Notes under the pieces: generated by a model | Told to the model about the DNA's origin: nothing | Seen by the model: the letters and a program-made list of their open reading frames with translations, nothing else | The model's database searches: none | Position numbers and translations under genes: made by a program | Assembly: GCA_044892525.1 (NCBI GenBank) | Contig: CM097885.1 | Coordinates: 28,460,001 to 28,524,000, forward strand | Length of the DNA: 64,000 bases | Direction: 5' to 3' | Source of the DNA: Schmidtea polychroa | Taxonomy: Eukaryota | In this document: positions 1 through 64,000 of the stretch, one piece after another | How the letters are laid out: the number at the start of each line of letters is the position of its first letter | Position numbering within the stretch: the first letter of the stretch is position 1

Positions 1-1136
1 ATTTAAAAAATTGATTTATTTATTTAATTAATTTTTTTCTTAAGGTAATTTGTCTTTACAGTAAATTTTTATTTTACTTTAGAGAATTCATTAAGTGTTT
101 GATTGGTTATAATAAAAGTACACATTAAAATAATATATATGTATGTAAATAATAATAAAGACACAAGTAAAATAATAATAAAAACTAATCTCACAGCAAA
201 ATTTTATACATGTAGCATTACTGATTAAAATTAGGTATTTTTTGTGTCCCTTTGACTTGTTTTAAAATTTTTTTTATTTCATTTATTTTCAGTAAGTCTT
301 CATTATTTATTTTTATATTTTTAGTTTTAGGAATTATAATTATAATTTAAATAAATCTTATTTATCAATGAAATTAATTATGAAGTAATTTTTTTAGATT
401 TGAATAAAATTTTCTTACTTTTGGCATTTCCTTTTAATAATTTGTTTTTCAAAATTTTTCTTTAAATTTTGCTGAATTTAAAGTTTGTTTACAGAATTTC
501 ATTTACCAAAATATCACGAAAAAAAAGTTTTGAAAACTGTTAAAAGAAATAATTAATGTTAAATAATTTTAACACGAAACGTTGTAAATATAAGGGACTT
601 GACATGGATTATAAAACATATATTTTTAGAAACATTAAATTATTTATTCATTACATAAATTATGACTATTAAAACAACCATCATCATTAAACAATTCGCA
701 ATAAATTATAATAAATTCTGCATAAAATATTTCTATGTTAAAATTGAAATTTAATAATTCCGCCAGGTTAGGAAAATATAAATTATTATGTATTCAATCA
801 ACATGAATTATTATTTTTAATTACTTAGCAATTATTATGCAGTGATTGTATAATATCATATAATTTGACAGAACATTGTTTAACTTGTTCAAGGGTTCTC
901 CAAAATGAATGGCTTTGTCGAGGGTAAGGGCATGCACCTACTTGTCTGCCTTTTGTTAAAGATGTATACTAATATCTAAGCATAATAAACAAATCTTCAA
1001 TTTTCTATTTGAAATTTTATTTTTTATATTTATGAATTATAGAATTTTCTAAGTGGAAAAACAAAAAAATTCATTTATTTTAAGAATTACTATAAATAAT
1101 AAGAAAACAATTTATATGACTATAAATTTACTATTG

Positions 1137-1320
<184 letters not shown>

Positions 1321-1995
1321 ATTCCTGTTGGAGTTATGCAAAAGATACAAAATAAAAAATATTAAATTTTACAAATTTACAAAATTAATTAAAAATTTTG
1401 AAAAGATAAAAATCAATATTTTTCTGGGGAAAGTGGTAAATGGTGACATATGAAATTCTGAAGACGAATAAAATAATTTCAATTTCATCAGAGGTATTTA
1501 ATTAAGTTTCAACGAAAGCCGCTAATCAAAGGATATCCAGCTGATTGTCAGATCAATATGTTGTCGGGAATTAGAAGAATCAGCAGTGAAGCTTTCAGCC
1601 GGCTGATGGACAAATTAAAGACCACTAAAATATTATATAATCAGAAAACAAAAAACAGAAAACGCCAGTTGGTTGAAGAGAAAATTGTTAAAGAAAAATT
1701 ATTAAATTAAAGACAGAGAATGAGTCGAGGAGTGATTTCGGGAAAATAAATAAACAATATTGTTTTGTTTTAACAGTAATACCCATCGGGCATTTTTGCA
1801 CATTGTTAAACGTTATAATTGATTTGAATAGTTTGGAAATAAATATTTTGTTGGAATTTGAGTTTTATTCTTTTGATTGCGGAACACGAGAAGTCGGATT
1901 GAGATTTAGTTCCATCTACAAACATTTAAATATCCCAACATTATTTTTATTATTATTTATTATTATTATGTATTATTATTTACTATTAATTATTA

Positions 1996-2073
<78 letters not shown>

Positions 2074-2282
2074 TAAGTCTTTTGCTGCGAATAATGTATT
2101 CAAATAAATTCATCTCAGGAGATTGACAAGTACTATCTTATAGTCGAAAAATTTTTCATTAAATACATTATTTGCAGCAAAAGGCTTAACTTATCACTTT
2201 TTTTATTTTAAATAATAAATGCTGCTACCAAGAAATCATTACTTTATACTATTATTATTATTATTAATTTAAAAAAACATAC

Positions 2283-2792
2283 GTAAAAGCGATCCACAGC
2301 AATTGCCGAAATACTCATTGTGCTGACAAACATGTTTGTTCCGGTGAAGAAAGATACCATTTTACATAGGGTTTCGCCGTAAACCCATTCTTTGTGTTGT
2401 GATAAGAGTCTGATTAAATTGAAAGGCTGAGTAAAGATACATAGAATGAAATCAGTTACAGCAACATTTAGAATGAAGAGATTTCTTGGATTTTGCATTT
2501 GTTTTTTACGAAGAACAACTAACACGACCAGAATACTACCACAAGCACCGAATAGTATCATTATTATGTACATCGAGAGAATCGGTATCAAAACTGATGC
2601 AGAAATTCTTGCTTGTTTTCGATTTTGGTTCATATGCTGAAGAACGATCTTTTCCATTTCTTCCCGTTGTGTTTTCTGTACGCACAGGGCCAAATAATCA
2701 AACAGCTCCCGATACGTAAACGGATTGTTGTTAGAACACAGAGACGATGATAGGTTACTAATGTTAGAGCCTGTTTCATTTATCGTTGTCAT
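2283..2792 (-). CDS. Rhodopsin-family neuropeptide (NPY/NPF-like) GPCR, first coding exon (N-terminus to end of TM3)
   Basis: TM1 (ILFGACGSILVVLVV), MQNPRNLFILNVAVTDFILC (TM2), WVYGETLCK (ECL1), SISAIAVDRFY (DRY motif); GT donor (gtatgt) at 2282-2281 right after DRFY; later exons not found in window. Confidence 0.9.
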
Positions 2793-4059
2793 GTAGATTG
2801 GTAAAATAAAATTTTGAAAATAAAAATAAATAATCTCTTATATCAACAAGTAAACAAAATCTTGAGAAGTAACCAATCGGATTTTAATAAATATTATGAC
2901 TTACAAATCAGAATGTTTCATTCCTTTGAAGTTAAAAATATGGATATATTCTGTTTTATTTTCTCTTTTTAAAATAAAGGATAAAATTATAAAAGTGTTG
3001 CAAAATTAATGAACACATGCAAGGAGAAATTCCATGAAATTTAGGAAGAAATATTGTCTGGTATATATGAAATTTTAATGGTATTGATTTTTTGTTTACT
3101 TTTGCCCAGTATATCAACGCGAGAAGGGCGGGGGATTCTAATACCTATGGTGGCGGAGCGATCATCCTTGACTGCAATGCTTTAACCATAAGAATTTATG
3201 TAATTTGCTCTAATAGTAATAAGTCATATTTGATAATGTGAATTTATATTTATTTACTGTTTATTCATTGTAAAATATCAAGCAGAAGCCCTTTGTTTAA
3301 ATACTTTTCGGCTCATTTGAAATAACTGTATCCTAGAACCGAAGACAATCTATCCTTAATATATATGTTGTTTCATTAGTTTAACACACTATCAGTTTCT
3401 AATATTCCTAATATTAACTCAATTTTAAACTTGTATAACATTATAATTTAATATTTTGCTAATTCAAACGCTAATAAACAGCAATCATTGAAAAAGTTGC
3501 GCAAATTTCGGTGCGTAAATCTGTGGTTACGGTGACCTCTCGTATTTTGTGATAAAAATGCGTCAAGATAGAGACTAGGGACCTTACTATGGTGGTGGGG
3601 AAATAATCGCTTCTGCGTGTAAAGGAGGGTTGCAGGCGTTATTTGTAGTTAGAGTGTAGAAAACGACGAGGAGAAGAATTTGGGAAGGTTGAGTTTATGT
3701 AAAAATTTATAAGAAAATATAAATATGATATAATATAATGTGGCAAGGGTGAGATTATATAAAAATTTATAAACGAATAGAAATGTAAATAATATAAATA
3801 AATATAAAATATTATGTAATATAATATTATGAAAGATATATTTAAAATACGACTCGCCCGTTAATCTCGACTCGGTACCGGTTTGATGTTGATTTCTTTG
3901 TCGTTCCACTTCTAACGTTTTTGGCAATTCTTGTGGTCCGTAGTGCTGTGTACGAGTCTCTAACACCAATGTCTCGAGAAATATTGTTTTTAGGAGATCG
4001 ATTGGCAGCAATTTATTCGTCTTATCGAATTCGGTCGGCTGAGAATTGTTTGTCGATGA

Positions 4060-4470
4060 ATCATCGGAATTCAGAATGCAAACATCAATATAAATGTCAT
4101 GCTTCTGTGCTGTAAATACTCCATTTATCATTGACATGAAACACGAAGAACTGTCCGGGAATCCGGTACAAATTATAATAAATCGTCCAGAAAATTCTAA
4201 TTGACAATTATTCAATGAACTAATGATTTTAAACAAGCGTTTAAAATAGCAAAGCGATTTAATGAAACCGCCAGACAAATTGACAGAATTTAAAAGAGAA
4301 TTGCCTCCATTAATCAATTTTTAAATATTTTCACGAATTTTCGTCTCGTAAAACTGTAGGTAGTCATTTTTAGTCGAACAAATTGATGATGAAATAGCGG
4401 ATTTCACATCGGTTGTGTAAATGTATTCGCTTTTTTCAGGACTTCTGACACCAATTATCGTAACTATGAA
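4060..4470 (-). pseudogene. GTF2H3: TFIIH p34 (Tfb4/GTF2H3)-like pseudogene fragment
   Basis: LSGGFIKSLCYFKRL...GRFIII...DSSSCFMSMINGVFTAQKHDIYIDVCIL resembles the Tfb4 vWA region; upstream in-frame VTIIGVRSPEKSEYIY separated by an in-frame TAA at 4323-4321; similarity ends near 4060. Confidence 0.7.
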
Positions 4471-5414
4471 AACATTATAATTAATATCGTTCAAAATTTA
4501 TTAAATATAAAATTGTTATGTCGCGATCTGAATTCCATCTGAAGGTAATAATGATTTGACTGCGATATTGGTTCTGGATGAAAAGTTGCTTCTAATTATC
4601 GGTCCAAATTTTATTGCTGCCCTTCATCTCTTCTTTATCTTCTTGTTATTATTTATTTCGAACCTGCGAGTTTTTCTTATTCTGATTATTTAAACAAGTG
4701 TTTTTTGAATACTTTTATTTTCTATATATTACTTTTTAATATGATATAATATATCTATATAAATAAATATTTAAATGGAGTAAAGTGGAGGCACTTGATT
4801 TTTGAAAATCTCACATTATAAATTCATTTTTCCAGAGTTACATGTTCCTAACAACAAACTAGATGAATTCAAAGTAATATATACAAACTTACCTTAAATA
4901 TATATGAAATTGGACAATACAAAAAATATAATTTTTATTGCAAAAATTCTTCAGGTTTTTCGTATCCACTCGAACAATGAATAAAGTTTCCAAAGATAAT
5001 GTTGCTTCTTGAAATTTTCGTTTTCCAAATTATTGAGTGGCATCAGCATTTTTCTTTCAATACTCCTAAATTAAAATACTATTAAATGGAATATATACAT
5101 GAACAACAAACCTGTAATTTGATGATCAATTTGTAGTTGTATTCAGTAATGTTTTGAACTAGATATTTATACTATTTCCATTGTAAAAAAGGTTTCAAGT
5201 GAGAGGCATGACCAAAACGTGATCAATTAGTATATTTTATGCTAATTAACAAAGTCCGAAATGATTTATTGTATACAAAGAAATGATTTCTAAAGGTATT
5301 AGGTTAATTAAGGTAATATTATCACAAAATAAATATAATTTTATACATGTATATTTTATATTTTATTACAACAATACATTTTTTGCAATTCAGCAAGTAA
5401 TGAGTTATTTCTTA

Positions 5415-5737
5415 TTGCTGGATGTGATAGATTTAAAATGAACAAAGATATCCTTAGAGCTACTATCATTGTCAACACTTATGAATTCATATCGATTCTT
5501 TAAGTTACACCATTTCATAATGGAAACGAATATAAATGAAACTACAAAAAGAATCTTTATTCTCCAAAATACACGCGAAACTCTTTTTTAATACAACCTT
5601 CTAGAAATCCAAAAATCATTCACTTAATAATTCCAAAAAGAAGTAAAATTCAAAATTACCTTGCCTCGCGTCTGTGTGTGCAACCCAACAGCCAAATACA
5701 AACAATACTCAATGCGCGCACAGGCGCGTTACATAAT
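5415..5737. repeat. ~320-bp dispersed repeat with subterminal GC hairpin, copy A
   Basis: Reverse complement of 9502-9822; 16-bp stem 5667-5682/5713-5728. Confidence 0.8.
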
Positions 5738-7201
5738 CAAACTCAGTCTGTATAACGTATAATTTTTATAATTTGTTTTATAATTTTAATTTTCTGATTT
5801 ATTTACTATGAATAGAACATGTTGTGTAATTGTAAATAAATGTGTTTTTTATAAAATCAAAATTCTTTTTCTCCGTCTCAACATCAATGCAATGATGGCA
5901 ACTTTAGTTTCAACACATTTTTCTTAAGTTAATATGATAAAACTTGAAAGAGGTTCAATGAAAGTTTATTTTGAGGGTGGTTATGAGAGTTTTTCATTAA
6001 GAGTTAATCAAAATTCTATTAGATAACAATTTTCTAATCAAAATTAATTTAAAATAACAAAGAAAATAATTTATCCGAAAAGAAAACTTTGAAAATAACC
6101 AGAGTAAGAAATTTCTCTAAGAATAATTTTCTCTGAAAATTCTAAGTAAATATTTTTAACGGAAATTTCAGTTAATTCTGAATCTAATTCACTAGAATTA
6201 AAAAGGTACGGCCACTGGTTTTTAAATTTAATTAATTAATTAATTTCAATAAATTTCCAATCATAATTCTTTGTTTCAAACGAACTTCACAGGAAAGGAG
6301 ATTTTGAAATGATCCAAAATATTTTTTTTATTATGTCCTCATCTAGTTTTGTTAATAAAAATTTAATTTAATTTTAGTGCCGGATTCTCCTGACAAAATT
6401 TAATTGATAAACTAATAGAAAACTGAAACTTGATAAATCAGTTTAAAAAAGAAAATTAAAGTTGTCATGGTTGATTTTTATTAGAAAGATTATTTTTGGG
6501 TAAATATATTAAGATGAAGAAATGAGGTGGGAATTAACGTTCCGTCGGTTGTGACTGATCGGACGGTCACAAATTGTTCATTTCACAATGATGTTTACTT
6601 CCTCACCACAGTTTAACATCCTATTTTCAGTAGGTTCTTAATCATGAAAACATTTACCATTTATAAATACCATTTGCTTCTCTGTGTCTCTTGGGAGCAT
6701 CAAACCTGAAGTTGCTCTATGGCACATTGCGCTTGATGGCAGGTTAATAAAGAAGTTTTGAAGAATGAAAATACGTTTTATTATTTGACTTTAAATGTGA
6801 TATAAATGTTGAAAACTTTCCGTGTAATGCTTAAAGTGGTCTTTTGCAATTAGCACTAAGATCCAAATTATTAATAACTTTATAGTTCCTTTAAAATCTA
6901 TCAAATCATTTATATCTCCAGAGACTCGTTGGCCAAAAATATGTATTTTTCTTCTTTATATCTAAATTTTTAATTAAATTTGATATCGTTAATATCGTTA
7001 GAATTTATAGAACCTGTGCTGGTGCTTTTATAACTTTGATAAAATTCATATTTAATATGATAGTAGAAAATAAATTTTTATATATTAATGTTTAAGAAAA
7101 AGTAAACTTTTAAGCAGTTATTAAGAATATATAAAATTGCTAATGGATTACGGTCTTATTTAATTAATTAATTTGTTATTGCGATATTATATCTATTTTT
7201 A

Positions 7202-7442
<241 letters not shown>

Positions 7443-7675
7443 CACCATTGAGCAAGAGCTAACCAAACAAATCCAGCCGGTGGCGATAGAGATGATGGAA
7501 ATTTGCAAACAGTGACGACTTAAGGCCTGTCGAAGGTTACTATCGACCAGCCAACAATCATAATGTAATGGATGATCGTTGTAATGTTCTCGGGGAAAAT
7601 ATATTTATGTGTTTTCTATTTATTTTTGTTTTTTAAGGAGTGATACGATAATAAGAGTTGAATCATAGTGGGAAA

Positions 7676-8173
7676 TTATTATCGGAGAACTAACCCGCTT
7701 GAGTTCTTGCCGATTATAGTGTACAAGAGTACGCTCACTTTTCCCTAGTACTTGTCCACTCGATACAGTTCCAACGTTGATCACACAACGAGTATCGAGT
7801 GATACAACATTCTTGTATTCTGGGTTACACTGGAAACCGTACGAAAGGTTAAAATGTAGATTACCTGTAACCAGTGGTGAGCTATGCATGTCCTTTAAAA
7901 AATTTTTAAAAATTTTGAGAGTCCCTTTTTGTTCTTTCAACTGTGATTTTGGTCTTCACTTCAAATTAAAATTTCTATTGTTTTGGTAGTAAACATTTTT
8001 AAAACAATTTTACCGCATTTGTATATCAAAAAAAGAATTTCTGAACGCTTTTATATTTTACTAAAAAAGCAAATTCGGAAAAAGCATTTTTTTCTGGCCG
8101 AAAAACACCTAAATTTTGTTTTGCGAGCCTTTTGTTGTTTTTTTCACAGCTTTCCACTGCCTGTAACCCATCA
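7676..8173 (+). repeat. 3' module of the orphan-ORF repeat family, interrupted by a hAT MITE
   Basis: Shares GCTCACTTTT, TATTCTGGGTTACACTGGAAAC and CCTGTAACCCA(T/C)CA with 61461-61677 and 63764-63980 (-). Confidence 0.75.
7872..8159. mobile_element. hAT-type MITE
   Basis: Ends CAGTGG...AGCT / AGCT...CCACTG; perfect 8-bp TSD CCTGTAAC (7864-7871, 8160-8167). Confidence 0.8.
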
Positions 8174-9384
8174 TGTCTATGGATATGAATTATTCAAAAA
8201 AGTACCAAGCTGATTTTTGTTGTTAGTAAATGTTAATTTAGGTCATTCTAATTGAAATTCATATTGCAATCGGTTGTCAAATCTATTCAAATTTTGTGTA
8301 TTTGTTCATGAAAATAAAATTTGTCATTTTGTTATATTTAGTCCACCCGAAAATTTCAGAAATCGGAAATATATACCATTCTTCCTACAATGATTGTCAT
8401 GCTTCTGTGAGAAAAGTTAAAAGGTCGTTCAGTTATTTTTCCTATTTTTGCAAATATAGCGAATAATAATAATTTGAAAATTTGTTTAAATAATATCAGA
8501 AATAAAGATAATAATTATTCCATTACACATTTCACTTTTATATATCAAATATTAAATCATTTTCGTAATTTCATATTGATATATTAATATATAAATTCTT
8601 CGTATATAATAGCAAAAGATTGAAAGATTATCGTTAATAAAAACAAAATTAAAATTAGCAGAGAAAAACCAATGATTGTCCAGGAAACTAAATTAGTAAA
8701 ACCAATCCTCCTTATCCTTCCACCTACATTTTGCGACTTGAAAAATAAATATATATATATCATATACGTGCCAGGATAGCCTCTTACCTTTTAATCTTGT
8801 GTATGACACCATTTAATATTTTATTTGAAGGTTATCAAGTTATTATGATATTGTAATGTGAGATTTTATTAATACTGCGTTACTAAAATTAGTATCACAC
8901 ACATACACAGGAAATTAACCAATCAGAATAATTATTTATTTATTTATTTAATAAATTCTATTTAATAATATTAAATAGAGCAATGATAAAATGTGCGATC
9001 TCTCATAAATAGCCAACTCCAAATGCCTAAACCAATTCCCAAATCATAGCAAATGGCCAAAAATTCATTTATCATAAGCAGATTTGTAAAATCTCTAAAA
9101 CGATAGCTTAATTCCATCAACAATTCTACAAATAAAATAAATCAATCATTATTATTATTTTCATGCCAAATTTTTGAATTGATTAAATTTTTCCGAACTT
9201 CAATCTATTGGCAAAATGCATTATAACATTCTAAAATAAATTTATCAAGCTGGTATTTAGTTATTTGTTTGGAGTAAACAAATTATTTGTTAACAAATAA
9301 AGTTGTTCATAAAATTCCAAATGAGATATTTATTTAATTATTCCATATACACTATTTTGGTCATGTTGAAATTGCCCTAGTTTC

Positions 9385-9500
<116 letters not shown>

Positions 9501-9501
9501 C

Positions 9502-9822
9502 AATTATATATCGCATCTGTGTGCGCATTGAGTATTGATTGTATTTTTTCTGTTGGGTTGCTCACACAGATGCGAGGCAAGGTAATTTTGATTTTTATGT
9601 TTTTATAGAATTAATTGATTTGATTGTTTTGGATTTTTAAAGGAATTCTTGTTTAAAAAAGGTTTGTGGCGAATTTTTTGAATAGAATAAAGATTTTTAA
9701 AAAACTTTCGTTTTCATTATGAAATGGTTATGAAAAAGAAAGGTTATGAATTCATAAGTGTTGACAACGATAGCAGCTCTAAGGATATCTTTGTTTATTT
9801 TAAATCTATCACATCAGGCAAT
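9502..9822. repeat. ~320-bp dispersed repeat, copy B (inverted to copy A)
   Basis: Reverse complement of 5415-5737; stem 9511-9527/9559-9575 (16/17 pairs). Confidence 0.8.
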
Positions 9823-9862
9823 GCAATCTAAATAACTTATAGAGAAGTTCTTTTAAATATTC

Positions 9863-10006
9863 ATGGCTCAAATTATGTTGGAGACATTTAATGCACCAAT
9901 GAAAATTTTGATGATAATGATAATGAAAATTCAAATGTTGACGATAATGACAATGAAAATGTTTACGGCAATAAAAATGATGTATGTTTCAATTCAAGCG
10001 GTTTTA
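9863..10006 (+). pseudogene. Short actin-derived fragment interrupted by ~80-bp minirepeat
   Basis: MAQIMLETFNAP ... MYVSIQAVL matches the actin segment MTQIMFETFNxPAMYVAIQAVL. Confidence 0.65.
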
Positions 10007-10060
10007 ATACTCACACCTCATAATAATTATTATTATTATTATTATTTGTATTATTATCGA

Positions 10061-10115
<55 letters not shown>

Positions 10116-10865
10116 ATTATTATTATTATTAAATATTTCGATACGAGTGAAATTTAGTAATACAGAAATATAAAAAATATGATGAAAAGATTGCAAAGTA
10201 TTTTTTTTCGGAAATTTTATTAAGAAATTCCATCTTCATTTGGTCGCCGTTTCTCCATGGTACATCATCAAATGATATCGTAAAATTGCAGTCTGCTAAT
10301 ATGTCAATTAATGTAATTGAGATTGATCCTTGCACATTGAAATGGAAATTATATCGATATCGGTATTTTTTATAAATTTTTTTGTTAAGATAAAATCTTG
10401 AAATATTTTTAGTCTTATAATTATTTCGATTGTGGGCGACGATTAATTTGATTAAATAATACCAAAAGATGTTTGCTGTTCATCTCAAATGTATTTTTCA
10501 TATGGTGTGTTTAGCAAAAATATTTTCAAATATTTGTAAATTCTGCAGAAAATGGGAAATATCGTGTCTAAAAGTAATATTTATTATTAATATCGATATT
10601 ATTACAATTGAATTTTAAATCATTCGTAAAATAAAATTTCAGGAATTATGAAAAGAAATTTAGAAAATTATTTCATTTTCAAATTAGTTTTGAAACTGCT
10701 TAAAAATAATAGCTTTTGTTATATTATATAGTAATTAGTATTTCCAATGTATGAAGGCTGATGTCCAATGACAAGTATTTTGAAACGCACAACATATAAA
10801 AAATGTAAATAAAACAAACACATAATACCAATAATTAAAAGTCAATATCCACCACTAATAGGTTG

Positions 10866-10921
<56 letters not shown>

Positions 10922-10924
<3 letters not shown>

Positions 10925-11747
10925 AAACAAACACCACTGAGATACATTCTCTATAGTGGTGGTTTGTGTGTAGAGCAATTGCTCACTCACCAATTTACTA
11001 CTGAATTGCTCATCATGAAATTTATTTTAGCCATTTTAGAAATGGTTTTCAGGTAAGATATTAAATTTAAAGTAAATTTTAAGACTTGAATTTTGATCCA
11101 TATGGATATGAGATCATTATTCAAGTTCTTAAATATTACTTTTAATCAACATTATAATTATAAATTAATTTTCAGGGTTTTTTAAGGAATTTTATGATAT
11201 TTATCTTGGAATTATTTCGAAAAAACGTGAGTCTGACATATTTTTAATTATAATTAATTAAATAAATTAATCAATCCCAAAAATATGTATATTTTTAAAA
11301 CATTTTGGGATTAAAAATAATTTTTTTAATTTTGTAATTTTTTTTGAGCTCAATATGATGGGATTCTTTAAGGAAATCAAATCTATAGTAAAAATATATT
11401 GAACCAAATTCATCTGCTCTTGATATTTTCATTAAAAATATAATTTTAAAAATTTTCAACGATCTTTTTTTCTAAAAATTGTCTAAAATAGAATTATTAT
11501 AGGAACGTATCTCATCGTTACATTTCTACGAATCAAAAATTTGTATGTGTTTTTTTAATATGTGTTGCGTTTGTGTGCAGTTTTTAATTTTTTTCCACTT
11601 TTCAGATTTCTATAATATAAGATGTATCTCATTGAGCTATAAATGAGAACATCAACGTGAAATCAAAGAAGTATGTATGTTTCTATAATGTAAGATTATT
11701 GATTTTTTTGTTATATTATAGGAAATGGTTCTCAGTGGTGTTTGGTG
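10922..11747. mobile_element. MITE with TIR (CA)CCAAACACCACTGAGA in TA context (Tc1/mariner-like)
   Basis: Left caaacaccactgaga, right tctcagtggtgtttggtg, flanked by TA repeats; diverged second copy at 29157-29927. Confidence 0.75.
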
Positions 11748-12533
11748 TATATATATATATATATGATAAGAACTTGAAGCCACAGAAATAATGACGATAT
11801 TCTTATAGAAAAATCTTTTATGGAGAAATTTAAAATGAAGCAATAATAAAAATTTAATATATGAACTGTGTGTAAAGGTTTTATGTTTCAAAACTTAAAA
11901 GTTTTTATTTAGAAATTGAGAAAGTGGCAGAAAAATAATTTTACATATAGACACAGCACACATAATAAAAATACATACAAATTTTTTATAGCGTTTTTCG
12001 TTTTAAAATTTAAAAGTGATTAACATATTGTTAACATATTATTATTTTCGATATATTAAAAATTCATGGGGGAAAAATGTTTGATCTAGAATTGCACAAC
12101 TCTAGTTTGAGCTCTAGAGAAAAAGACGATAAAACATCGTAAGATTTAATTATAAAATAATTTTACATTTAATATTTATTTAGATTTTCAGATATTTCTT
12201 GTCAAACTCTGTTTTTACGTGAAGGTAAAATTTCAAATATTGAACAAGGTCCTTCGAAATCTTTGGATTTGCAGAAAAGAAATCGTAAATTTTAAAAACC
12301 TATTTAAAAAAATAATATTTTCATAGAATTACAGAACATAACAAAATTCGACTAATTAATGCCTTTGAAAATGTTAAAAATTACGAAGAATTTGGAATGA
12401 AAACGTGAAAAAAACAAATCAACTGTAAAATTCTTATTAAAATATAATTTGTTTTAAAATACAAATTGTGATTAAATATATCTTTTCAAATATTCAAATG
12501 TCTTCAATTAAAGAAAACAATTGTTCTAAAATT

Positions 12534-12680
12534 GGTGTCAGAAGTGGGATGGATTAAAGGAGAGAAGGACTAGCAAATCCGAATTATTATTAGTGATCAG
12601 GGATTACAATTTGAATCTAGATTAACAATTTCTGCAAGGATAAGAGAATTCATCATTGAACTCAACAGCTTACAACCCGC
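12534..12680 (+). mobile_element. Gypsy-type LTR retrotransposon remnant: tRNA-Leu PBS plus integrase core fragment
   Basis: TGGTGTCAGAAGTGGGAT is complementary to the 3' end of eukaryotic tRNA-Leu(CAA); followed by IISDQGLQFES...STAYNP (frameshifted rve core). Confidence 0.6.
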
Positions 12681-12908
12681 GTGTACTGGGGAGCTAACCT
12701 TGCAGCACGCTAAATATCGGAAAGATAGAATAATTGTACGTTCCACATATTATGAAATTTTATTCCAATTAAAAACTTCGATAAATAAATTTAAATGATA
12801 TTTGCAATTCTATCCATCAGCAGGTTTTCATTCTGTCCAGGTTATTCATTGAATTGGTTTTGAAAAGTTTCTTTCTTTTTCTTCTTGACATTTTTTGAAT
12901 CTTGTTAA

Positions 12909-13138
12909 CCCCTTAACGCACAATTTAAAAAAAAACGACCAAAAAAAATCAATTTTTTTTCTTTAAGAAAATATATATTTGGACCAATTTCAATAAATAA
13001 CAATATAATGTAACAATAAAATAATAATATTTATTAGCTGAAAAATAATAAACTAAAACTATTCAAAAACTATCACGTCACTGCACATTTTGTCCGGTTT
13101 TGCGCGAACGTATATATACGTCAGTGCGCGTTAAGGGG
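12909..13138. mobile_element. piggyBac-type MITE
   Basis: 11-bp TIR CCCCTTAACGC; TTAA on both sides (12905-12908, 13139-13142). Confidence 0.85.
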
Positions 13139-13630
13139 TTAAACTGCTTTTTTCGGGTTATTAAAACAAAATTTATTTATAAAATAGTTTGTATTGAGAA
13201 GGCATTACACCGCGATGCACTGATAATGTTGAAAATGGCATAGATGTCTCAAAATCTTGCTCAAAGTTAGTGCTGAAGATGAAAAAAGGACATGGGCGCA
13301 TGATATTCCCAAAATCCAACTTGGATTACGCAACTGAGCTTGCTTTGAAATTAAAATTAGGCTACATGGTGATAAAGTAATCACACATACTTTATTATAT
13401 TATAACGATGAGTCAAAAACTGAAGAAGGGAAAACGTCTAAATAAATTACTCAATGCAACTCAAATGTATTCTGGTGCTTATTATAATTTAAAAAATTAA
13501 TTGCGTTGTTGGTTATGGAGAACTTTGAGTTTCATTGTCGAAAATATTTGACATTGTCTACCATCCAGGTGGAAAGTCTCAGGTAAAAAATTGATATTTC
13601 AGCGTAGTCAAAATAGCCTATGTGCAAAAA

Positions 13631-14322
13631 AGTAGAGAGAAGTGTGCTCCATGACTCATCGTTTTTTGTCATTTTTTTGCACTACCCCCCCCCCGATGAC
13701 TCAGCGCAAAACAAAGACATATGACTCATCGATGACTCATCCATAGCAACCGTGGTAACTGGATCAAGGTCATATGACTCACCCATAGCAACCGTGGTAA
13801 CCATGGTAACTAGATCAAGGTCGCATGACTCATCCATAGCAACGGTGGTCCTTATGGCAACTAGGTCAAGGTCATTCTATTTTTAGTAACAAGGTCACAT
13901 GAAGTCATCGATGACTCATCAAGGTCATTCTATTTTTAGTAACTAGGTCATATGGCTCATCATTTTTAAACAAAGACGATGACTCATCATTAAAGTACAT
14001 ATGACTCATCACCTTTGATCCTGCCCGATGACTCATTCTTAAAGTATGTATGACTCATCATTTTTTAAACAAAGACATTTAATATTTAAATAAATACATT
14101 TAAACAAATATTTAAATAAATACATTTTAACAAATATTTAAACAAAGACATTTAATCAAATATTTAAACAATGACATGTAAACAAATATTTAAATAAATA
14201 CATTTAAACAAATATTTAAACAAAGACATTTAATCAAATATTTAAATAATGACATGTAAACAAATATTTAAATAAATACATTTAAACAAAGACATATAGA
14301 CAAAGACTCATCGATGACTCAT
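13631..14322 (+). repeat. Left terminal inverted repeat
   Basis: Reverse complement of 26935-27661, with differences in internal repeat copy number. Confidence 0.9.
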
Positions 14323-14489
14323 AGTTTAAATAAGGAGTTATTATTTTTTTTGTGCACTATCCCCCACCTGTATGACTCATCGATGACTTCTTTGAACAAA
14401 GACCAATCATTTATTTTTAAGACAAAGACTATCACACACGATTAGAACGATGACTCAGGACTCCACTAGAACAAAGATGTTATTATAAA

Positions 14490-14950
<461 letters not shown>

Positions 14951-15649
14951 AATGTAATATTATTATTTTATTATAATTATTATTATTACTATTATTACTA
15001 TCAAATTAATATTATTTCAAAATATTATTTCAAAGTAATAAAAAATAATAATAAAAAATAAAATAATAATAACGAAGTAATAAAAAACATTACCATTTCT
15101 GATATAATTTTCTCCATAAAAACATATTCTTCATAAAAAAAATTCATAATAAAATTTCATAAAAATTCATAAATTGATTTCATAATTTCTAAAAAACATT
15201 ATAATTAAAAACATAATAATTGATATTTACTTTTTCATCCACGAGCATTTTGAAAAAAGCATAGAGTATATGTAACGTCTATCCAATCAGAATACAGATA
15301 GGATAGAGAAATATACACACACATACTCTATGCTTTGTTCTAAAATGATGAGTCATCAATGACTCACATAGTAACAAATAATGTCTTTGTTACTCATTGT
15401 CTTTGTTTAATTTACACGTGACATGAGTTCAACATGTCTTTATAATAATAATATTTTTGTGAATAATAATAAAATCAATTAATTAATTAATAATAATAAA
15501 ATTAATAATAAAATTAATTAATTAATAATAATTATAATAAAATAATAATAAAAAATAGTATTACTTTGAAAAATAATAATAATATTACTTTGAAAATAAT
15601 AATAAAATATATATATATATCAAATAATTTAAATGCAAATCAATATAAT

Positions 15650-15991
15650 AAAATGGTGGGTCCCTCAAAAAATCTTTTCAAACCTTATAATTCGAAAGGT
15701 ATTTCAGAGGTCTATCTAATGGTCATATCTTCGAATGGTATAACCTTCAAAGGGTCATAAACCTTCGAATTTTTTCAAACCTTATAATATATATATATCA
15801 AACAAAAGGAAATTCAAAAATGAGTATGATGGTCCAAGTTTAAAGGGTCCAAGGTTCAAATTTTGAAAACCTTATAATATACATATCAAACAAAAGGTAA
15901 TACAAAGATAAGTATGATAGTCCAAGGGTCGAAGGTATATGGTGTGTCAATAACCTTCAAAGGGTCAAAAACCTTCAATTTTTTTCAAACT

Positions 15992-16022
<31 letters not shown>

Positions 16023-16170
16023 CATTCGAAAGGTATTTAAGAGGTCTATCTAATGGTCATATCTTCGAAGGTGTATGGTTTGTCAATAACCTTCAAAGGG
16101 TCAAAAACCTTCAATTTTTTTTTAAAATCTCATAATATACATATCAAACAAAAGGTACTACAAAGGTAGT
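15650..16170 (-). repeat. Short inverted copy of the ~120-bp satellite of the right arm
   Basis: e.g. GAGGTCTATCTAATGG is the reverse complement of CCATTAGATAGACCTC at ~26090 and ~26338. Confidence 0.8.
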
Positions 16171-16234
16171 CATCGCTGACTTTTTATAACAAAGACAATG
16201 ACTCATCATTTTTAAAACAAAGACATCTGTTTTC

Positions 16235-16258
16235 AGAATGACGCGCCCATGGGATTTA

Positions 16259-16327
<69 letters not shown>

Positions 16328-18147
16328 ATTATATTCATGTCTTTGTTAATCATGCACTTTTATTGCAAAGTCTTTGTTAATTATGCAAGTGTATTGCAAA
16401 TTTATTAGTCATACCTTGATATTAATTTTACACACATACTCAATCCATTATTATTATTGCAAGTATTAGAGATAAACCTAAAATATTTACACACACAAGT
16501 CTATTCGAAAGTATACATGCTAGGATTACACACCTTAAGGGTAGAAAAATATTTCTGAGTGATTGTGTGTGCAATAGCCAAAAATAATAATTTTTATCAA
16601 ATTCATGTAAATTTTTTAAAAAAATCTATGTGTGTGTTATTGGTAGAGTGTGTGTGTGTAAAATATAAAATTTTATCAAATACATGTAAATTTAGTTAAA
16701 TTTTATGAAAAATCTATGTTTTCTGTGTGTGTGTGTTATGGGTAGAGTATGTGTGTGTGTGTGTAAAAATTTTATCAAATACATGTAAATTTCTTTAAAA
16801 AATCTATGTGTTTGTGTGTTATGGGGTATAGAATTATTATGTGTGTGTGTAAAAATTTTATCAAATTTCTTTAAAATTTATAAAATATCTATGTGTGTGT
16901 GTTATGGGGTAGAGTATGTGTGTGTGTAAAAATTTTATCAAATTTATGTAAATTTAGTTAAATTTTATGAAAAATCTATGTTTTCTGTGTGTGTGTGTGT
17001 TATGGGTAGAGTATGTGTGTGTAAAAATTTTATCAAATACATGTAAATTTCTTTCAAAAATCTATGTTTTCTGTGTGTGCTATGGTTAGAGAATTATTAT
17101 GGGTGTATGTGTGTACAAATAATAAATTTTATAAAAATCATGTAAATTTCTTTAAAAATCTATGTTTTCTGTGTGTGTGTGGTATGGGTAATTATTATGG
17201 GTGTGTAAAAAAACTTTAATCAAATACATGTAAATTTCTTTCAAAAATCTATGTGTGTGCTATGGTTAGAGAATTATTATATGTGTATTTGTGTACAAAT
17301 AATAAATTTTATAAAAATCATGTAAATTTCTTTAAAAAATCTATGTTTTCTGTGTGTGTGTGCTATGGGGTAGAGTATGTGTGTGTAAAAAAACTTTTAT
17401 CAAATACATGTAGATTTCTTTAAAAAATCTATGTGTGTGTGCTATAGAGTAGAGTATGTGTGTGTGTGTGTAAAAAACTTTTATCAAATACATGTAAATT
17501 TCTTTCAAAAATCTATGTTTTCTGTGAGTGCTATGGTTAGAGAATTATTATGGGTTTATGTGTGTACAAATAATAAATTTTATAAAATTCATGTAAATTT
17601 CTTTAAAAATCTATGTTTTCTGTGTGTGTGTGTGTGGTATGGGTAATTATTATGGGTGTGTAAAAAACTTTTATCAAATACATGTAGATTTCTTTCAAAA
17701 ATCTATGTGTGTGCTATGGTTAGAGAATTATTATATGTGTATTTGTGTACAAATAATAAATTTTATAAAAATCATGTAAATTTCTTTAAAAAATCTATGT
17801 TTTCTGTGTGTGTGTGCTATGGGGTAGAGTATGTGTGTGTAAAAAACTTTTATCAAATACATGTAAATTTCTTTCAAAAATCTATGTTTTCTGTGTGTGT
17901 ATGTGTGTGTTATGGGGTAGAGTGTGTGTGTGTGTAAAATATTTTATCAAATTTCTTGAAAAATCTATGTTTTTGTGTGAATTGTACATGTATTGCACAT
18001 GCTTATTTTAACACGGGTATATATGCTTAATATGTGATTATACTCTGAGTTTATCCGACAAGATATTTTGTCCCCCTATGGGTAATGTTCACACTCAACA
18101 TGTTGCAAGTGTACTGCTCACAAGGGTATTATTATTATTATTATTAA

Positions 18148-18219
<72 letters not shown>

Positions 18220-18330
18220 CACAAGCTCACACTCAACATTTCTCAAAGGGTATAAATTCTGACCAATCAATTAAGGAGTAGAACAAAAATATATTGCGTT
18301 GCGGTATTTTAAAACTTAAATATATTTTGA
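16235..18330 (+). repeat. Left inner arm incl. ~60-80-bp GT-rich minisatellite (16590-17975)
   Basis: Reverse complement of 21230-23165 (shared GACGCGCCCATGGG, ACACCTTAAGGGTAG, and the identical MGNVHTQHVASVLLTR pseudo-ORFs on opposite strands). Confidence 0.9.
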
Positions 18331-18353
18331 TACCATTTTCAACATTTTCATCA

Positions 18354-18416
<63 letters not shown>

Positions 18417-18893
18417 ATTATTATTTATTATTGCAAATATTTACACGCACACAAGTTATGGGGTAGATAATTATTGTGTGTGCAATAGGCAAAAATAATA
18501 AATTTTATAAAAATCTTGTAAATTTCTTTAAAAAAATCTGTGTGTGTGTGTTATGGGCTAGAGAATTATTATGTGTGTGTGTGTAAAAATATGAAATTTT
18601 ATCAAATTTCTTTAAAATTTATGAAAAATCTATGTGTGTGTGCATTGTACATATATTACACATTCCTATTTTAACACGGACGTATATGCTTAATATGTGA
18701 TTATTATATAAATACTCTTAGTTTATCATTATTATTACCACAAGCTCACACTCAACATGTCTCAAAGGGTATAAATTCTGATCAATTAAGTGGTAGAACA
18801 AAAATATATTACGTTGCGGTATTTTAAAACTTAAACACATTTTCACACAAGGTACAGCTCACATGCAATATCTCACAAGGGTATTAATATTAA

Positions 18894-18939
<46 letters not shown>

Positions 18940-19003
18940 ATTATTATTATTATTATTATTATTATTATAATTATTAATATCAATGTTATATTATTATTTT
19001 TCA

Positions 19004-19055
<52 letters not shown>

Positions 19056-20156
19056 AATAATATCAATGTCATATTATTATTTTTCAAACTAATATTATTA
19101 TTATTATTATTATTATAGAGCGATTCAGTATCATTTATTACGCAGTATTTTACGTTGCAGTATTTTAAATTAATGAGTTTTTATTATGTGATGTTCAAAT
19201 ATATGTGTGGATGCAAATATTTGTTTAAAATTTTCATCAGTGTATCCTCAATTTTAAATTAATTTGATATATTAATTAACTGAAAACTTTATTTCACTTG
19301 AAATTCATCATATTACTCCATGTAAATTAACCAAACGATCATGTCTCTATAATAATAAAAAATAGAAATTTGACAAAAATTACTCCAAATGATAAAGAAT
19401 TTATACCAAATTTATTAATGAATTGTCAATAAATGATCATGTATTTCTCACAAAGATATAAATTAACCAATGAATTTATTAATTATTGTCTGAAAATATT
19501 ATTTTAAATGACATATTTAACCAATATTCTTCGCACAAAATATTCATGTTTTGGTAAATGTTGCTCAAAAATCTTAACTTATTCTCACAAAGATATATTA
19601 CAATGATAATAAATTAGAATTCTAACTAATAAACACCTTAATTGGTTAACCAGATGATCATATTTCTATTATGACTCGAACAAAGATTTTTACTCCAAAG
19701 AATCAATGTTGTTATTAATGTATTTCTCACGAAGTTAACTATTGTAATGAACATTAGATGAATAAATTACCTATGAAAATATTTTACTAAATTACCTTTT
19801 AAATGACAAAGTTAATCAATAAATTAATCGTTCGAAATAAGAATAAAGTTACATTTCAAATATTACCCAAATATTTCTCACTAAATTACCTAAGAATTTA
19901 TATATATACATGTGCCTTAATTACCCTAGCGACCAGTACCTTTACGACAAATACCCATAGGGGGACAAAATATCTTGTCGGATAAACTCTGAGTATATAA
20001 AAGAACTTACAATCTTTATTGATTAATTTGTTGTATATATATTTGCATTGACACATCAAAATGTCAGATAATATTTATAAATTAACTAAAAAATATACAA
20101 AATAGCAATAAATGTGCATGATTCAAAAAAAGACACTAGAAATTTGTATTGAGAAA

Positions 20157-20795
20157 TTACATATATATAGTATGATATTCATTAATCAAAGTTGAACAGG
20201 CTTGACAATTGCGAACATTCTTCTCGTGACACTTAGAACAAACAATTACATGACCACACGGTAAAAACAAAACCGAAACTTGATTTTCTTTACAGATTGA
20301 ACAAGTTAAATACATTTTCTTAACATCGTTCAGTTTTTCCGTTAGTTTATTTTCAATCAAATCGACTTTCGCCATCCATTCATAAATCAATCTACTATAT
20401 CCCGGTTTCAATCTTAAATACATGCAACTCCAAAAGTATTCATTTAGTGTATCGTTGTTTACCACTGTTTTTTCAAAATACATTAAATAACTAAACTTCA
20501 AAATACATTTATCATAATTAAATAAATCAATCAAATATTCAATAGAGGAATGTTTGAAAATTTTTAAAACATTTATGATTTTCTTATCAGTGTAAGCATC
20601 ATGATTATTTATAAAATCTTCAACTATGTTAAAAAATTTCAATGAGCGATTATCTTCAGAATAGGATAGACTTAATCTTTCATTATTTCGAGTTCCTTGC
20701 TATAAATCACAAAAAAATTGATAAAATAATAAAGTTACCAAATACATTTTGTGATTTACACAATCATATTCAACAGTTTTACTTGTAGAAATCAT
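20157..20795 (-). CDS. IAP-type C3HC4 RING-finger protein without BIR domain, ~199 aa; exons 20795-20739 and 20699-20157
   Basis: C-terminal CSICKENQVSVLFLPCGHVIVCSKC...CQAC...TIYM* is the IAP/MDM2-like terminal RING; 39-bp GT-AG intron 20738-20700 removes the in-frame TAG and links to ATG 20795. Confidence 0.8.
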
Positions 20796-21019
20796 CAGTA
20801 ATAACTAAATTACTTTTGTTTTTACATTTATCACAATAGATATAACCAATCAAATTAGAATTTTCAAAATGTAATCGATGAGTCACGTGACCTTGATGAG
20901 TCATATGACCTTGAATGAGTCATACTTTATAAAATAAGAATTTTGAAGAAAATAATCATGAAAAACAATGAAAATATTGCTTATTACAACATTCGGATAC
21001 CCTATATAAAACCCATCGA

Positions 21020-21090
<71 letters not shown>

Positions 21091-21229
21091 ATTGAAAATA
21101 ACTTTGAAAATAATATATTCATGCAAATGATAAAAATGTTGAAAATCATGAAATCGATGCAAAAATTATGAAAATAATTATGAAAATGTTCTTGCATCTA
21201 ATGAAAATGGCGTCAAAATATGTTTTGAA

Positions 21230-21376
21230 AATAAGATTTTAACATACCACAACGTAATATATTTTTGTTCTACCCCTTCATTGATTAGTCAGAATTTAAT
21301 AATATGCCCTTTGAGACATGTTGTATATGAGCATTATCCATCCGGGGACTAAATATCTTGTCGGATAAACTCTGAG

Positions 21377-21439
<63 letters not shown>

Positions 21440-23013
21440 CCTTGTGAGCAGTACACTTGCAACATGTTGAGTGTGAACATTACCCATTATCTTGTCGGAT
21501 AAACTCAGAGTATAATCACATATTAAGCATATATACCCGTGTTAAAATAAGCATGTGCAATACATGTATAATTCACACAAAAACATAGATTTTTCATAAA
21601 TTTTAAAGAAATTGGATAAAATTTCATATTTTTACACACATACACACACAATAATTCTCTACCCCATAGCACACACACATACACACACAGAAAACATAGA
21701 TTTTTGAAAGAAATTTACATGTATTTGATAAAAGTTTTTTACACACACATACTCTACCCCATAGCACACACACACAGAAAACATAGATTTTTTACAGAAA
21801 TTTACATGATTTTTATAAAATTTATTATTTGTACACAAATACACATATAATAATTCTCTAACCATAGCACACACATAGATTTTTTAAAGAAATTTACATG
21901 TATTTGATAAAAGTTTTTTACACACCCATATTAATTACCCATACCACACACACACACAGAAAACATAGATTTTTAAAGAAATTTACATGATTTTTATAAA
22001 ATTTATTATTTGTACACACATACACCCATAATAATTCTCTAACCATAGCACACACAGAAAACATAGATTTTTGAAAGAAATTTACATGTATTTGATAAAA
22101 GTTTTACACACACACATACTCTACCCCATAGCACACACACACATAGATTTTTTAAAGAAATCTACATGTATTTGGTAAAAGTTTTTTACACACACATACT
22201 CTACCCCATAACACACACATATATAGATTTTTCATAAATTTTAAAGAAATTTGATATAATTTTTACACACATATACAATAATTCTCTACCCCATAGGACA
22301 AACACACATATAGATTTTTTAAAGAAATTTACATGTATTTGATAAAATTTTTACACACACACATACTCTACCCATAACACACACAGACACAGAAAACATA
22401 GATTTTTCATAAAATTTAACTAAATTTACATGTATTTGATAAAATTTCATATTTTTACACACACATACTATACCCGTAACACACACACATAGATTTTTCA
22501 TAAAATTTAACTAAATTTACATGTATTTGATAAAATTTCATATTTACGCACACACATACTATACCCGTAACACACAAACACAAAAAAACATAGATTTTTC
22601 TTAAAATTTACCTAAATTTATACATGTATTTAATAAAATTTCATATTTTACACACTCACACTCTACCAATAACACACACATAGATTTTTTAAAAAAATTT
22701 ACATGTATTTGATAAAATTTATTATTTTTGGCTATTGCACACACAATCACTCAGAAATATTTTTCTACCCTTAAGGTGTGTAATCCTAGCATGTATACTT
22801 TCGAATAGACTTGTGTCTGTGGAAATATTTTAGGTTTTTCTCTAATACTTGCAATAATAATAATGGATTGAGTATGTGTGTAAAATTAATATCAAGGTAT
22901 GACTAATAAATTTGCAATACACTTGCATAATTAACAAAGACTTTGCAATAAACGTGCATGATTAACAAAGACATGAATATAATATTAATAATAATAATAA
23001 TAATAATAATAAA

Positions 23014-23056
<43 letters not shown>

Positions 23057-23165
23057 TTAATATTAATAATAATAAAAATAATAATAATACTATTGATAAT
23101 AATAAATAATATTGATAATAATAATAATTTTGATATTAATAATAATAAATCCCATGGGCGCGTCA
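21230..23165 (-). repeat. Right inner arm incl. CA-rich minisatellite
   Basis: Reverse complement of 16235-18330. Confidence 0.9.
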
Positions 23166-23689
23166 TTGTCTTTGTTCAAAAAATAAATGAGTCATCGATG
23201 AGTACTTTTGTATTGCCGTTTGTTGGATAGATGTCTTTGTTACTAAAAATAGAACGACAAAAAAAATAATATAATCAACGATTTAAACAAAATTAAATTA
23301 TTACGTAATCGATTATTAAAACAAAAATAAACCGCCGGAACAAAAATAGATGTCTTTGTTACTAAAAATAGAACGACCTTGGTGACTCAGCGGCTGAGTC
23401 TTTGTTTAAATTACCTTGATAATTAAAACTTGATGATAATAATAATATTAATAATAAATTTTGATAATATCTTCGAAAATAATAATAATACTATTGATAA
23501 TAATAAATAATATTAAAATTAATAATAATAAATAATAATAATACTAATGATAGTAATAAATAATAAATCCCATGGGCGCGTCATTGTCTTTGTTCAAAAA
23601 ATAAATGAGTCATCGATGAGTACTTTTGTATTGCCGATTGTTTGATATGTATATTACAAGGTTTGAAAAATTTAAACCTTGGATCCTTA

Positions 23690-25880
23690 GACTCTTTGAC
23701 CTTCAAACTTGGACCATGATACTTACATCTCAAATACCTTTTGTTTGATATGTATATTATAAGGTTTTAAAACTTTTGAACCTTGGACCCTTTCGGTGGT
23801 ATGACCTTTGAGGGTATGACCATCATACTCACCTTTGTATTACCTTTTATTTGACATGTATATATCTATATGTATAATTTTTAAAGGTTTTGGACCCTTT
23901 GAAGGTTTGAAGGTTCAGGACCATTCATAAACCTTTGAAAGTATGACCATGATACTTACATCTCAAATACCTTTTGTTTGATGTATATTATAAGGTTTTA
24001 AAAATTTTGAACCTTGGACCCTTTCGGTGGTATGACCTTTGAGGGTATGACCATCATACTCACCTTTGTATTACCTTTTATTTGACATGTATATATCTAT
24101 ATGTATAATTTTTAAAGGTTTTGGACCCTTTGAAGGTTTGAAGGTTCAGGACCATTCATAAACCTTTGAAAGTATGACCATGATACTTACATCTCAAATA
24201 CCTTTTGTTTGATGTATATTATAAGGTTTTAAAAATTTTGAACCTTGGACCCTTTCGGTGGTATGACCTTTGAGGGTATGACCATCATACTCACCTTTGT
24301 ATTACCTTTTATTTGTCATGTATATATCTATATGTATAATTTTTAAAGGTTTTGGACCCTTTGAAGGTTTGAAGGTTCAGGACCATTCATAAACCTTTGA
24401 AAGTATGACCATGATACTTACATCTCAAATACCTTTTGTTTGATATGTATATTATAAGGTTTTAAAACTTTTGAACCTTGGACCCTTTCGGTGGTATGAC
24501 CTTTGAGGGTATGACCATCATACTCACCTTTGTATTACCTTTTATTTGACATGTATATATCTATATGTATAATTTTTAAAGGTTTTGGACCCTTTGAAGG
24601 TTTGAAGGTTCAGGACCATTCATAAACCTTTGAAAGTATGACCATGATACTTACATCTCAAATACCTTTGTTTGATGTATATTATAAGGTTTTAAAATTT
24701 TTGAACCTTGGACCCTTTCGGTGGTATGACCTTTGAGGGTATGACCATCATACTCACCTTTGTATTACCTTTTATTTGACATGTATATATCTATATGTAT
24801 AAATTTTAAAGGTTTTGGACCCTTTGAAGGTTTGAAGGTTCAGGACCATTCATAACCCTTTGAAAGTATGACCATGATACTTACATCTCAAATACCTTTT
24901 GTTTGATGTATATTATAAGGTTTTAAAAATTTTGAACCTTGGACCCTTTCGGTGGTATGACCTTTGAGGGTATGACCATCACTCACCTTTGTATTACCTT
25001 TTATTTGACATGTATATATCTATATGTATAATTTTTAAAGGTTTTGGACCCTTTGAAGGTTTGAAGGTTCAGGACCATTCATAAACCTTTGAAAGTATGA
25101 CCATGATACTTACATCTCAAATACCTTTTGTTTGATGTATATTATAAGGTTTTAAAAATTTTGAACCTTGGACCCTTTCGGTGGTATGACCTTTGAGGGT
25201 ATGACCATCATACTTACCTTTGTATTACCTTTTATTTGTCATGTTTATATCTATATGTATAATTTTTAAAGGTTTTGGACCCTTTGAAGGTTTGAAGGTT
25301 CAGGACCATTCATAAACCTTTGAAAGTATGACCATGATACTTACATCTCAAATACCTTTGTTTGATGTATATTATAAGGTTTTAAAATTTTTGAACCTTG
25401 GACCCTTTCGGTGGTATGACCTTTGAGGGTATGACCATCATACTCACCTTTGTATTACCTTTTATTTGACATGTATATATCTATATGTATAATTTTTAAA
25501 GGTTTTGGACCCTTTGAAGGTTTGAAGGTTCAGGACCATTCATAAACCTTTGAATGTATGACCATGATAATTACATCTCAAATACCTTTTGTTTGATATG
25601 TATATTATAAGGTTTTAAAACTTTTGAACCTTGGACCCTTTCGGTGGTATGACCTTTGAGGGTATGACCATCATACTCACCTTTGTATTACCTTTTATTT
25701 GACATGTATATATCTATATGTATAATTTTTAAAGGTTTTGGACCCTTTGAAGGTTTGAAGGTTCAGGACCATTCATAAACCTTTGAAAGTATGACCATGA
25801 TACTTACATCTCAAATACCTTTTGTTTGATATGTATATTATAAGGTTTTAAAATTTTTGAACCTTGGACCCTTCGACCCT
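23690..25880 (+). repeat. Tandem satellite, ~231-bp unit, ~9.5 near-identical copies
   Basis: GGACCCTTTCGGTGG recurs at 23785, 24016, 24247, 24480, 24710, 24941, 25170, 25400, 25633. Confidence 0.95.
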
Positions 25881-25916
25881 TGGACCTTTGAACTCACCAT
25901 CAAAAGTCCTTTTGAA

Positions 25917-26019
<103 letters not shown>

Positions 26020-26039
26020 GATTTGAAAAATATTTAATT

Positions 26040-26855
26040 TTGGACACCCTTTGAAGTTATTGACCCACCATATACCTTCGAGGGTATAGCCATTAGATAG
26101 ACCTCTCAAATACCTTTCGACTGATATATATATTATAAAGTTTGAAAAAATTCGAAGGTTTTTGACCCTTTGAAGGTTATTGACCAACCATACACCTTCG
26201 AGGGTATGACCATCATACTTACCTCTCAAATACCTTTCGACTGATATATATATATATATATTATAAAGTTTGAAAAAATTCGAAGGTTTTTAACCCTTTA
26301 AAGGTTATTGACCAACCATACACCTTCGAGGATATGACCATTAGATAGACCTCTCAAATACCTTTCGACTGATATATATATATTATAAAGTTTGAAAAAA
26401 TTCGTAGGTTTTTTACCCTTTGAAGATCGAGGACCCACCATTCACCTTCGAGGGTATGACCATCATATTTACCTTTGTATTACCTTTTGTTTGATAAATA
26501 TATTATAGTTTGAAAAAATTCGAAGGTTTTGTACCCTTTGAAGGCCAAGGACCCACCATTCACCTTCGAGGGTTTGACCATCATATTTACCTCTCAAATA
26601 CCTTTCGAATGATATATATATATTATAAAGTTTGAAAAAATTCGTAGGTTTTTTATCCTTTGAAGATCGAGGACCCACCATTCACCTTCGAGGGTATGAC
26701 CATCATATTTACCTTTGTATTACCTTTTGTTTGATAAATATATTATAGTTTGAAAAAATTCGAAGGTTTTGTACCCTTTGAAGGCCAAGGACCCACCATT
26801 CACCTTCGAGGGTTTGACCATCATATTTACCTCTCAAATACCTTTCGAATGATAC
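26040..26855 (+). repeat. Tandem satellite, ~120-bp unit, ~7 copies, related to the half-unit of the 231-bp satellite
   Basis: ACCTTCGAGG...GACCATCATA recurs about every 120 bp. Confidence 0.9.
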
Positions 26856-26934
26856 CCTTGTGTGAAGGTTTGGCCTTATTTGACCTTTGGAAATTTAAAT
26901 ATGACCTTGACCTTAAAACACGACACTGACCTCG

Positions 26935-27661
26935 ATGAGTCATCGATGAGTCTTTGTCTATATGTCTTTGTTTAAATGTATTTATTTAAATATTTGTTTA
27001 TATGTCATTGTTTAAATATTTGATTAAATGTCTTTGTTTAAATATTTGTTTAAATGTATTTATTTAAATATTTGTTTACATGTCATTGTTTAAATATTTG
27101 ATTAAATGTCTTTGTTTAAATATTTGTTTAAATGTATTTATTTAAATATTTGTTTAAATGTATTTATTTAAATTTTTGTTTAAATGTATTTATTTAAAAA
27201 TTTGTTTAAATGTATTTATTTAAATTTTTGTTTAAATGTATTTATTTAAATATTTGTTTTAATGTCTTTGTTTAAATATTAAATATGTCTTTGTTTAAAA
27301 AAATGATGAGTCATATGTACTTTAACAATGAGTCAGTTGGCTTTGTTTCAAAAATTATGAGTCATATGACCTTGTTACTAAAAATAGAATGACCTTGACC
27401 TAGTTACTAAAAATAGAATGACCTTGGTGAGTCATCGATGACGTCACGTGACCTAGTTACTAAAAATAGAATGACCTCGACCTAGTTACCGTGGTTACCA
27501 CGGTTGCTATGGATGAGTCATATAACCTTGACCCAGTCACCGCTGTTGCTATGGATGAGTCATCGATGAGTCATATGTCTTTGTTTTGCGCTGAGTCATC
27601 GGGGGGGTAGTGCAAAAAAATGACAAAAAACGATGAGTCATGGAGCACACTTCTCTCTACT
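26935..27661 (-). repeat. Right terminal inverted repeat
   Basis: Reverse complement of 13631-14322. Confidence 0.9.
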
Positions 27662-27799
27662 CAAAAAATTCAGATTTTTTGCTCGACTTTAAATATTTTT
27701 GACTCGGAGAGGGTTAAATCGAATATAAAAATTATTATATATTTAATTTGTTATACATTTAAATTAAATATAAAAATCTTTTTTCCTTGCAGAAATTTT

Positions 27800-28912
27800 G
27801 GACCAACCTGTTTTTTTGATGCATTAAATAAAAATAATATTTATTGAAATTTTAACAGCACCAAATATATATTAATTAATTTTTTAATCCCCTTAAAATG
27901 GATATTGATAGAATAATTAAAATGAATGAAGAAGAGCTCATATATTTTATGAAAGACAATGACATGTTAACAAATGAATTAGAATGCTATTCTTGCCAAA
28001 AAGAAATGATACTAGTAAAGACAAAAAGAAATTATGATTGTATGTGTTGGAGATGCCGATTATCTGAGTGTATAAAACGAGATTATTATGTTTCGGTTAG
28101 AGAAAATAGATTTTTGAGAAGATAAGGATACCTCTCAAAGAAATTTTAAAATTTCTATTTTATTGGTCGAAAGGTTGCAAAGTGCTGAAATTTTGAAGTT
28201 TGTGAAAATTAAAGAAGATTCAATACGAAAGCTAAGACAATTGCTTATTTCAGCAATCAAAAACCATAACGAAGCGCATCCTTTTCTGTTAGGATGTCCA
28301 GGAAAGCTCGTGTAGGTAGACGACACCATGCTGAATCACAAGGTGAAGGCACACAGAGGAAGCCCCAAAAAACAAATTTTGGCATTGGTTATTGTTGATT
28401 GCTCTTTTTCACCAGCGAAAGGCTACATGTGCCTTGTTCCTGATAAAAAAGCTGAAACAATAATACCAATTATAGAGAAATATGCGAGAAAAGGTTCAAT
28501 TATCCATACAGACGATGCAAAAATCTATAGACAAGTAGATAAAAAGGCATCTTATGAACACAAATCAATTGTTCATAAATATAAATTCGTGGATTATAAA
28601 AATGGCGTTCACACCCAGAACATCGAAAGTTACAATAACAAAATAAAGCTAAATATAAAAGAAATGCGGGGTATAAAAGATAATTGCCGAGAAAATTTTC
28701 TTGTGGAGTTTATGTGGTTGGATAATGACAAAAATGATTGTTTTGAAAAAACATTATATTTGATTAGAAAGTTCTAAGTTATTAATTTGTTATGTTATTA
28801 ATGTTTAAAAGTTATTTTCTGATTTTATAATATTGTGATTTTATTTAAAACAATAATATAAGTTATGATTTATTTATAAAAAAAATTCTGGGTCAAAAAA
28901 TTGGGATGATCC
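27800..28912 (+). mobile_element. Merlin (IS1016/ISXO2-like) DNA transposon with inactivated transposase (27898-28777)
   Basis: 8-bp TSD GAAATTTT (27792-27799, 28913-28920); imperfect TIRs GGAcCAaCC..TTTTTTGA; zinc ribbon CYSC...CWRC; DDE motifs VDDT, IIHTDD, GVHTQNIES; frameshift and stop codons. Confidence 0.85.
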
Positions 28913-29156
28913 GAAATTTTTATGCAAATTCATCAAGCAGTACTTTGAAACTTTCATTTGTTTTTTTAAATGTAATATTTCAAAATACATTTGTTTTAAT
29001 AATTATTTTCGGCACGAATTATATTAATTAATATCTAATTTTAAAATTTTAATTGAAATTACATTTTACTTTCAATTTGAGAATTATTTGGGAGTTATTT
29101 TGAATCTATATACCTCTAATTTAATTCCGCTTTAAAGCCAGGAAATATTTAAAAAT

Positions 29157-29927
29157 ATAATATAAGAAAAATCAATAATCTTACATTATAGAAACATACA
29201 TACTTTGATTTCACGCTGATGTTCTTATTGATAGTGCAATGAGATACATATTACACTATCGAAATCTAAAAAATGATAGAAAAATTAAATACTGCACACA
29301 AAACACATACATACTTTCGATTCATAGAAATGCGCCTCTGACAAATGTTTCTATAATAACTTTATTTTAGACAAATTTTAGAAAAAAAATGATTTCTGAA
29401 AATGTTTTTAAATGTATTTTTTAAAGAAACTACGTTAAATTGTCATGAAAATGACGAAATATCATCGTAAGAATAATTTGGAGTTAAAATTAAGTTCATT
29501 AACATTTCTGATATTTGTTTTAGAAATATCTTAGATAAATTGATTTTTGGCAATTGATTTAATTATTTCATTATAATTAAAAATATATCTGACTTATATT
29601 ATATCAAAATAATTCCAAAAAACTTCAAAATAAATTTTATAAAATTCCTAAAATAATCTTAAAAATAATTAAAAATAATTTATAATACAATTGTTGACTA
29701 AAAGTAATATTTAAGAACTTGAATATTAATCTCATATCTATATAAATCAAAATTCAAGTCTTAAAATTTACTTAAAATTAAACATCTTACCTGAAAGCCA
29801 TTTCTAAAATGACTAAAAATTTTAATAGACAAATGAAATTTATTAAATTGGTGAGTCAATTTAACGAGACCAATTGGTGTACACACTAACCACCACTATA
29901 GAAAATGTATCTCAGTGGTGTTTGGTG
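29157..29927. mobile_element. Truncated diverged copy of the 10922-11747 MITE (inverted)
   Basis: Collinear reverse-complement similarity; one end TCTCAGTGGTGTTTGGTG-TA. Confidence 0.75.
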
Positions 29928-31290
29928 TATTATATTACTAAAATATTACAGTAATTATGCTGATTATTTTTTTACTTACCGGTGCTGTTTCCTCTTACAA
30001 TTCCACGCACTTTCGTTTTCTGATAGTTGCCGTTGTTGGCTACTTCTGTAAACGACTATTAGATTAAGTGTTGAATAAGTGTCCCTTTAAGCTACAATCA
30101 TTTAATTTATTTTTTTATGTAGACAAGTTTACTAATGACACACGACACAATGGTGATTTTTCCATTCGAAAACGAATTAGTTCAGGATACCTGATAAAGA
30201 AGTTATTCAGTTAAAAGGTTAATTTTAATACATTTATTAACATATATAAATAATAAAAGTTTAAAATGATAATATATATATTTATTTAAAATTTAATAAA
30301 CTTTAAAATTCATTGTTATTATTTTTTAAATTTTATATTTATCTAAAAATATTTTATTAAAATCTTTTATTAATTTAAATAAAAATCAAGATAATTTGAG
30401 TCTACATAAATGATATTATGTGCATGAAGTCAAAATCACGGGCAAAAGCGAAATACAATCCGGTTCTATCCACAAACATCGTGATGAAAAATAGGCATAC
30501 AATTTTGTTTTAATCATGTATCGGTGTAATTTCTATACAGACTCAAAATATATCACTTGAATATGATGTCTAATTTGTCTGTTTATAACAGATTCAATTT
30601 GGAAATGGTGTGCTAAAAATCAATTGCGTGTAACTTTCATTAAAATTAACTCTTAGTAAAATCTCCTATTTATTTTGATCATCTTTAATCTGTTTACTTT
30701 TTTTGATATTTTCTTTGTGTTCCTTTTTGTAAGTTAAGTTGCTAATTGTTTCTAAAATTTTGTAATATGGAATGTTATACATTCTGTATTTATTAAAAAT
30801 ACTGCCAAATATTTATCTATTTTCAAACCAATTTAAAATATAATATTTCCTTAGCATCATATATCAATCTTTTGACATCTTTCAATATTGGAAAGTAATA
30901 AACAAAACCTTTTTGTATTTATCTAAAAATATTTTATTAAAATCTATTATTAATTTAAATAAAAATCAAGATAATTTGAGTCTACATGAGTCTAATGAGT
31001 AAGAATTTTGATTAATCTACTTTTGAGACCTTTCAAAATTGAAGAATTTTGAGAAATGTAATTAACAAAATTGAAAATTTAAATAAATATTTATGATATC
31101 TATTTTTCCCAATAATTATTAAATTAAAATTATCATTTAAAAAAGATTTAAATACAATATTTGAAAATTTCATTTTTTTAAAATAATTAAAAAATAATTT
31201 TAATATTTTTATCCAATCAAATTTGTAATAAATAAATGTTAAAAGAATGTTATCTCTTTTCAAATAATCAAAATTCCAGACATCATTAAA

Positions 31291-32133
31291 ATGATTCTAA
31301 ATGAAAGTTACGAATTTATTTCAAAACTTCAGGCATCGGTAAGGAGTACCATTTACAAAGCACGGAACAATTCGAAGCAAAATCTAAGCCACAAAACAGT
31401 TGTAATTAAAAGTATTATTAAATCCAAATCCGAATTGTTTATTGACAGTAAAGACTATTCCTTTCCTATACCAAAAGAAATGCATTTTATCAAATTAATT
31501 AATAATGTAAAATTCTGTCCAAAAATTCTCGACTATTTTCAAAATGAAACAGAATTTTCAATCGTTATGGAAAATTTAGATGGAGATTGGATAGATATGC
31601 ACCATTTTATGTCAAAAAGCCCACAAAGTGAAAATATTTTAAGAAAAATTGTAAAAAATATCGTTTTAGTTTTAGAAAATTTAATCTGTAAAGGTGTTTA
31701 TCATTTAGACATAAAACTCAAAAATATTATGATCAATCAAGCTACTTACAAAATAAAATTCATAGATTTTGAAAGTTCTCTTTATGATATAATAAACGAA
31801 AATCCTACTCACAAAGGTTTTGTCGGTACTATCGGATATTCGAGTTATGAAGCTGTCAAAGGTGTGACATACGATGTCAAGAAAAATATGGTATTTGAAA
31901 TCGGATGCTTAATATACATTTGTATTGAGCGTAAAAGTATCTTTAAAAATATTAAAGAATATGACTATGTTCGACATATTTTCTTTTTAAAATCTTCCAA
32001 AAAAGCTCAAAGTCTCATCAACAAATGTATCACCTTCAATGTAGAAGAGAGATTAGATCTAAATAAAATATTAAGTCAAAGTTGGTTTCAAAAAGCGTCT
32101 ATAAGGGAGAATATGTCAAAAATGATTGTTTAA
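31291..32133 (+). CDS. Intronless Pim/CAMK-like Ser/Thr kinase-fold protein (possible pseudokinase), 280 aa
   Basis: VVIK, IPKE (alphaC), YHLDIKLKNIMI, KFIDFE, FVGTIGYSSYE, ERLDLNKILSQSW. Confidence 0.85.
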   Translation: MILNESYEFISKLQASVRSTIYKARNNSKQNLSHKTVVIKSIIKSKSELFIDSKDYSFPIPKEMHFIKLINNVKFCPKILDYFQNETEFSIVMENLDGDWIDMHHFMSKSPQSENILRKIVKNIVLVLENLICKGVYHLDIKLKNIMINQATYKIKFIDFESSLYDIINENPTHKGFVGTIGYSSYEAVKGVTYDVKKNMVFEIGCLIYICIERKSIFKNIKEYDYVRHIFFLKSSKKAQSLINKCITFNVEERLDLNKILSQSWFQKASIRENMSKMIV

Positions 32134-32849
32134 TAACTAAATATATCTATCAATTATGTTATTTTATTTAATTATAAAAATTTAAATGCTTTTAGTTAAA
32201 AATATTTTATTTGATTTGTAAAAATAATTATAACTAATTCATAAATAATTTTTAAAAAATTTTAAATAAATTTTTTTTTAATTTGTTAAAGTGAAAATAA
32301 ATAAAATTTTATATTTTAATATAAATTATAAATTTCATTTTGTTTTACTTTAAAAAGTAATTCTTGATATTTTCATTATGATTATAAATCAAAGATATTT
32401 TCCTGTTTAAAAATATTTGTCGGCACTTGATAAATACAGTTTAAAAATTAATTTTTGATTCAAAGAAAATATATCAAAGGTGGCTTCACTAATAAGATTG
32501 TAAAAATTTTTTATGACGTTTTGACTTTTTGTTAGCAAATGACCTTCATGGGTTGATTTAAATGTTGAAAAATTTAAATAAATTACACTACTTAATTTTA
32601 ATGATTTGTGAGTATAGAATACTTTTTTTACATTTTTAAAAATTTTAAATATTCAAAAGTTTTTACAATTTTTTTAAAATTATTTAGAATTATCTTTAAA
32701 AATAAATTTTACGTTTTTAACTTTATTTAAATTTAATGTTTAATAAATTTTAATAAAGTTATGTTTCTTTAAAAATTTTATTTTAATTTTAAAAATTTAT
32801 TTGTTAATAATTTGTATTTTAATTGAAATTAATATAATGAAATATTTAA

Positions 32850-33021
32850 TTTATTAAAAAGAGCTTGAAGACTATGAATCAGTAAATATATCGAGGTTTA
32901 TGATATTCACGAATTTTCGGAATTGCCTTTTTCAAGTGAATTTCGTGAAAAGAAAAATTCGTGAATATCAAAAGCATCGATATATTTACTAATTTATAAT
33001 ATTCAAGCTCTTTTTAATAAA
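32850..33021. repeat. Palindromic (foldback/MITE-like) element, ~65-bp arms
   Basis: TTTATTAAAAAGAGCTTGAA...TGATATTCACGAATTTT pairs with AAAATTCGTGAATATCA...TTCAAGCTCTTTTTAATAAA. Confidence 0.8.
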
Positions 33022-34519
33022 TACAATGGAAAAAATCAGTGGTGAAATTGGAAAAAAAAGTTCCTATAATAAATATTTAATTATCACTTTAATTTTACAA
33101 AATTAAAAAATATATTTTTATATTCATACGAGCATTATGAAATACATTAAATATTCTAAGTCTTTTTTAAAATTTTTAAAATGACCTAATTTTTGAAACA
33201 TAAAGTTATTTTTGTAAAATATGACAATTAGGCTTTCGTAAAGGTCGTGGGATACCTATTATAATTGTAAGGGTGTTTTTACCAGAGGTAGTGGGCGTGG
33301 AAATTAATATAATAATGTCGTATTAATTATTTTAAAATTACATAAGCAATTCGATGGAGTTTTCAGATTGCAATGAATGCTTATAATTACTTTATTTACA
33401 AAGGAAGTAATCAGATTAAATGCAAACTATTTCCAAGAAAAATTCATTTATATTGAGTAACGAAAAGAGATTACCGGCTTTCGTATATCCAGCCGGATCG
33501 CAAACAAGATTTGTTGCGTGACAATTTTGTAAATTTCAAAATAGAAATGTAATATTTTACGATAATTTAAGTGCTTGAAATCGAATTATATTTTTCTAAA
33601 CGAACACGAAAGGTTTTATAATTATTTTTACTATCACACGAACCTGTTCAAAAATAAATCCGAAAAATCTACAGTTTAAAACAAAACTAACATATTTTAT
33701 TTTTAATATTCTGAAATCCATGATAATGTTAATAACGGATATGAACCCTTTATAAGCACAACAAACATTATACGTTAAACGCATTTGCTACTTTGGAACA
33801 GAGAAACCAATATTAAAATTCACAAATTTAAGGCCAACTGTTGATACTACGTGCAAATCATGGTATTGTAAACATAGAAATAATTGAGCTTGGGAGTTAT
33901 AAATAGCGTATAAAGATTGTAACTTTACCTCTTAACGGGGACAAGCTTCAACTGGTGTGCTCTCAGTTTGTTGCAAACAATTCATACTGAAACACATCAT
34001 TTTATGTTTTGATTTTATTTGGTTCCTTCTCTCACTGTAACTCCTATCTCTCTCACTTCTCTATGATACCCTTTCTCCCAGCAATAACTGTCAATGAATG
34101 TTATATTCATGTAGTCAATACGACTTATGCAAAACTAATGTTTGCTTAAATATTTATTTTAGGAGACTCTAAAAGATATGAAAAATATTCACAGAAGACT
34201 TTATGTCTACCTATTTTAGAATTACAAATATCGAAAACAATGATAAAATCATTTAATAATATTTTATTATATGATAATGTGCATCAGGTTTAAATTGTTA
34301 CTCAAGAAATAAAAGTTCTCAAAAATATATGCAACTAGTACATTGAAGAAATCGGATTTATCAATCCATCCTCGAGAATGAGGTTAAGCTAGCACTAGTT
34401 GCTTCTAATCCAATTACCAAGTGGAACAAAAAAGATTTTTGAAATACAAATCTCGAGAATAAGATTCAAAATTGGTCATTTCTCTATAGATGTTTATGTT
34501 TCTCTTATATATATATATA

Positions 34520-34888
34520 CCGTATTTTCAGAAAAAAAGCTACCTAGGGCTTATTTTCGGGTCATATTTGTGACAAACTTTTTTCAGTCAAAAAAAATTA
34601 TTTTTTTTCGGGCATAACAACCTTATGACGTAAAATCGAAAGAAAGTGCCAGGGATAAATAAAAAAAATATAAATTTTATAACAATATGCTAAAATGCAA
34701 TTGCCCGAGCAATTCAATATGTTCGAACCTATGTTCGAATAAAAATTACAATTTTTTCGTTATGTAAATAAGTAATCAGATTTTTCAAGGTAGGTCTTAT
34801 TTTCAGGGTAGGTCTTATATTTTTTGTGGGCGAATAATTCGTGCTAGGTCTTATTTTCGAGGTAGGTCTTATTATAGGGGAAATACGG
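34520..34888. mobile_element. pogo/Tigger-type MITE
   Basis: TA-CCGTATTT...AAATACGG-TA inside TA repeats; internal TAGGTCTTAT repeats. Confidence 0.7.
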
Positions 34889-35059
34889 TATATATATATA
34901 TATTTAAAATATTTTAACTATAAGTTCTTTTTATATTATTGATATTTTTAATTTTAACAATCTAAACTTTTTAAAAATTATTTAACTTAATAATTAAATA
35001 CATTTGAAATCACAATAATCCAATACAGACAATTTACAACCCAAACTATTCAAAGCACA

Positions 35060-35365
35060 ACATTTTCAAAATTAATTTTCGGATTCAGTAGTTTTGATAA
35101 TAAAGCCTCATAAATTACACGCTTTCAATAATTATTGAAATTTTTAATAAAATGATAAAATTTCCTACAGTCTTTAATGTGCTTAATATCGATGACTTCG
35201 TCGATAATGTTCATGAGGTAGAATACAGAAATGATCGAAAGTCTCTCCAAAGTATGTGGTATTACACCTTCTACGTGTAAATTGATAGAGGAGATCAGAA
35301 CATAATAGAACTGGAGTTTTAGAATTATTAATAAACATATTGCGTACTTTACTTGAATTAGACAT
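35060..35365 (-). mobile_element. Penelope-like element GIY-YIG endonuclease remnant
   Basis: SDLLYQFTRRRCNTTYFGETFDH...HEH and, further on, IYEALLSKLLNPKIN. Confidence 0.7.
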
Positions 35366-37808
35366 GATCTTATAATTTTAATTTCAATTTGTATATTATT
35401 GTCAAATAAAATTGTCTTAATATAGGTAAATAATCTTCATTTAGTTTGCGAGCTTCGTTCCGTTTGGTTTTATTTTTTGTTATTATCGTTTCCACGCTGT
35501 AAAGTTATCAGGTTTTGTAACCTATTTCAATAATGGTATCTCGAATTTTTTCATTAATATTCTATTTAATATAAATGTTTTGTATTAATTCAAACAATTA
35601 ATTTATTGCTTTACCAATAAGTGCTACAAGAAAGCATGATAAACTTTTACCAATCTCTTTCATATCATGGTATAATGTGGTAAGCTATGGCGCTCGGGAA
35701 TGGATGGTAAGTGAGGACGACCATTTGTTCAAGCAAATTTTTCCATTATTGTTTCTTAAGCGAGTTGATCCGCATGCTGAATCCCGATTGAATTGTCGAG
35801 TGCTCACTATGCAAGTAGAATGAAAGAGGGAAGCCACGATTGCTATTCTTATCGGTGCCCTGGCAAAGAATTTATTCCGTTTTCGCGATTACAATTTTGA
35901 TGATGAATAGTTCCCGGAATGTTTCAAACCATTATTGAAAAGGCGAGTTTTTCTTTAACATTATATACTTATATCTTTAAACCTTAAAGGTTGTATGTTT
36001 TCTCTTGTTATTATTTGTTTTATAATATATCAAGTTTTTAATTAAATAGTGTAAAAAAGTATTTGTAGCTTTTGTTTGAACTTTTCAAAGAAGTCGTAAA
36101 GATATCGGTGTGTAGATAGGAACAGATAGTTAACGGTTAGCTTATTTCGAACAAATTATCGCTACCGTATTTTATAAGGTCTGGCAGACCCAACTACTAT
36201 TGTTTCTACGATGAAAAGGGTTTCAGAGTGCTGACCCCATTTTTCACAAACACAACATAGTCTGAGTACATATAAATGTCCTAAACTAAACTGCATTATT
36301 AAAAATCTAGTTGGTCACAACATGTGCAAACCATAGCTCGATAATCAAAGCACATGTGAAATTTGCATTCGGGACATCGAAATTTTACTTCATTTTCATT
36401 GTCCGAGGACAGATTGTGCAACGTTTATGTGCGGTAACTTGTACTACTTGCGTTTCATAATGAATTGACAACTCGTAAAGGCACTGACAAAGTGCTTAAA
36501 TCGTTGGAACTTTCATATATCTACGATAATTGATAATTTGATGCAATGTGTGGTTATGTACTAATTGGGAACCAAGATTTTTTAGAAATTCTCTTCTCCA
36601 ATTAGAGATTTGTAAATTAAAATAAATTTAAATGAAATTTAGGTTGAAAATTTAAATAAAAAGTAATTGAAGAAAAAAGACAAATATAAGTGTGATCATG
36701 CACAGAATTGATAGGAAAGGAAAGTAGGATGGAAGCAGTATTAGAAAATGGCAAAAGCAATTGCGAAAGGCAAGAATCCGGAAATCCGAGAAAATTCAAC
36801 AAATTTTAAAATCATCGAAATCGAATAGGGAAAACGGGTATATATTAGCTAGTGGTCAACAACATGATGAATAGGAATTTATCAGAAAATGGTTAGAAAG
36901 AGTCGAAAAGTATTCAGATGTGTTAAAACAGAAAACGTTAATTAATTAATTAATTGCCTAATAGAAAACTCGAGCTGATGGGAAACAAGAGCCAACGGAG
37001 AACCCGAGAAATGAAGAAAACCCAAGCTGGGTAAACAAAGAGAAAAGTAAACAGAAGAAAGATTTGGACCCATTAGCTTGACACAATGATTAATCAGAAA
37101 AGAACACGGAGAAGATAATGCGTGCAGAAAGGCCGGATGGGCCATTAAATATCTTAGTTCGTTGGACCATCGTGGGTGACAGCCGAAGCAAATATGTGGA
37201 GTCAAATGTCAAGTGAGAGATTGGCTCGGCAATAACCATTTGTCATCCCAATTTCGAAGAGTATATAAGAAATGTGAATATCAGAGCAAATCAGCATTTT
37301 GCCTCAGTTAGGATTAGAAGAAATGAGAATAGGCATAAAGCAAAAACGAATTAAAGAGATTAGGGAAAAAGAAGATATAGAATAGAAGTACGAAAAGGTG
37401 AAAAAGGATTAAATCAAATAGAAAAAGGAAAACGTTGGTCAAGAGAACCTAAGAAAATAAAAAGTGAATATTATCTTTTGTCAAAGCATCAACGCGGAGA
37501 GGAGAATCGGTCAAACTTAACTTTGATTATTGATTGTTTATTGTTGAGAAAAGAATATATTTTTGTGATTCAATTGTACATTGGGTAGTTTATTGTTTTG
37601 ATTAAAAGGACTCGAGGAGTTAGAGGTTACCGACTTAAATTAACTAAAACCCAACATGATAACAGTTTCCTCTGGTTTGAATATAACGGAAGCGTTAATA
37701 CTAGCAATGTCCCATAAATCCATGAAAACTCCATAAGACAATCTCTTGCACTTCCGCTTTGCAATTTTGTATCGTACTTGCCTGTTAAATTTAATGTAGC
37801 TGTTACAC

Positions 37809-38166
37809 CAGTGTTTCTCAAACAGTGTGCCGCCAGGTTGAGTCAAGTGTGCCGGGAATTGTTTTTCCCAAAAAAGTTAGTAATAAAATAAATTTACAAA
37901 AACAATATCAAGCTTTTTACTATGAAAATGTCGCTGATGTGGAATTTCCCAAAGAGTACACAAAAAATAAAAATTTATTTACAAAAAACTATTAATTTTT
38001 TTTAATTTTGCACTTTTATTAGAATTTAAAATCTCTCGTAATAATATTTAATTTATAGAGACTAAAAAGTAGCTTTTTTATATATCATTAGAAAATCAAA
38101 AAATTTGTAAAAAATTTTAAATTTTGGGCAGATGTGCCGCGAGCGAGAAAAGTCTGAGAAACACTG
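37809..38166. mobile_element. hAT (Charlie/Buster-like) MITE
   Basis: TIR CAGTGTTTCTCA; subterminal GTGCCG motifs; 8-bp flanks TGTTACAC/TATTAAAC (6/8). Confidence 0.8.
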
Positions 38167-38854
38167 TATTAAACATTTTCTATGGGGTCTGTGAGTCCTC
38201 ATAAAATATGCCACCATCAAAATACAAATTGACATCGAAATTTTGTGATATAAGCTTTCACATTAGTATCATCCGATAAATGACAGAAAACATGAAAAGT
38301 CAAAAAGTGTCAGCTTTGTGAAACTGTTCTTACGAGCACAGTAGGACTTTAGAGAGGGTTGGGGTCTGACAAACCCCAAAATTTATGCTAATCATTAACC
38401 ATATGAAGAAGCCTTGAAAAGATATAAATGGTTTAGTTTTTTAAAAATGAATGATCAACTAAACACCATAGAAGTACGACAATTCATTAAAACTAACCAA
38501 AAATATAAACTGAAATGTAATACATGATATGTTACTTTCAAGTTTATTTTCTAACGTATTTAATATATGTTAGCCATCTATTATACTGAACTTTTATTCA
38601 ACAAGCAAATAATCATATCTAAACATTTTTAAATAACGGTTAAGAATTTAAAGTCAGACTAAAGTTCAAATGATTAATTTGGAATGAATCTATGAACAAA
38701 AAAAATATATATTAATTAGTTTTTTTGAAAAACATTAAATTGTATTTTTAAAAAATTATATGAAATGAATAGAATTTATATGAAATTTGTTATATAAATG
38801 CTTTGTTTATATCAAGGCTTGATTTTACAGTTTTCAATATTACTAATTATCATT

Positions 38855-39479
38855 ATGGTTTTACGTAAGTTTCAATTTACCATACACGATGAAAGTTTAG
38901 ATATTCACATTGAGGATGTATTAATTTTTTTTGCTTAATTTGATGCTCTTATTTTCTTTAGACTAACTTAAATAAACACGGATGCCATACATGGAAATGC
39001 AATGAAGTATTAGCCACTTATTTAATTAAAAATTACAATTTAATTAAAAACAAAACTATATTAGAAGTATATTGATTATCATGATTTTCCTAAATTATAA
39101 AAAAATAGTTAGGTTCTGGAACAGGACTTAGTGGAATATTGTGCTCTAAATTAAATGCATCTATGGTGTATCTCACAGACTTAAATGATGAAGAAGTTTT
39201 TATTAATCTTAGTGAAAATTGTATAAGAAATAATATCAACCAATATAAACTATTTCCTATTTCATGGGGGAATTTATTTCAAGAAAATTTGCTTTCAATC
39301 AATAATTTAGATCTTATTATCGCGTCAGATTGTCTATTTGATAAATCAGGTAGGACAATTTTTGTGATACTTTATGAAAATAAATCGTATTTAGTTTTTG
39401 AAAGTTTTTTTATTACCGTGGCTTTTTTTCTTCGAAAACATCCAAATGCTATTCTGCTTACAACATTTGAAATTAGATG
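38855..39479 (+). CDS. METTL23: METTL23-like class I methyltransferase, exons 38855-38917, 38962-39066, 39109-39349, 39395-39479; 3' exon(s) not located
   Basis: Spliced product contains HGCHTWKCNEVLA, ILE/LGSGTGLSGI, VYLTD, ISWG, DLIIASDCLFD, FESFFITVAFFL...TTFEIR; GT-AG introns of 44, 42 and 45 bp. Confidence 0.8.
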
Positions 39480-40272
39480 GTAATTAATTGCATTTTGTTA
39501 GTAAATTTCTATTTAAAATTTTAATCAATATTTATTTTACTGCAAGATTTTAAATGTCGGAAATAATCAGTGAAATTGTTTTTATAAATTTATAATTAAT
39601 TATTTTTATATATACATTTGAATTATCCGAATAAGATTTTGTTTTAAATTTTTATTTATTAACAATATTATTAGAATAATTCTTATCATCAGAATAATTA
39701 TTTTTCAATTGCGTTTGATAAAGTTTAGCGCAATTGATTAAAAAATTGAACAAATTTTAATCGATTATTTTTAGGTGGAAACATGTTAAAATTTTATATT
39801 CAAAAAATTGCATTTTATTCTTTATTATGATCGATTAAATTGAAATTCTACTTGCTTTACGCAATATTAACAGTCGAGCGATTTGTAAATTTGATATTAA
39901 TTTAATTATTGATCATAAATATTTTTAATTGATTTCAATATACAAATTTTAGTTGAAAAGCAAATTTAACGAATTGAGTATATTTTGACCATTTATAATG
40001 TTTTAATACTAAATAAGCCATAATTTGTAAGTAAATAATAGTTAATTCACATATTCAGACCTTTATAAACCACTGAATTAGTTGATTATTAACGGGATTC
40101 TCCTAATCACAAAATACCAATTGGTGGATTATCGGATTCAATATCTTTTTGAATTACAATCAAATGACCAACTTTTTATTTAATAAATATGGCGCCCTTA
40201 TCCTGAAACACATATTTCCTGGAAGATTTTACTCTCCGTACCCATTGAACGGACATTTATTCTTAAATTGGC

Positions 40273-40976
40273 GTTTCAGCTTGTTCCTTATTATAATCAA
40301 TTAAATTATCATTGTTTAACAATTTCTTAATTACAAAATTCAAATTATGCTTGCTTTACGTAATAATAAAATAGTCAAGGCATTTGCAATTTTGATATTA
40401 ATACAATTATTGATCATAAATATTTGAAATTGATTTCAATATACAAATTTTAGTGGAATAGTTAATTCAATGAATTGATCATAATTTGAATATTTATTAA
40501 ATTTTAATGCAAAATGAGTCTTTACATTATCATTAATAAGTAAATAATAGCTAATTACTCTATTTCAGTGGTGCCCAACCTAGTGCCCGCGGGCAAAAAA
40601 GTGCCCGTGGAGAATTTTTCAAATGCCCGTGGGTGTTTTTCTAAATACGGTTAAAGAAAATATCAATTTTTAGCATTAAGATGTATAATGTTTCAATGAG
40701 AATTACAAGCGCATTTTTAATTTTCGAAATTAAAATTAATCAATCCCAACAATTAATTATTAAATGGGAATTCCAAGAAAATTAAATTTTTTCCTACTTT
40801 AAAATAAAATTAATTAATTTTTTCTATTAACTAATTTTTCAAAAATGTGCCCGCAAAGACTTTTTCATTTAAATAGTTGCCCACTTGATAAAAAGGTTGG
40901 GCACCACTGCTCTATTTGGACCTTCATTAATTACTACGATTCAATGACTAGTTTTTAGTACTTTGAAAATGTAATT
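40273..40976 (+). repeat. ~350-bp direct repeat copy 1 (interrupted by MITE)
   Basis: Nearly identical to 42968-43319 once 40566-40917 is removed; older diverged copy at ~39850-40090. Confidence 0.9.
40566..40909. mobile_element. hAT-type MITE
   Basis: 16-bp TIR CAGTGGTGCCCAACCT; perfect 8-bp TSD CTCTATTT; empty site present at 43253-43260. Confidence 0.95.
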
Positions 40977-41663
40977 TTTTGTCTTGAAATCAATTTTTTC
41001 TCTAGGATTTTTTGTCCTGTTTTTTGTACAATCGGGATGATTTATTTGTTGCATTATAGTTATTCTTATATAGATTTAGTAAATTTAGTTCTTTACTATA
41101 AGCTTCTTTAAAAGAGAAAAACTATCAAAAACTGATGTAATTTAACAGGATGCTTAAAATTTCGAATTTCTTAAAAATTGATTTTTATATTTGATTAAAT
41201 ATTATTTGATCAATTTTCAAAAATATAAATCTCAAAATTTTCAAAATATAAATTAAGACGCAGACATCGTAGGAAGATGGCAAGATAATTTCACATTGTG
41301 AATCAGCTTTATTTAATTGAATATTAAACTTTTTGCATCTCTAATCATCACATAATCCAATATAGTATTCAATGATAAATATATGATCTCAATTTAGCTC
41401 ACAAATCACAAATAATTTAGAATGATATCCACAAACAGAGCCGTCTCTTCCATTGTGCTAACTGTGCTAAGCACAGGGGGCGCCGTGAGTGAAGGGGCGC
41501 CGTAAATTTTATAAAAGCCATAAATTTGATAAAATCGGAAAAAAAATTAGTTTAATATATAAATTAAAATTTTAAATATATGCAAAAATAATTATTATTT
41601 TTTGACATTTATAAAATTTCAGTGATCGATTGTGAATCGATTGTGATCGATTTGTGAATTTAG

Positions 41664-42735
41664 GGAACCATTGTTAATAATAAAGGAATTTTACCATATA
41701 ATTTTGCCACTAGTCTTGAAGTGCTTTGGTCAACTCCCCAATTACCGCCAATTTGGGATGGTGTTACTGAAGACGAATATTCTATGGCTGAAATTATATG
41801 GAGGGAAACCAACTGTAATAACCTTTGTGATTATATGATGGTCTATCTAAAACTAAATGTCTTTCTTTTAGCTGACTTTTTCCAACAGTTTCGAAATAAA
41901 TCTTTAGCTCATAATCGTCTTGAACCTATAAACTTCTTGGGCATTCCCGGTATGTCTTGGAATTCAGCTCTGATGACTTTAGACGAACCCATCGAGTTGA
42001 TTCAAGACATGGAGATGTTTAATTTCTTTGAGGGTGGTATAAGAGGGGGGTTGACATTTGTAAACAAACATTATGTTAATACAAATGAAAATACTGAACT
42101 TCTATATATCGATATTAATAATTTGTACGGCTGGGCTCTTAGCCAAAAACTACCTAGGGGTGAATTTTCTTGGGTGACGAATGAGCCTGAATTAATTAAT
42201 TTATTAAAAGACTGTGAATCTATTGATCTAGATTCACTTTCATATGGGTATACTATGGAAGTGGATCTAGATATTCCAACATCTTTTCACGATAAACTTA
42301 ATGATTTTCCGGTTGCAGCTGAAAAAATGTGTGCTCCAGGATCTAAAGTGGAGAAGTTGATGCTCACACATTTACCCAAGAAGAACTATGTTCTTCATTG
42401 GAAACTTCTACAACTTTATCTTTCTCTTGGAGTAAAAGTTACTCAAATTCACAGGGCTATCAAATTTCATCAGTCTACTATATTCAAAAATTACATTGAC
42501 ACAAACACCCAACTTCGAGCTGTGTCAACAAATACTCTTGATAAAAACTATTTTAAGCTTCTTAACAATAGTTTATATGGAAAGACAGTCGAAAATTTGA
42601 AGAAACGATTGAACTTGAGATTGTGTAACTCAGCTTCTAAACTGATTACTTATTCCTCTAAACCCACATTTAAAAAGACTTATAAAATAGATCATGACTT
42701 AATAGCCGTTTTATTAAATAAGGATTCAGTGTGTC
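41664..42735 (+). pseudogene. Polinton/Maverick protein-primed family B DNA polymerase fragment
   Basis: KGILPY, EGGIRGG, LYIDINNLYGWALSQKLP (motif A), YFKLLNNSLYGKT (motif B); open frame but truncated before YxDTDS; tail of the listed ORF is unrelated. Confidence 0.9.
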
Positions 42736-42967
42736 AGAGGTATAATTATTATATAAGAGGTCAATTATTACATAAGGGGGTCAATTATGACGAAAATTTA
42801 AAAAATCAATTATTACATAATCAAAAATATAATTACGCCATTTTATATGTAATTACGTAATTTCCAAAATTATGTAACACCATATCACCCCCTAGGGTAC
42901 CCATACACATATTACACAATACTGTATATTTGGCTTGGTTTATACTCCTCACTTCTCACTACTACAT

Positions 42968-43319
42968 GTTTCAGCTTGTTCCTTATTATAATCAATTAAA
43001 TTATCATTGTTTAACAATTTCTTAATTACAAAATTCAAATTATGCTTGCTTTACGTAATAATAAAATAGTCAAGGCATTTGCAATTTTGATATTAATACA
43101 ATTATTGATCATAAATATTTTAAATTGATTTCAATATACAAATTTTAGTGGAATAGTTAATTCAATGAATTGATCATAATTTGAATATTTATTAAATTTT
43201 AATGCAAAATGAGTCTTTACATTATCGTTAATAAGTAAATAATAGCTAGTTACTCTATTTGGACCTTCATTAATTACTACGATTCAATGACTAGTTGTTA
43301 GTACTTTGAAAATGTAATT
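42968..43319 (+). repeat. ~350-bp direct repeat copy 2 (MITE-free)
   Basis: See 40273-40976. Confidence 0.9.
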
Positions 43320-43373
43320 ATTATTATATCTTTGGATGTAACTTTCCTCGTCATCCTTCACCAAAACAGTTTT

Positions 43374-43760
43374 TTAAAAGGCTAAAATTGAGGGTTTGAT
43401 CAAATTCTCCTTTATTGTATGGGTTTTCCACGATTTGGCTATTAGTAATGAAATTAAATTGCTAGCCTCATGGATGCGGCTATTCATTGAATTTCTTGAG
43501 GTAAAAAATGACTGTATTGTTGATCTTCTCTCAAACCTTTCTTTTAAAGTTTTAAAGAAACTTAAGTCTGAGTTAATATGTTCTTTGTGCTTCGCATTCA
43601 AATGCGCTCCAAGGCGACCTAGTTTCATAGACTCATTTGTTAAGCATTGATGGCAAATGAGGCAAAATGGCATCCTCTCATCATTTACAGCTGGTATGAA
43701 TCCAAAATTTAAATTTTCCTCTGAATATTGACGAATTTTTTTCTTGAATGATCCACTCAT
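43374..43760 (-). pseudogene. hAT Buster/Charlie (ZBED8/SCAND3-like) transposase N-terminal BED-finger fragment
   Basis: RQYSEENLNFGF...PFCLICHQCLTNESMKLGRLGAHLNAKH...HTIKENLIKP. Confidence 0.85.
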
Positions 43761-44050
43761 TTTTATGGGCTACAAATAATAAAATTTTGTTAAAAATAAT
43801 TCTATACGACAAAGTAAACGTAAATGCAAAAAATAATATTTATATCGATTGACGTTTTTCATGTTACATAATTATATCGTATTCATAACTTATATTTAAA
43901 TACAGAATAAAATTATGAATATGCATGCTCTCAATAATGTAGTTAAATTAATTATTATATTATAGATATAGTAAAACTACTAAAATATAAAAGCATTAAC
44001 AGGATTTCAATTTTCAAAATCTGTAACAATGTTGCTGCCTAGCTCTGTAC

Positions 44051-45473
44051 TTATGGTCTGGGTTGTGCTGTATTCCATCGTGTTTCTGACTCACGCTTGA
44101 CTGTGATGGGCACTGCTTCTGTTAGTTTTTCGAGCACCCAAGCGTTTATCCCAACTAGATCTAAAATTTTAAAAACACTTGAAGTGGGAATCTTCTTGAA
44201 CCAGATTTGACACCATTTTCTTGCCATTTGGTCAAATGTATCAATGCCAAATTTAGTTTTATTACAATATCCAACAGTCTCGGGCAAACATTTTCCACTT
44301 TTTTAAATTTTAACAGATTTGTTTTTCGTACTTAGTAAAAGTACCTTCTTTGTTCGCTTGATTTTGTAAATTGTGAGAAGCATTACTTCTGATTTGTATA
44401 AAGATATTGAAAAACGAGGCATACTATCTTTTTTTGTTTGACTAATTTTGGTAATTCCTTTCCGTTGGCGCCTATAGTTCCAAGTTTTTTGGCAAATAGT
44501 TTAGATGGTATTGGTAAACTTGTAAAAAAATTATCTGTACATTGACATTTCATATTATACGGTTCCATAAGTTATGCCAAATTTATTTGGTTTGTTGGGC
44601 ATATATTGTGTGTATTGACATCTAGCCCTAGTAGGGAATAGTTGTTCATCAACGGTAACATTTTCTCTTGGTTTATAACAGTTTTGGCTGTTTTGTATGA
44701 ATTTGTTCCATACTGTTGATATCAACGCGAATTTATCTGTTTGTAATCTTTGACTTATACTTTTCTTATCAAAGCGAAGAAATCGCAAAATGTATATGAA
44801 ATCATTTCTACTTATCACTGCACTTACAAAAATTGGCCCACAGCTTATTGCATAAATAAAAAAGCCTTCAAGTTTCTGGTTTCATATTCCCTATGAACAT
44901 ATAGAATCACAATTAAAGCTACTAATTTTGATTTTGTAGGTATCCATGTATCTCCTAAGACTCGAGAGGTATTTCCTTCTGTACAAGTTCTTATATATTC
45001 TACAATCGAATCATCTATTATCAGTGAAAATGCGGTGCTAAATACACCTTTCATAACATGTCTTGCATATCCTGTACGACAGGATACATATTTGAAAATA
45101 GATTGAATTGGTTTTCTTCCACTACTAGGACCAGCTTGTAATTTTTCCCAAATTGTACAATCTGTTGCAATTTCCTTGTTTATTATTTTAGTCCTCAGAG
45201 CTTGAGAGTTGTATGTTTCTTTCTTTATTGAATATTCAAAATAGTTTCACTGTCATTTTCTGTATCAGTAGACTCGGCGTTAACCTCTTTATCGATAAGA
45301 GCACTACTATATATGGTCTCAAAAGGTATATTATTTTTACCATATGGTCCACTTTCACCACTAAGCAGTTCACCTTCACTATCATATAGGTCATCGTCTT
45401 CAATATCAGAATATTCCATAGGAATGTCATTTATTTTCACCAATGATGTGGCACTTTTCTTCAGTTTATCCAT
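44051..45473 (-). pseudogene. Degenerate piggyBac (PGBD4-like) transposase
   Basis: Frameshifted pieces: LRFLRFD, VTVDEQLFPTRARC, QYMPNKPNKFGI, TDNFFTS, TKFGIDTFDQMA; acidic N-terminus. Confidence 0.9.
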
Positions 45474-47010
45474 TTTGTTGAATTGATGCTAAAAATAGAA
45501 TTTGTGAAAATGACTGGTGACTGTATAAATAGGTAGAACACAGAATTATTTTTTCTTAGTATTAAAATTAAAAAATAAAATTATTCATAATATTAACTAC
45601 TTATATATAGTGTTAAAAAGTTGAAAATTTTAAATGTACTTGATTTTATTTATAAAGTTTATTCTTAACTTGCTTTTTTAAATTTAAGTTTAACAACTTA
45701 AAATTCATTTTCACAATGTTCATTTGCAATAATGAAATTTTCAAAAATTGGTTTCATTCTGCTACTTAGCACATTATTTAGTAATTATTTGTTTTTTAAC
45801 TTTTCATTACTTTTTTGGTTTTATGTTAAATTGATACTAACATCCACTTTAATTTCGATTTTTAGGGTTGAAAGTGTTATTAAATATTGATATTTAACAA
45901 AGAAAAACTCTTTGTATAAAAAGAATCAATATTTGTAATTATTAAATTAAAAATGTCATTCTTTAAATTTTTATTTAGTATTACTTTTTCATTTGAAATT
46001 TCTTTAATGTTAATATTTTTTAAGTTATATTTTATAATTTTATCAATTTTATTGTATAAAAATCTATTATATTTTTTAATATGAGTATTACTGAATTTTA
46101 AAATATTATTGAAATTTTCATAATCGAAACAATGTTTTTCGTTAAAGGAATTTTTATCATTATGGTTATTTTTAAGATTAAGATTTTTATTATTATTATT
46201 ATTTGTATTTAAATTTTTATTATAGATTGAATATATCATTAGATTGAATATTACGGTTATATATATACCTTTACCAGTGCTGACCAGTGTCAATGGTTTC
46301 GTTATTATTATTTTTAATATAGTAATTTGAATTTTTATTGTAATTAAAATAGAATTTCTTAGTTGATTTATATCTTTTAACATAAAAATTCTGATCAGAA
46401 TTACCGTTATTGATAATTCTAGTTAGGATCTTTCTTGCTGAGCAAAAGGTTTTATCTTCAGCATAGGTTTTAAGGTTATGATCCAGTTTAGGTCCATGAT
46501 TAGACTGATGCTTCAAAGTTTGGTTATTGGGAGTCATTCTCTCAATACCATCGGCAGCTACCATGGCATAAGATTTTATATTTGAGTTAAAATCTGTCTT
46601 CTTCCAGGAGGGACAGTGTTCCTCACTAACAGTATCTGCATATGGCTTCTGTGGTTCCTTATTAAGAATGTTAGATGAGGTGTGCCATGTTACTTCCGGA
46701 GCAGTTCTAAAAAATTCATTATTCATTGAAATAAGATCATTAAGTATTTAATTATCCAGTGGAGCTTTGTTGTTTCCATATCTCTCGGAGAGAGTTTTAG
46801 CCTGATAAAAGTGTTTCCATTGATATAAGTACCAAGATTGACGGATTTTTGTCCAGTGCTATGAATGTTATTTAGAAGTGATTCTTCTGAGCACTGGGAA
46901 ACGGCGGGAGAATTTGAATAAAATCTTTTTTTGAAATACATGCTTAAATTTTTAGGGTTGAAAGTGGAAAATTTCAACAATTTTATTGAGACTCTAATTA
47001 CATTAACACC

Positions 47011-47301
47011 TTATTGTTCGTGAGAGATGTTGGGTTGCGGTGACCTTGGTTCGACCTGGCGCTCTTGTTCGGCCATCCAGAGTCGCTTCAAGCGCTCTCT
47101 GCCATCCCGACCTAGCCTCTTACTCTTGGACTTTCCTGGCTTAGCTGTACGGATTTCTGTCAGCTCCTTGGACATTGGGCGAACTGCTGAAATAACTTGC
47201 TCGTCAATGGCCTTCTGGTTTAGTTGCGTTTCCATTGCGCGAATTTGTATTTTCAGCGCGAGGATTTCGGTTTTGTCTGCTGCGTTTGAGTCAATTTTCA
47301 T
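47011..47301 (-). CDS. Orphan-family ORF (5'-truncated), coiled-coil plus basic tail
   Basis: ILALKIQIRAMETQLNQKAIDEQVISAVRPMSKEL aligns with IKALRLRIRQLETQGNQAAIDRAVIDQVRLVAIEM (62186) and VVIAKIRPMSEL (60896). Confidence 0.55.
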   Translation of the reverse strand: MKIDSNAADKTEILALKIQIRAMETQLNQKAIDEQVISAVRPMSKELTEIRTAKPGKSKSKRLGRDGRERLKRLWMAEQERQVEPRSPQPNISHEQ

Positions 47302-48374
47302 GTGATACTTCTTGCATTTGTTTTGTTTTATTTCTTAATTTAAATTTTTATTTTCTGTTATTTTTACTTTTAATTATTATTGTTTATTTGATGTTACATA
47401 TTTTTATTTAACTAAACTTAATGCTTAAAGATTTGGTCTAGAATTCAGTTCTAGCCCAACACTTTGCTTTTTATATTGGTGTTTTCGTTATGAAAAAAAA
47501 TCAAAAACGTCGATGCACGTTGTATGTGGCTTCTTTTAAAAATAAAAATCTGAAATAAGAAAAAAATTTACATTCTAGATTAGATTACTTAAAGCTGTAT
47601 ATTTAGTTTTCTCATAATAAATTTATCGACTTCATTTCTCTTTAGGTCTTCTTTTGATTTTGATGTGTATCTCGATAAATACGATCTTGTCGCTACTGCA
47701 ATTCCACTTGGAACATTTTCTGATATTGATAATGAATTTGATCAAGAAATTCTACTTTATTCTATAAAATATAATTCTAATTAGTTACGTTCTTTCTCTT
47801 TTATTGTTTATAATAGGTTGGGATTTCATTAATTAACATTCCATAAAATTAATTAAAATTCGATAAACAAATTAAAGTGCAAAAATTGATTTAAAATTTG
47901 AAAAATCAATATTAGCGGGGAAAATATGGGCAGTGGGTGGGTTGTTAGTGGGGAAAACTTGCATGATTTTATACGTTCTGCTCTATCGATGCTCTCCTCA
48001 TATCCACCTGACCATCACCACTTCAAATAATTTTTTCATTTAACTACTAAACGCCCGCCACAAGCGACGTTAGTATTGGGATTTAGCGGGTGGCTGTCAA
48101 ACAATGATGAGCTTAACCAAAAACTAGTTAAAACAATCAGACTGTTGATCACATAAAATTACTACAAGATAAAGACCAAAAACAATATTTTTAACAACAT
48201 TTATTTATTAAAAATCTCCATCTAAAAAGGCTGAACTGGGAATCGGTATCCCCAGTAATGATGTTAATTTCGCAGTCGAATTCGTTTCGATATTTTTGTA
48301 CATCCTAAATTTAGATAGATCCAGTACAGATTGACTAATGTAACTGAGTCTATTCAAACACACCGATTGATTAT

Positions 48375-48872
48375 TGCTGGGGTGCTACTCGGTTGACTCC
48401 AACGACTTTTAAGTCCTGTCTAGAGGATGATAGCCCATTACGTTAACGTAGTTCACAATTCTGTCAACCCGGAGTAGAGTTCCACACGATCTGCACTCCA
48501 ACATAATACCCATGAATTACTTCATCTTGGTCCTGTATTATGCCGGCGAGACGCCAGAAAGCAGGTGAGCCCCTACCTTAGGACTACTCCTTTCTGAGGC
48601 CTCGACTTCCTTTTTCCCTGACTGCCGATAGAAGGTCTCACGTCTTCTTACTCTACCACTACACTTGACATTTCATCGCGTCTGAGTTTGTTGCGAATTA
48701 TAGCAGATCATACACTATACAAGGATGTTTATCAATCATCTATTCCGTAGAGAAAAATAAAGTCCACCGATTCATAAAGCACAACGCAATAACTTACACA
48801 AAACCGATTTATTAAATTACCAATATACAATAGAAAAATACAAACATAAAGAAGCACAGTATATCACATCGA
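48375..48872 (-). repeat. Conserved 3' module of the orphan-ORF family
   Basis: Collinear with 52832-53322. Confidence 0.85.
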
Positions 48873-48875
48873 ATG

Positions 48876-49399
48876 TGTTGGATACCCGGGAGGAAAGAAA
48901 TTAAAACAACATAACATACGATCATTCTAGCCTGCTCAGTATACCTTCCCAGCATATCCACGATGACTGCCGATATCCCTCATATTTTCCCGTGGTGATG
49001 TCACACGTTGGTTATGCGCACATGGATCGGAGTTCGCTAACAGGTGAGCCCCTATCTTAGGACTACTATTAACTAACTCACGGTTCGGGTTCTAAGGTGC
49101 CGTATAAGGACTTACCCATATTTCTACACACAACTTGGTACGACCCTGGTCCAAGGGGACGACCTTCATCAGATGGTTGCATTCTTAGATGATCATTCAA
49201 TTCAGATGAACCACATAATAACCTCAAATCGACTCGCTAAACGAAGAATATTATATTAAATTCATCAAACACATAGTTGACATCAATATATTACACAAAT
49301 AAATGTTAAGCAGAAAAACACAAATAGAGTTTCAGAGAGTTATGGATCATAATCACGACTATCAGTGAGAATGGAGACGGGAATCGTCGATGAACTGGA
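48876..49399 (-). repeat. 3' module downstream of ORF 49400-50167
   Basis: CAGGTGAGCCCCT...TTAGGACTACT and GACTGCCGAT motifs; terminal stem 48879-48893/48944-48960; ends CCAACA on the minus strand. Confidence 0.65.
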
Positions 49400-50167
49400 T
49401 TACGGGAAGACTTCCCCTTCGGCCAACATCTCGTCGATATCCACGGGTAGCCGGCGATCCACGATAAATTTCGTACTTCCGGCCGGGACTACTCGGAACA
49501 CTTCCTTGGTGGGTATCGAATGTGAAGCTGAGATCTCTCGTATCGTCGATTTAGCGACCGTCAATGATGCCTCTAACGCGGCGATGGCGTTCCTACGCCT
49601 CTGATTCTTTTCGGAACGCGTAGGCCTCTTATGCTTCCGGTATGGCGCTGCCGCTTCTACTGAGGGTTGAATATTTTGGGGCAGAAGAATCGGAGCCAAA
49701 ATAGGGTCCGGCGGACCATTTGTCATGGGCCTAGAGCCCGACAGAACTGGGGCGAGAAGGGGTGGTAATTGAGATCCATGCCCCTTACAGTTGGCCGTTG
49801 ATGTAGAGGTCCCGTATGCCTGATGATGGGTCGGGAAGACATTGGTCCCGTCCTGGATGGGGTATTTACGAACTCTTTTTGCTACTTCTGCTTCTGTATA
49901 GACTTTATGTAGGGCCTCTGATTGGGCTTTAATCGTTAGCCGATGGCATCTACTTTCCTCAAGGAGACTGTCACGGCAGTGCTCCAGGCGTAAGATTTTA
50001 CTTCGTTCCTCCTTCATCTGTGGCGGGGAGAACCACGTACCTTCGTATAGGTCTATACGCTTTTTTAGTGCCCCAATGTAAAGATGTAGTTTCTCGATAT
50101 CCATATTCTTATCAGCACAAGAAAAACACGGGCGAAGGTCCTTGTTAGAGCTGGTAGGTGTAGTCAT
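49400..50167 (-). CDS. Orphan-family ORF, 255 aa (CxxC, coiled coil, EGTWFSP motif)
   Basis: Long ORF in a GC-elevated island; clear paralog of 53375-54124. Confidence 0.75.
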   Translation of the reverse strand: MTTPTSSNKDLRPCFSCADKNMDIEKLHLYIGALKKRIDLYEGTWFSPPQMKEERSKILRLEHCRDSLLEESRCHRLTIKAQSEALHKVYTEAEVAKRVRKYPIQDGTNVFPTHHQAYGTSTSTANCKGHGSQLPPLLAPVLSGSRPMTNGPPDPILAPILLPQNIQPSVEAAAPYRKHKRPTRSEKNQRRRNAIAALEASLTVAKSTIREISASHSIPTKEVFRVVPAGSTKFIVDRRLPVDIDEMLAEGEVFP

Positions 50168-51327
50168 CTAAAGATCAAGAAAATTCGTAACATAATCAAT
50201 AATAATCATTTACGTGGCGTTTATAAATTCAAATGTGAGTTTCGTAGTGACATCAATCATTCCATTCGGTGATCCTCAGCGAATCCTTACCACTCGCAGA
50301 CATTCATACCCATTCAAGCTTGATCGACTCAATCCATGCAAACCAAGAGAAAACGGGAATCATTCCATTGCCTGTATGTGTTGCTGTATTTTGCTTGTCA
50401 TGCTTGGCATCACTAACAGATTTTGTAGATAGATGGAAAATTTAGTCGGAGTTGCAGAAAGAGTGACTTCTATAGTTGCGTGGATCACTTATCACTTTAT
50501 CAGCTGAAAATTTGTTTTGCGACTGTTTTTCTAGCCTGTGTTGATATCGCGATAAAGGCTAACTATCTCGTCTACCCGCTGGCTGTCACTCAACAATCTA
50601 TATGCTGGCTATTTTATCAGAGCATTTCTTGTCCATCTACTGTAGCTAATTCCCGCAAAACAAAACTGACAGATAACTTCTCAAAATCGCCGACGGTAGT
50701 TTTCCTCAGAAATAGGGTAAGTACTGCTATTAATTATCGGAGAATGTTTATATTCCTGTCAAGATTGAGTTGTTATCGATGATAGTGGCTGGTCAAAACC
50801 GATTATCTAGTCCTCTCAGAACCTTATAGATGAGCGAGATTATGGATTTAGTCGCTAATGTCCTTGCGATGCCAAAATTTTGGAAAAATCTCAAATTCCT
50901 GATGTTTAACATGAAAAAAACGTTGGAATTACTCGCGAATCGCAAGGTAACGATCTCTCCCAATGTATGTTCGGACAGTCGGGCTTGCATAAGTAAATTC
51001 AATAATTGTATCAGCCGTCAACAAAGTCGAATCATGTCTACTAAGAACTTCAATTGCAAATTTGATTGGGGCCATAGCCTGAAGAAGTGTTTTTCCAATC
51101 CATTGAAATCGAAATTATTTATCATGTCCAAGTTATACAATGTCAATTCCAATGGTGTTTAACATCCAATGAAGTTCAATGCCATTACCGTGATGTAATT
51201 TGACTTTCTCTTAAAATATGTTTACGAACCGTTGAATTTTTGATAAATTTAACGAGTTTCCGTGCTCTTTTTAGCAATTCATGAAAGTCAATGTTCTCAT
51301 CAAATTGATTGTCAAACTCCATATCTA

Positions 51328-51532
51328 CCGTATATTTCGGCGTATAAGACGACAGTCAAAAAATCACCCTTGAAAATTGTGGGTCGTCTTATACAACGAT
51401 ATAAAAGAAAGTATTACAGTACAGGTAGTTGTATTTATACTACTACAACCGATATATGATAAATCATAAAAATTTGCTCTAATTTTGTACCTCGTCTTAT
51501 CTGACGGTCGCCTTATACGCCGAAATATACGG
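51328..51532. mobile_element. pogo/Tigger-type MITE
   Basis: ~26-bp TIR CCGTATATTTCGGCGTATAAG(A/G)CGAC; TA TSD. Confidence 0.9.
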
Positions 51533-51543
51533 TAATTCGTGTT

Positions 51544-51850
51544 TGGTGCCTGGGGGTGTGCCATCCAGGTGTAGAACATCTAGGGGTGAGACTGAAGCTA
51601 TTTATGGCTCTTTCCCAGACACTCAAGGTGATTTGTCAATATATCTCCCTCATGTGTGCCCATGACGAGTCATGTTGGTACTGCACACATAGGTCGGAAC
51701 CTGTGAGGAAGTGAGGCCCTGTGTCAGGACTACTCCACACAGCATTCGCAGTTCGGGTTCTTGAATGCCGTCAGAAAGACTTACATCGAGCGGTACTTGC
51801 TTCTGGTCCAGGCGAGGATATTCAACACGATCTTGAGAATTATAATCACA
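51544..51850 (-). repeat. Isolated 3' module of the orphan-ORF family
   Basis: GTGAGGCCCT...AGGACTACTCC and GTTCGGGTTCT..GCCGT..GACTTAC shared with 49040-49115; ends GCACCA on the minus strand. Confidence 0.65.
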
Positions 51851-52831
51851 TATTCGGAGGATGAGGAGACAACAAATCATATTTATACGTTTATTTTATT
51901 TGAACGTTATTAGAGACATCCAATAGAATACTAATACAAGTATACACCTATAGTGTTATTGCAATAGTGATCAATAATTAACTTTATGACATCACTTTCA
52001 TTGACAGGAATCTTAAATCAATATCGCTGAATAGATTTTCTTATATAATTATTTCTAGTTAATGCGAGGATAGTTATACCGTCAGTAGCTAAATCTGACA
52101 CAATTTCATTTAATGATTGCTTTGAACATAATTCAGCATTGTTTTCATTTTCTTATTTACTGGCTGATATATCTTGCGTATCTTCATCTTCGACAAAAAT
52201 TACGAGATTTCAAATGGTTTCTCAAAGAAGTGTATGATCCTTTTGAGCATTGATTTTCGACAATGATGACAAATACCGCTAATTTCCTTAGTAACTTTAT
52301 CTTCAATTTTTGGCGCATATTCCGAAATCACGTCTGAAAAAATTAATTAAATAAGAATGCTACACAAAGTAACAACATAATTATCAAATACTTACTTGCT
52401 TAATCTCGTGTTTTATGCAAAAATTAAATATAAATAGCTATCACAACTGAAAAACTTGAATTATTCAAATTTATTAAAAATATCAGTATTTTGATAATTA
52501 CTTAACCATTCGGAAAACTATTAGATATAGCCATTAACTTGACAAATTTTCCCTCAATGGCAATAATTTAAAAATTATAAATTTTATTTCAATATTTTTT
52601 ACAAATTTAATTTGATTAACGAATCAAGTGACAATTATTTAAAAGATTTTAGTTTATTAATATTTATATAAACCAGCGGTTCTTGAAATTATTGAATATC
52701 GGGACAAAAAATTTCTTGGCGGACCCCAAAGTTCATTCATCAATAAACCAATTCAGACAGTGTTTATAAGAAAAATTAAAATTTATTTACTGTATTTTTT
52801 ATAATTCTCTGAGATACATACAATATATAAA

Positions 52832-53322
52832 TGCTGGGGTGCTACTCGGTTGATTCAACTGACTTTTAAGTCCCGTCTAGAGGATGATGGTCCGTTACAC
52901 TAACGTATTTCATCTTTCTGTCAACCTTGATTAGAACTTCACACGATCTACATTCCAACATAATACCCATGACTTCTTCATGTTGGTACTTTATTATGCC
53001 GGCGAGACACCAGAAAACAGGTGAGCCCCTGCCTTAGGACTACTCTTTTCTGAGGCCTCGACTTCTCTTTCCCTGACTGCCGATAGAAGGTCTTACGTCT
53101 TCCTACTCCTCGACACTCGACGTTCCATCATTTTCTGAGTTCGTTGCCAGTCCTACCCTATTCAAAGATTTCAGTCAACCAAATTATCCCTTGCTGGTGG
53201 TAGGGAAAAAGAAAATAACAACAGACGAGACAAAACCCAATGATTTAAACACAAATTATTTATTCAATTTTCAATATCCAAGAGAAACATAGATACTACA
53301 AGCAAAATAGTTCATCACATCC
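52832..53322 (-). repeat. 3' module downstream of ORF 53375-54124
   Basis: AATAAA on the minus strand near 53260, then conserved ~320-bp block ending CCCCAGCA. Confidence 0.85.
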
Positions 53323-53374
53323 GATCAATTGCAAGAGTTATGACTAAAAACATCAGCCTGTATAAGGAACTTGG

Positions 53375-54124
53375 TCACTTTTCCCATTCAGTTTCCGCTA
53401 ATAATGCCTCTAGGTCGAAAAATTCGGACGCATTCTCCTCCCACGTGACGCCAGCCGCGGAGATAATACGCTCTGAGATTCCGGTGTTCACGCTGTTTGC
53501 AGGAGCAACACTACCTTCTATTGATTCAACCACTGAGCCTCGCGTCTTCTCCTTTGCTGCAATTCTTTCCTTCTGCTTTCGTTTCCGTTCAGCTCGAGAT
53601 AGCTGTCGCCATTTGGGCTTAGAAGAGGAATCGATAATGGGGGTGGCTTTAGATTTGGAAGCAATCTTTTGATTCACTTTGCTGGTGCCCGTACAGATTA
53701 CGTCATTAGATTTGGGCGAGAGCTCCGCCTCCACACACCCCTGGCATGATTTCTCCGATGTACGCGGTCTATCAAGAGGTTGATCGTGATGCGTGGGGAA
53801 TACATTATCCTCCTCAATGATCGGAATGCTTACGAACTTTCGCGTTGTTGCAGCTTGTAAGTAAACCTTATGAAGGGCCTCAGATTGCTCCTTAATAAGA
53901 ATACTTTGAAATATACTTTCTGCGATCAGGCTATCACGACAGTGTTCGCTTCTATACAATTTCTTTTTCACTTCCTTCATCTGCACTGGACTAAACCAGG
54001 TGCCTTCTAATTCGTCGATCTTGCGTTTAAGAAGTCCGATTTGTGTCTGTAGTCCCTTGATGGCTACATTCTTATCTGCACACGAATAACAAGGCTTGAG
54101 AACATTCTTGGCGACTGGATTCAT
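53375..54124 (-). CDS. Orphan-family ORF, 249 aa
   Basis: LKPCYSCADKN...LKRKIDELEGTWFSPVQMKE...EHCRDSL...QSEALHKVY...NVFPTHH shared with 49400-50167. Confidence 0.75.
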   Translation of the reverse strand: MNPVAKNVLKPCYSCADKNVAIKGLQTQIGLLKRKIDELEGTWFSPVQMKEVKKKLYRSEHCRDSLIAESIFQSILIKEQSEALHKVYLQAATTRKFVSIPIIEEDNVFPTHHDQPLDRPRTSEKSCQGCVEAELSPKSNDVICTGTSKVNQKIASKSKATPIIDSSSKPKWRQLSRAERKRKQKERIAAKEKTRGSVVESIEGSVAPANSVNTGISERIISAAGVTWEENASEFFDLEALLAETEWEK

Positions 54125-57100
54125 GATCGTTAGCTATAATAGAAAAAATAGAGAGTAACTATCAATAATCTACTTCATCCGTCAACAGATTGTACATAAA
54201 AATAAGCATTAGCTGTCTTATGGTCCATTTGATTCACCTATAAAGTTTGCGCAATCATCAGGACAACCCTTTACCGACAAGGGAAACTCACCCCCCACTA
54301 GCATAATTTTATATTGAAAAATAAAAGGTAAAATCTTATGGCATCCCCCCATAGTTATCTAAATTATTTGCAAGAAAATTGGAAATACGCACGAATAGTT
54401 ATTGGAATTAATTTCATTTACATCCGATGGGGAATAGGCATATATTAAGATCAGTTAATAGCAAAATGAGATATGCAGAAATGTAAATTAAATCAATCCT
54501 TATTCATTCCTATCTTGGATCATCAAATAATAAACACTTTAATTAGGAAAGAAATAGATTAGTTATTCTCAATGTGACACTTCAATTATCTCTAGCTATA
54601 ACTGGTTCATAGTCTGTATGTTAGCAAAGATAATAGTTTGCGAATCCACCCATTGAAATCAGCTGTTTGTCGTACATGCACTTTGTAGCGAATTATGTCA
54701 TCGGTGACGTGAAGGTGGAATCAAAAGAATTTAAAGTGAATAGCAAACTAGTGTTTAGCCAGCCTGCTGATAACGCTGTGGTGGTTCTCAGACACTATTT
54801 GATGACTGTTCATTATCTCGATATTTGAATTCAAGTGCACGACAAAATAAGCTTATCTCGATAATTTCATGCGGTTATTCACATGGATCGATTCATGGCA
54901 TTCGATACTCATCAGACGGGATGGGTGGTGTCATCCCAACCATGTAAACTAGACTATGTATATCATATCAAAAATTTGTCATGTCGCATGTGCTTTTACT
55001 CGCTCTAAGTGCTTTTCTCATGGAGTATTTTCGCATCTTATTAATATGCAAGTCTCACAGCGGGATGATCAACTATCATAAAATCATGGAAATTATCGGT
55101 GCCTCGTGACTATGCAACTGTTCTGTGGATGTATTTTCGCAGCCTGCTGTTCCTCGAGCGTGTATCGACTTAAATTGTAATTGTTCAGAAAGAAACGTGC
55201 TCCTCGTGGAATCACATGCTGGCTACTCAATGATCAGTTCTAGCTTACGATGTGCTGAGTACTATCCACAGGTATGACAATGGATCATTTTCGAAAGTAA
55301 CTTTAGTTTTCCGTTTTGTTGTTCAAGAATAAAATGTACATAATTGTTTTTCGCATTTATTTTCGAATATCTATATCGTAAGGAGACGATGAAAAATGGA
55401 CTTATACTAATTTAGATTATTCGAGGAGAATATGAACGGTGAGACAGATCTTATAGGTTTTTGGTGAATTAAAAAAAATGGAAATAAATTTGATGTTCGT
55501 GCGGTGATACTAGTGTGAGTGATGGGAATTGGATGAGACTCACATTGTGCTATTACTTACGAGAATATCCTGAATCAAATATAGCCCCGACGACATCTAT
55601 TTTCGAAGTAATGACTAAATACAATTCATCATAACTGAGCTTTGGTACTTTTACTTATGTGATGGGATGGTTAAGGTGAAGTGACGAATTTTGCGCGAAT
55701 TTTTCAAAGGTAGAGCTAGTCTAAGATCGGTTAAGAAACTTCTGATTACGACAAATGTGCAACACCCTCAATCACTGTGTAGGCCTACTCATGACACATC
55801 CTGCCTCCTACCTCTCAATAGTACGACCGCTTTTCCAATACTCTACATTGACTTTATTTTCACAACAGTATCTCCCACTAGTTTAGGCGCATCTTCAGTG
55901 ATGGACTTGTGGGGAAGCCCCCACATTTCGGCCCGAATCAGCTGCGTGACTGAAATGCTCCGTACCCACCGGCTGAGCACCCGAAGGCCCCTCACACCAT
56001 GGTATGAAACATTTCAGCTCCACGTTACTCAGTGAATTTTTATTAAAGCATGAAAACATAAAAACCTAAAAATATAAAACTCGCATAAAAAATGGTTACT
56101 AATAATTTCATCATAAAAATAATTATTTAATTACATCGAGTGAAAAGGAGAAATGTTTTCAAAATTTTTAATTTTACATCCAAATATTACAAATAGTTAT
56201 TTTCATAAATTACTTAATCATACCACATTATAAAGAAAAACAAAAATTTACCAATATATCCGTTCAAGATTTCTTGATAAGTAAAATCAAATTCTGAAGT
56301 CCTGTTAAATAGTAATTCGAATGATCTGTGGTCTGAATCGATTTCTTCTATTTCTCCTAGATTATCCTGATAACTAATATGTGCGAATGCTAAAGCTGAA
56401 TCGTGGTTTAGTTGACCCTAGATAGTTAATTTGTTAACACTGAAATTTTTGTTTCAGTGCTTACCTTATATACTAATTTTTGCGTGTGTGCGGACCAATC
56501 AAAATTGAGCGCCGCTTAATTATTTGTGTTAATTCAATTTCTATATTTTTTTGCTGATTTTCTTATTTTTTTCTTTGTTTTTATTATATTTTTATTTATT
56601 TTCTTAATTTTCTTATTAACTACTTGATTTTTATGTTATTTTCCTCATTATTGCAGTTTTTCTTATCTTAATTTTTTTTGTTTTAATTTTCATTGCCTTA
56701 TTTATTATTTCTTCTTTATTATGTCTTATTTTATTTTTAATTTTTAGTTTATTTTTCCTGATTTGTTTATCATGTTTGTATTATTTCTTAATGTTACTTT
56801 CTTATTTTTTATTTCAATTCAGCCCAACATAAAAAACAAATAAAATAAAGTGTTGGGCTAGAACTGACTTCTAGACCCAAATTTTTAATTGTGACCGAAA
56901 TATGTAGGTACACAGCATGCAAAAAGCAAAAAGTATAGTTAAATATTGAAAACTACACCAAATAAACAATAGTAATTAAAGGAAAAAACAACAAAAACCT
57001 AAAACACAGAAATTAAATAAAAGTTATACAAAAGCAAGAAGTTATGCAAAATCTAACTCAAAAATAACCAAGTAAACATAGAATTACAAAAAGCAAACTC

Positions 57101-58379
57101 GAATAACTTAAAAGACGATAAAAACAGTAAAAAGATTTCAGAAAAACCCAGAACATTCCATAAAATGGCGACGACCATCACAACGGCCATCTAGAACAAC
57201 AAAAGTTAGAGAAAATAAATAAATTAGTATTAAAAATAAAAAATCTTAAAAGAAATTCATAAAAAAGCAGTTAAAATGAAAATTGTATTAAAAAAATAAA
57301 ATAGAATGTTCTGGAACCGTTCCAAATCCATCATGGACGTAAAATTAATGAAAAATAATTAGAAAATAAAAATTTAAAAATAAAAACAAAAATTATAGCA
57401 CTAAAATTTCCATTAAAAATATCAAAATCACGAAATAGAAAATTCTGGAATAAAAAGAATTCGAGTTTGTTTTAATGCATCAATACATACACGTGTACAA
57501 AATAGGTATATATACCGACGCATTTTAGTCACAATTTAATCTTTTTGTATGCCAAAAATTTTCATCGAAAATCTAATTGACACCGAGAGTAAGAATTTGT
57601 TGATTATATTTATTTTATGATTGTTCTTTTATCATTATAGTTCATTTTATTAATTATATTTTTATCCTTTTTTCATATTTGATTATTACTGAACCAGAGT
57701 GACTAGCGTCGTCGTGAATGGGTAGCATCCGCGACGCTGATCAGTCTTGTTTTCAACCAGTAGCCACATGCACAATTTTTGGGTCTACGACCCCACATGC
57801 ATAAATATTTTAACATTTTTTATTAACCGGAGGTCGCCACGAACAAATGGTTCTAACCAGGAGTAGGGCGGTAAACCCATACCGGTAGTTTGCATAGTCA
57901 TAGGGACTATGCGGATGACATAAACTGCGGGAAAGTAATCGCGGGAAACATAGCACAATAAGGCCTATCGTACCGTATTCAGTTGAGTCGGGAAAGTAGG
58001 AAAATTTTAATTAATTCGACCTTTCGGTAAACGACATACCAAAAATAAACACTTAATTCTGCTATAGGAAATATATCACTAGGAACATCTAAACGGGAAA
58101 TATCCCAGACTCAAATTAATACAGAGGCTTTCGGTAGTCGGCTAATTGCATAAACTAATATCTAATATTAACAGATTTTAGTACTACTATTCATAATTTT
58201 ATTCAATGTAATTTAGTTCACGTTCAATGTACATTTTTATAAACTAAAATCCCTTCAAAATTTTTATTCTTACCTTTATGTGTATTGAAATTTAGTTGAC
58301 ATAAAATCTTCAAAGATTTTTTTGTGTGCGTCCTAAGAATATTATCAACTTTGGTATCATTACTATTATCATGATTGAT

Positions 58380-58880
58380 TTTCTAAAATTACATTATTAA
58401 AGGGTATATCATTCCCATATAACGGCATATCTAGGTATATTAAACTTTCTTAATACATATTTACATTATGTTTAGAAAATGATAAATTATAAATTTTCTC
58501 AAATGACCCCCGGAATATATATTCATCACCCAAATGTCCTAAATGAACTTATTTTAATATATAATTTTAGATAGTAATATGTTAAAATAATAATTTAGCA
58601 ATTTCCATCTTTAGGATCGTTATTATTATTATTAATTTTCTACAAATTACCTTACTAAAGTGTATATTATTACCATATAAAAGCATATAGGAGTATATCA
58701 AGTTTCCTTAATGTATATCTAACTTATATTATGTTTAGAAAAAGCTAAATTACAAGTTTCTTAAATGAACCCCCCCCCGAAATATACCTCCATTACCCAT
58801 TGCATAAATATCCTAAATTAACTTATTTTAATATATATTTAGAATTGTAGTATGTTAAAAATGACGATTTATAAATTTTC
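58380..58880 (+). repeat. Diverged tandem duplication, ~255-bp unit x2
   Basis: ATTATGTTTAGAAAA, TCCTAAAT.AACTTATTTTAATATATA and TATGTTAAAA each occur twice in order. Confidence 0.75.
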
Positions 58881-60895
58881 CTAAATACCCCTGCCATAAA
58901 TCAACTTATTGTGATATAGAAGGATTACTTATAAATTTTCATAAATATCCCCTTTTCGATTCCCATAGTCCTTAAGGACTACCTAAAAGTATTAGTTTAA
59001 TTTGCTTCGGAACCTAGTTAGCTTACATTACTCTTAGAAATATCATCGTACATCTCAGGGCGAAAGATGAGTTCATAATTTTCCGCAAGTGATTCCCCAT
59101 ATGTGGTAATCCTATACACTACGAATTTATATTTATTATTATCATCATTAACCTTATTGTCATTGTTATTATTAATGTTATTATCATTACTAATATTACC
59201 ATTCTCATTGTTATGATTATTGCTATTATTATTATTATCATTATCTTCGTCATTATTATTGATATTATTATTATAATGAATATTATTATTAATATCTTTC
59301 GTATCATTAATACCATCATTATTAAGGTTATTATTATTACCGCTATTAGTGTTATTACCACTTTTTCACCCTTGTCATTTCCATTATTATTTTCCCTATC
59401 ATTATTATTACATTATTAATCAATTATAAATTTTGTTTTAGCAAAAATTAGTGATTTTGGGATCCCCCTATGTCTAAATTTAGTTGCAAGAATCCTACCT
59501 TATTCACTATATAACCTACTCCAACCAATATATCGATTTTCTTAACGTTACTATTAATAGAAAATTCAAACCGATATTATCGATTTTCTTTTCCTTATAT
59601 AAAAATGTAACCAATAGAACCGATTCTATTTATAGAAATAACCATGCAAATTAAGGGGTGCCCTCGCCGAATTTACCCAGACTAACCGAATGGACAAGAC
59701 ATGCATTCTCGCAAACGAGCCAATCACCATCGACCAAGGCAGCAGGAAACCCTGATCTTTGAATACAACCACCGACAACTTGGCTAATTTAACCCCTGTC
59801 ATTCCAGAAGTAGAATCCATGTATACCAGAAAAGACAAGGGACTTCGCTTAAATTAGGATACATGTTCCGTACAACCATGAACCAGGAACAATGAGGAAC
59901 ATATATTACAGTTATAACCGCTAATTACCTAAAAACTAACAAAATTGTCTAATAACTATTACCTTACACTAAATAAATTATTCAATTAAATGCAATAAAA
60001 GCGAAAAATCATTCAATGAAATCAAAAAGAAAAAGAAATTTTTTTTTATTTTATTTAAGGAATCATTTTAAACACTGTAAAAGCCTTACCGATGATGTGG
60101 GAGGGTGAGTGAAAGGAGAGTCACTCGAAATTCCCTTAAGATCCCACGGCATCGATCCAAAATTGAATAATGAATAGAAATTCCCATCTAAACACTTTAC
60201 AAATTGAGTAAGTCGGCATAATTTGGGTTACCACCAAACGGTAACCTGCCGAATACTCTATCCGATGGAAGTGTCGTGCCCGAAACGGAGGGTTCGGAAA
60301 TCCATTTCTGAAATAAAACGAATTTATCAGAATCAAAATTTGATTTACCCACTGAATAGCAATAGATGATCTGGCCACCTACAACCACTATGGTCAGGGA
60401 TTGCGAAGAGCCGAAATAAATTCGGACAATTAACAATGCCGTTTTCCATAATGGGCCTTAGTAGCATAATTTTGTTGAATAAGAGGGAAAAATTTATTTT
60501 TAAAAAAGGAAACTAATGTGAAATAACAAGTTAAACCTCAAATAAGTTAAACAAATTGTTTCGAATATGTGATTTTAATTTAATTTATGAAATTCTAATT
60601 TTTCTATTTTAATTTTGTCCACCCTTAAGTTGTTAAACCCAATTTACCAATCTTTAATGTATGAACTTAATTTAATTTAGTAATCCGGATCTAATTTATT
60701 AAATTGGATATATGAACCAAATATGGAAATTAATTCGTAAATTAATTTACTTTACCTACAAAATCATTGTCTGTTGAATTGGTTGTATATTATGCTTGAA
60801 TATAAATTGTAATGGGGTGTTTGGACATTTTGGAGTGATCGAACGTAAATAGAAGTACAAAGATTTGTTTTAATATTTTTTTTATCATTACAGTC

Positions 60896-61357
60896 ATGTC
60901 CAATGCTGAATTAAGGAACGTACAGGAAGACCGCTCGTCGACCGACTCGAGCCTAGGAATTACCGGCGAGGGGGCAGACGAAGCCGTTCGATTGAGGGAG
61001 GACGCAGAAATCGCCCGGTTACGGTCCAGATGGATCTGGTACAAGATTCATGATTGGACCTACCAGAATGTGGTCCCGGTGATTCCAAAGGTGGAGCCAT
61101 ATCTCAACCATTCGGCATTGGCTTTGATCGACGCATTAGACGATGCGAAGGAGGCGGTGGTCATTGCCAAGATCCGACCTATGAGTGAGTTGTTCCACCA
61201 ATCGAAGGGGTGCCCCCCAACAACAGCAATTCCGAGGAAGAAGATTCGGCCGGGTAAAGCGGCGCGAGCGAGAATAAGGCAAGCCAGCCAGACCCAATTA
61301 ACTCTCCATTCTACTGGATCAGGGGCTACCCCAAGAGAATCGACCAGGAAACTCTAA
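60896..61357 (+). CDS. Orphan-family ORF, 153 aa
   Basis: GC-elevated ORF; VVIAKIRPMSEL and KKIRPGKAARARIR match VISAVRPMSKEL and SKRLGRDGRERLK of 47011-47301; followed by family 3' module. Confidence 0.65.
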   Translation: MSNAELRNVQEDRSSTDSSLGITGEGADEAVRLREDAEIARLRSRWIWYKIHDWTYQNVVPVIPKVEPYLNHSALALIDALDDAKEAVVIAKIRPMSELFHQSKGCPPTTAIPRKKIRPGKAARARIRQASQTQLTLHSTGSGATPRESTRKL

Positions 61358-61726
61358 GTTGTCCATGTTTTCCGAATAAATCTTTACTGGTGTATCCATG
61401 TCTGTACATTTTGATTTTTTTTTTGTGTTGTTGATTATTGCCAAGGGGACGAAAGAAATCGGACATAGACCTTCTATCGGCAGTCCGTGAACCCCAGTGG
61501 GTACTAGACAATTATAGTATGTTAAGCATGCTCACTTTTTGCTAGAACCCAAACCCTTGATACAGTACCAACGTTGATTGCTCAACGGGTATCAAGTGGT
61601 CAGCTATAAATTGTATTCTGGGTTACGCTGGAAACAGCATGAGGAGGTAAAGATTTTTCAGTACCTGTAACCCACCAAAAATAATAAAATATTTATAACA
61701 TTTAAAATTATGTATATTTAATTTTT

Positions 61727-62130
61727 ACCATGTGAAGGATGGTGTTGCTTTTGTGACACTAGAATTGCAATATTAGGATATGTTTATCCTTAATTCTGGT
61801 TCAACATCCAACCGATTTCGATATTTATTCTTCATGTATAATAGCATCGAGAAAGCTCTTTCAAAATGGTATAAAATGGAAGTAAATATTTAATTGCTTT
61901 TTCAGCTAATGTTGGATATACATTTTTAACTTTCAACCAAAACTCTTCAACAGTATGCTCATTAAAAACCAACCTGTAGGAGCTGTCGCATGATAATTCT
62001 GCAAGTTCATCTTGCTCTGAAATTGTCAAATTTTGTACTTCGATATTTTTGCAACAAAATGGATCTCGAACCCATTCATGGTCTGATGTGGTAGAAGGAA
62101 AATAATTTCTAAAAGATTCTTAACATTTTT
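61727..62130 (-). pseudogene. hAT Buster/Charlie transposase C-terminal (dimerisation) fragment
   Basis: WVRDPF, EQDELAELSCD, EEFWLKVKNVYPTLAEKAIKYLLPF, terminal KQHHPSH. Confidence 0.85.
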
Positions 62131-62185
62131 ATATATTCAATTAAAATCTGAATTTCTTCGACAGACAGTTTGTTATCAGAATTTT

Positions 62186-62554
62186 CTAAAAATTATCCAC
62201 AAATCCATTTTTTTCATTATTGCTGGTGGGTTCGACGTTTCGTCGTCTGGCGATCTCCGCCATCTCGATCGCCACTAGTCTGACTTGATCGATCACGGCT
62301 CGATCGATGGCTGCCTGATTCCCCTGGGTTTCTAGTTGTCGGATTCGCAGTCGTAGTGCCTTTATTTTCACCTGGTCTTGAGTAGCCTGGAGTTGCAACT
62401 GTTGGATCAACCGCATACTCTTCTTCATTTCTGTAGGGTTGAACCAGGTATTCTCCAGTTCTCGACATCGACCCTTGAGTCTGTCGATCCACCTGCGCAA
62501 TTCCTCATTCTGTTTTGCCGCTGTCTCCTTATCTGCCCACAGGTTTTCCATCAA
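62186..62554 (-). CDS. Orphan-family ORF, ~122 aa, 3'-truncated
   Basis: ADK...LKGRCRELENTWFNPTEMK links it to 49400/53375; C-terminal half links to 47011. Confidence 0.65.
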   Translation of the reverse strand: MMENLWADKETAAKQNEELRRWIDRLKGRCRELENTWFNPTEMKKSMRLIQQLQLQATQDQVKIKALRLRIRQLETQGNQAAIDRAVIDQVRLVAIEMAEIARRRNVEPTSNNEKNGFVDNF

Positions 62555-62843
62555 TTAGATCACTAAATAATAATTAGGGTGAGAGGTGATTCCATACCGT
62601 TCGAACTAAATTAATCAATGATCCGCATAGTTCACTCATGTCATTAACTTAACCGATCTATAGAACGTGTTTGGCGACTATTGTAGTTAATTTTCGATAT
62701 TTACGATCTTAGTTAGGACATAGCATCTTAGGAATTAATAATTATGAACAAACACAACTTATTTCCAATATATTGTCACTGAAAAATCGATGAAATGAAG
62801 TACATATTATAATTGTAAATTTATTTTTATACCATATATTCAG

Positions 62844-62846
<3 letters not shown>

Positions 62847-62937
<91 letters not shown>
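62847..62937. repeat. (TA)n microsatellite
   Basis: Direct observation. Confidence 0.95.
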
Positions 62938-62941
<4 letters not shown>

Positions 62942-63763
62942 ATAAGCCACAATAATACTATTCATAATTCAATATTCAATAATACTATTATGCTGGTTAT
63001 AATTATAATTTTTTTTCCTCGACTCCTTACGAATTGATTGTCAATTGATTTAAGTCCGACTATTATATAATTCCGGTTTGCGTTTGCTATAAAATTAATA
63101 ATTGAAGAATTTGTAACTTGAAATTACGGAAACTGAACCTGGCATAAATGTTGACATCTTAATTTCATTAATTTTTAATATTAATTAACCTAAATACTAT
63201 GAATAAAGTAAGGGAATTAGTCAAATCAAGAAGCAGGAGAAATTCATATAGAATTTTATTTCATTATAAACAAATAATAAATTCGATCCAGACTACTCAT
63301 TCTGAGTCGGCCGATTGGTTACGGTGGGACTTCGACTTCGAGGGGGCTGCATTTCCTAAAATACAATAATACGTCATCAAATCCAACACCCTAGGCTTAC
63401 CTTTGGTGCCAATAGCTTGTGACGAACAACAATAATCATCTTACCACAAATATTGGGAACCGAAACCGGGTTTTGTACAAATAAGCCATGACCAAAGCAC
63501 CACCAACGATCTGGGGTTTCCAATTGGGCTGGGAGCGAAATAAGAATGCTATTATCATAATACAATGAAATTTGAACCATGACTATTACTAAAAACAAAA
63601 ATTAGCACAATAAAACAAAGGTTACCATGGTTAAGTTGATTAATTTCATGCCATAAATGCCTAATATGCTCTACCACTTAAGTACAACTCGATTTTTAAC
63701 CTAGAAATGATTTTGATAAATTTATGGATTGATTCTTACCATAGCGTATGATTTTGATAAAAT

Positions 63764-64000
63764 TGGTGGGTTACAGGTGGTCAGACATCTCACCCTTTCG
63801 TGCTGTTTCCAGTGTAACCCAGAATACAAGGTTGATTCTACCAATGGACACCCGATGAGCGATCATCGTTGGTAATGTGTCAACTGGGTGAGTACTCGTA
63901 AAAAGTGAGCGCACTACTTGCACTATAATTGTCGGGTACTCTTTGGGTCCACGGACTATCGATAGAAGATTTGTGTCCGATTTCATTGGTCCTTTGCCTC
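63764..64000 (-). repeat. 3' module of the orphan-ORF family (continues beyond window)
   Basis: Reverse complement collinear with 61461-61677, ending CCTGTAACCCACCA. Confidence 0.85.

Follow-up and report, generated by a model that had tools for sequence, protein, structure and literature searches.

Arrays of host-factor sites are familiar at viral origins and enhancers, and in such ends they can aid replication besides transcription. To our knowledge, little has been established about the activation and replication of Mavericks, and neither a virion nor an origin has been dissected. Vertebrate Mavericks have (AGT)2 or (AG)3 ends, 6-bp duplications and intact lengths of 12.7–24.6 kb according to the available part of PMC8097293, and a Maverick expansion is reported in Dugesia (available part of preprint 10.64898/2025.12.11.693146). 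Baculovirus hrs serve as enhancers and origins with a strength that tracks the CRE/TRE count (PMC13513840, available part), and adenovirus replication employs the host factors NF-I and NF-III (PMC6141750, available part). No report of AP-1 arrays in Maverick repeats was found in the open-access literature. The accessible portion of PMC11414722 mentions putative sites in repeats made partly of a nematode Polinton TIR, and term searches of the main text, as far as it was available, returned no mention of AP-1 in the planarian chromatin/genome paper PMC9522251 and none of Maverick/Polinton in PMC11410931.

We analyzed a 64,000-nucleotide stretch of Schmidtea polychroa contig CM097885.1 (hereafter the window), in which 13631–14322 had been described as the left TIR of an element and likened to a dense multi-factor enhancer. 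The TIR assignment was borne out: self-comparison disclosed that 13631–14322 and 26935–27661 are mere tips of multi-kb inverted arms, within a 14,031-bp insertion (13631–27661) that has inverted ends and a 6-bp target duplication, CAAAAA, on both sides. These terminal repeats bound a foldback derivative of Maverick/Polinton type that is non-autonomous and has the following features.

13625–13630, forward strand: left target-site duplication CAAAAA.
13631–13650, forward strand: left terminus opening with AGTAGAGAG, the same 20 bp in both ends, at a step in depth and with unrelated flanks.
13651–14070, forward strand: left motif array with 11 AP-1 words, nuclear-receptor half-sites, RFX-type sites, two MEF2-type sites and HMG-type ACAAAGAC.
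13863, within the left motif array: direct repeat AGGTCAAGGTCA of nuclear-receptor half-sites.
14012, within a low-depth, near-private stretch of the left motif array: TCF-like CCTTTGATC.
14081–14322, forward strand: AT-rich 26-bp minisatellite with TAAACA and ACAAAG words and one AP-1 word at its close.
14323–14480, forward strand: left-only extension with two further AP-1 words and ACAAAGAC words, then a long (TTA)n array.
15340–15440, no strand assigned: internal motif cluster with two AP-1 words, HMG-type words and an E-box.
15686–19053, forward strand: left internal inverted arm with 120-bp and ~90-bp repeat arrays, mirroring 21022–26854.
16180–16230: motif cluster inside the left internal inverted arm.
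21022–26854, reverse strand: right internal inverted arm containing tandem arrays of 231-bp and 120-bp units.
23165–23415 and 23585–23620: motif clusters inside the right internal inverted arm.
26935–27661, reverse strand: right terminal repeat with 10 AP-1 words, three MEF2-type sites, a CRE at 27439, an E-box at 27445, and RFX-type and nuclear-receptor sites.
27662–27667, forward strand: right target-site duplication CAAAAA.

TIRs, AG-rich ends, a perfect 6-bp duplication and a length in range align the element with Maverick/Polinton as characterized in the available part of PMC8097293. It departs from that group in its inverted arms of ~5.4 and 6.6 kb (~13631–19050 versus 21020–27661, with a 2-kb core between them) and in its end motif AGTAGAGAG, which agrees with (AGT)2 at 5 of 6 letters and mixes the (AGT)2 and (AG)3 types. 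Unlike an autonomous Maverick/Polinton, it has no polymerase, integrase, ATPase or capsid frame; no frame of at least 45 aa in 13600–27700 corresponded to a core Maverick gene (protein-primed polymerase, integrase, ATPase, protease, capsids). Rfam returned no match in 13400–27900, and the left array folded no better than its shuffles (z = -0.75). Between the two terminal repeats the modules are rearranged, with 81% identity within the motif array and 98% identity of the minisatellite portion (14081–14322) to the right end. The right-arm 231-bp array at 23712–25873 (9.3 copies, 97% alike, with one AAGGTCA and one ACAAAG per unit) and the 120-bp array at 26003–26854 are far longer than their mirror at 15686–16170. 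The terminal 20 bp (13631–13650) are likely the core origin for protein-primed replication as well as the integrase site.

Public contigs were used to follow the family beyond this copy. From bin 13578–13595 to bin 13632–13649, the summed depth, which is no copy number, rose ~960- and 1030-fold (runs X1 and X5), and in 41 X1 contigs the sequence ahead of base 13631 was unrelated. The sharp end at 13631 and the many different flanks identify a many-copy mobile family. Run X7 contained near-identical pieces at a depth below 8, while the terminal 20-mer gave 0 matches in viral contigs and an array 25-mer gave 0 in metagenome contigs. The depth over the TCF-like CCTTTGATC stretch was 1,713 versus >100,000 nearby, so this site is not a family feature, and a Wnt/TCF reading built on its perfect TCF-like match was rejected.

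Several neighbouring features were recorded in the window. A broken ISXO2/Merlin-type transposase (PF12762) lies just right of the element at 27920–28777 (forward strand), and an intronless protein kinase frame (PF00069, 31291–32133, forward strand), 3.6 kb from the right end, is a candidate neighbour for an enhancer effect. A 358-aa frame at 41784–42860 (forward strand) contains words like B-family polymerase motifs and is presumably a fragment of another Maverick polymerase; it had no Pfam match at E 0.001 and did not match the element at the DNA level. In a GC-richer zone, the frames at 49400–50167, 53375–54124 and 62186–62551 (reverse strand) and at 60896–61357 (forward strand) were without a Pfam match, and three GC-richer-zone frames look alike by eye in sharing a GTWF..P..MK stretch.

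The element carries a single cargo gene, the sole ATG frame of at least 100 aa in 13600–27700.

20157–20795, reverse strand: RING (C3HC4, IAP-type) gene, Pfam PF13920, E = 1.4e-10.
20840–20925, reverse strand: compact predicted RING-gene promoter with AP-1 words at -127, -108 and -90, two CAAGGTCA, one E-box, a CCAAT-type word at -55 and a TATA-like word at -49.

The gene consists of an open frame at 20157–20699 and a short upstream frame from an ATG at 20795; a 39-nt GT-AG segment suggests a predicted intron that would join the two as exons, the alternative being an in-frame stop. Five ENA proteins are 87–92% identical to the RING frame, and a wider family aligns past the RING itself at 28–49%. 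The ESM Atlas returned generic RING clusters alone, under 0.9, and searches of viral contigs with the RING protein, the RING alignment and the ATPase alignment did not confirm relatives. The family alignment matched 28 metagenome loci, and the genes of six (L244, L247, L251, L254, L257 and L260) were examined. In two of these six, L244 and L251, a family member stands right ahead of a Pox_A32-type packaging ATPase and an rve integrase, a setting that links the element's RING gene to Maverick/Polinton cassettes; the family profile matched the L244 protein at 99.4% in hhalign (E = 1.1e-21, 130 columns). These cassette relatives and the profile match make a Maverick accessory role likely for the RING gene. 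Frames further downstream, without a Pfam match, resemble capsid genes in our estimation. Signalling-type cargo was also seen beside the RING gene, comprising a dual-specificity phosphatase and a TRAF gene in L244 (190–2732) and a TBP gene in L251 (430–729).

Motif content was evaluated against 300 dinucleotide shuffles of 13631–14322. The factor names attached to words here (AP-1, CRE, NR5A/ERR/ROR-type, MEF2, RFX, HMG/Sox/TCF and Forkhead) are our assignments by likeness to consensus sequences. TRE and CRE words, unlike the other motif names, are spelled out in the available part of PMC13513840. The approximately 12 TGACTCA described earlier for the left repeat were counted as exactly 12 (shuffle mean 0.10, maximum 2; 0 of 300 shuffles reached 12), 10 of them within ATGACTCAT, compared with 5 TGACTCA in the 50 kb of the window beyond the element. 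The other words were likewise found where the earlier note had placed them: TCAAGGTCA (3), CTATTTTTAG (2), CCATAGCAAC (3) and one full X-box GTAACCATGGTAAC at 13797, each in 0 of 300 shuffles. RFX-type sites in the left repeat comprise one full and several half sites, beside two of MEF2 type. The "many" TAAACA and ACAAAG numbered 10 and 7 (shuffle means 1.2 and 0.5; 0 of 300 for both), although most stem from the 26-bp minisatellite at 14081–14290. With seven left-repeat words each at 0 of 300, the proposed enrichment over shuffles was recovered, and the clustering of several families lies above chance. The right repeat (26935–27661) contains 10 TGACTCA, three CTATTTTTAG and, as had been noted, TGACGTCA at 27439, a CRE adjoined by an E-box (CACGTG) at 27445; this copy has both CRE and E-box in degenerate form in its left repeat. 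Variants of TGACTCAGC at 13697 and 23383 look to us like an antioxidant-response (Nrf2/Maf) site.

Dinucleotide shuffles leave tandem amplification uncorrected, and repeat-preserving controls were therefore run. Letter-permuted versions were present in the repeats for 0.4% of ATGACTCAT, 0.5% of TCAAGGTCA, 0.7% of CTATTTTTAG, 0.06% of CCATAGCAAC and <0.01% of full X-box permutations, but for 43% of TAAACA, 33% of ACAAAG and 10% of E-box permutations. The stricter Forkhead word RTAAACA showed no enrichment (2 sites; 33 of 300 shuffles), and the right-repeat count of CACGTG was reached in 14 of 300. The dense multi-factor set proposed in the earlier note thus holds for its bZIP, nuclear-receptor, MEF2 and RFX-type words, which are rare, whereas Forkhead and E-box had to be given up as specific signals. 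With letter-relabelled controls, which preserve repeat structure, the real repeats matched 8 of 8 panel motifs and the controls (46, of which 23 independent) at most 2, for a panel chosen after seeing the sequence; the probability of at least 4 such matches is 0.002 at 100 assumed host motif families and 0.07 at 300.

Flanking contexts gave a further view of how the array arose. The 33 AP-1 words of the element occupy 23 flanking contexts, and the 12 of the left end occupy 11, so the array is not a plain tandem one. The 12 left-end words share a single orientation (p = 0.0005), and AP-1 binding is nearly orientation-blind; this uniformity indicates copying from one word, and a directional protein fits as well. 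The array is partly a product of amplification, its TAAACA and ACAAAG being largely minisatellite-derived; the longer words differ. It might be a neutral, minisatellite-like mosaic, in which slippage and inter-arm recombination multiplied and rearranged a handful of chance words. The element is full of tandem arrays, its two ends differ through module rearrangement, and TAAACA and ACAAAG are common words, all of which would suit such an origin. It is improbable, however, that several rare consensus words were seeded by chance; clusters recur ahead of genes both in the element and in L244, and the left repeat's single CRE is retained in 98–99% of family depth. We regard a neutral mosaic as quite unlikely.

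Variation between copies bears on the same question. Variants were drawn from public contigs over 13560–14080, as 40 of the 70 variant rows listed. In these 40 of 70 rows, motif breaks numbered 3 versus 16.2 expected at random placement with the same spectrum, and motif completions 5 versus 0.6. At positions where at least 79% of family depth is unlike this copy in both deep runs, the family has the full motif at 4 of 5; one AP-1 and one CRE site, both degenerate here, have their full sequence in 97–99% of family depth. None of 31 deeply covered variant rows hit an intact AP-1 core, and at degenerate RFX positions variants keep to the host consensus (2 rows, alone within chance), both among the rows listed. 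Nearly all motif positions fall in repeated words, however, and within these the difference is no longer significant, at 3 of 133 motif versus 10 of 185 non-motif positions (p = 0.25; 40 of 70 rows listed), which also suits a neutral mosaic. The low break count could accordingly stem from concerted evolution or from short contigs that cross-map, and the test fails to separate selection from homogenisation or cross-mapping; the other 30 rows might lower the contrast further.

The same words reappear ahead of the cargo gene. Three AP-1 words, two CAAGGTCA and an E-box are packed 90–127 bp upstream of the predicted RING start, where the background expectation is 1.5e-5 such windows. In the L244 Maverick cassette, a duplicated module of ACAAAGAC, a CRE and a MEF2-type word lies upstream of the TRAF gene, with a bZIP word and a MEF2 spelling that differ from the element's; this composite occurred in 1 of 269 loci compared, both word and composite having been picked afterwards. 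L251 has ACAAAGAC once, in an intergenic position. Overall sharing of repeated words was not above shuffles (33 versus 26.6 for L244, 31 versus 25.2 for L251), and no AP-1 cluster showed up in the 475 bp ahead of L242, a closer RING relative. Host factors might instead bind only for replication or to keep the ends nucleosome-free, with no transcriptional enhancer effect. The arrays are densest at the two element ends, and the adenovirus replication complex includes host NF-I/NF-III (PMC6141750, available part), both in line with such a role. Against it, the motif words cluster tightly beside CCAAT- and TATA-like words immediately ahead of the RING gene and also precede a gene in L244; we consider this restricted role unlikely.

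The words could also be iterated sites for proteins encoded by a helper Maverick, their likeness to host motifs being incidental, as the earlier note had allowed for replication proteins of the element. The strictly one-way AP-1 word would suit this, as would the distribution of ACAAAGAC, of a kind that a lineage-specific site might show, with 29 copies in the element, none across the remaining 50 kb of the window and further ones in the Mavericks L244 and L251; related Mavericks moreover encode their own TBP. One or two viral proteins are nonetheless unlikely to fit the exact consensus of four or five unrelated host families. L244 has a CRE where the element has AP-1, both bZIP targets, and variants at RFX positions stay within the host consensus (the 2 rows above, among those listed and alone within chance). 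The rare words turn up in varied contexts, ahead of the RING gene and in a Maverick apart from this element, which suits host-factor sites better than those of one element-encoded protein, and helper-protein sites appear very unlikely.

Viral genomes were scanned for comparable arrays. Paired ATGACTCAT occurred at at least 121 loci of viral contigs, and among the matches listed L062 alone was informative; L083, L100 and L115 among them also have 11 TGACTCA words, and L083 looked unrelated on inspection. Pattern scans for two motifs yielded isolated matches scattered over viral contigs, among the 80 listed for each scan. A sigma-70 scan gave nothing; that promoter class is irrelevant for this host. 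L062, which we take to be a baculovirus-like genome, spans 132 kb; in an intergenic stretch with ubiquitin, FGF and DUF1247 genes close by, one strand bears an array with 17 TGACTCA and 18 CAAGGTCA. It couples TGACTCA with CAAGGTCA, as the element does, and shows no sequence homology between its array and the element repeats. At 1340–2000 of L062, units of ~29 bp pair CAAGGTCA with TGACTCA, and a CRE closes the array.

The repeated bZIP-type (TRE/CRE) arrays of the element resemble baculovirus hrs, where such arrays enhance and originate (PMC13513840, available part). The hrs, as far as that text extends, are internal and regular, with a 30-bp palindrome core and the viral IE1, whereas the element's array is terminal and an irregular mosaic with more motif types; an hr may be a functional analogue for the array, without implying family membership. 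The element end, if it is indeed a protein-primed replicon, resembles the adenovirus ITR in having host-factor-type sites behind a short terminal core. That ITR, on the available sources, has one or a few sites for NF-I and NF-III/Oct-1 and is not integrated, while the element has dozens of sites for other factors; by analogy the ITR may illustrate how the array could work, again without family membership. The Mavericks in the available part of PMC8097293 differ in that no host-factor-type motif array is described in their repeats. As far as the open-access literature shows, an AP-1-type array in Maverick repeats appears to be new; viral host-factor arrays were known already.

What is directly established is how the element is built and that it has inserted at many sites, together with the motif array, the recurrence of its words ahead of the RING gene and the similar module in L244. 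Judged from its sequence and from the viral analogues, the array is probably a virus-style enhancer and auxiliary origin for host bZIP, nuclear-receptor, MEF2, RFX and HMG-box factors. It would have been inherited from a parent Maverick and have grown by local duplication and shuffling of 8–14-bp words. Bound host factors would open the element ends, upon which the polymerase and integrase of a helper element would act on the terminal bases; the same factors would also drive inward transcription, here of the RING gene.

The tie to stress or wound signalling suggested in the earlier note can be extended, as a doubtful possibility, to a Maverick lineage that reads the host injury/stem-cell programme through an AP-1/nuclear-receptor/MEF2/RFX/HMG end enhancer and mobilises with gene-poor satellites during wounding and regeneration, its scattered copies being ready-made wound-responsive enhancers. 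The wound link stems only from AP-1 being the commonest word and from the induction of fos-1 and jun-1 by wounding in planarians (PMC5515462, available part). If the array were neutral, it would be just another repeat feature of the element family. A compact, many-copy end of recognisable host-factor-type sites would offer a direct way to test Maverick activation and copying and, in a planarian host, would bear on whether mobile elements seed regeneration-responsive enhancers.

Follow-up and report, generated by a model that had tools for sequence, protein, structure and literature searches.

A BIR-less IAP-type RING gene, possibly a decoy, on a non-autonomous Maverick-type fold-back element

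A gene for a short RING protein lies within a 14-kb fold-back element in the 64,000-nt stretch of DNA that we analysed (the window). We propose that a non-autonomous Maverick/Polinton satellite has kept this gene as its only cargo and that the gene encodes a decoy derived from IAPs. The decoy function is one that we infer from the sequence, and we give the whole reading a probability of roughly 0.4. The predicted protein has a UBA-like helical domain (this part is probable), a long helix, and an IAP-type RING, and the simplest reading is that it is an IAP that lost its BIRs. A preliminary description of this locus had already called the gene cargo, and it does ride on a Maverick-type fold-back element, while a relative sits in a contig of Polinton type. 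The Maverick-type ends with their target-site duplication, the UBA-like domain, and the eroded E2 surface go beyond that description. (Throughout, what we say of cited papers refers to the portions of their text that were available.)

The element is set out in Table 1. Its termini are complementary at 60 of 60 nt, and at 97 of 100 when aligned. In the self-comparison, the inverted arms are nested, and 4091 of 5870 bases are tiled at 72-97% identity between the left and right arms. The flanking 6-bp words are identical; two random 6-mers from the window match 0.13% of the time, and the A-rich CAAAAA is commoner than the average word. The Mavericks of vertebrates have terminal repeats of 46-1,447 bp, 6-bp duplications, and ends of the form (AGT)2//(ACT)2 or (AG)3//(CT)3 (PMC8097293). 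The element likewise has terminal inverted repeats and a 6-bp duplication, and its end, AGTAGA, has five of the six letters of (AGT)2 and then an AG run. However, its arms span nearly the whole element, far past the vertebrate range. Also, where a Maverick or Polinton has genes for pPolB, an integrase, an ATPase, and a capsid, we found no polymerase, integrase, ATPase, or capsid ORF inside the element. Because the polymerase, integrase, and capsid genes are absent, we regard it as a non-autonomous derivative and not as an intact Maverick. The RING gene sits in the unique 1.9-kb core, and it is the sole non-repetitive ORF of at least 100 aa within 13631-27661, so for ORFs of that size the earlier claim that nothing else in the 14 kb is both intact and non-repetitive was right. 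Part of the unique core (19150-19952), translated in all six frames across its stop codons, has no match in Pfam. The 23-nt arm word that brackets the gene cassette is also found at 21489 and, inverted, at 18042.

Table 1. Features of the fold-back element and its RING gene, in positions of the window.
Feature	Position	Strand	Basis or remark
Non-autonomous fold-back element with Maverick/Polinton-type ends, 14,031 bp	13631..27661	.	Self-BLAST arms; ends 5'-AGTAGAGAG...CTCTCTACT-3'
Left copy of the target-site duplication, CAAAAA, 6 bp	13625..13630	plus	
Right copy of the target-site duplication, CAAAAA	27662..27667	plus	
Left arm: terminal repeat, 26-bp and ~90-bp arrays, ATT runs	13631..19117	plus	
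Right arm, longer owing to 231-bp (x9) and 122-bp (x7) arrays	21019..27661	minus	
Gene cassette flanked by two direct copies (at 19972 and 21355) of a 23-nt word of the arms	19972..21377	minus	
Candidate promoter: three TGACTCA and two AGGTCA words	20879..20922	minus	84-127 nt before the ATG
Putative exon 1	20739..20795	minus	19 codons, starts at ATG 20795
Putative GT-AG intron of 39 nt in phase 0; alternatively, the last part of an outron that precedes a trans-splice acceptor	20700..20738	minus	
Main coding exon	20157..20699	minus	180 codons and stop
Probable UBA-like three-helix domain, exon-2 residues ~48-93	20421..20558	minus	Profile-profile comparison and model helices
Long helix into the RING, residues 101-130	20310..20399	minus	AlphaFold2 model
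IAP-type C3HC4 RING with aromatic C-terminal tail; loop-2 Pro, next hydrophobic residue, and linchpin Arg absent	20160..20303	minus	
Candidate polyadenylation signal, AATAAA	20015..20020	minus	~137 nt past the stop; sequence only

The window is AT-rich DNA of animal type (17-43% GC per 2-kb bin), probably from a planarian-like host, and parts of it match genes for a rhodopsin-family receptor, for Tfb4, and for a METTL23-like methyltransferase. The Tfb4 match (3649-4320, minus strand) is partial, covering 116-187 of the 273 profile positions, and then gives way to unrelated sequence; it is possibly a captured or retro-copied fragment. In the region of the METTL23-like gene, a 398-codon ORF (41664-42860, plus strand) lies between 293-bp direct repeats that are 99% alike (40273-40565 and 42968-43260). 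It has no Pfam, PDB, or PHROG match, and we take its motifs to be those of a family B DNA polymerase of the Polinton type. Just right of the element is a broken ISXO2/Merlin-like transposase (27900-28777, plus strand; PF12762, E = 4.8e-13), and an intronless protein kinase ORF of 296 codons (31243-32133, plus strand; PF00069, E = 4.4e-27) stands alone among repeats. A short element at 12907-13142 has inverted ends and TTAA flanks and is presumably piggyBac-like. Four related ORFs on the minus strand (47011-47334, 49400-50167, 53375-54133, and 62186-62554) have a coiled-coil-like motif in common; the two that were scanned have no Pfam match, and they are probably the first ORF of a repeat family. 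Finally, an 800-bp MITE-like repeat with TA-flanked ends is present in two inverted copies, 72% alike (10922-11750 and 29156-29935). We considered this pair (10914-11720/29156-29935) as the ends of an outer Merlin element and rejected the idea because the left copy bears its own TA-flanked inverted ends.

The identification of an IAP-type RING in the preliminary description is well founded: the RING matches PF13920 (E = 3.6e-10, above the curated cut-off), and its best PDB matches are cIAP1, cIAP2, and XIAP. The profile of the family matches the cIAP RING with E = 3e-15. The AlphaFold2 model (mean pLDDT 87.9) has five helices and the RING, and in a fold search its RING resembles those of cIAP2, IDOL, cIAP1, XIAP, and BIRC7 (Z about 7, rmsd 1.4-2.1, 51-61 residues). 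Foldseek gives E = 1.8e-4 and a TM-score of 0.82 against the RING of cIAP2, and IDOL/MYLIP scores close behind the IAPs in fold searches. We agree, too, that the protein is BIR-less, as there was no match to a BIR in the window protein or among the 25 families shown, of 36, for 21 aligned members. Where a profile search picked up longer proteins, these align to no more than 22-38% of the query, and the protein's matches in the ESM Atlas are all below 0.9. A link to baculoviruses had also been suggested. The RING is indeed in common, but RING proteins of baculoviruses and of other viruses match with query TM-scores of just 0.24-0.33; because this is about what a RING alone gives, the link amounts to a shared RING and nothing beyond.

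The UBA-like domain is a weaker match, which counts against the decoy reading. A UBA profile built from 11 stretches of IAPs aligns to the family with a score of 19.4 over 45 columns (probability 25%), as compared to at most 11.1 for 60 shuffles and 13.3 for the reversed sequence. A BLASTP alignment to an IAP starts at the place of this domain and is in the same register, as is the alignment to cIAP1, which is not significant. Neither Pfam (no match to PF21290) nor the fold search recognised the domain; no UBA structures were among the matches listed in two wide fold searches; the UBA profile gave no significant match to single members of the family; and the window copy has Asn where the UBA motif has Gly. 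As for the structure check that had been proposed for the N-terminal part, the AlphaFold2 model has helices there, and a single-sequence model of this part (pLDDT 56) had no fold match above background (best Z of 5.2). Overall, the protein is like cIAP1, cIAP2, and XIAP (BIR-UBA-RING) in the sequence and fold of its RING, in the preceding helix, in the aromatic tail, and probably in the UBA-like domain. It differs from them in that BIR and CARD domains are absent, the E2-facing residues are lost, and it belongs to a clade of its own that is found in mobile elements. Because the IAP family is described as requiring at least one BIR (PMC13159474), the window protein, which has none, falls outside of that definition. 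A UBA ahead of the RING is optional among IAPs.

A search of 1.84 billion representative proteins gave 450 matches with E of at most 0.001, and among the 150 that were listed, there are at least about two dozen short proteins in which the similarity goes past the RING or that have the same tail. The proteins of this clade are about 130-200 aa long and BIR-less, and the 20 that we looked up are unnamed or hypothetical entries from ENA, JGI, Logan, or MetaClust. In a tree of 66 RINGs, 24 family rows fall on one side of a branch with support of 96/94, apart from 31 IAP-like rows and 11 others. The tree was computed from few columns. Its bootstrap has not settled, and the family rows were picked by their likeness to the query; these two points also weigh against the decoy reading.

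What distinguishes the clade from the BIR-containing IAPs is the surface that faces the E2. Loop-1 Ile/Val is present in 7 of 24 family rows versus 28 of 28 BIR-IAPs; the loop-2 Pro in 0 of 24 versus 21 of 28; Ile, Val, Leu, or Met at the position after it in 8 of 24 versus 25 of 28; and the linchpin Arg in 1 of 24 versus 23 of 28. In contrast, the dimer position has Leu, Met, Ile, or Val in 23 of 24 family rows (versus 23 of 28), and all 22 of the complete family tails have the aromatic residue. In the window protein, loop 2 has Gln-Ala and the linchpin is Ser, while the loop-1 Ile is kept. Relative to cIAP2, on which we checked the numbering, it has Ala in place of Ile590 and Leu at the dimer position, Val568. 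For cIAP2 itself, L585A/I590A is a published mutant in E2 binding, and Val568 is a dimer position (PMC3172091). The preliminary description offered two options, a dominant negative or action on other substrates. Because residues needed to bind and activate E2~ubiquitin have been lost across the clade while dimer residues have been kept, we favour a dominant-negative or decoy protein. The loss of the Arg does not prove inactivity by itself because XIAP, with a Tyr as its linchpin residue, remains active, which is a point against the decoy reading; more broadly, the linchpin tunes activity, and the effects of changing it range from mild to abolishing (PMC12326332).

The alternative that we take most seriously, while thinking it unlikely, is that the protein is an E3 ligase that is atypical yet active. 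It would be a RING homodimer that relies on the tail aromatic and works with a non-standard E2, the helical domain would serve as a receptor for the substrate or for ubiquitin, and the target for degradation would be a host defence or death factor. The zinc ligands are invariant or nearly so across the family, the tail aromatic is kept, the RING is confidently modelled and matches cIAP2, IDOL, and BIRC7, and the window copy keeps the loop-1 Ile. Furthermore, both XIAP and yeast Doa10 work without a linchpin Arg (PMC12326332). However, three to four E2-facing positions drift together across the clade, and another E2 surface should show conserved residues of its own. The only family-specific residue is a Glu in the tail, in 22 of 24 rows.

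Variation among copies of the element bears on whether the protein is made at all. Contigs from four sequencing runs fall on the 1.9 kb with the gene, and they number 404, 30, 15,310 (run X2, which may be the source of the assembly), and 2,392 (run X3). Among the 40 single-letter differences listed, of 122, 10 of 21 substitutions in the main exon are silent and none creates a stop. The expected silent share is 18-29%, which gives p = 0.002-0.05, depending on the transition bias. Among the 12 indels listed, of 24, all three coding indels are in frame, versus one of seven outside of coding sequence, and of the two that fall in the putative intron, one removes a single nucleotide. We conclude that the RING gene is a multi-copy family under constraint at the protein level, although the differences listed do not tell us in which type of element selection acted. 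Loose contig ends at 20142, 20397, 20493, and 20630 represent paralogues that diverge from the window copy. Separately, X2 and X3 contigs join 19769-19778 back to 19494, that is, a non-coding segment of the core is tandemly repeated in other copies.

These data are also where a relic passenger must be considered. Under this alternative, which we rank just after the atypical ligase and also doubt, the gene worked in an autonomous Maverick or a related virus, the leftover in the satellite yields no protein, and the TAG at 20702-20700 simply closes the frame. The excess of silent changes could then come from master elements, exon 1 is without constraint, and some copies skip the gene: two joints in X2 run from about 19970 to 20803 or 20929. 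Nor did we see splicing, which favours the relic and counts against the decoy. This check used contigs only, and that X1 and X6 are RNA is a guess. The joint of 20739 to 20699 is absent among the 15 contig joints listed, of 42, and one X1 contig, with its ends placed at 20686 and 20812, is unspliced across the donor. On the other hand, the 180-codon frame is intact even though the arms have diverged to 72-97% identity, the differences listed include no stop and no coding frameshift, and intact relatives exist at 88% identity (P0001 and P0154).

The preliminary description had joined an ATG exon to the main exon by a 39-bp intron. The frame, the ATG at 20795, the GT-AG stretch, and the predicted product of 199 aa are all as described, and on this sequence the putative intron is plausible; it is the splicing that the joints listed do not bear out. 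The putative intron runs from GTAACT to TTTATAG (20738-20700) and its pyrimidine tract is 75%. Its length is a multiple of 3, and its sole in-frame stop is the TAG of the acceptor, at which no variant was among the differences listed. It was said to be similar in size to the METTL23-like introns, which is so, but at 39 nt it is shorter than all three of these (44, 42, and 45 nt). The alignment of a 198-aa relative (P0004) follows the register that the 199-aa form predicts (query 20 against subject 39). Exon 1 itself has no similarity to the N-termini of five relatives, all 4 of its listed substitutions change the residue, and it has an in-frame 6-nt deletion among the copies. There is more support for the acceptor at 20700 than for exon 1. 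One X6 contig has a loose poly(T) end at 20334; since the genome has a run of A there, this is a weak hint of sense RNA.

Instead of cis splicing, AG 20700 could be an acceptor for a spliced leader, whose terminal AUG would start a 181-aa protein; exon 1 and the 39-nt intron would then be incidental. This is a question of gene structure and fits either function of the protein. Spliced leaders of flatworms end in AUG and can start ORFs (PMC9851317). The phase-0 acceptor is followed by 72 codons without an ATG, exon 1 is unconstrained, and a 1-nt deletion in the putative intron (6 contigs of X2 and 1 of X3) suits an outron as well as an intron. Also, in all four metagenome contigs of one lineage of relatives (L002, L003, L005, and L015), the family gene begins with a T-rich stretch and TAG, then ATG, as do 12 of the 21 ORFs there. 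Against this, a donor and in-frame ATG exon of like kind precede just 3-7.5% of the 227 pyrimidine-rich AGs in the window, which is the rate expected by chance, P0004 is in the register of the longer form, and a flatworm host is itself only probable. We think that cis splicing from ATG 20795 to AG 20700 is probable. We are doubtful about spliced-leader trans-splicing at AG 20700, and doubtful to the same degree that the site is used in neither way.

Upstream of the gene are TGACTCA words, which we take to be AP-1-like sites. This word occurs 38 times in the window versus 4.8 expected, and 33 of the 38 are inside the element, which makes up 22% of the window; it fills the ends of the element, and three copies of it lie before the ATG. 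There is no TATAAAC box in the candidate promoter region (20879-20922). A host-serving gene, that is, a family acting as a stress-induced survival factor like the B-IAP of Burro1, with amplification of the satellite tolerated or selected, is favoured by the AP-1-like words and the very many copies and has a planarian precedent (described in PMC13465017), but we consider it improbable given that there is no BIR for binding caspases and that the relatives sit in mobile contexts.

Full members of the family were found in 7 of 80 metagenome loci (we kept 80 of 405 confirmed stretches). One contig, L009, is a Polinton-type element, judging from its predicted genes: in order, a dual-specificity phosphatase, an unknown gene, a TRAF-like gene, the family gene, an A32-like ATPase (a weak match, E = 6e-6), two unknown genes, an rve-chromo integrase, and then a further gene. 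The last protein is presumably penton-like. The Atlas matches of the neighbours are unnamed. In L009:155-6801, most genes, including the family gene, are preceded by TATAAAC or CATAAAC. We recognised no mini-TBP in this contig; the ORF at L009:803-1288, a candidate, had no such match. An acceptor-like word also precedes the L009 gene, but with a TATAAAC box only 34 nt ahead of the ATG we do not count it as evidence of splicing. In L002 and L015, the family gene is directly before a TRAF-like gene, and the cluster includes a DEDD exonuclease and, in L015, a RING-H2 gene as well. L003 and L005 are close relatives of these without a TRAF at that place. These four contigs have a gene-dense cluster (RING-H2, the family gene, TRAF-like, coiled-coil ORFs, and DEDD exonuclease), which suggests a trans-spliced or leader-spliced mobile element or virus. 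In another contig (L001:340-945), the RING of the family member is broken at the C-terminal end; an acceptor-like word lies near the 5' end, and a strong donor lies 410 nt ahead of an acceptor-like word.

A TRAF-like neighbour is therefore in view in two lineages of contigs and not for every relative, and tblastn of the window found no TRAF or Polinton core gene of L009. Both results count against the decoy reading. In the viral contig collection, we found no relative of the family, of the terminal 31-mer, of the TRAF or integrase of L009, or of the PolB-like ORF, and there was no phage match. Because cIAPs work with TRAF2 through BIR1 (PMC3172091), the pairing of the family gene with a TRAF-like gene suggests a shared pathway rather than contact.

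If the decoy reading is correct, then the element would move with the enzymes of autonomous Mavericks in the same genome. Host polymerase II would transcribe the gene from the upstream AP-1-like words, probably under stress, and AG 20700 would be the splice acceptor. The RING would use the conserved strand and the aromatic tail to form pairs, either homodimers or dimers with a different IAP-type RING, and would recruit or activate E2~ubiquitin poorly, while the UBA-like domain may dock on ubiquitylated complexes. The protein would thus damp ubiquitin signalling via TRAF/IAP-type complexes (cell death, JNK, and NF-kB) where the element or its helper is active, and this would help such cells to survive and the element to spread. 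It is a problem for this idea that RING-bearing IAPs are reported to be lost in the flatworms sampled (PMC13159474; the available text does not mention planarians), so the cellular partner may not exist in a flatworm host. The B-IAP carried by Burro elements or RINGs of the IDOL, MEX3, or MUL1 type are candidate partners.

IAP-like cargo is already known from adintoviruses and from the planarian Burro1; what is new is probably a BIR-less and, by its residues, probably inactive form that is kept on a non-autonomous satellite. Adintoviruses carry Bcl2 and IAP homologues (Starrett et al. 2021, PMC8502044), and our relative L009 sits in such an adintovirus/Polinton element. In the text available to us, that IAP is described in one sentence and a label in Fig. 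S2, while here the gene for a BIR-less protein is the sole gene of a non-autonomous fold-back element. Burro elements carry BIR, RING, MATH/TRAF, and Bcl-2-like domains (PMC6431247), and the B-IAP of Burro1 is described as protecting stem cells (Lee et al. 2026, as described in PMC13465017). Burro1 is a transposon of what is probably the same animal group, with IAP-derived, TRAF-like, and Bcl-2-like cargo, but Burro is an LTR retrotransposon and B-IAP has a BIR and a RING, whereas our gene lacks a BIR and sits in a DNA element. Inactive RING partners such as MDM4 and BMI1 also keep their dimer contacts and activate E2s poorly (PMC12326332). These are scaffolds that help an active partner, in an unrelated context, and the window protein might either inhibit or assist. 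Among the open-access papers that searches listed, no title or opening of an abstract was about Mavericks with a BIR-less UBA-RING family or about palindromic satellites that bear a gene; a description of either could be in subscription papers, Repbase entries, or supplements.

A broader possibility, which we consider quite unlikely as a whole, is that animal Mavericks and related elements share a previously undescribed family of IAP-derived pseudo-ligases (a UBA-like domain, a helix, and a RING without an E2 surface) that act with the elements' TRAF-like proteins as a decoy kit for signalling. A helper-dependent palindromic satellite would have kept the gene under selection, would turn it on through AP-1-like words that its termini also have, and would tune cell death with it. 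The protein might do so by pairing with the RING of the IAP carried by Burro, which would be the main RING-IAP remaining in a host lineage whose own were lost. Even the narrower decoy reading, if true, would mean that mobile DNA has a new way to steer cell death, namely by jamming or assisting the dimers of IAP-type RINGs rather than with a caspase-binding BIR. It would also mean that a useful gene can persist on a Maverick satellite that is non-autonomous, a point of relevance to the question of whether such giant palindromes are small selfish genomes or junk. And a planarian-like host with a transposon-borne IAP that reportedly protects its stem cells would have a second IAP fragment, opposite-looking, in its mobile DNA.

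Follow-up and report, generated by a model that had tools for sequence, protein, structure and literature searches.

Protein genes and a conserved RNA element inside LTRs of Burro-type giant gypsy elements in Schmidtea polychroa: a possible Rev/Rex-like regulator

Five open reading frames (ORFs) in a 64,000-nt window of Schmidtea polychroa almost certainly all lie inside solo or broken long terminal repeats (LTRs) of Burro-type giant gypsy elements. The window is the whole stretch analysed, positions 28,460,001 to 28,524,000 of contig CM097885.1 (assembly GCA_044892525.1, forward strand). Judged by sequence, these LTRs carry two protein families, A/beta and alpha, and a conserved two-hairpin RNA element is located 3′ of the ORFs in the same LTR. 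It is tentatively proposed, with slightly less confidence than doubt, that A/beta is a Rev/Rex-like regulator acting with this RNA element. Because homology to the Pfam REV family (PF00424) is lacking, A/beta would at most work like Rev rather than be a Rev. A sequence-only reading had reported five intronless, GC-elevated ORFs in this region. They are present at the coordinates and on the strands it gave, and their GC content is 0.46–0.54, compared with 0.28 for the window. The features are as follows.

47011..47334 (−): C-terminal half of a beta LTR gene (clade B), N-terminal half missing; 82–87% DNA identity to relatives over ~320 bp, in which the frames have 130–170 codons
47307..47461 (−): 5′ end of a clade-B LTR, fused to the middle of beta by an internal deletion; matches LTR positions 1–193 of B1, B2 and B3
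48375..48870 (−): A2-type LTR 3′ end that includes the conserved RNA element (~48485–48654); another LTR interrupts at 48876
48876..50938 (−): 3′ half of an A1-type LTR, with its end at 48876 and the RNA element at ~48964–49133
49400..50167 (−): A1 LTR gene, 255 aa, open; TAG directly before ATG; branch dN/dS 0.10
51541..51800 (−): 3′ end of a further A-type LTR with RNA element; no ORF kept
52832..56829 (−): complete solo LTR, A2 type, 3998 bp; 4-bp target duplication at both sides
53375..54124 (−): A2 LTR gene, 249 aa, open; TAG 9 nt before ATG; branch dN/dS 0.14
52940..53089 (−): conserved two-hairpin RNA element of the A2 solo LTR 52832..56829; z −2.3
56851..61677 (+): solo LTR, B3 type, 4827 bp; flanks match at 3/4 bases; one internal deletion of ~0.93 kb
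60896..61357 (+): chimeric ORF, alpha residues 1–88 fused in frame at 61159 to the last 65 beta codons; nearly all matches end at residue 88–93
61446..61615 (+): conserved two-hairpin RNA element of the B3 solo LTR 56851..61677; z −2.1
62186..62554 (−): beta LTR gene within a fragmentary LTR; relatives cease to be similar near residue 110, and the basic tail is missing
63764..64000 (−): 3′ end and RNA element of a B2-type LTR that extends beyond the window, where it carries beta-like and alpha sequence (locus L045)

The host element was identified from relatives of the ORFs, which in 7/7 copy pairs examined lie inside paired LTRs that are 99.1–100% identical. All seven pairs have TG..CA ends, 4-bp target duplications and a shared PBS-like motif, with LTRs of 4.15–5.57 kb in elements of 30.2–36.3 kb. 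Between the paired LTRs is a polyprotein in the order gag-env-PR-RT-RH-IN-ankyrin, open over ~4,800 and ~4,730 codons in two clade-A elements; in clade B the same domains are present with the frame in pieces. Pfam scans of the element bodies recover CCHC, viral fusion, PR, RT, RH, IN and ankyrin domains (ankyrin in 5/5 elements), and the env-like fusion domain PF24664 lies in frame between gag and PR in all four elements scanned there (E down to 3e-72). Accessory cargo consists of MATH, RING and BIR-RING in B1 and RING and TRAF-MATH in A1. The earlier suggestion that the ORFs encode accessory proteins of a mobile element is therefore borne out, as is linkage to gag-pol, which had been proposed as a check and is seen in 7/7 pairs. 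The accompanying ideas that this element was undescribed and that the ORFs would match no described transposable element did not hold: the match is to the Burro-type gypsy element covered in the available part of PMC6431247. As had been noted, the ORFs contain no RT or known domain (Pfam on the five ORFs, nothing above cutoff), and RT is missing from the window because only solo and broken LTRs are found in it.

The portion of PMC6431247 used here describes Burro/GYPSM1 as sharing with the present elements a size of 30–36 kb, a single polyprotein of ~4,700–4,800 codons, the succession of gag, an env-like region before PR, RT, RH, IN and ankyrin, and MATH/TRAF, RING and BIR cargo. The same portion states that Burro is abundant in planarian genomes and reports BCL2-like, SUMO-like and dUTPase-like motifs found by HHpred; none of these three was reported by our Pfam scans of element bodies. 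In contrast to the LTRs analysed here, that portion of text names no LTR-internal protein gene, RNA structure or cassette exchange. For one Burro family, a supporting role in regeneration and in the survival of stem cells is reported (Lee 2026, as cited in the part of PMC13465017 available to us). An origin as Penelope/Terminon-like ORFs with hammerheads was also considered and is contradicted by the paired LTRs, the PBS-like site and the gypsy pol.

Four window ORFs and the tail of the fifth (60896) belong to A/beta, which is characterized by a coiled coil, a TWFxP kink and an arginine-rich helix. The A proteins (250-aa type) are homologous to the beta proteins (150-aa type; hhalign 92%, E 6e-7), and alpha is unrelated to A/beta (hhalign 0.1% and 0.7%). 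Instead of the single five-member family described previously, there are two, the head of 60896 being the second, unrelated gene alpha. All motifs quoted for that family are present, but none is common to all five ORFs: PC(F/Y)SC occurs in 2/5 (49400 and 53375), ExTWFxPxxMK in 3/5 (49400, 53375 and 62186), AID/IRPMS in 3/5 (47011, 60896 and 62186), and the basic helix in 4/5, having been lost from 62186. The in-frame alpha-beta fusion in 60896 was produced by the ~0.93 kb deletion, ORF 47011 is the C-terminal beta half left by a deletion, and in total three of the five window ORFs are truncated or chimeric.

Selection at the protein level, which the earlier reading had suggested and proposed to assess by dN/dS, is seen in omega values of 0.15 for A1, 0.125 for A2, 0.18 for beta and 0.31 for alpha, computed on open copies chosen as best protein matches, a choice that lowers omega; shifted frames give 0.8–2.9. 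That the window copies form a domesticated host gene cluster is an explanation given very little credence. It would account for two window copies being open even though they are far from their nearest relatives examined (dS 0.56–0.61), and for gene models of another genome that fuse the domain to host genes. However, the host partners in those models all differ, as mis-prediction would give, candidates genome-wide number in the thousands at first look, and three of the five window ORFs are damaged. Moreover, open window copies are ordinary, because the frame is open in 138 of the best 149 A1 matches (hand count). Host-gene capture was considered separately, and no host homolog was found.

To place A/beta among known proteins, predicted structures and several search methods were compared. 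Models of A and beta share a layout of helix, kink, long helix, linker and basic helix. The basic helix, predicted as such, holds 8–10 R/K in 16 residues, and distant homologs in another genome keep the arginine runs, with up to 12 R/K in 16. As the earlier reading had inferred, A/beta are probably nucleic-acid-binding proteins. An R/K-rich helix could equally well bind DNA or serve as a nuclear localisation signal, an observation that speaks against a Rev-like reading. The Pfam REV model matches 0/28 A and 0/16 beta proteins at E 0.01, and 1/16 distant homologs below the cutoff (19.1 versus 22 bits), a lone match that may reflect composition. A leucine-rich export-signal pattern is found in 13/16 beta and 14/28 A proteins, inside the coiled coil and at differing places; no family-wide nuclear export signal was found among these 16 beta and 28 A proteins. 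Pfam on the alignments A2, A3 and A4 gave nothing above cutoff, a PDB sequence search gave 0 matches for A and beta, Foldseek against the PDB gave a lone row (E 9.7), and a viral structure library gave no match at E 0.001. Word-index protein searches returned nothing for A (1265 candidates) or alpha (8000 candidates) and, for beta, one beta copy among 4376 candidates. A structure atlas search with the homologue P0001 led to generic coiled-coil clusters with low shared-feature counts. In a wide structure comparison, all matches were generic coiled coils, tied with one another at Z no higher than 7.2; LINE-1 ORF1p was among them (Z 6.9). That match, together with the long coiled coil and basic helix of the models, would suit a particle protein resembling ORF1p, either structural or acting as a nucleic-acid chaperone. 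This role is nevertheless considered very unlikely, as none of the matches is specific (Z below 8 and identity 4–14% throughout) and CCHC knuckles are already present in Gag.

Near-identical element bodies carry very different LTR proteins: in three elements, the bodies are 94–96% identical and the beta LTR proteins 41–48% identical. For this reason, the LTR cassette seems, from sequence comparison, to be exchangeable between bodies, and the protein and the RNA element move together as one cassette. Across comparisons, LTR protein identity is 41–55%, compared with 98–100% for RT. Such rapid divergence is as found in host conflicts, and could indicate Nef/Sag-like or anti-silencing accessory proteins that modulate the host, with the basic helix serving solely as a nuclear localisation signal and the RNA element as an independent packaging/priming signal. 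The many host-modulating genes (RING, TRAF, BIR) recovered by the Pfam scans and reported for Burro in the available part of PMC6431247 agree with this alternative, as do the known LTR ORFs sag and nef, which act on the host according to the portions of PMC2664473 and PMC12789967 used. It is judged rather improbable, since omega is low (0.13–0.18) with no gene-level sign of positive selection, distant homologs of another genome retain the arginine run, and protein and RNA element travel jointly.

The structure of the RNA element is conserved along with the proteins. It covaries, with changes on both sides in 18/23 pairs, and 94.5% of cells pair, versus 71.7% when shuffled and 33–45% when slid. 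The G-U pairs favour the sense strand. Rfam over 44000–64000 gave 3 chance matches, none near the gathering score, and so no known ribozyme or RNA family is recognized in that interval. Against a Rev-like reading, this element could also be a packaging, dimerisation or priming signal without an LTR protein partner.

TAR is a bulged hairpin, and the bulged hairpins of the RNA element resemble it. The LTR proteins might be Tat/Tas/Tax-like transactivators, with A bound either to nascent RNA that resembles TAR or to the DNA of the LTR, and recruiting activators through an acidic hydrophobic C-terminal motif, and with the job split in clade B between alpha and beta. This possibility is regarded as unlikely, though a serious contender. 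The motif occurs in 45/45 clade A proteins, the pattern having been drawn from these same sequences, and, as a point against a Rev-like reading, such a C-terminus suits an activation domain. An AT-hook core is present in 18/21 alpha proteins (Pfam AT_hook in 1/10, E 0.006), A proteins have invariant Cys/His residues, and processive elongation would presumably help a 30-kb transcript. However, beta lacks the acidic tail (0/19) despite its homology to A, and known activators are unmatched in the Pfam, PDB-sequence and Foldseek viral-library searches.

Splice-site-like signals accompany most of the ORFs. A YAG is located directly before the ATG in 12/13 A1 contexts, at a distance of 5 or 9 nt ahead of it in 24/25 A2 contexts (one of these without an ATG), before it in 15/15 in-register alpha contexts, and ahead of beta in 87/89 pattern matches. 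Among internal accessory ORFs, 12/18 have an acceptor-like site, compared with a 27–32% background. The description of the ORFs as intronless thus stands for the coding part, with the qualification that acceptor-like sites precede them. A donor-like GT(A/G)AG is found just 5′ of the RNA element in 53/60 clade-A copies and 0/42 clade-B copies; the lack of a donor-like site in clade B is a further observation against a Rev-like reading. Intron-less genomic beta copies number none among the 89 matches, for which the pattern detects only non-T letters at the acceptor. Contigs of four runs presumed to be RNA cover part of the A1 LTR in 30/30 bins in one run and 5, 5 and 2 in the others, and are uninformative on start, strand and level; no joint at the A1 acceptor was seen among the contig matches listed from these runs.

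In the Rev/Rex-like reading favoured here, the ORFs would be read from spliced subgenomic RNAs, either cis-spliced from a leader or SL trans-spliced. The predicted coiled coil of A/beta would mediate its oligomerisation, and its arginine-rich helix would bind the folded RNA that is conserved in the LTR encoding it. By export, stabilisation or a splicing block, the protein could then set the ratio of unspliced 30-kb genome to the 7–8 spliced accessory mRNAs. Alpha, with its AT-hook core, may act on DNA or chromatin.

Rex and Rev carry an arginine-rich motif, a likeness shared by A/beta. According to the part of PMC12789967 available, the 3′ LTR contains RexRE, and U3 of MMTV contains both sag and exon 2 of rem. 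HTLV-1 Rex/RexRE and MMTV Rem/RmRE further resemble the present arrangement, in that same part, in combining a structured LTR RNA element with a small spliced regulatory gene that lies in the LTR or towards the 3′ end; of splicing, the present ORFs show acceptor-like sites. The putative regulator A/beta differs in having no sequence or fold homology to Rex and Rem, a long coiled coil and no conserved export signal found, and its entire coding region is inside a 4–5.6 kb LTR on a metaviral, not retroviral, backbone. In Cer1 of C. elegans, CERV is an LTR retrotransposon protein made from spliced RNA and required for export of unspliced genomic RNA (PMC10309623, in part). It is comparable as an LTR retrotransposon regulator with a helical zipper domain, a basic NLS and a cysteine-rich part. 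By description, the two are set apart: CERV has sequence in common with GAG and contains the globular domains M and G, whereas A/beta models contain helices and linkers only, and the portion of PMC10309623 used names no LTR-borne RNA element for CERV. Neither sequence nor fold ties A/beta to Rev or Rex, nor, as far as described domains go, to CERV, an observation against a Rev-like reading. Retroviral LTR ORFs, listed in the available part of PMC2664473 as MMTV sag, lentiviral nef and those of bovine foamy virus and HML LTRs, likewise keep protein-coding sequence inside the LTR, where it is duplicated at both ends and persists in solo LTRs. Here, in contrast, 1–2 whole genes occupy the 3′ third of the LTR of an invertebrate gypsy element, each with its own acceptor-like site ahead.

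How a 30-kb element expresses a polyprotein and 7–8 accessory genes found no explanation in the literature searched. The LTR genes, the acceptor-like sites before most ORFs and the RNA structure would together make up a concrete, testable control circuit. It is conceivable, if doubtful, that Burro evolved, independently of retroviruses, an LTR-internal control module of the complex-retrovirus kind: an arginine-rich coiled-coil regulator and its cognate RNA, forming a specificity cassette swapped between near-identical 30-kb bodies, with thousands of solo LTRs that may supply the regulator in trans. Solo LTRs also spread acceptor-led coding exons genome-wide, which gene predictors fuse to host genes. 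If true, the Rev-like reading would make this the second independent solution of its kind among LTR retrotransposons, after CERV.

All five intronless ORFs that a sequence-only reading had placed in the window are present, and their GC content is elevated as that reading held (0.46–0.54 versus 0.28 for the window). Each ORF, named here by its start, has at least 149 relatives in its own genome, drawn from 1490–6983 first-look candidates. For ORF 49400, 138 of the 149 best matches are stop-free and 46 form 23 same-strand pairs spaced 26.0–26.7 kb apart (both counted by hand); relatives of the other four ORFs are also paired, at 26–31 kb. In all seven pairs fetched, the copies lie within direct repeats of 4.15–5.57 kb that are 99.1–100% identical. 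These LTRs have TG at the start and CA at the end, 4-bp target duplications on either side and, after them, the same PBS-like motif, which we take to resemble a tRNA-Pro site. The LTRs of clade A carry a single gene (A) of ~250 aa and those of clade B carry two, alpha then beta, all located in the 3′ third of the LTR. Linkage to gag-pol was checked: the paired LTRs enclose a polyprotein of ~4,700–4,800 codons with CCHC, viral fusion, protease, RT, RNase H and integrase domains and ankyrin repeats. The two clade-A elements showed gag as well, and the accessory ORFs beside the polyprotein encode RING and TRAF/MATH proteins (BIR-RING in B1). Based on this domain content, the parent element matches Burro/GYPSM1 as far as the available text of PMC6431247 describes it; the mobile element, proposed earlier to be undescribed, is therefore of an already known type. 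Elsewhere in the genome, the A-type gene occurs four times at 33.2-kb spacing (C1:145063309-145163763) and three times at 20.5-kb spacing (C158:14681-56424), as tandem elements or duplications.

The window itself is AT-rich animal DNA crowded with transposon fragments, in which Burro-type sequence consists of LTRs only and the element body is absent. The type of element points to a planarian host.

Features of the window
2244–2792: rhodopsin-family GPCR exon
28328–28777: ISXO2-like transposase fragment (E 6e-13)
31291–32133: intronless kinase ORF
39163–39483: methyltransferase-16 exon
44555–44881: DDE_Tnp_1_7 transposase fragment (E 3e-15)
47011–47301, minus strand: ORF 47011, beta reduced to its C-terminal half, following a 5′ LTR end
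49400–50167, minus strand: ORF 49400, within an A1 LTR, in its 3′ half; this LTR interrupts the end of another
52832–56829: complete A2 solo LTR with target duplication, spanning ORF 53375 (53375–54124, minus strand)
56851–61677: B3 solo LTR spanning ORF 60896 (60896–61357, plus strand); a ~0.93-kb deletion fused alpha to the tail of beta
62186–62554, minus strand: ORF 62186, a beta copy that has lost its basic tail
63764: end of a further clade-B LTR that runs on past the window

Large nested inverted repeats and satellite arrays, possibly a fold-back element, surround a RING-finger ORF (20157–20483) at 13688–27607. A 358-aa ORF at 41784–42860 has no Pfam match and carries what we take to be motifs of a Polinton-like family-B DNA polymerase. 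A short MITE-like insert with 33-bp inverted repeats lies at 51326–51534. Clustering of LTR within LTR resembling that in the window is seen at L147:2270-3800, where the LTR of a full element is directly adjoined by another, diverged LTR piece that carries an alpha and a beta of its own.

The ORFs had been read as one five-member family. Homology between A and beta does hold (hhalign 92%, E 6e-7), and alpha is related to neither of them; no motif is common to all five ORFs. Both predicted models share a layout of a helix, a kink at TWFxP, a long helix, a linker and a basic helix (first model, pLDDT ~88 in helices and low in linkers, pTM 0.31; second model, mean pLDDT 86.5, pTM 0.39). As the earlier reading noted, no known domain is recognised: the family and fold searches matched nothing known. 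Among 1.84 billion proteins, a profile search gave 16 matches (best E 5e-13), and in 13 of these the domain is fused to parts of unrelated genes bearing Pfam domains, which we read as gene predictions that took in an LTR exon. Across these public gene models (P0002–P0017), fusions of the A-type domain with numerous unrelated genes are likely mis-predictions over intronic LTRs, and real exonisation is possible. One homologue comes from a related genome, since its host exon is 90% identical to that of S. polychroa and its LTR part at most 41%. An alignment was built from 14 of these 16 sequences (two had to be omitted for lack of an anchor, and a wrong anchor truncated two); its match is 99.4% to A and 87.9% to beta. 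In these homologues the basic helix is a dense arginine run.

Protein-level selection, suggested previously from motif persistence, is borne out by IQ-TREE omega values on natural open copies, with chimeric or shifted tails excluded: 0.150 for A1 (n = 27), 0.125 for A2 (n = 18), 0.183 for beta (17 of 19 used) and 0.312 for alpha (16 of 21 used), versus 0.8–2.9 in shifted frames. The antisense frame with common third positions gives 0.16–0.53, as expected for a mirror. Pairwise omega for A at dS >0.4 is 0.09–0.10, and on the branches leading to the two open copies of the window omega is 0.10 and 0.14 at dS 0.45. Choosing copies as best protein matches with open frames lowers omega, but is unlikely to account for values of 0.1 at dS near 1. 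We read selection as acting while the element replicates, not after insertion.

Three clade-B elements (among L137–L151) have bodies 93–96% identical in DNA, with protein identities of 98–100% for RT and 96–97% for TRAF, yet their beta proteins are only 41–48% identical. LTR identity drops from 0.81–0.98 to 0.36–0.53 at position 700, which may be a promoter or R border. These alignments, covering three elements, are a strong hint of LTR cassette exchange between clade-B bodies. Such a pattern fits a regulator and its target travelling together, and is also compatible with promoter-level selection or with evasion of silencing.

Upstream of the LTR ORFs lies a pyrimidine-rich tract with a YAG, immediately 5′ of the ATG in A1 (12 of 13 contexts), 5 or 9 nt 5′ in A2 (24 of 25) and 2 nt 5′ in alpha (15 of 15 in-register contexts, all B3 type). 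Beta has no conserved ATG. It starts in codon phase 1, at a YAG with TG after it; splicing may create its start codon, or an upstream exon may provide it. The signal also precedes 12 of 18 internal accessory ORFs, which include homologues and are not fully independent, versus 179 of 666 background ATGs (p 5e-4) and 44 of 138 AT-matched ATGs (p 3e-3). SL trans-splicing occurs in planarians, according to PMC12582326; judged by sequence, both this and cis-splicing from a leader would fit acceptor-like sites. In L032, L034, L137, L140, L152 and L155, internal accessory ORFs are packed ~40–210 nt apart, mostly with YAG just 5′ of the ATG, recalling an operon resolved by SL trans-splicing or a viral transcript with alternative splicing.

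Both clades conserve the final 300 nt of the LTR, behind its ORFs (12 copies, chosen by position). For covariation, 125 pattern matches were reduced to 26 by near-duplicate removal and one false match was then dropped; the pattern partly imposes the invariant letters but not the pairing. RNAalifold gives two bulged hairpins, with both-sided change in 18 of 23 pairs. Pairing cells reach 94.5%, a level that none of 500 shuffles attained (71.7%), versus 33–45% when slid, a control over which the structure, derived from the same alignment, has an advantage. In 21 of 25 copies one of the pairs is U-G, indicating the sense strand, on which single-copy z-scores are −4.4, −3.2, −2.3, −2.1, −1.1 and −1.0. 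Rfam has no match for this RNA element. In clade A, 53 of 60 copies have a donor-like site immediately 5′ of the element, versus 0 of 42 in clade B. The RNA element itself is found at LTR 3′ ends in the window:

7649–7818: RNA element
48485–48654: RNA element
48964–49133: RNA element
51631–51800: RNA element
52940–53089: RNA element
61446–61615: RNA element
63825–63994: RNA element

It may be a response element, or a packaging or priming signal.

ORFs inside LTRs have precedents in MMTV, lentiviruses and foamy virus (PMC2664473, in part). In the literature searched, including the available parts of PMC6431247, PMC11410931, PMC8532177 and PMC13465017, neither genes nor an RNA structure were described inside Burro LTRs; Grohme 2018 and Lee 2026 may already show these ORFs. 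No nuclear export signal is conserved in A/beta, and no homology of A/beta to Rev was found. With one unspliced genome and 7–8 acceptor-led ORFs, an element of 30 kb would have to export intron-containing RNA from the nucleus. Complex retroviruses do so by pairing Rev, Rex or Rem with a structured RNA element, which for Rex lies in the 3′ LTR (PMC12789967, in part), and CERV serves the nematode element Cer1 in the same export (PMC10309623, in part). In the predicted models, A/beta has an arginine-rich helix as well as a coil that likely serves oligomerisation; its genes are positioned in front of the conserved RNA structure. A Tat/Tas/Tax-like trans-activator is a rather doubtful alternative and a host-modulating accessory protein an improbable one; both rank below a Rev/Rex-like role. 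This role is tentatively preferred because of the arginine-rich helix, the likely coil, the adjoining RNA structure and the Rex and CERV precedents, and by this analogy A/beta could act as an RNA regulator of the planarian Burro elements.

What the first reader, a model, noticed from the sequence alone, without database searches (positions are those of the whole stretch)
48375..63821. Seven structured 3' modules all ending in CA-N-CA, several as stem plus (A)CCA
Seen, on the ORF-sense strand: ends CCCCAGCA (48375, 52832), ATCCAACA (48876), GGCACCA (51544), CCCACCA (61677, 63764), CCCATCA (8173). Five close a terminal stem of differing sequence: GGGTTAC/GTAACCC+ACCA with an inner CTG-GAAA-CAG tetraloop hairpin, GTCTGGG/CCCAGGC+ACCA, TGGATAT..GGGA/TCCC..GTATCCA. 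Upstream blocks are shared across subtypes (CTTCTATCGGCAGTC; AGTAGTCCT..AGGG(G/C)CTCAC at 48565, 49044, 51711, 53021). Inference: either R/U5 ends of long LTRs (AATAAA, structured U5, terminal CA) or tRNA-acceptor-like 3' ends used for replication priming.
Basis: partly seen in the sequence, partly recalled or inferred. Interest (0 to 1): 0.75.

Follow-up and report, generated by a model that had tools for sequence, protein, structure and literature searches.

The report
Giant retrotransposon LTR ends, no PPT
The seven "CA-N-CA" modules are the ordinary right-hand ends of long terminal repeats of giant retrovirus-like jumping genes, not tRNA-like tails, but intact copies of these elements lack the purine run that such elements normally use to start their second DNA strand and carry a conserved G/C-rich signal there that likely does this job.

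Summary
The modules are U5/att ends (…CCAACA type) of 1.6–5.8 kb LTRs of Burro-type giant Ty3/gypsy elements. Evidence: TGTTGGG 5′ ends and exact 4-bp target duplications in 14 of 14 solo LTRs and 10 of 10 two-LTR elements with both ends seen; a tRNA-Pro PBS 7–8 nt past the CA (1036 sites); a ~4,790-codon gag–fusion glycoprotein–pol frame. Two listed ends need correction (51540, not 51544; 8173 is a MITE-split copy). The leader is structured: a hairpin with an 8-nt bulge covaries across lineages (11 of 14 pairs); the terminal stem covaries weakly. LTRs carry an ORF under purifying selection. The scan noted these features before on other DNA of this genome. Not noted before: no polypurine tract; 1121 3′ junctions share a hairpin plus GGGYCCCSGAGTG box complementary to the PBS. 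How it primes is untested.

The parts
56851..61677 (+). Solo LTR, lineage A (4,827 bp; TGTTGGG...CCCACCA; flanks AAAG/AAAA, one mismatch in the 4-bp TSD; internal deletion at 61159/61160 relative to relatives)
   Evidence: 92-94% identical over 4.3 kb to solo LTRs L025, L027, L033, L035, L037, L040
52832..56829 (-). Solo LTR, lineage B (3,998 bp; TGTTGGG...CCCAGCA; exact TSD TTTA)
   Evidence: patchy 65-84% matches to LTRs of two-LTR elements L219, L231
48375..48870 (-). 3' fragment of a second lineage-B LTR
   Evidence: 76% to 52832-53321
48876..50360 (-). 3' part of a lineage-C LTR with its ORF, abutting the B fragment; 5' part missing
   Evidence: PBS-linked relative L170; two-LTR relatives L223-226, L235-238
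51540..51948 (-). 3' fragment of a lineage-D LTR (true end CAGGCACCAAACA at 51540)
63764..64000 (-). 3' end of a lineage-A LTR of another subfamily; continues at least 1,152 bp beyond the window
   Evidence: 93% to PBS-linked L210; L214
7692..8173 (+). Lineage-A LTR 3' fragment split by a 288-bp inverted-repeat insertion (7872-8159, 8-bp TSD CCTGTAAC)
61556..61596 (+). Leader hairpin with 8-nt bulge AGTACCAA opposite one G (counterparts in the other modules)
61619..61674 (+). Terminal U5 stem TGGGTTAC/GTAACCCA with inner GCTG-GAAA-CAGC hairpin; 3' arm overlaps the att end
53375..54124 (-). LTR-encoded ORF, 249 aa (coiled coil with TWFxP motif, Arg/Lys-rich segment, acidic tail)
49400..50167 (-). 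LTR-encoded ORF, 255 aa, lineage C
60896..61357 (+). LTR ORF of lineage A, two coding parts fused by a deletion
62186..62554 (-). Isolated fragment of a lineage-A LTR ORF
47011..47461 (-). Lineage-A LTR 5' end (TGTTGGG at 47461) joined by deletion to an ORF fragment

Best explanation
The modules are the U5/att ends of solo or truncated LTRs of Burro-type giant Ty3/gypsy retroelements, whose structured leader likely serves packaging and tRNA-Pro-primed minus-strand initiation and whose second strand would be primed from a conserved G/C-rich junction element in place of the missing polypurine tract. Shown: LTRs run TGTTGGG...CC(A/C)(A/C/G)CA, are flanked by 4-bp target duplications, occur as pairs around 22-25.5 kb interiors with one gag-env-pol frame, and are followed 7-8 nt past the CA by a 15-24 nt match to the genome's tRNA-Pro(TGG). 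Inferred from established LTR-element biology: integrase joins the CA ends (so it would trim 7-8 nt at U5 rather than the usual 2), LTR-LTR recombination left the solo copies (about 20 to 1 in the 61677 subfamily), and the terminal stem sets the PBS up for tRNA binding like retroviral U5 stems. Inferred, untested: RNase H leaves the GGGYCCCSGAG junction RNA as plus-strand primer; its complementarity to the PBS may also pair the two RNA ends; the LTR ORF (basic segment, acidic tail) is a regulator that may bind the bulged hairpin.
For: Sharp ends and no shared downstream DNA in solo copies. 14 of 14 solos with an intact 5' end among 20 fetched have an exact 4-bp TSD. 10 of 10 two-LTR elements with both ends seen have one; LTR pairs 97-100% identical where compared. 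1036 PBS sites; tRNA-Pro confirmed by ARAGORN; 15-24 nt complementarity in 30 of 30 loci. Exact 61677 subtype: 37 spacer-linked copies against 735 in all; two of three followed have full interior and second LTR. Pfam: zf-CCHC, MATH, Monjiviricetes_fusion, protease, RT, RNase H, integrase, ankyrin; TRAF, BIR-RING accessory ORFs, the layout of PMC6431247 section 7. LTR end consensus TGTTRNR...YNYAACA (PMC3601003 passages). No purine run over 4 nt in the last 40 nt before the 3' LTR in 11 of 11 junctions; 1121 junctions share the motif, 0 in the reversed control. Junction-PBS duplex beats all but 0-2 of about 1,800-2,000 interior windows in 6 of 6 elements. Hairpin covariation 11 of 14 pairs, 0 of 500 shuffles reach the score. 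ORF median dN/dS 0.10-0.29.
Against: No PBS-linked copy of the exact CCCCAGCA subtype (0 of 27) or among 20 closest D-type copies; their link to full elements rests on 65-84% relatives. The 61677 copy has a 3-of-4 TSD. Transcription start and poly(A) site are unmapped, so U3/R/U5 borders are assumed. Shuffled junctions match the PBS as well in 4-14 of 300, so the duplex is largely a G-rich/C-rich effect, and lineages C and D have a mismatch in it. Terminal-stem covariation is weak. No direct comparison with the published Burro sequences was possible. Nothing here shows priming, trimming or binding.
Confidence: 0.93

Rival explanations
1. The ends are tRNA-acceptor-like 3' termini (stem plus ACCA) of an RNA that is copied from its CCA end, as in Mauriceville-type retroplasmids (recalled).
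For: Lineage A ends in an 8-bp stem plus CCA; ends are sharp.
Against: Most lineages end CAACA; the 51544 ACCA is a misread; the end mirrors the TGTTGGG start and abuts 4-bp TSDs; PBS and gag-pol follow in intact copies; ARAGORN-type tRNA fold was not tested on the modules, Rfam gives 0 hits at E<=1 in 44000-64000.
Confidence: 0.02
2. The 4-6 kb units move on their own (single-LTR or Ginger-like cut-and-paste units), which would explain the excess of solos and their own ORF.
For: 0 of the first 100 copies of the 61677 terminus are followed by an interior; 0 of 27 for CCCCAGCA; ORF under selection.
Against: 37 copies of the same terminus carry the spacer, 12 of 12 such loci opened have the PBS, and full elements exist; terminal inverted repeat is only 7 bp; the ORF is also in paired LTRs.
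Confidence: 0.04
3. For the junction only: the motif before the 3' LTR is not a primer but a dimerisation, end-pairing or pseudoknot signal, and the plus strand is primed some other way (for instance by a translocated RNA or tRNA piece).
For: GGGCCC/GGGUCC is self-complementary and the hairpin loop GGGAC can pair with downstream GTCCC, with one A-T to G-C swap between subfamilies (read); complementary to the PBS.
Against: It sits exactly where the primer must end to define the LTR start and is conserved across lineages whose RT-IN region is only about 57-78% identical; several listed copies have an A-C mismatch at the swapped pair; it does not end in CCA, so a second intact tRNA is unlikely.
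Confidence: 0.3

Closest known systems
   Same: Over 30 kb, interior up to 25 kb, one ORF of about 4,800 codons with Gag-CCHC, MATH, in-frame fusion glycoprotein, PR-RT-RH-IN, ankyrin; BIR and RING accessory ORFs; thousands of copies.
   Different: That section says nothing on LTR-encoded ORFs, leader structure, PBS spacing or the absent PPT; BCL2-like and dUTPase-like parts were not detected by Pfam here; sequences not compared directly.
Ty3/gypsy (Metaviridae) LTRs in general (PMC3601003, PMC6317226, passages)
   Same: TGTT...AACA short inverted ends, TSD, tRNA PBS, PR-RT-RH-IN order, solo LTRs.
   Different: No polypurine tract; PBS 7-8 nt from the LTR (PMC6317226 looked for TGG 0-5 bp from the LTR; taeniid ta-TRIM has 4 nt, PMC4558846 passages).
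Complex retroviruses with LTR-overlapping genes and leader hairpins (MMTV sag, HIV nef, Tat/TAR, Rex/RxRE; recalled)
   Same: ORF inside the LTR, basic segment, bulged stem-loop near the LTR 3' end.
   Different: No sequence or fold homology found; binding untested; analogy only.

Membership tests
Ty3/gypsy LTR retrotransposon | Two direct LTRs bounded by TG...CA | tested here: met
Ty3/gypsy LTR retrotransposon | Target-site duplication of fixed length | tested here: met
   4 bp in 14 of 14 solos and 10 of 10 paired elements
Ty3/gypsy LTR retrotransposon | PBS complementary to a host tRNA 3' end | tested here: met
   tRNA-Pro(TGG), 15-24 nt in 30 of 30
Ty3/gypsy LTR retrotransposon | PR-RT-RH-IN domain order | tested here: met
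Ty3/gypsy LTR retrotransposon | Polypurine tract before the 3' LTR (usual, 'most' elements per PMC6317226; not strictly defining) | tested here: not met
   longest purine run 3-4 nt in 11 of 11; same motif at 1121 junctions
Burro / GYPSM1 | Total over 30 kb with interior up to 25 kb | tested here: met
   interior 25.3-25.5 kb in lineage A, 22 kb in B and C; shorter 10.9 and 12.3 kb derivatives also seen
Burro / GYPSM1 | Single giant ORF with env in frame between gag and pol | tested here: met
   about 4,790 codons over L104-L106; Monjiviricetes_fusion E 2.5e-68 before protease
Burro / GYPSM1 | MATH/TRAF, BIR, ankyrin, RING cargo | tested here: met
   BIR ORF not matched in B and C elements by tblastn
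Burro / GYPSM1 | BCL2-like and dUTPase-like motifs | tested here: inconclusive
   no Pfam hit at E<=0.01; the paper used HHpred
Burro / GYPSM1 | Sequence identity or RT phylogeny with Burro1-4 | not testable with these tools
   reference sequences not on hand
tRNA-like 3' end replicons | Free 3' NCCA on an acceptor-like stem at the RNA end | tested here: not met
   ends mostly CAACA, followed by spacer and PBS; att end abuts TSD
Known ribozymes / Rfam families | Covariance-model match | tested here: not met
   0 hits at E<=1 in 44000-64000

The most novel reading that the evidence does not exclude
Burro-type elements replicate by a PPT-independent route: a junction element that mimics the tRNA-Pro 3' end pairs with the PBS to close the 30-kb RNA into a circle and supplies the plus-strand primer, integrase trims 7-8 nt ends, and an LTR-encoded basic protein reads a conserved bulged leader hairpin as a Tat/Rex-like switch.
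Probability: 0.25. Interest if true: 0.75.

Novelty: new variant of a known kind. Interest (0 to 1): 0.42.

Why it matters
The finding as written is ordinary: LTR ends of a described family. What matters is the side result. A polypurine tract is treated as standard for LTR elements and retroviruses, and over a thousand junctions of young elements here have none, so this is a natural case for asking what RNase H needs in order to spare a plus-strand primer. It also means PPT-dependent annotation would under-call these elements. The covarying leader hairpin and the selected LTR ORF give testable cis and trans regulators of an abundant planarian-type element.

Tried and rejected
PBS directly after the CA (TGGY within 0-4 nt): 2 hits, both insertions in unrelated DNA; the spacer is longer. 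'Solo-only mobile unit' idea: dropped. Rfam: 0 hits. LTR ORF homologs: no Pfam family at E<0.01; 0 and 1 database hits (the one hit P0001 is a member of the same family); Atlas best score 0.86, below the useful range; AlphaFold model pLDDT 66, pTM 0.36, helical hairpin only; BFVD no match at E<=0.001; the representative-protein search was never run. RNA: no RNA holder listed on record; contigs of four guessed-RNA runs cover mainly 56850-57600 and 61476-61642 and show one poly(A)-like loose end at 57243, but these are the best-conserved parts and contigs cannot place starts or ends, so not used as evidence; the start and end of the RNA stay open. LTR-LTR circle junctions that might show the cDNA ends: 2 hits for lineage A, neither with the spacer. 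Second-tRNA priming of the plus strand: junction lacks CCA and matches tRNA-Pro poorly in C and D. HIV-like purine runs 270-410 nt past the PBS are present in A and C but not seen in B or D; wrong place for a PPT. The motif tally was selected for pairing, so (29 of 30 PBS loci, 18 distinct rows, L121 lacked the motif) was used instead. Rows left out: 12 of 34 cluster representatives from A1 (mostly chimeric or truncated), 1 of 26 C loci not matched and L165 dropped from A5, 5 of 23 D loci not matched; 283 of 497 ORF pairs saturated. Literature: searches gave no paper on Burro PBS, PPT or LTR content (listings only, apart from papers named); the original Burro paper and its supplements could not be read and may describe these features.
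Full report
Observation. The quoted words are at the quoted places. The window is AT-rich animal DNA from a 781-Mb genome. The modules fall into four lineages: A (61677, 63764, 7692-8173), B (48375, 52832), C (48876), D (51540). Copies end sharply at the CA: 20 of 20 for A, and 735 exact copies of that terminus exist against 0 for the reversed control. Two ends were misread. The D module ends at 51540 in ...CAGGCACCAAACA, matching relatives that end in CCCAACA-like words. The 8173 end is the tail of the module at 7692, split by a 288-bp insertion with an 8-bp duplication.

What they are the ends of. Reading 10 kb upstream of 20 A copies, 14 run back 5.3-9.6 kb (longer ones with insertions) to a sharp TGTTGGG start and all 14 have an exact 4-bp target duplication; the other six were truncated, rearranged or not resolved. 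In the window this gives solo LTRs at 56851-61677 (+, 3-of-4 TSD) and 56829-52832 (-, TSD TTTA). The ends fit the LTR consensus TGTTRNR...YNYAACA (PMC3601003, passages). Of 2350 copies of the A start, 13 of the first 100 share an upstream sequence. Four such loci proved to be two-LTR elements with 97-100% identical LTRs and interiors of 25.4-25.5 kb (three) or 10.9 kb (one). One frame of about 4,790 codons holds CCHC knuckles, MATH, a Monjiviricetes-type fusion glycoprotein, protease, RT, RNase H, integrase and ankyrin repeats; accessory frames hold RING, TRAF-MATH and BIR-RING. This is the layout of planarian Burro/GYPSM1 (PMC6431247 section 7, read whole). The host being a planarian is inferred from this, not tested.

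Primer site. The 5' LTR is followed by a 7-8 nt spacer and TGGGGGCTCAGCCGGGA, at 1036 places, complementary over 15-24 nt to the genome's tRNA-Pro(TGG) in 30 of 30 loci. All four lineages have PBS-bearing relatives at roughly 70-83% identity; five more were two-LTR elements with TSDs. For the exact 61677 terminus, 37 copies carry the spacer, 12 of 12 loci opened from that search have the PBS, and two of three followed have a full interior and second LTR. Against: 0 of 27 exact B termini and 0 of 20 close D copies are PBS-linked; 1 of 20 C copies is. With solos at about 20 to 1 this is unremarkable.

Structure. A hairpin with an 8-nt bulge ending CCAA opposite one G lies 110-170 nt before the PBS in 29 of 30 unselected PBS loci. 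On 18 distinct rows 11 of 14 pairs change on both sides, 96.8% of cells pair, 0 of 500 shuffles reach the covariation score and slid controls fall to 29-54%; the rows are related, so this counts few independent events. The terminal stem is kept with different sequence in each lineage but covaries weakly inside them: 0 of 8 pairs in A (sample chosen on that motif), 4 of 10 in C, 2 of 13 in D. Folding z-scores of the window copies are weak. Rfam gives nothing.

LTR ORF. Every lineage sampled has an ORF shortly before the leader. Over an 85-codon core from 47 distinct copies, median dN/dS is 0.10-0.29 in 194 binned pairs; 283 of 497 pairs were saturated. The protein has a coiled coil broken by TWFxP, a basic segment and, in B and C, an acidic tail. 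No outside homolog was found. A regulatory role is inference by analogy to retroviral accessory proteins (recalled).

No polypurine tract. In 11 of 11 3' junctions the longest purine run in the last 40 nt is 3-4 nt. All carry AATTGCGGGNCGCAATT, then GGGYCCCSGAGTG, then 3-5 nt, then TGTTGGG; 1121 junctions match the hairpin-to-LTR pattern, about as many as PBS sites, with 0 in the control. The box is complementary to the PBS: better than all but 0-2 of about 1,800-2,000 interior windows, but 4-14 of 300 shuffles do as well. The plus-strand primer must end near here to define the LTR start (established mechanism), so I take the junction RNA itself as the likely RNase H-resistant primer (about 0.6), with end-pairing or dimerisation as the rival. 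Papers seen: PMC6431247 section 7 whole; passages of PMC3601003, PMC6317226, PMC4558846, PMC8532177, PMC11410931, PMC13238120.

Earlier scan notes, read after my reading was fixed, agree on the leader fold, the LTR ORF and solo LTRs on other DNA of this genome; none mentions a polypurine tract.

Verdict. The finding itself is ordinary: att ends of LTRs of a described family (confidence 0.93). The missing PPT, long PBS spacer, covarying hairpin and selected LTR ORF make it a variant worth a specialist's look. Interest 0.42.

Noticed in passing
G000:C1:130901009 onward (L215-L218): tRNA-Pro(TGG) genes form tandem arrays with a 475-bp unit; 2164 matches to the T-arm/acceptor pattern genome-wide. 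It is the predicted primer tRNA of these elements.
   Followed up: partly
window 56829 and 56851: Two solo LTRs of different lineages start head to head only 21 bp apart.
   Followed up: no
window 7872-8159: 288-bp element with CAGTGG...CCACTG ends and an 8-bp TSD, hAT-like by TSD length (recalled).
   Followed up: partly
L227-L229; L100-L102: Two-LTR derivatives with short interiors (12.3 kb with gag but no pol match; 10.9 kb), both with TSDs; the first has 99.9-100% identical 1.6-kb LTRs, likely non-autonomous.
   Followed up: partly
window 57588 and 60895: Donor-like GAG|GTAAG at the end of the conserved first 720 bp of the LTR and an acceptor-like TTACAG right before the ORF's ATG suggest a 3.3-kb intron inside the LTR.
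   Followed up: no
G000:C1:39424155-39471595; C1:224478941-224550923: PBS junctions recur at 15.8-kb and 36-kb spacing, suggesting tandem arrays of elements.
   Followed up: no
window 41664-42860: 398-aa open frame that reads like a family-B DNA polymerase fragment (by eye; no Pfam hit).
   Followed up: no
window 20157-20699, 28316-28777, 31243-32133, 2244-2837: RING-finger ORF inside a long inverted-repeat region (about 13.7-27.6 kb), ISXO2-like transposase, protein kinase and GPCR exon.
   Followed up: no
window 51326-51358 and 51502-51534: 33-bp inverted repeat pair next to the D fragment, inside a decayed transposase-like stretch.
   Followed up: no
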